A DNA stretch of 32,000 nt from Coprobacillaceae bacterium (GCA_963675915.1 OY780959.1:1050001-1082000); one strand, 5' to 3'. Positions 1 through 32,000 are shown, counted from the stretch's first letter. Numbers and translations: made by a program. The notes: a model not told the origin generated them from the sequence alone.

Positions 1-719
1 GCAAGGAGCCTCAAAAGCAGGTCCCGACAACACATATTGCCAAAGCACCCAACGAGGTTTGGAGTTGGGATATTACTTGGTTGCACCGTAAGGATGTTAG
101 GGGAGTTTATTACAAGTTATACATGATAATGGATATTTTCAGCCGGAAGATTGTCGGACATGAAGTGTGGGAAACGGAAAATGCCGAATATTCCCAAACT
201 CTTATAAAAAGGACACTGTTAAAAGAAAAGATAAGTGGCAGATCGCTTGTGCTGCATTCAGATAATGGTGGCCCAATGAAAGCATCATCATTCCTGGGAA
301 CGCTTGAAAAATTAGGTGTGCAAAGCTCGTTTTCAAGGCCGAGAGTAAGTAATGACAATCCATATTCGGAAGCACTGTTCAAAACGCTAAAATACATTCC
401 TAAGTATCCAACCAGCGGGTTTGAATCACTGGAACATGCCCGAGAATGGACTAGTGAATTCGTCCATTGGTACAATGAAGTCCATTACCATAGCGGCATC
501 AATTATGTAACCCCAGGAAGCAGACATCGTGGCGAAGATATCGAGATATTGAAGAATCGCAAAAGTGTTTACGCCCTTGCAAGAATGAAGCATCCTGAGA
601 GATGGAGCGGTAATACTAAAACCTGGGAATATCAAACAACGGTTGCCCTGAATCCAACCGATGAAGAAAAAAACATGATCCAGAAAAAGAAATATCAAAC
701 AAACCAAATCTACGCATAA
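1..719 (+). CDS. IS3-family DDE transposase (OrfB, integrase-core domain); 5' end lies outside the window
   Basis: The frame is open from base 3 (KEPQKQVPTTHIAKAPNEVWSWDITWLH...), so the TTG at 81 used by the ORF track is internal. Motifs WDIT, HSDNGGPM, SRPRVSNDNPYSEALFKTLKY and WYN..HYHSG match the D,D(35)E core of IS3-family OrfB proteins. Confidence 0.85.
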   Translation, partial: KEPQKQVPTTHIAKAPNEVWSWDITWLHRKDVRGVYYKLYMIMDIFSRKIVGHEVWETENAEYSQTLIKRTLLKEKISGRSLVLHSDNGGPMKASSFLGTLEKLGVQSSFSRPRVSNDNPYSEALFKTLKYIPKYPTSGFESLEHAREWTSEFVHWYNEVHYHSGINYVTPGSRHRGEDIEILKNRKSVYALARMKHPERWSGNTKTWEYQTTVALNPTDEEKNMIQKKKYQTNQIYA

Positions 720-760
720 TTAATTCAAAAAAATGCGTCAACTATATTGACAAACTCCGT

Positions 761-946
761 GACAATGCACCAATGGAACGATATTTCAACACTTTAAAAA
801 ATGAATATCTCAAGATATTTACCTTTAAAACATTCCAGGAGCAGTACCAAGGAATCATTGAATTTAGCTATGTTAAATATAATCATAAGCGGCCTCATTC
901 ATTTAATGGTGGCCTCCCGCCAAGTATTGCCCGACATGCAAATTAA
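761..946 (+). pseudogene. C-terminal relic of another IS3-family transposase
   Basis: Translates to DNAPMERYFNTLKNEYLKIFTFKTFQEQYQGIIEFSYVKYNHKRPHSFNGGLPPSIARHAN*, the DN..E..F..LK.E / YN..RPH tail of IS3 OrfB proteins. No N-terminal part is present. The track ORF 801..983 is in a different frame and looks spurious. Confidence 0.7.
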
Positions 947-1005
947 AATTTTATACCTTGGGGGAATGCGGACAAAATCTTAGACTTTCTTGAAAGGATT
1001 TTGAT

Positions 1006-1406
1006 ATGTATTCATATGAACAACGTAAAATTGCAATTGACCTTTATATCAAATATGATCTTCAGGTTAACCCAGTTATAAAAGAATTAGGATATCCCTC
1101 AAGGAGAATATTATACAAGTGGTACAAAGAATTTTTGGAACTGGGAGGATTACCTCATAAACATACCAAAAAATCAAATTATTCGGACGAACAAAAAAAG
1201 ATTGCTGTAGATCATTACTTTGAACATGGCAAGTCTCTTGCCAATACAATTAGAAAATTGGGTTATCCGACAAAAGTCACTTTGAGATCTTGGATTGACG
1301 AAGTTTCCCCGGTTTCAACAAAGCGTTGTGATACTGGCAAATACGTAGTAAGATATCCATATAGTAAAAAGAAACAGGCTGTTTATGATCTTTGCCAACG
1401 CGAGAG
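1006..1406 (+). pseudogene. Outer IS3 transposase, fragment 1 of 4 (N-terminal double helix-turn-helix region)
   Basis: MYSYEQRKIAIDLYIKYDL...AVYDLCQRE, then cut by the IS at 1407. The ESG* tail of track ORF 1006..1413 is read from the inserted IR. Confidence 0.8.
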
Positions 1407-1480
1407 TGGATAGGCTACAATATGCTGGACACAATTTATACGAAGCCGTATTATAGTAGATAACATGACAGGAGATTAAT

Positions 1481-1765
1481 ATGGCTAGAAGAGAACGTAG
1501 AGTATTCAGTGAAGAATTCAAACAACAAATGGTAAATTTATACCGTAGTGGAAAACCGCGAAGCGAGATTATCAGAGAATATGATTTGACACCCTCATCA
1601 TTTGGAAAATGGATTAGACAGTCAAGTGACAGCGGATCTTTCAAAGAAAAAGATAACCGCAGTCCTGAAGAAAACGAATTAATCCAACTACGCAAAGAAA
1701 ACCAAAAATTGAAGATGGAAAATGATATTTTAAAGCAGGCAGCTCTGATTATGGGACGAAAGTAA
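1481..1765 (+). CDS. IS3-family OrfA (HTH DNA-binding protein with leucine-zipper-like C-terminus)
   Basis: 94 aa, MARRERRVFSEEFKQQMVNLYRSGKPRSEIIREYDL...LRKENQKLKMENDILKQAALIMGRK. This is typical OrfA, and the ATG follows aggagattaat. Confidence 0.9.
   Translation: MARRERRVFSEEFKQQMVNLYRSGKPRSEIIREYDLTPSSFGKWIRQSSDSGSFKEKDNRSPEENELIQLRKENQKLKMENDILKQAALIMGRK
1729..1735 (+). promoter_or_regulatory. Candidate -1 programmed ribosomal frameshift heptamer T TTA AAG (orfA to orfB)
   Basis: orfB is in the -1 frame relative to orfA. The orfB frame is open from 1726, after a TGA at 1723-1725. The X XXY YYZ heptamer TTTAAAG lies in the correct phase of orfA (att tta aag) inside the 1726-1765 overlap. 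Confidence 0.5.
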
Positions 1766-1767
1766 AG

Positions 1768-2595
1768 GTGATCAGGGCCAACTCTCATAAGTATTCAGTT
1801 AAAGCAATGTGCAAGTGCCTTAATATTTCAAGATCCGGTTATTATGGTTATCAGGAGACAGAATCTTCAATTGACGAACACAATGATGACGTGGTTAAAA
1901 TATTCAATGAGAACCAAAGAGTCTATGGAACTCGTAAGATAAAGGTCGAATTGAATAAATTAGGAATTCAATTGTCTCGGCGAAGAATTTCAAGGATAAT
2001 GCGCTTTAACGGGTTGGTCTCAGCCTATACGATCAAAAAGTATAAAGCTTCAAGTAAATCAGTTGTAAATGAGGCTAATATTAAAAACGAAATTAAGCGA
2101 GAGTTTTCAGGTCGTCGTGAAAAAGAAGTCATTGTCAGTGATTTGACGTATGTGCGAGTGGGAAATGTCTGGCACTATATCTGCGTCATCATCGATTTGT
2201 ATAATCGGGAAATAGTCGGCCATAGTTGTGGAAGACACAAAAATGCCCAATTGGTATACCAGGCATTTACGAGAATCAGGTCTAGCCTGTATGATTTCGA
2301 ATATTTTCACACTGACCGTGGCAGTGAATTTGACAACTATCTTATTGAGGAAGTATTGAAAACCTTTGAGATAAAACAATCATTGAGTCGAAAGGGTAAT
2401 CCGTATGACAATGCAGTTGCAGAAGCACAATTTAAAATCATCAAAACCGAATTCGTATATCCAAGACGATTCGATACCCTGGATCAATTACATCTTGAAC
2501 TTGAAGCGTATGTGTTTTGGTTCAACAATAAGAGAATACATTCAACGCTGGGGTACTTATCCCCAGTTGAATATAGGAGTGGGCGCTTCGTATAA
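1768..2595 (+). CDS. IS3-family OrfB (DDE transposase), probably made as an OrfAB fusion by -1 frameshifting
   Basis: Motifs SDLTYVRVGNVWHYICVIIDLYNREIVG, HTDRGSEF, NPYDNAVAEAQFKIIKTE and NNKRIHSTLGYLSPVEY. The GTG at 1768 is only the first possible start in the track; the frame is open from 1726. Confidence 0.9.
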   Translation: MIRANSHKYSVKAMCKCLNISRSGYYGYQETESSIDEHNDDVVKIFNENQRVYGTRKIKVELNKLGIQLSRRRISRIMRFNGLVSAYTIKKYKASSKSVVNEANIKNEIKREFSGRREKEVIVSDLTYVRVGNVWHYICVIIDLYNREIVGHSCGRHKNAQLVYQAFTRIRSSLYDFEYFHTDRGSEFDNYLIEEVLKTFEIKQSLSRKGNPYDNAVAEAQFKIIKTEFVYPRRFDTLDQLHLELEAYVFWFNNKRIHSTLGYLSPVEYRSGRFV

Positions 2596-2627
2596 AAACT
2601 GTCCGAATAAGTGTTGCCATTCCAGAG

Positions 2628-3327
2628 TTCAGCCGAAATTATTGCAACTGAACATGGAGTTCCAAGATCAACTCTTTATGACTGGAAGAATCAATTGCTT
2701 AGTAAGGAGAAAAAATTATCTATGCTAAAACAAAATGATAGTGTCAAAAGGAAAGTGAATAATTCTCTAGAACAACATGATGAAGAAAAAACTGAACTGA
2801 AGCAAAAAATTGAAGAGCTAAAGAAGGAAGTATTCCGGTTGGAGTTAGAACGCGATATTTTAGAAAAGGCGACTGAACTATTAAAAAAAGAAATGAGCAT
2901 TAATCAAAACTGTTTGACTAATAGAGAAAAAACCACCTTGATTGATGCTCTAAAAACGAAATACGGGATAAACTTGTTACTTAAATATCTAAAAATGCCT
3001 AGGAGTAGCTATTTTTACAATGAAAGAGCGGTTAAAATGGGAGATAAGTACCGTGACATTAGAAAGAATGTTATTAGAATCTTTCATGAATCTGGTGATA
3101 GTTATGGATATCGCAGGATTTATGCCGTTCTCAAAAATGAAGGTTATTGTATATCTGAAAAAGTTGTCCGTAGAATAATGAATGAAGAGCTTCTAATTGT
3201 ACATCGAGTAAAAAAAAGAAAATATAGTTCCTACAAAGGAGAAATAAGTCCCGCGGTTGAAAATGTCATAAAAAGAGATTTTCACGCGGGAAAACCGAAT
3301 GAAAAATGGTTAACCGATATAACAGAG
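2628..3327 (+). pseudogene. Outer IS3 transposase, fragment 2 of 4
   Basis: (S)SAEIIATEHGVPRSTLYDWKNQLL...GKPNEKWLTDITE, then cut by IS66 at 3328. The VCVK* tail of track ORF 2611..3342 is read from the IS66 IR. Confidence 0.8.
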
Positions 3328-3370
3328 GTATGCGTCAAATAGAGCGGTGGGAGAATATTTAATGGTATGC

Positions 3371-3419
3371 AAAAAGGAATCCGGGGGACAGTTTGTTACC
3401 GTCTTGGGATTCCTTTTTT
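3371..3419 (-). terminator. Hairpin at the end of tnpC (copy 1)
   Basis: Mirror of the hairpin at 29016-29064: arms AAAAAGGAATCC / GGATTCCTTTTT ending in a T run. The left arm overlaps the last tnpC codons. Confidence 0.4.
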
Positions 3420-5156
3420 GAGGCCCTTGATCTCCTTCGTGGTCAATTGACGCAGGTATGTTGGCAGTTCCTTATTGTAGGGTAGTAGTTTTCTAATTTC
3501 TTCTTCATCAGTAGGATCGATTCCCGGAAGACGTTCCAGTACGTACGTCATGTACATGTACGGTGACAGCTTGTTTTCCTGGGCGCTCAACAGTATCGAA
3601 TAGATTATCGCTGCGGCTTGCGCTCCTTTGGGGCTTGTATAGAATTTACATCGATTCCTTGATACGACAAACGGTCTGATAGCTCGCTCCGTGCTTGAAT
3701 TGTCGAATGGAACTTTCGGGTTATTGAATACCTCGCTGAATTCCTTTTCGTGGTTCATTAGATATTTGATTGCCTTAAGCAAGGTTGGTTTCATATTAAC
3801 TTCGGGCAACAGGATTATTTCTTTAAGGTACGCTAAAAACTTATCGTAGATTGGCTTTACGACATCATTTCGGCCCTTATGAATATATTGGAAATATTTA
3901 TCCTGGTTCTTTGAGTATTTTCCCTTAGCAGCCGTTTCAATCTTGTTCTTGGCTTCGAATACTTTTTTGTAATATCGGTAGCAAGTGTATTCGTAGCTTT
4001 GATTTTTATCGGTGCCTTTTGGCAGTACATCCAAGGCTTCCCGGAAATAGCGAAAGGCATGAACGTGGCAAAAACAGTTGGTGACATTTTCAAGTGACTC
4101 GTAGACGCCGTAAGCATCGGTTACCAGGTAGTGGGAGTAATCACCGATGAAATCCTCAGCTACCCGTTTTGAACGACTAGGATCATAACGGTACAAGATT
4201 ATCGGCGCCTCATATTGGCAACTTCTCATGACCCACATGAAGGATTTGCTTTGCACTGGTTTGCCGTCTTCCTTTAGAACCTGGGTGGTGGTTTCATCGC
4301 AGTGGATCACTTCCATGGACAACAAGTCCTTGTGCATGCACTCAAACAACAGGTTAAGATGAACCGATGCCTTGATCATCCAGTTGGCCATATTCTGTCT
4401 AGGGATGACGATGTCATTTTCAAGGAAACGTTTTTCCTGAGCAGCCAGTGGCAAACCCTTTAAATATTTCATGTCCATTATAGTTGCAATCAGTGATGGC
4501 GATGCAATGCTTCCCTTGATAACCGGTTGTCTTCCAGGAACTTTCTTGTAAGATGATTTACCTTCCAAGTTGTGTTCCTGACAAGCAACACATTCGTATA
4601 CCGGTGTACGGTAAATATTCAATTCAACTTTGGCGGGTGTATAGACAAGTTCTTTTCTTTCATCGTATTTTTTGATTGTCATAGTTGTACCACAAAGATC
4701 GCAAACGTCGAAACCATCAGGAGTTTCTTCTGTAATTATATTGGTTTTGAGATGGTCATAATTGATATGTTTTTCTTTGGGGATTCTAACTTTTCTTTTG
4801 TAACCTTTGATTTCCGTAGTTTCGAATTCTTCGGTTTCAGTAGCATTATCAAAATCAACACCAATTAGACTAAACAGATCAGGACCTTGGTTATATTCCT
4901 TAATATTGTTGCGTTGGGAGCTGTAGCGGGCGTTTTCCAATAATTTGATGTATTCGTTTTTCTGTTGTAGTTCAAGTTTGCGTTCTTTGATTTCAGCTGC
5001 CATTTTATCAATATCGGCAGACAAATGCTTCTTTTCTCTAATAAGTTTTTCTTTTGAAATACGGTCGGATTCGATTTTGGCATAGAGTTCCTGTTCACGT
5101 TGTTTGAACGCTTCGATAAGTTCTTCTTTTGTCATATCTTCCATCAATTTGATCAC
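3396..5156 (-). CDS. tnpC: IS66-family transposase TnpC
   Basis: 586 aa with an N-terminal coiled coil. Zinc-ribbon-like CDLCG...CVAC, then HCDETTTQVL, YLVTDAYGVY, CFCHVHAFRYF and NSSTERAIRPFVVSRNRCKF (IS66 DDE core). GTG start preceded by AGAGGTGGA. Confidence 0.9.
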   Translation of the reverse strand: MIKLMEDMTKEELIEAFKQREQELYAKIESDRISKEKLIREKKHLSADIDKMAAEIKERKLELQQKNEYIKLLENARYSSQRNNIKEYNQGPDLFSLIGVDFDNATETEEFETTEIKGYKRKVRIPKEKHINYDHLKTNIITEETPDGFDVCDLCGTTMTIKKYDERKELVYTPAKVELNIYRTPVYECVACQEHNLEGKSSYKKVPGRQPVIKGSIASPSLIATIMDMKYLKGLPLAAQEKRFLENDIVIPRQNMANWMIKASVHLNLLFECMHKDLLSMEVIHCDETTTQVLKEDGKPVQSKSFMWVMRSCQYEAPIILYRYDPSRSKRVAEDFIGDYSHYLVTDAYGVYESLENVTNCFCHVHAFRYFREALDVLPKGTDKNQSYEYTCYRYYKKVFEAKNKIETAAKGKYSKNQDKYFQYIHKGRNDVVKPIYDKFLAYLKEIILLPEVNMKPTLLKAIKYLMNHEKEFSEVFNNPKVPFDNSSTERAIRPFVVSRNRCKFYTSPKGAQAAAIIYSILLSAQENKLSPYMYMTYVLERLPGIDPTDEEEIRKLLPYNKELPTYLRQLTTKEIKGLKKGIPRR

Positions 5157-5183
5157 TTGAATCCACCTCTTTCCACTAGTGGC

Positions 5184-5192
5184 ATTGTAGCA
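5184..5192 (-). promoter_or_regulatory. Candidate extended -10 (TGCTACAAT) upstream of tnpC, copy 1
   Basis: The reverse complement of 5184-5192 is TGCTACAAT. It lies in the 147-bp tnpB-tnpC spacer, about 28 nt upstream of the GTG. Confidence 0.3.
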
Positions 5193-5303
5193 TAAAAAGC
5201 CCTGAAAGTCTTGATTTCACGGCAATTTATAAAAGATGTGAATAACTTCAAAAGGCATAAGATAAACCCACAAATAAATGTGAATTACTCTTATGCGTAG
5301 GGG

Positions 5304-5663
5304 CTATATCATTACTGAAATGTCCTTGAATGCCCTTTTCTGTTCAATTGCCAATCCATCAAGCAACCAACTCAACTGACGGATGTCAACAACCATTGAA
5401 GTGATATCTTCATCACCCTTGGGCCAGAAGAACTTATCTTTATTAAGCAGCTTCTTGGAGTGGATGACAAATCCGTTCTTGTCGAACTCCAGCATCTTGA
5501 TGCTTTTCTTGGATCTGTTGCAAAAGATGTACAGGTTATTGGCGGTGGGGTCAAGATACAGGCTGTGGGATACAATCGCACTTAAGCCAGCGTAGCTTTT
5601 CCTAAGATCGGTTGCCCCAGGAACCAGATAAATATTGTCGAAGTCTTCAAACCTAAGCTTCAT
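5304..5663 (-). CDS. tnpB: IS66-family accessory protein TnpB
   Basis: 119 aa: IYLVPGATDLRKSYAGLSAIV...LYIFCNRSKKSIKMLEFDKNGFVIHSKKL...WP. This is the conserved IS66 Orf2 pattern, and it overlaps the tnpA stop. Confidence 0.9.
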   Translation of the reverse strand: MKLRFEDFDNIYLVPGATDLRKSYAGLSAIVSHSLYLDPTANNLYIFCNRSKKSIKMLEFDKNGFVIHSKKLLNKDKFFWPKGDEDITSMVVDIRQLSWLLDGLAIEQKRAFKDISVMI

Positions 5664-6015
5664 TGATCATACCTATCAGTTTAGCCAGAGTTTCCAAGTC
5701 TGTCGAGTCGTCAACCGAAATAGTAGCCTTGCCAATATTGACATCGAACCCCTTGGAAACAACTTTACTGTTGCAATCAACAATATCCAGCCTGACAAGA
5801 GCTGTAGTAAATCCAGAATCCTTAACTTCATCTCTTGAGCGATTCAAATATGGCTTAGAATACTTGTGGTAGCAAAAAGCATTGTACGAAACATCGTTAG
5901 CCAAACACCATTTTTTAATGGTCAGATCACTATTGGCAGCCTCAGTAAATATCACCTGCCACTGATCATCAGAATAATTCAAATCATCACACCTCCAATT
6001 CGATGTGATAATCAT
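5653..6015 (-). CDS. tnpA: IS66-family TnpA (small HTH protein)
   Basis: 120 aa and the first gene after the IR. WQVIFTEAANSDLTIKKWCLANDVSYNAFCYH is HTH-like, and the position is conserved upstream of and overlapping tnpB. Confidence 0.8.
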   Translation of the reverse strand: MIITSNWRCDDLNYSDDQWQVIFTEAANSDLTIKKWCLANDVSYNAFCYHKYSKPYLNRSRDEVKDSGFTTALVRLDIVDCNSKVVSKGFDVNIGKATISVDDSTDLETLAKLIGMINEA

Positions 6016-6070
6016 ACCATCAATGAACTCGACAACCTACCACCGCTCTATTTGACGCATACTAACAGAG

Positions 6071-6466
6071 TTTCATATTTCAGCAGGAAAAATTTATTTA
6101 TCACCTATAATTGACTGTTTTGATGGAATGGTGGTATCGTGGTCTATAGGAACTTCTCCAGATGCGAATTTGGTGAACAGCATGTTAGAAGACGCTATAC
6201 AGACATTAAGTGATGATCAAAAGCCTATAGTTCATTCTGACCGCGGATGTCACTATAGATGGCCAGGGTGGATACAAAGAATGAGACAGGCTGAACTAAT
6301 ACGATCCATGTCAAAAAAAGGCTGTAGTTCAGATAACGCTGCCTGTGAAGGTTTTTTTGGAAGACTTAAAAATGAAATGTTTTATGGCAGATCATGGATA
6401 AACACGAGTAGAGCAGAATTTATAGATATTTTAAATGAATATATTAGATGGTATAATCAAAAACGA
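6071..6466 (+). pseudogene. Outer IS3 transposase, fragment 3 of 4 (DDE core)
   Basis: FHISAGKIYLSPIIDCFDGMVVSWSIG...VHSDRGCHYRW...SKKGCSSDNAACEGFFGRLKNE...IRWYNQKR. The ECNINRVSCARTA* tail of track ORF 6128..6508 is read from the IS256 end. Confidence 0.8.
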
Positions 6467-6567
6467 GAGTGTAATATTAACCGTGTAAGTTGTGCGCGTA
6501 CGGCATAACTTCACGGTTTTTATTTTTGTCTATGATATAATGGAAAAATACAGGAGGAATCTAGATT

Positions 6568-7520
6568 ATGGCAAAAACCAAACGAAATCCTAACACTGCT
6601 GCACTCGCACAAGAAATACTAAAACAATATAACCCGGAATCGGTCGATGATATGAATGATGCCCTTAAAGATATTTTCGGATCACTATTTGAAGGGATGC
6701 TCCAAGGCGAGATGAACAATCATCTTGGCTACGAAAATAATGACAAAGGGCCCAAAGATGGTGATAATCGCCGAAACGGCTATGGCAAGAAAACTCTCAA
6801 GACGTCTCACGGAAAAGTTGATGTTGATGTTCCCCGGGACCGAGACGGTTCGTTTGAACCCCAAATAGTTCCTAAGAGGAAACGTGATGTTTCTGCTATT
6901 GAAGGCAAGGTGATTTCGATGTATGCCCGCGGGATGTCTCAACGAGATATTTCAAAGACAGTCGAAGAAATATACGGATTCGAGATATCACACGAGATGA
7001 TTTCGGATATTACCGACACAATCATTCCGCAATTAGAAGAATGGCGTAATCGTCCATTACAGAGATGCTATGCTTTTCTGTTCGTTGATTGCATGTACGT
7101 CACACTAAGAAGTGGTTACGAAGCCAAAGAATGCGCTGTTTATACAATTTTGGGATACGATCTTAATGGCCACAAGGAAATTCTTGGCCTATGGTTAAGT
7201 GAGAGCGAAAGCAAAAACTACTGGATGCAAATATTTGATGAATTAAAAGCCCGTGGTTTGGAAGATGTCTTCTTCGTATCTATGGATGGCGTCAGCGGTC
7301 TGGAAGATGGTGCTAAAGCCATTTTCCCAAAAGTAATTGTCCAACGATGCATTGTTCATTTGATTAGAAATTCATTACGCTACGTCCCGAGTAAAGATTA
7401 TAAGAAATTCACTCAAGATCTCAAAAAAGTATATGGTGCTATAAATCTTAAAGCAGCCACTCACGCATTTGATATATTACAAAGCACTTGGCATGAATAT
7501 CCAGGGGCACTCGATGTGTG
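6568..7520 (+). pseudogene. IS256-family transposase, N-terminal part (interrupted by IS66 element B)
   Basis: MAKTKRNPNTAALAQEILKQY...MLQGEMNNHLGYE...DRDGSFEPQIVPKRKRD...CYAFLFVDCMYVTLR...VSMDGVSGL are IS256 signatures. AGGAGG lies 10 nt before the ATG. The frame continues exactly at 10027. Confidence 0.85.
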
Positions 7521-7546
7521 GTAAGCGTCAAATAGAAGGCACCTAC

Positions 7547-7578
7547 AAATGAAAAGAGCCCCAGTGTATAATGGGCTC
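7547..7578 (-). terminator. Rho-independent terminator candidate after tnpC of element B
   Basis: The minus-strand RNA would read GAGCCC-AUUAUACACUG-GGGCUC followed by UUUUCAUUU, about 40 nt after the tnpC stop. Confidence 0.5.
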
Positions 7579-7617
7579 AGTTGGATATTTACGTTGATGC
7601 ACTAAAAGATCATATTT

Positions 7618-9189
7618 CTATGATTTTTTAGTGATATACAGTTCTTTTGGCAGTTTTGCCCACGGCATTACTGTTTCCAATGATTTTTCATCAGTTATAT
7701 CCAGATCCGGCAAACGGTCTAGGATATACTGGAAATAATCATATGGTTTGAGATTGTTCATTTTGGCTGACTCAACCAAGCTGTAAATGTAGGAACTGCT
7801 ATTGGCACCTTTAACTGTATTCATAAACAGCCAATTCTTGCGGCCGACAGTGAACGGTCTGATGATGTTTTCAGCTGCATTGTTGCTGATATCTATTCTC
7901 CCATCACTAATATATGTTCTCAACTTTGATTCTTGATTGTAAGCATAGTTGATTGCTTCGCCTAAATGAGATTTAGGTAGAGCAACCTTTTTAAGTTCAT
8001 GGATTTTTTTGAAGAATTCATTCACTTTCTTCAATGACTTTTCCTGCCGAATTTTGGTCAGTTTGTTATAATCGCAATCTTTGTGCTTTCTCTCTATGGC
8101 GAACAGCTCGTTGATCATTGCGAAACATTTATATGTCTCGGTAGACTCAAGATTGACATTTTTAGGAACCAGATCCAAAGCTTCTTTGAATTTCCTTCTA
8201 GCATGAGCCCAACAACCTGCCTGAGTTACACCTTCGACTTTGTCATATGCCTGGTAACCGTCTGATATCAAAACTCCTTTGAAATCTTCAAGGTAATTAA
8301 CGGCGTGCTTATGGGCGCGGCTTGGCTCGTAGTTAAACAGTACGTATTGATTGGCTTCGCTTCTGCCAGTCATATAGACCCACATGTATGATTTCGATGA
8401 TGCCGCTTTACCTGGTTCATGTAGCACTTGGACGCTGGTCTCATCGGCATTGATATACTGGGCCTTCATCAGCTGTTTATACATGTAGTCAATCAATGGT
8501 TTGAAGTAGTTATTTGATACCCTGATCAGCCAGTTTGACATGTTCTGACGATTCAGATTGATCCTCATTCTTTGATAGGAAACTTCCTGACGGTATAACG
8601 GCAACGATTTGACATACTTGTCATTGATGATATTTGCCACCAGTGAAGCTGAAGCAATGCTACCGCTGATCAATGGCGTTGGTCCATTAGCTTTGATAAT
8701 GGTTGCTTCGATGTCGTTCTTCTCGCAATTGCGGCAGCTGTAGATGTGTTCGACATGATTAATCACTTCCACTTTGGCAGGAACGAAAATAAGTTCTTTG
8801 CGAACTTTTTTCGACATCTCATGCAATTCATGATTGCATTTAGGACAAACCTTTTCATCAGCACTCAAAACATAATCAATCGTAGTGTTCTTCAAGGAAT
8901 CCAAATCCATAATTCTTGATTTCTTTTTGCGCTTATGAGATTTTACTTCGGTGATATTTGATTCATCATTGATCGGTGTTGATTCAAATTCAATCTCATC
9001 AAACAAAGACAACTGATCAACATGAACTTTTTCAGACGATTGACCAAACAATTTCTTCTGCTGCAGTCTGACCTGTTCCTTGTACCAGCTGTTCTCTTGA
9101 GATAATTGTTCTACTTTTGTATGTAAAGCCATGTAGGATTTTTCTAATTCCTCACGTGACATTTTCTTGATATTAACGGTATTTTTCAT
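7618..9189 (-). CDS. tnpC: IS66-family transposase TnpC (element B)
   Basis: 523 aa with an N-terminal coiled coil. CPKCNHEL...CRNC, then NADETSVQVL, VLISDGYQAY, GCWAHARRKF and SNNAAENIIRPFTVGRKNWLF. Confidence 0.9.
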   Translation of the reverse strand: MKNTVNIKKMSREELEKSYMALHTKVEQLSQENSWYKEQVRLQQKKLFGQSSEKVHVDQLSLFDEIEFESTPINDESNITEVKSHKRKKKSRIMDLDSLKNTTIDYVLSADEKVCPKCNHELHEMSKKVRKELIFVPAKVEVINHVEHIYSCRNCEKNDIEATIIKANGPTPLISGSIASASLVANIINDKYVKSLPLYRQEVSYQRMRINLNRQNMSNWLIRVSNNYFKPLIDYMYKQLMKAQYINADETSVQVLHEPGKAASSKSYMWVYMTGRSEANQYVLFNYEPSRAHKHAVNYLEDFKGVLISDGYQAYDKVEGVTQAGCWAHARRKFKEALDLVPKNVNLESTETYKCFAMINELFAIERKHKDCDYNKLTKIRQEKSLKKVNEFFKKIHELKKVALPKSHLGEAINYAYNQESKLRTYISDGRIDISNNAAENIIRPFTVGRKNWLFMNTVKGANSSSYIYSLVESAKMNNLKPYDYFQYILDRLPDLDITDEKSLETVMPWAKLPKELYITKKS

Positions 9190-9195
9190 ATCTAG

Positions 9196-9204
9196 ATTAT
9201 ACCA
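9196..9204 (-). promoter_or_regulatory. Candidate extended -10 (TGGTATAAT) 6 nt upstream of the tnpC ATG (element B)
   Basis: The reverse complement of 9196-9204 is TGGTATAAT. The ATG is at 9189 and I see no Shine-Dalgarno between them, which would fit a leaderless transcript. Confidence 0.3.
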
Positions 9205-9221
9205 AAAAATCGGCCAAGTTA

Positions 9222-9581
9222 CTAGATAATAAGCCGATTTTCCATGTTTTTAAATGCATATTTTTGATCGATTTCAAGGCCCTCGAGCAACCAGCGAAAC
9301 TGTCTTTCATCAATGACTCTGGTGTTTGAATTCTCATCTTCACGAACCTTGAACTTTCCGCTTTCAAGCCGTTTGAGAAACAGCCAAAACCCACCATTTT
9401 CGTAATAAAGAATCTTCATCCTGTTGCGAGCCCGGTTGACAAAAATGAACAAGCTGCCGTTCATCACATCCAAATCAAACTCCATGGCCACTATCAAAGA
9501 CAAACCATCGATTGACTTGCGCATGTCGACATGTCCAGTGGCAAGATAAATATGTTTGACATCATCAGTGTTGATAATCAT
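9222..9581 (-). CDS. tnpB: IS66-family TnpB (element B)
   Basis: 119 aa: IYLATGHVDMRKSIDGLSLIV...LFIFVNRARNRMKILYYENGGFWLFLKRLE. It shares an ATGA overlap with tnpA. Confidence 0.9.
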   Translation of the reverse strand: MIINTDDVKHIYLATGHVDMRKSIDGLSLIVAMEFDLDVMNGSLFIFVNRARNRMKILYYENGGFWLFLKRLESGKFKVREDENSNTRVIDERQFRWLLEGLEIDQKYAFKNMENRLII

Positions 9582-9871
9582 TTGATAGCCCCAATCACTT
9601 TACAAAGCAGAGACTCATCAAATGTCAGTTCCACATCGTTGACAGTGATTGTAATCTTCCTGGTGGGATTGTCAATCAATACCGGGGCGAAGAAACGGCC
9701 ATCAGACTTAACCGGTTGGCTGAGTTCATCAGTATCAATGATCTTACGCCATTTATAAAACGAATTCTTGTTGATCCCATTTTCCATGCACCAACGGCTA
9801 ATGGATTTCCCGGAAATCCGCCAATTTTTAACTAGACCATTCCAATAATCATAACGCTCTTGAGCATTCAT
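9578..9871 (-). CDS. tnpA: IS66-family TnpA (element B)
   Basis: 97 aa: WNGLVKNWRISGKSISRWCMENGINKNSFYKWRK is HTH-like. It is the first gene inside the IR. Confidence 0.8.
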   Translation of the reverse strand: MNAQERYDYWNGLVKNWRISGKSISRWCMENGINKNSFYKWRKIIDTDELSQPVKSDGRFFAPVLIDNPTRKITITVNDVELTFDESLLCKVIGAIK

Positions 9872-9892
9872 AAAAAGTACCTCCTGTTATAA

Positions 9893-10018
9893 CTTACAAC
9901 GAAATTATAACCCGAGGCACTAAATTTTAAAACGTGTCATCTATTTGACGCTTACCTTACAACGAAATTATAACCCGAGGCACTAAATTTTAAAACGTGT
10001 CATCTATTTGACGCTTAC
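9893..10018. repeat. Perfect tandem duplication (2 x 63 bp) of the tnpA-proximal terminus of IS66 element B
   Basis: 9893-9955 and 9956-10018 are identical (CTTACAACGAAATTATAACCCGAGGCACTAAATTTTAAAACGTGTCATCTATTTGACGCTTAC). Each copy ends with the terminal IR ...CTATTTGACGCTTAC. Confidence 0.95.
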
Positions 10019-10026
10019 GATGTGTG

Positions 10027-10312
10027 GAAACGCAATTTCAAATTTGTGGAGCAACTCTATGATTACGGCAGTGCCGTCCGCAAAATTATGTATACCACAA
10101 ACGCAATTGAGGCAATCAACTCAAGTTTTAGGAAGGTGACGAAAAAAGGCGCCTTCCCAAATGAAAACGCCTTGTTCAAACTCTTATATTTGCGCAGTGT
10201 TGAATTAGAGAATAAATGGAATGGCGGAGTTATTCGCGGTTGGTCTCAAGTGCTGAACCAACTGACTATAAACGACTCGTTTTCGTCACGGCTGCAAAAA
10301 TATTTGCGCTAA
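10027..10312 (+). pseudogene. IS256-family transposase, C-terminal part
   Basis: (W)KRNFKFVEQLYDYGSAVRKIMYTTNAIEAINSSFRKVTKKGAFPNENALFKLLYL. TNAIE..N...RK is the conserved IS256 C-terminal motif. Joining to 7520 gives a 412-aa protein. Confidence 0.85.
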
Positions 10313-10364
10313 CAGCTCTTTTAAAAATTACTTACACACTTTTCTTGACAAACCCCAAAAACGA

Positions 10365-10430
10365 ATAAAAATATCATTAGGGGCAATGAGCCCAGTTGAT
10401 TATCGACGTAGTTTAGGGTTTATAAAATAA
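10365..10430 (+). pseudogene. Outer IS3 transposase, fragment 4 of 4 (C-terminal 21 codons plus stop)
   Basis: IKISLGAMSPVDYRRSLGFIK*, which continues ...WYNQKR from 6466 in frame across the IS256 insertion. Confidence 0.75.
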
Positions 10431-10456
10431 GTCCAAGAAAACGTCCGCATCCCCGA

Positions 10457-10535
10457 GCGTTACAAGTTCAATATACCACTACAATTATACTACAGGGCTC
10501 AGTTGAATATAAGGTACCTTCTATTTGACGCTTAC
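10457..10535 (-). mobile_element. Solo terminal fragment of an IS66 element related to element B
   Basis: The reverse complement of 10512-10535 is GTAAGCGTCAAATAGAAGGTACCT, matching the 7521 end of element B (GTAAGCGTCAAATAGAAGGCACCT) at 23 of 24 positions. Weaker similarity continues for about 40 more bp (GAGCCC.GT.GTATAAT). No transposase genes are attached, and it abuts the outer IS3 right end. Confidence 0.7.
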
Positions 10536-12035
10536 TCTCGATTTAGTTATATTTCTAATTGTTTCCAAGAATAATTTCATACTTTTTCGGTCAATAATCA
10601 AATTAACAAAAAGCAAAACGGAAAACCATATTATAACGGATTTTACCGCTAATACCACCCAAGACAAATAAGAGACATTGTCAAGTCCAACAAATAAACA
10701 GGCTAATCCTCCTAATGTAAGGATTAGATTGTTTTTTATTATGTCTAAAAACAATGATTGTATATTTCTTCCAATAACTTCTTTGTATAGGTACATACCT
10801 TGCCATAACGTTTTATAAATACTTGATATTAAAGTACCAACTGCAACACCCACCAAACCAAAATACCTAACGGCAATTATTGATATGAAAAGATTCAATA
10901 TTGCAACTTTAATATAATTATCTCTTGACTCTTTGAAGTGTCCAATTGTATTAATAACGATGCTATATGGTGTACAATAAAACTGAAAAAAAGCCGAAAG
11001 TGTTATTGTAAATGCAAACAAAGGCACATCGTAATTGGCATCAGAAACTCCGAAAGTATACACTCTTATAAATGGTCCAATTAAACTCAGAGTGCAACCG
11101 TATACAAAAGTACCCACGGTATGCATTGTATTCTCATACATTCTAAAAGCGTTGGAAAAATTGTCGTCTTCACCCTTGGCCCAAAATTCACCTAATAAAG
11201 GTTGTATTGCGTTGCCAAAAGTAGACAATATTTGGTTTATACCATTTAAAACAAGATTGTATACTGAATATATAGAAACATTCTTAATATTTGAGATTAT
11301 CGTCAAAACAACAACATCTGTATTCCTAAAAACGTAATTGGCAAAATGTTGTGAAATACCGATCCATTTTTGCTTAATAGGCTCTGTGTCATATTTTATT
11401 CTCCAGGATATTCTATAATGCTTTTTTATATACAATGAATAAACGATTGGATTAATCAAGAAGCATACTGCTGTAGCTAGTTTGACCAAATGAATACTAA
11501 CGTCAATTTTAATTAATAAATAACACAACATTGTGTTTAGAAGTGTTGTAGCGGCAGTTGTTATAGAGACGATATAAATCTTTTGATCGGCACAAAGTAG
11601 CTGTGCCCGTACGATTCCAAATAAATATTGTACAATAGAGCCACTACTTAATATAATAATCAACATAACTATATATAGCCTATCAAAATAGTTTTCAACT
11701 ACTAATGGATAGAAAATACATAGAAAAATCGTATATACAACAAGCAAACCCCCGATAATTCTAAAGAATTTGGTTGCAGAGACTAATATTCTACTAATTT
11801 CTTCGTCATCATTATTTGACAGCGGCTTGTATAATGCTGACTGAACCACAACATTGAATCCCATATCAGTCAAGTATATAATCGATAGAAATTGTGTAAT
11901 TGACGAAATCAATCCATTGGTTTCTGAACCATATGTTTCAAGTATTAATTTTGGTAATATAAATGCACAAATTATTGTACACAAACGAGATCCATATTCT
12001 GTGATCAAATTCCAAATTAAGCGCTTTTTTCTCAT
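10521..12035 (-). CDS. wzx: Wzx-type oligosaccharide flippase (MOP superfamily polysaccharide biosynthesis protein); 3' end fused to an IS66 IR
   Basis: About 500 aa, hydrophobic throughout with many predicted TM segments, and terminal in a glycosyltransferase operon. The preferred start is the ATG at 12035, with AAGGAG 6 nt upstream; the track start at 12071 has no RBS. The last codons, V-S-V-K-stop, are encoded by the IS66 terminal repeat. Confidence 0.75.
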   Translation of the reverse strand: MRKKRLIWNLITEYGSRLCTIICAFILPKLILETYGSETNGLISSITQFLSIIYLTDMGFNVVVQSALYKPLSNNDDEEISRILVSATKFFRIIGGLLVVYTIFLCIFYPLVVENYFDRLYIVMLIIILSSGSIVQYLFGIVRAQLLCADQKIYIVSITTAATTLLNTMLCYLLIKIDVSIHLVKLATAVCFLINPIVYSLYIKKHYRISWRIKYDTEPIKQKWIGISQHFANYVFRNTDVVVLTIISNIKNVSIYSVYNLVLNGINQILSTFGNAIQPLLGEFWAKGEDDNFSNAFRMYENTMHTVGTFVYGCTLSLIGPFIRVYTFGVSDANYDVPLFAFTITLSAFFQFYCTPYSIVINTIGHFKESRDNYIKVAILNLFISIIAVRYFGLVGVAVGTLISSIYKTLWQGMYLYKEVIGRNIQSLFLDIIKNNLILTLGGLACLFVGLDNVSYLSWVVLAVKSVIIWFSVLLFVNLIIDRKSMKLFLETIRNITKSRVSVK

Positions 12036-12217
12036 TAAATACTCCTTAGATTCAATTATATTCTTGTTCATAACTTTTTACTAGTTGTCAATAATTCTAA
12101 ATCATCTTAAGTTTCTCAAACCTATAATTTATTCGTTACATTTAAGCATTTTGCCTAATTTTCCTATATGTGAATCAATAAAATTAATTCGAATCGCAAT
12201 TTTTATATTTAATACGA

Positions 12218-13363
12218 TTAGATTTTAATGCTCATTTTATTGCGAGTAATATCATATATGAAGTTACTATAACGCTTTCCGTAAGCATCCCATGTAATAT
12301 TATCTTTTGCATTTTCGATATAGTTATAACCGGGTGTTAATTCTTCATATAGTTCCAAACATCTTTTAATCCCTCTTAGAATTTCTGTTGAGTTTGTTTC
12401 AGGTATTACAACAACCCATTTCCTATCAAAAAGAAGGTCTCTTAGATCAGCGCCACCGGTGTCGTTTGTACAAACAATTGGCATTCCACAAGCCATTGCT
12501 TGTCCCTGAACAACTGCTAATCCCTCTTCTCTAGATACTAAAGCGAAAACTTTTGCCAAGTTATAATAATTAACTAATTCGCATTGATCCACAGGATCAA
12601 CATGAGTAAAATTATTTTTATCCGGAAATTCCAAATCTCCAACCGCACCTACGTGTAATAGGGTGATTTTTGTATCTGAAAGGGCCTCTATCAGGAGGTC
12701 ACACCCCTTTCTATAACACCAAGTTCCTACCATTATTACATCATATTTTTTAGCAACATCAGGTATATACCTGAACATTCGAATATCAACACCATATGGA
12801 TTAATAAATATCTTATCTTCAGGAAAATCGTATTTGAGGAAGCTTTCTTTAACATGTTGTGAAGGAATTGAAATATAGTCAGCAATATCATATCCGATAA
12901 ATTCTCTTTTAACGTCATTTTCCGGCACATAATCTATATTCCCATTTAAATTAATGTCCTCTAAAATTTTTTTCTGTTCTAAAATATGTTTTGAACCACG
13001 TTCGAGTATTATAATGCTTCCATTTCTTTTTGCCTTACGAATGGTATAAACATAATTACCACTTAAAGCAATTATAACATCACACTTTCTCATGAATATA
13101 CCTGTAATTAAATCCTGAGCCAATTTGCGCAACCGTCTAGCCCATTGACTGCGTTTAAATAATATTCTTTCCAAAATGACAAATGGAAATAGCTGAATCA
13201 AAAGACTACTGTTGCAGCCTCGAGGAAGTCCATATTTTTCAGCTCTTTTTGTAGTAATAAATGAATAAAATTTAACGTCGAAACCATTTGCATCTAACTC
13301 TCTCGCTAGATCAAGCAAGTGAAATCTACCCGCCGAGCAGACATTTATCTTTATTTTGTTCAT
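12218..13363 (-). CDS. Glycosyltransferase, GT4/GT-B fold (family 1 domain)
   Basis: 381 aa. The C-terminal motif SREEGLAVVQGQAMACGMPIVCTNDTGGADL is the E-x7-E type signature of retaining GT4 enzymes. GGAG lies 7 nt before the ATG. Confidence 0.8.
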   Translation of the reverse strand: MNKIKINVCSAGRFHLLDLARELDANGFDVKFYSFITTKRAEKYGLPRGCNSSLLIQLFPFVILERILFKRSQWARRLRKLAQDLITGIFMRKCDVIIALSGNYVYTIRKAKRNGSIIILERGSKHILEQKKILEDINLNGNIDYVPENDVKREFIGYDIADYISIPSQHVKESFLKYDFPEDKIFINPYGVDIRMFRYIPDVAKKYDVIMVGTWCYRKGCDLLIEALSDTKITLLHVGAVGDLEFPDKNNFTHVDPVDQCELVNYYNLAKVFALVSREEGLAVVQGQAMACGMPIVCTNDTGGADLRDLLFDRKWVVVIPETNSTEILRGIKRCLELYEELTPGYNYIENAKDNITWDAYGKRYSNFIYDITRNKMSIKI

Positions 13364-13412
13364 AACTGTTCTCCTATAATTTTATAAATTCTCAGATAAA
13401 TAGAAATACTAT

Positions 13413-14984
13413 TTATTCCCTCATGATTTTAATAGATGCTATTGTCTTAGCTATTAACACTACAATTACAAATAATATTGCATCCTCACAAAATCCACGA
13501 AGAATATACTGAATATCCTTAATAATCCCATCAGCATTTTGAAATCGCGCCAATGAAGCATAGGCTTGAAGTAACCCAAAAGATGAGTATATTCGCCCCA
13601 CACCATACGAACGGTATGAAAAAGTATTTAACATTCTCATTACAATATACCATACTAAAAATTGAAGAGGGAAATATATTAGCCCAAATGTAGCAAGTCC
13701 ATCTCCTAGATTGCTAGTGACTCGATAACCCCCAAAATTTGATAAATCACCAATTCCAGAATATACATACAATATATCACCACGTGAATAATCATAATCG
13801 GCTTTATTAAAACTTGGATCCAAAAACTGTACTATGGGCTGAGGATAAGTAGAAACGACTCTATCGGCAAAATCTTTCAACAATAAGCTCTTTTCTTGTT
13901 TAGAAATAAGTCTACTCAAATAAAGTACTTCATCTGTAATTCTAATATTAGAAAAACGATTCAACCATTGGCTTTCCAGATAATTTTCTGTCCAGCCAGA
14001 ACTATATGCGGTCACCTCTTCCGATGAACCATTATAATTATCCCAAACATCTCCAAAATTGTCATCCAATATAGTATCAACAGTGCTATCAATCAATTCT
14101 AAAAAACTAACATCACTTCGGATACTTCTGTTAAGAAGCATAGATTGGGAAACACTTGTAAAAAAAGTAATCGATACATAAAAAATTAAAATGTATTTTA
14201 CGATTATTGACGGGCTTAGCACTCTTTTTATATTGATATTGCAATATACTAGCGATAGAAAGTATAACAAAACAATAATTATGAAGGGTGTTATTAATTC
14301 ATTTCTACTATTTGTTGCCAAATTTAATATCGTAATAAAAACTAAGTAAATCCACACACTTTTATTTTTAAGACTAATTCCCTCATCACGATTATTTTTA
14401 TAAAGACAAGGGAAAAATAATATTACAGGCATGTACATGTAGTAATATAATACGTTTAGACCTTTGAGAATAATATCTACCGAATCAACAAATCCATTTG
14501 ATAAAGCATATATTTTTCCTAGACACCCCATTAGACCAATTATCCAAATAATTCTAGTTGACAATTGCTGATAAAAACCGAGAGACTTTAGGATTTTTTT
14601 TCCAGTTTTATTGCTCTTGGACATCTTGAAAGCAAACTTAAAAGCAATGCATGCAATCACAAACATTATTGTTTCAAGCACGAATGTCATACTTGCATTT
14701 TCCATTCCATAACTGACTGGTCTTAATATTACTAGAGTGGCAGGTACAGGTAAGTAGTGAAATAGAAAAATCGAACACAACATAAAAAAAGAAAACGGTG
14801 CATTGGTAACGTACGACTCCTCTAAAAACGCAGAGAATAAAATTGTACTAACCAACATCATAATACAGCCAAGTAAATTATCAGTTGATGGAAACAAAAT
14901 CATCTCAAAAATAATGGATACTACAGTTATTAAAATCAATGTGATACGACCGATTTTTAGTATTGAATTTTCTTTACTTTCCAA
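13413..14984 (-). CDS. Polytopic membrane protein, candidate Wzy-like repeat-unit polymerase
   Basis: 523 aa with many hydrophobic segments and one large hydrophilic loop at about aa 290-420. Its position between GT genes and wzx supports the call, but I see no recognisable catalytic motif, so this rests on context. The TTG start is uncertain: GGAAGGAG lies 13 nt upstream. Confidence 0.5.
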   Translation of the reverse strand: MESKENSILKIGRITLILITVVSIIFEMILFPSTDNLLGCIMMLVSTILFSAFLEESYVTNAPFSFFMLCSIFLFHYLPVPATLVILRPVSYGMENASMTFVLETIMFVIACIAFKFAFKMSKSNKTGKKILKSLGFYQQLSTRIIWIIGLMGCLGKIYALSNGFVDSVDIILKGLNVLYYYMYMPVILFFPCLYKNNRDEGISLKNKSVWIYLVFITILNLATNSRNELITPFIIIVLLYFLSLVYCNINIKRVLSPSIIVKYILIFYVSITFFTSVSQSMLLNRSIRSDVSFLELIDSTVDTILDDNFGDVWDNYNGSSEEVTAYSSGWTENYLESQWLNRFSNIRITDEVLYLSRLISKQEKSLLLKDFADRVVSTYPQPIVQFLDPSFNKADYDYSRGDILYVYSGIGDLSNFGGYRVTSNLGDGLATFGLIYFPLQFLVWYIVMRMLNTFSYRSYGVGRIYSSFGLLQAYASLARFQNADGIIKDIQYILRGFCEDAILFVIVVLIAKTIASIKIMRE

Positions 14985-15076
14985 CGTATATACTTAACTC
15001 CTTCCATTTATATCAAAATATGAATATTGCAATAATTAACGATTATATTTAGTATTACAAATAAATCTTTCTTCAC

Positions 15077-16153
15077 TTAATTTCCATTACAATTAACGAC
15101 ATCAATTAACTTATTTGTATTTCCTAATATATAATCCAAAATTCGTCTCATTGTTTCCAAATTTGAATATCCTGAATTCAAACAACGTTGTCTACCATTA
15201 TTTGCGATTATATTTCTCTCTTCATTATGCTCTAAATAATATTTACACTTGGTCAGTAATTCTTCATTTGAATCAAAATATTCAGCTTCTTCGCCTTCTT
15301 CAAATAACATCAAATGTTCCCTAGTTCGTTCTGCCAACATAAATCCGCCACAAGCTGGAATCTCCATAGTTCGAGAAGTCTGTTGATCGTAATTAATTTT
15401 TCTCAAAAAACACAAAGAGATTTTGAAACAACGGAATGATTTTGCATAGTCCTCATTATGAAGTCCCGAAGTTTCAATAATAAGATTTTCATTATCCCCT
15501 CTGCAAACATTCCATCCTTCATCCCCGAAAACACGCACTTTCACACCATTTCTTGTCAGATATAATATACTTTCCATTCGTTCTTTTTCCCACGAACCTA
15601 CAAATCCAACATCTGCATCCAATCGAGACATATCTACTTCAGAAATTTCTCTTGGATAATGAAAAGAATTTTCATAGCTCATACTTACAAATTGAATGTC
15701 TTTCGCACCTAATTTTCTCATATCCTCTAAAATATAGGATTTCATTGTAATATGATAATCATATAAAGGGATACATTCAAGATAATTTTGACTTTGATTA
15801 TGCCTAAGTGCCATATTATCTGGAGAATAACTCACTATTTTTGTATTCGGTTGTATTATTTTAACGCTCTTCAAAGTTTCAGGATTAATTGTAACTCCTT
15901 TGTCAATCCAAACAACATCAAATTCATTTTCCCGTAACTTTGCTAATAATTTTTTGTTAGATTTATCTACATCTGGCAAACGAATTGGTATTCCTAATAA
16001 AAATAAGTGATACGCCACCTTATACCAAAAGCCAATTCGAGTTTCTTGTGTGTTTATAACATCAACACTTTCAGCAATTTTTTCTAATGCTACGTTTCTT
16101 AATCTGCACGTATTACTTATTCCCGACATACGACCTACCGATAATATTCTCAT
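15077..16153 (-). CDS. CgeB-like glycosyltransferase (Glyco_trans_1_2 type C-terminal domain)
   Basis: 358 aa. RTMEIPACGGFMLAERTREHLMLFEEGEEAEYFDSNEELLTKCKYYLEHNEERNIIANNGRQR matches the CgeB / DUF3880-associated GT domain pattern. A strong RBS, GGGAGG, lies 8 nt before the ATG. Confidence 0.7.
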   Translation of the reverse strand: MRILSVGRMSGISNTCRLRNVALEKIAESVDVINTQETRIGFWYKVAYHLFLLGIPIRLPDVDKSNKKLLAKLRENEFDVVWIDKGVTINPETLKSVKIIQPNTKIVSYSPDNMALRHNQSQNYLECIPLYDYHITMKSYILEDMRKLGAKDIQFVSMSYENSFHYPREISEVDMSRLDADVGFVGSWEKERMESILYLTRNGVKVRVFGDEGWNVCRGDNENLIIETSGLHNEDYAKSFRCFKISLCFLRKINYDQQTSRTMEIPACGGFMLAERTREHLMLFEEGEEAEYFDSNEELLTKCKYYLEHNEERNIIANNGRQRCLNSGYSNLETMRRILDYILGNTNKLIDVVNCNGN

Positions 16154-16614
16154 TTTCTATACCTCCCTAAATATAAATAAAAATAATGTATTATATTAAT
16201 TAATGAACCCAGTATCTACAATTTTTGCAAATAACGATTATCAAAATTCACAAATAACTTAAACATGACCTAAAAAACGATTAAATCATCGAAGACGTAA
16301 ACATATCGAATTTTTAAGAAAAAATAACATTCAATCAGAAATAGATAATACTTAATTAGTCTTAGAAACTGATATTAATCCCATTTAATCAGCAAAGTTT
16401 TAAATTATCAACCGCTTTTTACTAACAAAATCTTAGCAATAAAAAGATTAAACTCCATTTAAATACAATGAAAATCGGATAATTATGAAAACGATTATTT
16501 ACAAATAATGAAAAAGTAAAAATTTGGTCTTTGATATTATATGAAAATATCCAATTTGAACCAGATTATAATTTTTGCTAACAATAATTATAACGTTTCT
16601 ATTCTATATGATTT

Positions 16615-17604
16615 TTAACAAAAACTTCGATATATCTCATAATACTCTTTAGTAATCTTATCAACAGAAAAATTCTTCACATTTTCATTTCCCAATTTTT
16701 TGTATTTAGGATAATTATTTATAGCATCCATAATCCCCATACGAATAGAGTCGATATCATATGGATTAACCAATGGACAGCTAATGCCAGCAATTTCTTT
16801 CATAGGAGAAATATTGCTAGATACAACAACTTTACCTGATGCCTGACCCTCAATAATAGGCATTCCAAAGCCTTCATATAGTGATGCAAAGACAATAATA
16901 TCGGAATTTCTATATTCTTCAATAATCTCATTTTTTGAAAGATCTTCCCTTTGGTAATATTGAATGTTCTGTTCATCTAGTATTATTCTTTGGTCTTCTT
17001 TTAGGGGACCAACAATTCGTAACTTGCATTGAATCCCATGCAGTGCTACAGCAACTCTCTCTAAATTTTTGTTTTCTCTAGTACCTATTTGTAATACAGT
17101 AGGATTTTCCTTAAAAAATATAGTTTTTTCATCAGGTGCAAAATCACTATCTACGGGATTCATTACTACATATGTTTGGTCCTCTTTAAAACTAACTAAC
17201 TCTTCCGCTTCTTTTTTACTCTTTAGAGAAATAAAGGTAACTTTTCTTGAACTTTTCAACGAGGCAACCCATAAGAAGTATTTTTTCAAATACAATATAA
17301 GAGATTTCTTTTTGTTGGTATAAAAACCTAAATCGTGAACCGTAACCACTGTCTTAAAAGGACGTAGAAATGGTAACAAATAGTGCTCTGTTCCAGTAAT
17401 ATGAACGATAGTTTCCGGATTTTTTATCATATATTTTCGAATAAGAAGAATATTGTATACCAAGTTTCTCAATGAATATCTTTCATTTTCAAACATAATC
17501 GAATCAACATCGCAAAATTCTTTCATTTTTGATTCAATTGGTCGAAAAACAGCATCTATTGAATAGCCCATTTTAATATTTCTGTAGATATATAATACTT
17601 TCAT
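16615..17604 (-). CDS. Glycosyltransferase, GT4/GT-B fold
   Basis: 329 aa. The SLYEGFGMPIIEGQASGKVVVSSNISPMKEIAG motif is present. GGGGGA lies 6 nt before the ATG. Confidence 0.8.
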   Translation of the reverse strand: MKVLYIYRNIKMGYSIDAVFRPIESKMKEFCDVDSIMFENERYSLRNLVYNILLIRKYMIKNPETIVHITGTEHYLLPFLRPFKTVVTVHDLGFYTNKKKSLILYLKKYFLWVASLKSSRKVTFISLKSKKEAEELVSFKEDQTYVVMNPVDSDFAPDEKTIFFKENPTVLQIGTRENKNLERVAVALHGIQCKLRIVGPLKEDQRIILDEQNIQYYQREDLSKNEIIEEYRNSDIIVFASLYEGFGMPIIEGQASGKVVVSSNISPMKEIAGISCPLVNPYDIDSIRMGIMDAINNYPKYKKLGNENVKNFSVDKITKEYYEIYRSFC

Positions 17605-17642
17605 AATTTATCCCCCGTTTTAGTTCTATGTCAATATTTAGG

Positions 17643-18258
17643 ACAATTTTAATGTAAGAAGTTAAATTGTCTTGCCTATGTTAATATAATTTTTTCGAAT
17701 TGATTTAGCGATAAATTTTCATATTGTGAATGTATTCGTACTGTGTTTTAGAAAACATCAATGTACTCAAAGATTAACCTATCAGCATAGTGATTATCTT
17801 GTATTCGGAATCGATTAATCCATTCCCGCTTAATTATAGAACGAAAGATTCGATACATCCATTATCCCAGAGGTTACCTTTATCGGAGTAGTTGGTAACT
17901 ATATCTTCCGTCATATCCTTGAATAGTTTTGAAGTAGTTTGCACACCGCAATCTACGTGAGTTACAACCAGGTCTGCTGTGTTACGTCTTTGTTTTTCTT
18001 CTTCCAAGCACTTAAGCACAGCTTCGGAACATAACGTGTCACTCAATGTCCAAGCAATTATTTTTGTGGAGTATAGATCCATTATGCTGGTCATGTAGAC
18101 GAAGCCATCATCCTGAGTCCAAATATAAGTGATATCAGTACACCAGGCCGCATTAGGCTTTTCCGGATTGAAATCCTGCTTCAGGATATTTTATATTTCA
18201 TTGAAAAGTAACAATTTTTGCCTGATTTACTTACCCCTAGTTTGTTTAGCACACTACA
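17643..18258 (-). mobile_element. Internally deleted IS3-family relic inside the polysaccharide operon
   Basis: Putative ends are TGTAGTGTGCTAAACAAACTAGGGG (reverse complement at 18258) and ...CTTCTTACA (reverse complement of 17643). They match only about 12 of 24 positions and I saw no target duplication, so the boundaries are approximate. Confidence 0.45.
17666..18190 (-). pseudogene. IS3-family OrfB pseudogene (N-terminally truncated, one frameshift, one internal stop)
   Basis: The minus strand reads NPEKPNAAWCTDITYIWTQDDGFVYMTSIMDLYSTKIIAW...THVDCGVQTTS...DKGNLWDNGCIESF. After a frame change near 17845 it reads RSIIKREWINRFRIQDNHYADRLIFEYIDVF*NTVRIHSQYENLSLNQFEK, where the expected FYN is F-stop-N. 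Confidence 0.8.
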
Positions 18259-18360
18259 CTGGAAACAAAAATTTTAGCTATCTTGATAAAATCATATATT
18301 GCTTTGGGTAGTGAATAGTTTTTGTTTATATGACAACATGATTTCACAAAATAGAACACC

Positions 18361-19176
18361 TTAATTTTTTCTAGAAAATAATTCATATAAACCAAATATT
18401 GTAATAAATGTTGATGCAATATTTACTACAGTACTTTTCAAAATCCTAAGAAATAATATTTTTCTCCGAAAATTTAAGTACTTGTAATCTCTAGCAAGAA
18501 ATAACTCTACTAATTTAGCATCCTCCATATCTTTTTTTGATCCTTTATTTATCTTCCATTTTATAAATTCATCTAACGCTAGTAATTTACACCCCTCATA
18601 AGGTATATAATATTTTGGATTATTTAGTAAATCGTATGATTCTACAGAATGATATTTTACATAGTCATAATTATTTTCTATTTCGTTTATTTTTTCAACG
18701 TACCCATATTCAGTTTCTAGACTTAAAAAATCTAAATCTCCAAACTTTCTAATACCATACACCCCCAAGACAGCAGTTGAATCTAATAAAAAATCAGAAG
18801 ATTTTCCACCGCCATCGTTAACGATACTTACAAAATTTTTTATTCTTGTGGTAGCTGTAGGATATTTATATAAATCACCCTCATTTAGTAAGTGTATTCC
18901 GTTTTCATTTAAAAGTGTACACGCAAGATCATCATCTTTAATTTCAAAAGAATTTTTTACTGATGTTTCAATAGGCACAACAACAATATAGATTTCACCC
19001 GAAATCCAATAAGGAACATTTTCGTTTTGTAAAACGAACTCAATATTTGGACGAAATTTTCCGCTAACATTTGCTTCTTGCATAATTATAATTTCGATAG
19101 ATTGTGGTACAAACTTGGTAATAATACATTTGTTTAAACGACACAAGTTCAAGCTCTCTTCATAAGTAAAATTCAT
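18361..19176 (-). CDS. Hypothetical protein: unknown N-terminal domain, nucleotidyltransferase/LicD-like segment and C-terminal hydrophobic tail; paralogue of the C-terminal third of the upstream gene
   Basis: 271 aa. The LGVYGIRKFGDLDFL segment (G-x-x-G ... D-x-D) lies around 18730-18759. NPKYYIPYEGCKLLALDEFIKWKINKGSKKDMEDAKL aligns with NPSKHGYFYDMKFLAIEEYIKIKKIKGTEKDINDISL of the 19182..20648 product. The tail is ILKSTVVNIASTFITIFGLYELF. The start lies 5 nt after the upstream stop. Confidence 0.6.
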   Translation of the reverse strand: MNFTYEESLNLCRLNKCIITKFVPQSIEIIIMQEANVSGKFRPNIEFVLQNENVPYWISGEIYIVVVPIETSVKNSFEIKDDDLACTLLNENGIHLLNEGDLYKYPTATTRIKNFVSIVNDGGGKSSDFLLDSTAVLGVYGIRKFGDLDFLSLETEYGYVEKINEIENNYDYVKYHSVESYDLLNNPKYYIPYEGCKLLALDEFIKWKINKGSKKDMEDAKLVELFLARDYKYLNFRRKILFLRILKSTVVNIASTFITIFGLYELFSRKN

Positions 19177-19181
19177 GATAA

Positions 19182-20648
19182 TTAAGTTCTTCCCTTATTA
19201 ATATTTCTGTATATTTTTCGCATCAAATTATATATACACATTTTTTTGAAAATGTAACTCCCAATCAAAAATAATTTCCTTTCTACCAACTTAAACAATC
19301 TTCGAACTTTTTGATCAAAACTCAACTTTCGACTATATTCGAACTTACTAATTGCTTCTCTTAATAAACTGATATCATTTATATCTTTTTCAGTTCCTTT
19401 AATTTTTTTGATTTTAATATATTCCTCAATTGCAAGAAATTTCATATCGTAAAAATAGCCATGTTTAGAGGGATTAGATATGCATTCATTAACTAAGCGC
19501 ACTTCCTCTGGTTGATCAAATTTACTCAAAGAACTGAATTTTATCAAATCACAATCTCTGATACCGTAAATCGACAACAATGAATCAGCAACGATTATTT
19601 CATTATCATTGTGGGCATAACTATCATTTCCTAGCAATGATTGCATTATTTTCGAAAATTCAGGTGTACTTTCAAGACTTGTGTTATTTAATGCACAAAG
19701 AGAATTCTCATTTAATAGCAGTCTTATCATTTGAAGAGACTCAACAGAGTTATCTGATATATGAATAGAATGATTACCAATATTAAATAGGGAACGAACC
19801 TCTTTTTTCAATTTCAAAACTTCAAAAATATTATTACTCTCAAATACTACTATGTGCAACGGTACTCCAGGAGCATAACACGGATCAACCTTTGACATTA
19901 CGCTTTTAAAATTATTTTCAAAATTCCCAACCCAATCGTGTGCTATATAAATTTGCGACATATAGTTTCTATACCCTAAGTATGAAATATCTATATCAAA
20001 CTCAGCGATAATTGAGCCATATTTATTAAAAACTTCACCTAAATGATTTCTGGTTTCTTTATTGCTAGCAACAGGCCAAATGTTAGCAACATAGACATTA
20101 TCTTTAATTTTACAATATTCCTCAAGCAAGTGATTTAAGTAAACTGAGTCCAATAATTCATTTTTAAAATATTCATATCCAAAATTAAAACTTATGTCAG
20201 AAAAACGTATGACTTTAATTGGGAGATTTAGATAAATGGCACATGCTGCCCTATGCGCCCCATCAAGTATTTCAAAATCGGCTCCTACAGGTATAATAGA
20301 TCGTGTATAATCAAATCCATTATGTTTAATATCATTAAAAAGTTTTTTAAACTCACTTCTATAGCTTGAAATATTATTTTTTTTTTGATTTCCCGGTTCT
20401 GAAAACGTACCATGTGTAAACGCTTTTATATGTTCATTATATAAATCTTCATAATAACTACTCTCGTATCCATCATCTATTGACTTTAAATATAAATATT
20501 TTGCAACTATGTCGATTCGTTTAGCTGTAATCAATTTCCTTGGGTCAATATTTAATATTTCGTATTGTGTATTTTCGTTGATGTTGTTACCGGTGCAAAA
20601 ATGTTCTCCCAACAACATTTTGATACTATTTAAACTTATTTCGCTCAT
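19182..20648 (-). CDS. Hypothetical multidomain protein: ParB/Srx-like N-terminal domain, NDK-like middle domain, NTase/LicD-like C-terminal domain and an amphipathic/hydrophobic tail
   Basis: 488 aa. ILNIDPRKL...FNDIKHNGFDYTRSIIPVGADFEILDGAHRAACAIYLNLPIKV carries DGAHR at 20250-20264. PGVPLHIVVFESNN...VRSLFNIGNHSIHISDNSVESL (19737-19775) resembles the NDK motif N..HGSDS.ESA. YGIRDCDLIKF lies at 19548-19568. The ATG overlaps the stop of the upstream GT gene (ATGA). Confidence 0.6.
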   Translation of the reverse strand: MSEISLNSIKMLLGEHFCTGNNINENTQYEILNIDPRKLITAKRIDIVAKYLYLKSIDDGYESSYYEDLYNEHIKAFTHGTFSEPGNQKKNNISSYRSEFKKLFNDIKHNGFDYTRSIIPVGADFEILDGAHRAACAIYLNLPIKVIRFSDISFNFGYEYFKNELLDSVYLNHLLEEYCKIKDNVYVANIWPVASNKETRNHLGEVFNKYGSIIAEFDIDISYLGYRNYMSQIYIAHDWVGNFENNFKSVMSKVDPCYAPGVPLHIVVFESNNIFEVLKLKKEVRSLFNIGNHSIHISDNSVESLQMIRLLLNENSLCALNNTSLESTPEFSKIMQSLLGNDSYAHNDNEIIVADSLLSIYGIRDCDLIKFSSLSKFDQPEEVRLVNECISNPSKHGYFYDMKFLAIEEYIKIKKIKGTEKDINDISLLREAISKFEYSRKLSFDQKVRRLFKLVERKLFLIGSYIFKKMCIYNLMRKIYRNINKGRT

Positions 20649-21811
20649 AGCTGATTATCCCTCAATATAGTATTAAACATATTCCTGTATCCATCTGCAT
20701 AATCGTATTTATTGCTTTTCATAAATGCATAATCCACAGCTTTATCAGATAATGACTGAAAAACCTTAGAATTCATTTTTGCATAGAGTTCGACTAATTT
20801 TACGAATTCATTGAAATTATCCAAAGATAGTGAATTTCCAACTTCATATAGTTCTAAATCATTCCAAGGAGTTTGATCGCTTAATACGCAAACGCAACCT
20901 GCGGATAAAGCTTCTTGAATAACGTGACCATAATTTTCACCTAAAGTCGGAAACAAAAAGACATCTTCTCCTCTTAACACGTCTATTACTTCTTCAGATT
21001 CAACTGAGCCCTTATAATTACATAAAACATTTTTCGGGAGTTTAGACAATTCCAATTCACATTTTCCCCAATATTCTTTATCCTCAATAGGTCCGTATAC
21101 TGTAAATTCAATATTAATTTCAGAAGAAATATTTTGCAAAACCTTAATAGCATACAATAAATTTTTCTTTTGTGATATTCTAGAAATAAACACTATTTTT
21201 AAATTTTCTGAAACTCTCTTTTTAACATATTTCTTATGTACTTTTCTAGGTATATCTTGGGCAATAAAAAAATCAGCATTAGATTTCACTTTTCCTTTGA
21301 CTTCTGCTATTTCCAATTCAGAAGTTGTAGACCAATGAATCCCTGAAAAAATCCCTAATATATTGCATAACATTACAAAACTTTCTTTCTTATAATACTT
21401 AATTTTAAAAGCCAAAGGAGAAAAAAGACCCATTGAAGCAATTACTATCGGTTTTTTTATACACCCGATTTTACTCATTAGTAGAATCTTTATGGCATAT
21501 GAATCAAAACATCCACAAACATATATAATATCTGAATTTTGTACAAGTTTTTTCAAACAAGAAAAGGTATATTTTCCTTCTGGAACATAATAAACCATTG
21601 CGGCGCCAAGTCTATTCCACTCTGAAACTTGAATATTGGAATATTGTTTGCTATCACCTAAATCACGATCATAACATGATATATAAAAATTATACTCCTC
21701 ACCAAGAACATCTACCAAATTAGCGATTGAACGTCCTGGTCCACCACCTTTATAACCTGGTAAATATCTTCCCAAAATAATTAGAATATTATTTTTTTTT
21801 TCATCTTTCAT
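20645..21811 (-). CDS. Glycosyltransferase, GT4/GT-B fold
   Basis: 388 aa. N-terminal ILIILGRYLPGYKGGGPGRS and C-terminal PTLGENYGHVIQEALSAGCVCVLSDQTPW. ATGA overlap with the upstream GT2 gene. Confidence 0.8.
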   Translation of the reverse strand: MKDEKKNNILIILGRYLPGYKGGGPGRSIANLVDVLGEEYNFYISCYDRDLGDSKQYSNIQVSEWNRLGAAMVYYVPEGKYTFSCLKKLVQNSDIIYVCGCFDSYAIKILLMSKIGCIKKPIVIASMGLFSPLAFKIKYYKKESFVMLCNILGIFSGIHWSTTSELEIAEVKGKVKSNADFFIAQDIPRKVHKKYVKKRVSENLKIVFISRISQKKNLLYAIKVLQNISSEINIEFTVYGPIEDKEYWGKCELELSKLPKNVLCNYKGSVESEEVIDVLRGEDVFLFPTLGENYGHVIQEALSAGCVCVLSDQTPWNDLELYEVGNSLSLDNFNEFVKLVELYAKMNSKVFQSLSDKAVDYAFMKSNKYDYADGYRNMFNTILRDNQL

Positions 21812-22707
21812 GTCTTCAGGTCTCCTTGCGGTCGCATCAAAATTTCTTTTTTTTCACACTCATATAATTTAGCGTCAACTAAAAAACGATACCAATAAGC
21901 TTGCAAAAAATTAAATATTTTCCCTTCGGGTCCATCAAGAAAACCAAACTTTAGATAATACCTATAGATAAAATATAGATGTGCGCGCCAAAACATGGGT
22001 AACTTGTAATAAAATCCACTTTTAGCTAAACGTTTTAACTTTGCTTGACCAAATAAATCATTACCATTATGAGAATTCTTATGAGATAAGAGTGACATCT
22101 GATAGTCTAATACTTCACGATTACTATACCAATTATGCTTTGATGTCCACCAATCGAGGTTTTTATTATTATTGTCTATGAAATCACTTTTGAACGCTGT
22201 GATCGATCCATGCTTCAAGATCATATGCTCATCCATCATTTTTTTCTCACAGAATGCACTACCAGTTCGAAAAATACGTAATAGTAGTTCCGGATAACGG
22301 CCTCCATGTTTTATCCATCGGCCCATAAAGTAAACTCGTCTTCTTAAAACGATACCATTAGTATCCGCAGTCACATTTGGGAGTTCTAACTCAATCTCAA
22401 GAGCTAATTCCTCCATTAATTCCTCATCAGAATCCATTCTCATAGACCATTCCGTATCAATATTTGTATTTGTTAGTCCCCAATTTAGTTGATCCGCATA
22501 GTTTTTCCATTTATGTTGATAAAAATCCAAACTAGATCCAACAGCCATGAGTTCTTTATTAAGTTGAGTACATAAAATTTCAGTACTATCTGTACTGTAT
22601 GAATCTATTATGACAAATCTCTTTGCTATCCCATTGAATGACTGGATACATTTCCTTAGGTTTTTCTCCTCATTTTTAGTCAAAATTACAACAGTTAGAT
22701 CAACCAT
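21808..22707 (-). CDS. Glycosyltransferase family 2 (GT-A fold)
   Basis: VVILTKNEEKNLRKCIQSFNGIAKRFVIIDSYSTDSTEI is a classic GT2 N-terminus. The preferred start is the ATG at 22707, with GGAGGG 7 nt upstream and immediately after the acetyltransferase stop. The track start at 22755 would overlap the upstream gene by 47 nt. Confidence 0.8.
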   Translation of the reverse strand: MVDLTVVILTKNEEKNLRKCIQSFNGIAKRFVIIDSYSTDSTEILCTQLNKELMAVGSSLDFYQHKWKNYADQLNWGLTNTNIDTEWSMRMDSDEELMEELALEIELELPNVTADTNGIVLRRRVYFMGRWIKHGGRYPELLLRIFRTGSAFCEKKMMDEHMILKHGSITAFKSDFIDNNNKNLDWWTSKHNWYSNREVLDYQMSLLSHKNSHNGNDLFGQAKLKRLAKSGFYYKLPMFWRAHLYFIYRYYLKFGFLDGPEGKIFNFLQAYWYRFLVDAKLYECEKKEILMRPQGDLKT

Positions 22708-22708
22708 G

Positions 22709-23290
22709 TTATTTCCCTCCGACTTTCCTAATAACTTTTGCAGGATTTCCAACAATCACACAATTTGAATCAAATTTACCACTTACAACTGCTCCAGCAC
22801 CAACTACGCACCCATCACCTAAAACAGTACCTTTCAAAATTATACTATTACATCCTAGAAAACAGTTCTTACCTATATATATCGGCTTTGCTAATATCAA
22901 ATGGTCTAAATCATCAGAATAATTATTCAAGAATTTAAGTCGATCTTCTGCCAATATAGGATGAAAATCATTGTCTAAAATCTTACAATTACCTCCGATA
23001 GCAGTGTTTTCTCCAATGTAAATCCCTTTTCTAGCATATAATGTTGCCCCAGACATTCCAACGTTATCTCCTATTATAATTTCCGAATCAGAGGTTCTAG
23101 TAACAATAATAGTTCTACTATACAATCCAACTAAATTGCTTAAAAAAGAACTCTTTATGATTACGTTTGCTCCTAATTTTATTCTAGCGCCCTTACTATT
23201 AAATATTACCGGTACACCATGTATATGTAAATTCCTACCGTATCTCACTTTAATTATCTTCAAAAACAATTTGAACCAACCACAATTCAT
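22709..23290 (-). CDS. Hexapeptide-repeat (left-handed beta-helix) O-acetyltransferase
   Basis: IGDNVGMSGATLYARKGIYIGENTAIGGNCKILDNDFH...IGKNCFLGCNSIILKGTVLGDGCVVGAGAVVSGKF..VIVGNPAKVI. The preferred start is the ATG at 23290 (MNCGWFKL), with AGGAG 8 nt upstream. Confidence 0.85.
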   Translation of the reverse strand: MNCGWFKLFLKIIKVRYGRNLHIHGVPVIFNSKGARIKLGANVIIKSSFLSNLVGLYSRTIIVTRTSDSEIIIGDNVGMSGATLYARKGIYIGENTAIGGNCKILDNDFHPILAEDRLKFLNNYSDDLDHLILAKPIYIGKNCFLGCNSIILKGTVLGDGCVVGAGAVVSGKFDSNCVIVGNPAKVIRKVGGK

Positions 23291-23354
23291 TATAGCTCTC
23301 CTGTCATTTATAATTGCATACCACAAAATTCAAAATTCTATTTATTGATAACAG

Positions 23355-24632
23355 TTAGATGCTAATTATAGCATCTTTATATTTATTAACTGATATTTCT
23401 TTTGTCAAATGTGAAATAAGATATTCATAACTCCTATTACCCATCATTTTTACTTCCCCATTACCCGCATTGTCAATAAACCACTTTATATTTTTTTCTA
23501 CTTGATCATAATCACCTGGATTACAGCATAAACCACCATTTGTGTATTCAATCAGGCTACGAATCTCGGTTCCTTCTTCTAAAACTCCCAGTACGGGCTT
23601 TCCAACTGCCGCTATCCCATAATATTTGCTTGGGCATGATACACCTTTTATCCCAAATGTATTAACACACCAGTGTACATCTGCAGAGTTCAAACTATAG
23701 ATAAGTTCCGACTTATCTTGGTATGGTATGAAAATAGCATTGAACATATCATTCTTTTCTTTGAAATCTTTTAAATCTTCCAACACACTACCAGCCCCGA
23801 CAAAAGCAAAGACTACATCTAGACCATTTTTTGTCTTAGTCCCCGTTTTAAATTTATTCATAACCTTAATTAGATTTTCCAAGTCATAATATAAACCAAT
23901 ATTGCCAGAATACATAATGACGAATTTGCCATCCAAATTGTATCTCCTTTTGAACGCAACCACCCTTTCATGGGAATCGGATATCGGAAATATCTCATTT
24001 TCATCAATCCAATTGTTAATTAGAGCTGACTTAGGAGTATTCTCATTATTAAAGCGTTTTTCATGTGTTTCTATCAAATCACGCCCCACAGTAATTACCA
24101 AGTCACTTTTTCTACAGCTGAACTTATCTAAAATCATTAGTATCTTTATAATTAATTTGCTTCTACTATAATTAACTGCAAGAATTTGTTCTGGATTAAA
24201 ATCTTGAATATTATAAATATACTTTGCTTTTTTTAACATCTTTCCCCAAACGCCTAGTAATCCTCCTAAAATAGGAGGTTGAGAAATAGAAAAAACATAA
24301 TCGAAATTTCCGACTTTAATAGTTGCTATAATTGCCCCTAAAAAATATGATATTATATTTTTAATACGAGATATCTTGTTATCTTTACTGAATTCTGGTA
24401 CTCTAATTCTCAATACCTTCACCCCGTTGATATTCTCATTATAAAATTTACTATTTTTATAACTATCTTCAATAATGCCTAGATAACTCGGTACCACACA
24501 AATTACAGTAATGTCAAAATAATCTAACAATCCCTCCGCCAATTCGCTTAGAATTTGACCTGTTGATGCAGTATCCGGTAAATAATAATGAGCATATATT
24601 AGTAGTTTTGGCTTTTTTTCCACATTTTCCAT
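23355..24632 (-). CDS. Glycosyltransferase, GT4 (WbuB/WcaI-like); first gene of the operon as seen here
   Basis: 425 aa. KLLIYAHYYLPDTASTGQILSELAEGL is the N-terminus typical of WbuB/WcaI-like GT4 enzymes. C-terminal PSKYYGIAAVGKPVLGVLEEGTEI. AAGAGG lies 7 nt before the ATG. Confidence 0.75.
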   Translation of the reverse strand: MENVEKKPKLLIYAHYYLPDTASTGQILSELAEGLLDYFDITVICVVPSYLGIIEDSYKNSKFYNENINGVKVLRIRVPEFSKDNKISRIKNIISYFLGAIIATIKVGNFDYVFSISQPPILGGLLGVWGKMLKKAKYIYNIQDFNPEQILAVNYSRSKLIIKILMILDKFSCRKSDLVITVGRDLIETHEKRFNNENTPKSALINNWIDENEIFPISDSHERVVAFKRRYNLDGKFVIMYSGNIGLYYDLENLIKVMNKFKTGTKTKNGLDVVFAFVGAGSVLEDLKDFKEKNDMFNAIFIPYQDKSELIYSLNSADVHWCVNTFGIKGVSCPSKYYGIAAVGKPVLGVLEEGTEIRSLIEYTNGGLCCNPGDYDQVEKNIKWFIDNAGNGEVKMMGNRSYEYLISHLTKEISVNKYKDAIISI

Positions 24633-24725
24633 CCATCGACCTCTTAAACTTGTTTATATTAATACATGTAACTCGTTATAACTTATTATTGAACTTTAAC
24701 GTTTGAGTTCAATATTTATTCTAAT

Positions 24726-24756
24726 ATTATAAAATCAAAAAAACTTCCTTTTTCAA
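24726..24756 (-). promoter_or_regulatory. Candidate sigma-A promoter for the polysaccharide operon
   Basis: The minus strand reads TTGAAA (24756-24751), a 19-nt spacer, then TATAAT (24731-24726), about 95 nt upstream of the ATG at 24632. The spacer is longer than optimal and the region is AT-rich, so this could arise by chance. Confidence 0.3.
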
Positions 24757-25184
24757 ATTAAAAACAGGATTGATCAATACCACATTATCTAGTGAGATAT
24801 TAAAAAACTTTTACGAAATCACACTATGAAAATTGTTGATATATTAATCAATCCCATTGAGATATTTATTTTATTATTCTTCGTTATAAGATAGTCCATG
24901 TTAATATCCCCCAATTCCCCATAATTACGTTTAAAGCTCATTTTAAACCAGTTTTGTGTTTATCCCCTAATGATAACCACACCATTAACTTTAGATACAT
25001 TTGTTCCACAAAACCAAGACTAACGAGATAATATCACTAGATTTTCGATAAGTCAAGAACACATTTGGATATTTGTGAAACTATTTGCACAAGTGAGATA
25101 TTACTCAAATAAAACCCTAATAATTAGTTTCCAATCTCTTTTTCTTTTTATATCCAATAAAGACTAGACAACCGATGAATCCCC

Positions 25185-25778
25185 CTATGTATTGTACACT
25201 AGATCAGCCAACTGCAAAGTTCCTAGTTTGAAGATCAGTTGGTTAAGCTCAATAAACACTGAAGTTCCAAAGCTCAGCATTAAACCAAGCAAGAAAATCT
25301 GAAACCTGGTTTTCCCTTCAACTATATTCCTGAATGTTAGAAACAATAGATAAGTGTATGGAATAAACAAGATGATGTTTTCCAAGAAGTTGCAGTTAAG
25401 TCCATCTTCATCAAAATAGAACCACCATTCGCTCATGACTGTATCCAAGCCACCCCATATTCTTTCCCTATCTAAGAGTGTCCTCATAGCTAGCACATAT
25501 ATATAAAAAAAGAATACTAGATAATATTGGTATTGCCGCTCCGTTTTTAGCTTGTTGAAAAGCTTAATGATTCCGATTTTCTTTTCCTGATGTCGAAACA
25601 ACAGCATCAGTGAAACCATCAATAATGCAAAGACCAAGGACTGGATTCCATAGCTGTAAAAACAGACGAATATATCATTTGCTACAACTTTGATAATCTC
25701 TCCTACATTTATCATTTTGCCATCAACATAAGATTTAGCAATTATCAAACAATCAGTTAGATAACTCCTAAATATCAA
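25185..25778 (-). CDS. VanZ-like family membrane protein
   Basis: About 175-197 aa with 4-5 hydrophobic segments and the FLENIILFIPYTYLL motif (N..LF.P) typical of VanZ-like proteins. The track start is a TTG, and an internal ATG (MINVGEII, 25715) is equally possible. Confidence 0.6.
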   Translation of the reverse strand: MIFRSYLTDCLIIAKSYVDGKMINVGEIIKVVANDIFVCFYSYGIQSLVFALLMVSLMLLFRHQEKKIGIIKLFNKLKTERQYQYYLVFFFYIYVLAMRTLLDRERIWGGLDTVMSEWWFYFDEDGLNCNFLENIILFIPYTYLLFLTFRNIVEGKTRFQIFLLGLMLSFGTSVFIELNQLIFKLGTLQLADLVYNT

Positions 25779-26265
25779 TAATTCGCAACCTATTACACTA
25801 CATTAGTGATAAATCGACTTTATAATACTCCTGTAAAGTATATGTATACTGTAAAGACAATTGAGTCAAAAGTCAATCCTAAATTTATTAAGAAACACTA
25901 AATTTGATAATAAAATTTCAACTCAATAAATATTTATTACATTGTCGATTTTTTAAAACTCACCGAATATGTTCGCTGTAAATAATACTACATATTAAAT
26001 AAAGTCTCAACAATTCATTGAATTCTCACCTAAATTTTACACTCTGGTCAAATAATGTATTCTAGAGCCAGGAATCAAATACTTGAAATAAGCCAAGTTT
26101 CCCTGTTCAAAGCAGGCAATCAAACAAGATGCCTGTATACCATAATCCCAAATTCAAATATTCATCTTCGAGTCTCAACATTCTCCTGATAAACACAGAT
26201 TCAGCTCAAAATCAACGTCTAAGCATCATTACATTAATGAGTTAACTGATTACCTATTAATCTCA

Positions 26266-26305
26266 AAACACGCCCAGAGACCGTTTATGGGCTTTGGACG
26301 TGTTT
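26266..26305 (-). terminator. Rho-independent terminator candidate of the (now interrupted) surface protein gene
   Basis: The minus-strand RNA would read AAACACGUCCAAAG-loop-CUCUGGGCGUGUUU followed by UGAGAUU. The stem is about 13 bp including G:U pairs, and the U tract is weak. It lies 24 nt after the displaced original stop codon at 26329-26331. Confidence 0.5.
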
Positions 26306-26328
26306 GATATTAATGTTACGTTTAAATC

Positions 26329-26372
26329 TTAGTCTTCCTGTAATTCTTGATCTGATTCCTGGTCGGAGTAAT
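26329..26372 (-). pseudogene. Displaced original 3' end of the surface protein gene (11 codons plus stop), separated from the gene by IS66
   Basis: After removing 26373-29107 and one GGAGTAAT copy, the frame reads ...GASHYS-DQESDQELQED-stop. Confidence 0.8.
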
Positions 26373-26419
26373 GTATGCGTCAAATAGAGCGGTGGTAGGT
26401 TGTCGAGGTCATTGATGGT

Positions 26420-26782
26420 ATGATTATCACATCGAATTGGAGGTGTGATGATTTTAATTATTCTGATGATCAGTGGCAGGTGATATTTACTGAGGCTGCC
26501 AATAGTGATCTGACCATTAAAAAATGGTGTTTGGCTAACGATGTTTCGTACAATGCTTTTTGCTACCACAAGTATTCTAAGCCATATTTGAATCGCTCAA
26601 GAGATGAAGTTAAGGATTCTGGATTTACTACAGCTCTTGTCAGGCTGGATATTGTTGATTGCAACAGTAAAGTTGTTTCCAAGGGGTTCGATGTCAATAT
26701 TGGCAAGGCTACTATTTCGGTTGACGACTCGACAGACTTGGAAACTCTGGCTAAACTGATAGGTATGATCAATGAAGCTTAG
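26420..26782 (+). CDS. tnpA: IS66-family TnpA (copy 2)
   Basis: 120 aa, with one substitution relative to copy 1 (L12F). Confidence 0.8.
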   Translation: MIITSNWRCDDFNYSDDQWQVIFTEAANSDLTIKKWCLANDVSYNAFCYHKYSKPYLNRSRDEVKDSGFTTALVRLDIVDCNSKVVSKGFDVNIGKATISVDDSTDLETLAKLIGMINEA

Positions 26783-27131
26783 GTTTGAAGACTTCGACAA
26801 TATCTATTTGGTTCCTGGGGCAACTGATCTTAGGAAAAGCTACGCCGGGTTAAGCGCGATTGTATCCCACAGCCTGTATCTTGACCCCACCGCCAATAAC
26901 CTGTACATCTTTTGCAACAGATCCAAGAAAAGCATCAAGATGCTGGAGTTCGACAAGAACGGATTTGTCATCCACTCCAAGAAGCTGCTTAATAAAGATA
27001 AGTTCTTCTGGCCCAAGGGTGATGAAGATATCACTTCAATGGTTGTTGACATCCGTCAGTTGAGTTGGTTGCTTGATGGATTGGCAATTGAACAGAAAAG
27101 GGCATTCAAGGACATTTCAGTAATGATATAG
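26772..27131 (+). CDS. tnpB: IS66-family TnpB (copy 2)
   Basis: 119 aa. The protein is identical to copy 1 although the DNA differs at six synonymous sites. Confidence 0.9.
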   Translation: MKLRFEDFDNIYLVPGATDLRKSYAGLSAIVSHSLYLDPTANNLYIFCNRSKKSIKMLEFDKNGFVIHSKKLLNKDKFFWPKGDEDITSMVVDIRQLSWLLDGLAIEQKRAFKDISVMI

Positions 27132-27242
27132 CCCCTACGCATAAGATTAATTCACATTTATTTGTGGGTTTATCTTTTGCCTTTTGAAGTTATTCACATC
27201 TTTTATAAATTGCCGTGAAATCAAGACTTTCAGGGCTTTTTA

Positions 27243-27251
27243 TGCTACAAT
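27243..27251 (+). promoter_or_regulatory. Candidate extended -10 (TGCTACAAT) upstream of tnpC, copy 2
   Basis: TGCTACAAT lies in the 147-bp tnpB-tnpC spacer, followed by AGAGGTGGA and the GTG at 27279. Confidence 0.3.
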
Positions 27252-27278
27252 GCCACTAGTGGAAAGAGGTGGATTCAA

Positions 27279-29039
27279 GTGATCAAATTGATGGAAGATA
27301 TGACAAAAGAAGAGCTTATCGAAGCGTTCAAAAAACGTGAGCAGGAACTCTATGCAAAAATCGAATCCGACCGTATTTCAAAAGAAAAACTTATTAGAGA
27401 AAAGAAGCATTTGTCTGCCGATATTGATAAAATGGCAGCTGAAATCAAAGAACGCAAACTTGAACTACAACAGAAAAACGAATACATCAAATTATTGGAA
27501 AACGCCCGCTACAGCTCCCAACGCAACAATATTAAGGAATATAACCAAGGTCCTGATCTGTTTAGTCTAATTGGTGTTGATTTTGATAATGCTACTGAAA
27601 CCGAAGAATTCGAAACTACGGAAATCAAAGGTTACAAAAGAAAAGTTAGAATCCCCAAAGAAAAACATATCAATTATGACCATCTCAAAACCAATATAAT
27701 TACAGAAGAAACTCCTGATGGTTTCGACGTTTGCGATCTTTGTGGTACAACTATGACAATCAAAAAATACGATGAAAGAAAAGAACTTGTCTATACACCC
27801 GCCAAAGTTGAATTGAATATTTACCGTACACCAGTATACGAATGTGTTGCTTGTCAGGAACACAACTTGGAAGGTAAATCATCTTACAAGAAAGTTCCTG
27901 GAAGACAACCGGTTATCAAGGGAAGCATTGCATCGCCATCACTGATTGCAACTATAATGGACATGAAATATTTAAAGGGTTTGCCACTGGCTGCTCAGGA
28001 AAAACGTTTCCTTGAAAATGACATCGTCATCCCTAGACAGAATATGGCCAACTGGATGATCAAGGCATCGGTTCATCTTAACCTGTTGTTTGAGTGCATG
28101 CACAAGGACTTGTTGTCCATGGAAGTGATCCACTGCGATGAAACCACCACCCAGGTTCTAAAGGAAGACGGCAAACCAGTGCAAAGCAAATCCTTCATGT
28201 GGGTCATGAGAAGTTGCCAATATGAGGCGCCGATAATCTTGTACCGTTATGATCCTAGTCGTTCAAAACGGGTAGCTGAGGATTTCATCGGTGATTACTC
28301 CCACTACCTGGTAACCGATGCTTACGGCGTCTACGAGTCACTTGAAAATGTCACCAACTGTTTTTGCCACGTTCATGCCTTTCGCTATTTCCGGGAAGCC
28401 TTGGATGTACTGCCAAAAGGCACCGATAAAAATCAAAGCTACGAATACACTTGCTACCGATATTACAAAAAAGTATTCGAAGCCAAGAACAAGATTGAAA
28501 CGGCTGCTAAGGGAAAATACTCAAAGAACCAGGATAAATATTTCCAATATATTCATAAGGGCCGAAATGATGTCGTAAAGCCAATCTACGATAAGTTTTT
28601 AGCGTACCTTAAAGAAATAATCCTGTTGCCCGAAGTTAATATGAAACCAACCTTGCTTAAGGCAATCAAATATCTAATGAACCACGAAAAGGAATTCAGC
28701 GAGGTATTCAATAACCCGAAAGTTCCATTCGACAATTCAAGCACGGAGCGAGCTATCAGACCGTTTGTCGTATCAAGGAATCGATGTAAATTCTATACAA
28801 GCCCCAAAGGAGCGCAAGCCGCAGCGATAATCTATTCGATACTGTTGAGCGCCCAGGAAAACAAGCTGTCACCGTACATGTACATGACGTACGTACTGGA
28901 ACGTCTTCCGGGAATCGATCCTACTGATGAAGAAGAAATTAGAAAACTACTACCCTACAATAAGGAACTGCCAACATACCTGCGTCAATTGACCACGAAG
29001 GAGATCAAGGGCCTCAAAAAAGGAATCCCAAGACGGTAA
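27279..29039 (+). CDS. tnpC: IS66-family transposase TnpC (copy 2)
   Basis: 586 aa, with one substitution relative to copy 1 (Q18K). Confidence 0.9.
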   Translation: MIKLMEDMTKEELIEAFKKREQELYAKIESDRISKEKLIREKKHLSADIDKMAAEIKERKLELQQKNEYIKLLENARYSSQRNNIKEYNQGPDLFSLIGVDFDNATETEEFETTEIKGYKRKVRIPKEKHINYDHLKTNIITEETPDGFDVCDLCGTTMTIKKYDERKELVYTPAKVELNIYRTPVYECVACQEHNLEGKSSYKKVPGRQPVIKGSIASPSLIATIMDMKYLKGLPLAAQEKRFLENDIVIPRQNMANWMIKASVHLNLLFECMHKDLLSMEVIHCDETTTQVLKEDGKPVQSKSFMWVMRSCQYEAPIILYRYDPSRSKRVAEDFIGDYSHYLVTDAYGVYESLENVTNCFCHVHAFRYFREALDVLPKGTDKNQSYEYTCYRYYKKVFEAKNKIETAAKGKYSKNQDKYFQYIHKGRNDVVKPIYDKFLAYLKEIILLPEVNMKPTLLKAIKYLMNHEKEFSEVFNNPKVPFDNSSTERAIRPFVVSRNRCKFYTSPKGAQAAAIIYSILLSAQENKLSPYMYMTYVLERLPGIDPTDEEEIRKLLPYNKELPTYLRQLTTKEIKGLKKGIPRR

Positions 29040-29064
29040 CAAACTGTCCCCCGGATTCCTTTTT
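29016..29064 (+). terminator. Hairpin at the end of tnpC (copy 2)
   Basis: AAAAAGGAATCC (29016-29028) pairs with GGATTCCTTTTT (29053-29064) across a 24-nt loop, and the structure ends in a T run. Confidence 0.4.
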
Positions 29065-29092
29065 GCATACCATTAAATATTCTCCCACCGCT

Positions 29093-32000
29093 CTATTTGA
29101 CGCATACGGAGTAATGACTGGCTCCGGCATAGTTAGCCAGAACATAAACGATCAAAATTCCATTGGTAATCAGATTACCTAAAGTCGGCAAGGCAAAGTA
29201 TAATCCGGCTACCACCAGTAACCCGGCGATCGTATAGACATTTACCCGTACCATTTTTTCATTATAATATTTGCGGTGTCTTAAATAGTTCAGGATCAAC
29301 AAGATCACCCACAGAAATAAGAATGGTAAGCCATATGGGAAGCCACCCACTTCGCTGACAGCGAAAGTCGCTGCAAATGGTATTTCCTGTCCATCAATTT
29401 CCACAGTGATAACCACCCCATCACCACCGACAAAGTCTTCATCAGGAGTATAAATCAACTGACCGTCAATGATTTCCACAGTCCCATTGGCTGGGCTGCC
29501 ATTGATGGTGATCTTGGTGATATCATCATAATTATCCAGAACCTCCTCCAAATTGATGCTTCGCGAGGTATTTTGATTTACCGAGTAATCATCTTTGATC
29601 AAAGGAATCCCATAACCGATCGGATTGGCATTACCCTCATCATCGATATTGGTGATCACTTCGTATTCGGTTCCATCGATTTCGATATTGTAATTGTCGA
29701 TACCGGTTTCACCTGTCTCCGGTTTATAGTAGACATCGCCACCGACAACTTCATACTGACCTTTTTTAGGTTCGCTGGTAACCTTGATTTCCGGTTTGGT
29801 TGCTGGTCCGGCTGGCAGATCAGTTGTTCCACCGCCCGAACCGCCACCTGGGTTAGGATGCACGATAATGGTTCCTTCATCATAGAATTCCGGATATGCT
29901 ACGGTTACCGTAATTGTCGCACTGACTTTCAAGCCATTGTCATTAACGGTATAGCTGAATATATCCGTTCCGACAAAGCCCTCATCTGGTTGATAAACGA
30001 CCTTGTTGTCAACAATGGTAGCTACTCCGTTTTCAGGTACGCTGACAGTTGCGATTTTTAGACTAGTAGTTTCAATATCACTATCATTTGCTAAAACATC
30101 AATCGTAACTTCCTGATTAAGATAAGTTTTAGCTGCGTCATCAGTTAATACCGGTTTGTCATTGACATTGGTTACATTGATAACGACCGTAGCAGTCGCT
30201 TCATAACAGCTATCAGTAACTGTGTACTTGAAGGTATCCACACCATAGAAATCTTTGGCAGGCGTGTATTTGAGCCCGTTTCCGGCTTTGACTACTGTTC
30301 CATGAGACGGTTTGGTGAATGATTTGATGGTCAAGTTGCTGTCGACATCGACATCATTAGCCAGAACATCTATAGTCACGGCTTTTTCTTCTTGAGTAGT
30401 AGCAGCATCATTACTTGCTACCGGTTGATCGTTGACTGGATTTACGGTCAACTCGGCTGAAGCCGAAGCTGTCGCTCCCAGTTCATCTGCAATTGTATAT
30501 TCAAAGCTGATAGTTCCGTTGAAATCTTTTGCTGGAGAGAAGGTAACAACCCCAGCTTCAAGCGTCAAGACTCCGGCTTTTGGATTGGAAAGTCCGGTTA
30601 CTTCAACCACTTCCAGGGTATCGCCCAATTCAGTGGCGATATCACTATCACTGTCATTAGCCAAAACCGCCAAAGTGGTTGCATTGTCATCCTCGGTCAA
30701 GGCATAACTGTCGTTAGCCGCTTCTGGTGCGGTATTCATTAGTGTTTCCACTTCGATAGTGGTTGTTTGGATATTGCCAGCTTGGTCTTTGGCTTCAACT
30801 CGGATCTCCGCCACTTCACCACGCTTATAGCCAGTCAAGGTTTGGTCGACTGTTTCAAGCCAATTTGACCATTGATGACCGTCGAAGATCCGGTAACTTG
30901 AAGCTGCCATTCCTGACATCAAGTCAGTAGTCGCTGCTTGAAGGTCAATTGTGCCAATTGTCGTACTTGACGCCGTGATTGCAAAAGCTTCTGGCGCTTC
31001 AAGATCCACGTTGATAATCACTGAATCAATCGCTGAAATATTTCCAGCCTGATCAATACTGCGAACTGCCAAAGAGTACTTACCTGATTTGGTGAAAGTA
31101 TAGATTGTGCCATCAAGCCATTCGCCACCATCAATTTGGTATTGATATTTGGCAATCCCACTGGTAGCGTCAGTCGCTCCGCTCAGGGTTACTGTCACAT
31201 TGTCAGTCGCCCAAGTTCCTGCTTGGTATGCTACTCCACCTGATTGCATGGTAATTAGTGGAGTAGTTGGATTAGTCTGATCGATTGAAACCGTTTTGGT
31301 AACAACCACTGACTGGCCGCTGGCATCAGTAACTTTGAAGTAAACCATATGGATTCCATCACTGTCCAGTTCAATGCGGTTGCCTGATTGGTAGTTGCTG
31401 CCATCCAATGAATATTGGTAAATCAAATCAGCAGCCAGAGTCATATTATCGGTCGCATTGATTGCCGATACGATAATATTTTTATCAGTCCAACTACCAT
31501 CAAGGTATTCCGGTGAAGTAAGCATTTCCGGAGCCAGTGGGGCTTCCAGGTCGACTTTAATCGATTTGGTTCCTACTGCCGAAATGTTTCCGGCATTGTC
31601 AATACTGCGATAGTTTACTGTATATTCACCCGAATCGGTGAAAGTAGAAGTAGTACCATCAATCCACTGACCATTGTCAATTTGATATTGATATTTGGCA
31701 ACCCCACTGGTAGCATCGGTTGCTTCACTTAAGGTAAAAGTAACCCTATCAGTCGCCCAAGTTCCTGCTTGATAAGCCGCTTCGCCACTAGTCATGGTAA
31801 TAGTCGGCATTGAAGAAACTGTCTGGTCGATTTTGATGGTTTTATCAACCACGGTTGTTTGACCGCTGCCATCAATGACTTTGAAATACACTGTTTGGAT
31901 TCCATCATCAGTTAACTCAACTGAGTTGCCTGAAAGATAATTAATGCCATCCAAGGAGTATTGATAGATTAGTTCATTTGTAGGCGTCAAATCATCTGTT
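29093..32000 (-). CDS. Very large repeat-rich cell-surface protein; 5' end outside the window, 3' end truncated by IS66 (last 4 codons and stop come from the IR)
   Basis: The frame is open to the window edge, and the TTG at 31990 is internal. It has two 182-aa-offset modules with the Y-Q-Y-S-L-D-G and A-K-Y-Q-Y-Q-I-D-x-G-x-W motifs (Ig-like / OmpL47-type beta domains). Three to four ~95-aa cadherin-like repeats follow (P..ANDSY...LANDSD.D...Y.P...F.G.D.F.Y.V.D). A Gly/Pro linker and three C-terminal hydrophobic helices complete the protein; there is no LPXTG. Confidence 0.8.
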   Translation of the reverse strand, partial: TDDLTPTNELIYQYSLDGINYLSGNSVELTDDGIQTVYFKVIDGSGQTTVVDKTIKIDQTVSSMPTITMTSGEAAYQAGTWATDRVTFTLSEATDATSGVAKYQYQIDNGQWIDGTTSTFTDSGEYTVNYRSIDNAGNISAVGTKSIKVDLEAPLAPEMLTSPEYLDGSWTDKNIIVSAINATDNMTLAADLIYQYSLDGSNYQSGNRIELDSDGIHMVYFKVTDASGQSVVVTKTVSIDQTNPTTPLITMQSGGVAYQAGTWATDNVTVTLSGATDATSGIAKYQYQIDGGEWLDGTIYTFTKSGKYSLAVRSIDQAGNISAIDSVIINVDLEAPEAFAITASSTTIGTIDLQAATTDLMSGMAASSYRIFDGHQWSNWLETVDQTLTGYKRGEVAEIRVEAKDQAGNIQTTTIEVETLMNTAPEAANDSYALTEDDNATTLAVLANDSDSDIATELGDTLEVVEVTGLSNPKAGVLTLEAGVVTFSPAKDFNGTISFEYTIADELGATASASAELTVNPVNDQPVASNDAATTQEEKAVTIDVLANDVDVDSNLTIKSFTKPSHGTVVKAGNGLKYTPAKDFYGVDTFKYTVTDSCYEATATVVINVTNVNDKPVLTDDAAKTYLNQEVTIDVLANDSDIETTSLKIATVSVPENGVATIVDNKVVYQPDEGFVGTDIFSYTVNDNGLKVSATITVTVAYPEFYDEGTIIVHPNPGGGSGGGTTDLPAGPATKPEIKVTSEPKKGQYEVVGGDVYYKPETGETGIDNYNIEIDGTEYEVITNIDDEGNANPIGYGIPLIKDDYSVNQNTSRSINLEEVLDNYDDITKITINGSPANGTVEIIDGQLIYTPDEDFVGGDGVVITVEIDGQEIPFAATFAVSEVGGFPYGLPFLFLWVILLILNYLRHRKYYNEKMVRVNVYTIAGLLVVAGLYFALPTLGNLITNGILIVYVLANYAGASHYSVCVK
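29897..30733 (-). repeat. Three tandem ~95-aa cadherin-like/VCBS-like repeats within the surface protein gene
   Basis: The repeats start near NTAPEAANDSY (aa 420), VNDQPVASNDAA (aa 518) and VNDKPVLTDDAA (aa 609). Each contains (T/A)(I/L)(D/A)VLAND(S/V)D and (Y/F)xP(A/D)(K/E)(D/G)F. Confidence 0.75.
30992..31990 (-). repeat. Intragenic tandem duplication, period 546 nt (182 codons), two diverged copies
   Basis: Protein aa 1-151 (31538-31990) and aa 183-333 (30992-31444) align without gaps, for example LIYQYSLDG at 7 and 189 and VDLEAP at 146 and 328. The similarity is also visible at the DNA level. Confidence 0.85.

Follow-up and report, generated by a model that had tools for sequence, protein, structure and literature searches.

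The known methyl-phosphate chain terminators combine a methyltransferase with non-homologous kinases (PMC3482155, PMC11231755). In WbdD (E. coli O9a and K. pneumoniae O3) and in ORF6-O7, a phosphotransfer module is paired with a methyltransferase, ATP is used on lipid-linked glycans and the products are read by the C-terminal carbohydrate-binding module of Wzt. ATP-dependent phosphotransfer is also known from enzymes with a ParB fold, namely SerK, SbnI and sulfiredoxin (Srx); the classical ligand of this fold is CTP, and its Box II P motif is defined as GxxR, the arginine of which is required for NTP binding (PMC12704722). Here we describe a gene pair, located among glycosyltransferase genes, whose main product carries a ParB/Srx-like domain, a nucleoside-diphosphate kinase (NDK)-like domain, a degenerate nucleotidyltransferase (NTase)-like domain and a basic tail.

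The pair lies on the minus strand of the window, a stretch of 32,000 nucleotides from a Coprobacillaceae bacterium (GCA_963675915.1 OY780959.1:1050001-1082000). The main gene (19182..20648) encodes 488 residues; the partner gene (18361..19176) encodes 271 residues and is a partial paralogue with an intact NTase-like domain. Both open reading frames, and their coupling, are present as described in an earlier sequence-only reading: the start of the main gene overlaps the stop of the upstream GT4 gene (ATGA), and the junction between main and partner genes consists of a TAA, five nucleotides and an ATG, with a Shine-Dalgarno-like stretch, AAGGGAAG. The paralogy claimed for the two products also holds and is, by sequence comparison, far beyond chance (BLASTP, E = 1e-9; family profile against the 271-residue protein, hhalign probability 99%, E = 4e-18; profile of the four partner sequences against the family, probability 99.8%, E = 2e-30).

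Upstream of the pair is a conserved block (20645..23326, minus strand) of a hexapeptide acyltransferase (22709-23326), a GT2 (21808-22755) and a GT4 (20645-21811), assigned with Pfam. The order of this block is the same in the related locus L030, while L001 and L002 contain GT2-GT1. In all three, the partner lies directly downstream of the main gene, and the pair with its GT2-GT4 neighbours is kept at 34-53% identity across four loci. Two polytopic membrane proteins are encoded in the window locus, which is Wzx/Wzy-like and contains neither a methyltransferase nor an ABC exporter. The cluster has no genes for nucleotide-sugar or CDP-alcohol synthesis, and there is no cytidylyltransferase among the window ORFs; therefore, the donor most simply assumed is a common NTP. 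The operon is interrupted directly downstream of the partner by an IS3-family integrase fragment (17834..18094, minus strand; Pfam rve). Flanking the whole low-GC glycan cluster are two IS66 copies in inverted orientation, 99% identical to each other (3328..6062 and 26373..29107, without assigned strand), which form the left and right arms of a 2735-nt inverted repeat; Pfam matches to IS66 TnpB/TnpC mark the left copy. The two genes, previously regarded as operon members and not as mobile cargo, are indeed operon members, but the cluster is bracketed by IS66 and has an IS3 remnant downstream.

The AlphaFold (AF2) model of the 488-residue protein has a pLDDT of 88.6 and a pTM of 0.86. Its N-terminal ParB/Srx-like domain (residues 1-182; 20103..20648, minus strand) contains the sequence Asp129-Gly-Ala-His-Arg133 (20250..20264, minus strand), at the position where it had been reported. 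Gly130-Ala-His132-Arg133 matches the Box II GxxR requirement, making this a phosphate-binding motif of that type. The glycine is present in 175 of 176 family members, the histidine in all 176 and the arginine in 175 of 176; Arg44, Asp46 and Glu84 of the same domain are invariant in the family. ParB/Srx-named structures make up 15 of the best 50 BFVD fold matches, which are weak (E-values of 0.02-0.25), and a Pfam scan of 28 family members gave no match to PF02195. With hhalign, comparison with an approximate Srx sequence aligned a 13-residue motif only (E = 0.045, no better than the negative controls), and comparison with an approximate Spo0J sequence aligned the motif alone, level with the negative controls. 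The ParB/Srx segment proposed earlier is thus weakly but repeatedly supported by the invariant GxHR motif and by recurrent fold matches, although these matches are weak and a profile match was not obtained.

The second domain (residues 183-325; 19674..20102, minus strand) has the NDK fold. The best 50 PDB fold matches of the model (Foldseek) are all NDKs, with probability 1.00, marginal E-values from 3e-3, TM-scores against the target of 0.55-0.67 and about 137 aligned columns; NDK is also found among the BFVD matches, and the order of secondary-structure elements in the model is that of NDK. These results bear out the alignment to NDK in the sequence-only reading, including the placement of His296 (codon 19761..19763, minus strand; sequence GNHSIHISD) at the position of the catalytic histidine. 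In the best local hhalign alignment, Arg285, His296 and Asp299 coincide with Arg105, His118 and Asp121 of NME2; the register is right, but the match of the domain to the verified NME2 sequence is not significant (E = 0.15). PF00334 had no match in the Pfam scan of 28 members. Conservation is near-complete for His296 (175/177), Lys281 (177/177), Arg285 (176/177), Tyr234 (176/176) and Asp299 (174/176). The equivalent of NDK Lys12 is Trp, Phe or Tyr in the family and the Kpn loop (Arg88/Thr94) is essentially absent, the model leaving no room for it between the strands formed by residues 264-270 and 295-297; therefore, nucleotide binding may differ from that of NDK.

The third domain (residues 345-440; 19329..19616, minus strand) is Pol-beta NTase-like and has lost its catalytic D-x-D. 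The hG[GS]...DxD motif is kept in about 94% of family members, with Asp at the two catalytic positions in 158 of 169 and 159 of 168 members, respectively; in the 488-residue protein, these positions are occupied by Leu368 and Lys370. Asp365-Cys-Asp367, earlier taken for the D-x-D of this protein, was rejected as the catalytic pair, since the family pair aligns to Leu368/Lys370. The loss is common to the clade (P0002-P0004; 4/4 members). A fold search with the NTase-like domain returned Pol-beta NTases in 18 of 21 PDB matches, among them ANT(2'')-Ia, poly(A) polymerases, MNT, JHP933 and 2rff. With a best E-value of 0.49 and TMt values of at most 0.40, the matches are weak and the earlier NTase assignment of this segment is upheld only qualitatively. 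A likeness to LicD, proposed at the same time, is not borne out: LicD (PF04991) matched neither the two proteins nor 28 family members in Pfam, the LicD and NTP_transf models do not match the NTase-like domain, and the locus contains no CDP-donor genes. The support for the three folds decreases in the order NDK, ParB/Srx, NTase.

The chain ends in a basic amphipathic tail (residues 441-488; 19185..19328, minus strand), modelled as helices at residues 444-469 and 473-485; the last 50 residues have a net charge of +13. By hydropathy and hydrophobic-moment analysis, the tails of both main protein and partner are strongly basic amphipathic helices. A transmembrane segment is not predicted in either, so the membrane tails of the earlier description are amphipathic and not transmembrane.

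In the partner, residues 87-235 (18472..18918, minus strand; pLDDT about 85-90) form a linker helix and a canonical NTase-like domain, as indicated by the fold matches (NTases in 18 of 21 PDB matches) and by comparison with the family C-domains, more than 150 of which are 30-38% identical to it; its own neighbour, the main protein, ranks 156th in this comparison. The catalytic D-x-D is intact in Gly146-Asp-Leu-Asp-Phe150 (18727..18741, minus strand), which is invariant in 4/4 partners, and the motif residues are Gly141, Arg143, Asp147 and Asp149. The 125-residue N-terminus had been called unrelated, but homology begins at about residues 84-87 (LLNENGIHLLN), that is, near residue 85 and not at residue 126. 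It may also continue weakly across the relic of an NDK-like domain: residues 1-86 (18919..19176, minus strand), a clade-specific, low-confidence region (pLDDT below 50) conserved among the four partners, are possibly a decayed NDK-like domain. Its SFEIKD lies opposite SIHISD of the family, in a greedy hhalign alignment only.

The split between loss of the D-x-D in the main protein and GDLDF in the partner recurs in all four clade members. A word-indexed search for partner homologues returned only the window protein and P0179, and the partner family is, as judged from sequence, limited to one small clade; the four partner-bearing loci thus represent one evolutionary event. As we read it, the split pair offers a clear natural case in which active sites were lost reciprocally following a partial tandem duplication. 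Across the family, 155 of 177 members keep GxHR, His296 and D-x-D, 18 of 177 keep GxHR and His296 without D-x-D, and P0011 is without the NTase-like domain entirely. In five loci with D-x-D-lacking members (L005, L006, L029, L031 and L032), no trans partner is present in the locus sequence examined. The NTase-like site is therefore not universally required, and an NTase supplied in trans was rejected as a general rule.

The family comprises 4124 representatives of 50%-identity clusters and spans many phyla, among them Firmicutes, Cyanobacteria and CPR bacteria, as well as giant viruses. Pfam and NCBIfam gave no family match for the two proteins, Pfam identified only fused GT2 domains in 28 members, the family HMM gave only spurious matches to PDB sequences (E about 0.26) and PADLOC did not match the pair. 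Keyword searching of the literature returned no description of a ParB-like/NDK-like/NTase-like combination, in agreement with the earlier remark that it belongs to no named family. The association with glycan loci, also noted before, extends from the window to many relatives, whose loci lie in glycan clusters (L001/L002/L030, L029, L031/L032, L003/4/9/11 and L010/12/19/21/23); the giant-virus members have no obvious glycan context. Members are often fused to GT2, GT4 or GT10 domains, in other cases to polysaccharide deacetylase or DUF1919 domains, and some are part of TPR-containing multi-GT megaproteins. Fusion partners include in particular an FkbM methyltransferase, present in 25 of 178 members; at 9 of 25 genome loci, one is encoded no more than 10 kb away. 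It may be sugars themselves, instead of a phosphate, that FkbM enzymes methylate. In L010, a Wzt_C cap-binding module is encoded directly upstream of the family member, and ABC ATPases are encoded at 10 of 33 loci, in L021/23/24/25 directly upstream.

Our preferred explanation, to which we assign a probability of about 0.5, is that the pair belongs to a soluble, probably membrane-peripheral family of glycan-modifying enzymes and includes a trans partner. An NTP from the general pool would bind the family protein, and a phosphoryl group would pass via phospho-His296 to a sugar hydroxyl of a lipid-linked glycan in a kinase-like phosphotransfer. The NTase-fold domain would serve as a sugar- or nucleotide-binding or second-transfer module, while the basic amphipathic tail would keep the enzyme at the membrane beside the glycosyltransferases. 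In the window clade, the 271-residue partial duplicate, having lost the NDK histidine and kept GDLDF, would supply the D-x-D site in trans. What the analysis shows are the folds, in the order of strength given above, the conservation of the motifs, the paralogy, the synteny of the pair, the setting in glycan loci and the domain fusions; that an NTP is used, that a phospho-His forms on the way, that a glycan is the acceptor and that the two proteins cooperate physically is inferred. That the family is a glycan-modifying NTP-dependent transferase appears likely; that it specifically phosphorylates the glycan via a phospho-histidine is a tentative proposal, with the odds leaning against it. The chemistry envisaged in the sequence-only reading, a phosphate-linked or nucleotide-activated substituent, is plausible.

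The NTase fold could instead be the true catalytic centre of a LicD-like or nucleotidyl-type transferase, which would modify the glycan with an NMP or with a phospho-alcohol taken from a CDP-activated donor; the ParB-like domain would then bind CTP, its classical ligand, and the NDK-like domain would regenerate or channel the NTP. ANT(2'')-Ia, one of the fold matches, nucleotidylates a sugar hydroxyl, and both the prevalence of the hG[GS]...DxD motif and the retention of an intact copy in trans by the clade are consistent with such a reaction. However, of the three motifs, the D-x-D shows the lowest conservation and has been lost repeatedly without replacement, P0011 lacks the whole domain, and neither a LicD Pfam match nor a CDP-alcohol or cytidylyltransferase gene was found in the window or related loci, making this unlikely. 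The D-x-D supplied in trans, implying selection on catalysis, argues against a non-catalytic NTP-dependent switch or scaffold that, in the manner of ParB-CTPase clamps, would serve at the membrane to arrange or control the glycosyltransferase complex or the length of the chains. ParB-CTPase folds commonly work as switches, ABC-dependent pathways have terminator proteins as organisers, and the membrane tail and the megaprotein fusions would fit such a role, but the near-invariant histidine at the catalytic position, its NDK-like surroundings and the D-x-D are hard to account for, and we consider it improbable.

A dedicated NDP-kinase or NTase giving NTPs or NDP-sugars to the neighbouring glycosyltransferases, that is, nucleotide metabolism for sugar activation, is slightly less probable again. 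The position among glycosyltransferases, the NTase fold and the NDK fold with its catalytic histidine would suit this function, but neither an equivalent of Lys12 nor the Kpn loop is present, Pfam reveals no likeness to sugar-1-phosphate nucleotidyltransferases and a housekeeping NDK would be enough; the methyltransferase and deacetylase fusions and the membrane tail indicate action on the polymer. The IS66 copies flanking the island, the IS3 fragment adjoining the partner, the dead NTase site of the main protein and the frequency of ParB and NTase folds in conflict systems could point to decaying or selfish cargo, either a pseudogenising remnant or a mobile or defence module without a role in glycan synthesis. 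Both reading frames are intact, though, the pair and its neighbours have been conserved across the four loci, and members of the family occur among glycan enzymes and are fused to them. A defence or phage origin was rejected, with PADLOC empty and PHROG matches insignificant, and we regard the cargo explanation as very improbable.

The family, whose sequence clusters run into the thousands and are located in capsule, EPS and O-antigen loci, has no Pfam or NCBIfam model, solved structure or literature. If it installs phosphate-based decorations, as the preferred explanation has it, this would account for unassigned modifications in many glycan structures. An NDK-type phospho-histidine mechanism would be added to glycan chemistry, and the family would become a new annotation marker for chain-terminator and modification steps. 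The known repertoire of the ParB-CTPase fold would widen, since a 2025 survey of ParB-fold fusions missed the family; it does not list the fusion of a ParB-like domain to NDK-like and NTase-like ones.

Compared with known systems, the 488-residue protein has, like sulfiredoxin, SerK and SbnI, a small alpha/beta domain carrying the GxxR phosphate-binding motif, of a type used for NTP binding and phosphotransfer in roles other than DNA segregation; it differs in being missed by PF02195, in lacking an HTH and a dimerisation domain and in showing no recognised equivalents of Box I and Box III. With NDK (PF00334) it has in common the fold, the strand order and a histidine on strand 4 at the catalytic position, and equivalents of Tyr52, Arg105, Asn115 and Asp121 are conserved in the family. 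In contrast to NDK, a free oligomeric enzyme, the NDK-like domain sits between two other domains, shows no sequence-level match, has an aromatic residue in place of Lys12 and is without the Kpn loop. In the ANT(2'')-Ia and LicD-type enzymes, as here, a helical subdomain comes after a beta-alpha-beta core bearing hG[GS]-x(n)-D-x-D, but the fold matches to Pol-beta NTases are weak (E of 0.49 or above, TM of at most 0.40) and the motif is dead in the 488-residue protein. WbdD and ORF6-O7 are cytoplasmic and anchored by an amphipathic helix, as proposed here; their kinases are protein-kinase/APH-like with a catalytic Asp, whereas this family combines ParB-like, NDK-like and NTase-like domains with a putative catalytic His, and neither the two proteins nor 28 family members match Pkinase or APH in Pfam. 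Unlike the WbdD systems, the window locus is of the Wzx/Wzy type, without a methyltransferase or ABC exporter, and kinase activity is here only inferred. For part of the family there is a likeness to WbdD: many members are joined to, or lie beside, FkbM/SAM methyltransferases and ABC exporters, and L010 adjoins Wzt_C. The family could conceivably, although we are inclined to doubt it, constitute a third, non-homologous class of glycan kinase or phosphotransferase, with at least 4000 50%-identity clusters and members in giant viruses, in which ParB/Srx-type NTP binding would be joined to an NDK-type phospho-His relay, the NTase module would be separable and the FkbM fusions would lead to methyl-phosphate caps read by Wzt.

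The two open reading frames proposed from sequence are present, both on the minus strand: the main gene (488 aa) at 19182-20648 and its partner (271 aa) at 18361-19176. As claimed, the ATG of the main gene overlaps the stop codon of the upstream GT4 gene (ctATGAgc), and 5 nt separate its TAA from the partner ATG, upstream of which lies a Shine-Dalgarno-like stretch, AAGGGAAG. The paralogy of the two proteins is real (BLASTP E=1e-9); the family profile matches the partner with Prob 99 (E=4e-18), and a partner profile of four sequences matches the family with Prob 99.8 (E=2e-30). Membrane-spanning tails are not supported: no transmembrane segment is predicted in either protein, the peak 19-residue Kyte-Doolittle hydropathy is 1.27 in the main protein and 1.59 in the partner, and the latter stretch is deleted in three orthologues. 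In main proteins and partners, a net charge of +6 to +16 over the last 50 residues and high hydrophobic moments would fit peripheral membrane association.

The AlphaFold model of the main protein (pLDDT 88.6, pTM 0.86) supports the proposed folds to different degrees. The middle domain is well supported as nucleoside-diphosphate kinase (NDK)-like: the top 50 Foldseek matches in the PDB are all NDKs (E from 3e-3, prob 1.00, TM-score versus target 0.55-0.67, 12-20% identity), and residues 185-322 follow the NDK order of secondary structure. A hhalign comparison with the PDB-verified NME2 sequence was not significant (E=0.15); its best local alignment places R285, H296 and D299 on R105, H118 and D121 of NME2, in the expected register. 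The N-terminal domain was searched in the viral structure library BFVD, avoiding saturation by NDK matches. Giant-virus family members were matched at E 3e-13 to 7e-6, along with two NDKs; the members in BFVD include proteins of Mimivirus LCMiAC01, Catovirus and Yasminevirus. A ParB/Srx fold is weakly supported, by 15 ParB- or sulfiredoxin-named proteins at E 0.02-0.25. For the C-terminal domain the partner was modelled (pLDDT ~85-90 for residues 87-271, <50 for residues 1-86); 18 of the 21 PDB matches listed are Pol-beta nucleotidyltransferases (NTases), including ANT(2'')-Ia, poly(A) polymerases, MNT and JHP933, which supports the fold qualitatively, none being significant (best E=0.49).

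Conservation was scored over 177 family members, in main-protein numbering. In the N-terminal domain, R44 (175/175), D46 (173/175), E84 (175/175) and (D/N)129 precede G130 (175/176), H132 (176/176) and R133 (175/176); this G-x-H-R sequence agrees with the P motif of Box II, GxxR, whose arginine ParB-fold proteins need in order to bind NTP (PMC12704722). The NDK-like domain conserves P192 (173/177), Y234 (176/176), W239 (176/177), K281 (177/177), R285 (176/177), H296 (175/177), D299 (174/176) and N315 (175/176). GxHR and His296 are near-invariant across these members. In the NTase-like domain, G362 (168/175), R364 (163/175) and aspartates at 368 (158/169) and 370 (159/168) are conserved.

The main protein itself has Leu368 and Lys370 at these D-x-D positions; the D365-C-D367 taken for the motif lies off register by three residues and is unconserved even in the closest relatives. 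Its three closest homologues (P0002-P0004, 44-51% identity) also lack D-x-D, and all four proteins have a 266-276-aa gene immediately downstream, 34-53% identical to the window partner, with an invariant LDSTAxxGxxGxRxxGDLDFL stretch at all four loci. The NTase-like domain of the partner is canonical: over 150 family C-domains are 30-38% identical to it, and the domain of its own neighbour comes 156th (24.6%). In a greedy profile alignment the partner spans family residues 169-480 over its full length; in the low-confidence N-terminal part, partner SFEIKD lies opposite family SIHISD, leaving the partner without His at the NDK histidine position. The simplest reading would be a partial tandem duplication (NDK-like, NTase-like and tail) followed by reciprocal decay, and, as the four loci form one clade, a single event. 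Giant-virus members contain a fused equivalent, a ParB-like domain followed by two [NDK-like + NTase-like] modules, and in P0023, P0026 and P0146 only the second module has an intact NTase motif, that of the first being degenerate. The 745-aa P0027 (L028, 10001-12238), with such duplicated modules, adjoins NCLDV major capsid protein and VLTF3 genes on a giant-virus contig.

Across the family, 18 of 177 members lack D-x-D and keep GxHR and His296; no trans partner is detectable within the sequence covered at the loci L005, L006, L029, L031 and L032, and P0011 entirely lacks the NTase-like domain. Judged from these sequences, the ParB-like and NDK-like domains are the predicted obligatory core. 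In P0024 (L029, 10001-11380) DGAHR is kept, but neither the NDK-position His (NKSFSIS) nor D-x-D survives; the Wzx/Wzy locus around it is otherwise intact, and the protein may be a pseudo-enzyme or an enzyme that has been inactivated. In two metagenome-assembled genomes (L012, 9851-11455; L025, 9518-11481) the family gene is two ORFs, broken inside the NDK-like domain, which could be a frameshift, assembly error or pseudogene.

The family is real, widespread and unannotated. A word-indexed search retrieved 31 proteins; an exhaustive HMM search at E<=1e-3 yielded 4124 cluster representatives (50% identity), 1750 of which reach E<=1e-30. Neither protein of the pair matches Pfam or NCBIfam, Pfam finds only fused GT2 domains across 28 homologues, a PDB profile search gave no match for the family, PADLOC none for the pair and PHROGs nothing significant, and public sources offer no names for family proteins. 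Literature searches found no description of the domain combination. A 2025 survey of ParB-CTPase-fold fusions, which rests on PF02195, makes no mention of partners of NDK, nucleotidyltransferase or polysaccharide type; its sole "glycosyl" match is a title in the reference list.

In the window, the pair lies within a minus-strand run of glycan genes, with Pfam-assigned GT1 (23355-24632), hexapeptide acyltransferase (22709-23326), GT2 (21808-22755) and, directly upstream of the main gene, GT4 (20645-21811), further GT4/GT1-like genes, and two ~520-aa polytopic membrane proteins (10521-12071 and 13413-14984; 7-8 hydrophobic segments each, no Pfam match) that are probably a flippase and a polymerase of divergent Wzx/Wzy type. 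Neither a priming transferase nor a chain-length regulator was seen in the window. The cluster (10000-26000) is a 27-33% GC island, versus 39-45% in the flanks, with strongly negative GC skew, suggesting horizontal acquisition. Two inverted, 99% identical IS66 copies of 2735 nt (3328-6062 and 26373-29107; inverted repeat and Pfam), each with TnpA-like, TnpB and 586-aa TnpC genes, enclose ~20 kb including the whole cluster, a layout resembling a composite transposon. Further IS remnants are dense: besides another IS66-family element (7618-9581) and a truncated transposase of the IS256/Mutator type (6568-7524), there are pieces of IS3-type integrase at 1768-2595, 6128-6508 and 17834-18094, the last directly downstream of the partner and breaking the operon before the next GT4. 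The IS66 bracket, internal remnants and GC contrast point to acquisition of the entire cluster by horizontal transfer; both genes of the pair belong to the operon, as had been argued, but the claim that they are not mobile-element cargo does not extend to their IS-flanked cluster. Beyond it, 29093-31990 encodes a surface protein of 965 aa, whose tandem Big_9/cadherin-like domains are reflected in a direct repeat (31077-31255/31623-31801; 179 nt, 75% identity).

Elsewhere, members from Bacillota and Bacteroidota occupy Wzx/Wzy-type glycan loci; there is also a Pel-like locus, and members of diderm, CPR and cyanobacterial genomes lie in loci with ABC exporters and methyltransferases; some are carried by giant viruses. 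Bacterial members travel with glycan loci, and the enzyme family probably acts in glycan biosynthesis. At L021, L023, L024 and L025 (Pseudomonadota, Nitrospirales) a 576-597-aa fused TMD-NBD ABC exporter lies upstream, adjacent in the first three, and the family proteins have N-terminal extensions of ~170-220 aa without Pfam match.

Srx, SerK and SbnI are ParB-fold ATP-dependent phosphotransferases (PMC12704722). From this precedent, the near-invariant NDK-position histidine and the lack of donor-synthesis genes in the window cluster, we infer by analogy that a phosphoryl group from an NTP is relayed through His296 to a sugar of a lipid-linked glycan. The NTase-fold domain would be an acceptor- or nucleotide-binding or second-transfer module, supplied in the window clade by the partner. 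LicD/ANT-like transfer with the NTase domain as its centre, to which the ANT(2'')-Ia match would point, is unlikely given a core that dispenses with D-x-D. A nucleotide-dependent scaffold or switch, a usual role of ParB-CTPase folds, is more doubtful still, His296 being kept so widely; a role in nucleotide-sugar metabolism, compatible with the nucleotide-handling folds and set against fusions to methyltransferases and a deacetylase, is slightly less probable again. That the pair is decaying cargo, as the insertion remnants and the lost D-x-D might suggest, is very improbable beside the conservation of the pair across four loci. The sequence-only reading holds as an observation, once corrected, and its interpretation in part.

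Fusions join the module to GT2, GT4/GT1, GT10, polysaccharide deacetylase, DUF1919 and TPR domains. C-terminal fusion to DUF1919, a function-unknown domain from EPS clusters, recurs (L006, 976-3138; P0107), coinciding in L006 with D-x-D loss. The commonest fusion partner is an FkbM-type methyltransferase (25/178 proteins, 25/56 of those of at least 600 aa), and 9 of 25 genome loci have FkbM no further than 10 kb away; at L010 a gene for a Wzt C-terminal carbohydrate-binding module is directly upstream of a module-FkbM fusion. For the phosphoryl relay, the known systems to compare are the O-antigen terminators, in which a methyltransferase and a kinase produce a methyl-phosphate cap read by Wzt, and in which the kinases of WbdD and K. 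pneumoniae ORF6-O7 are mutually unrelated (PMC3482155, PMC11231755).
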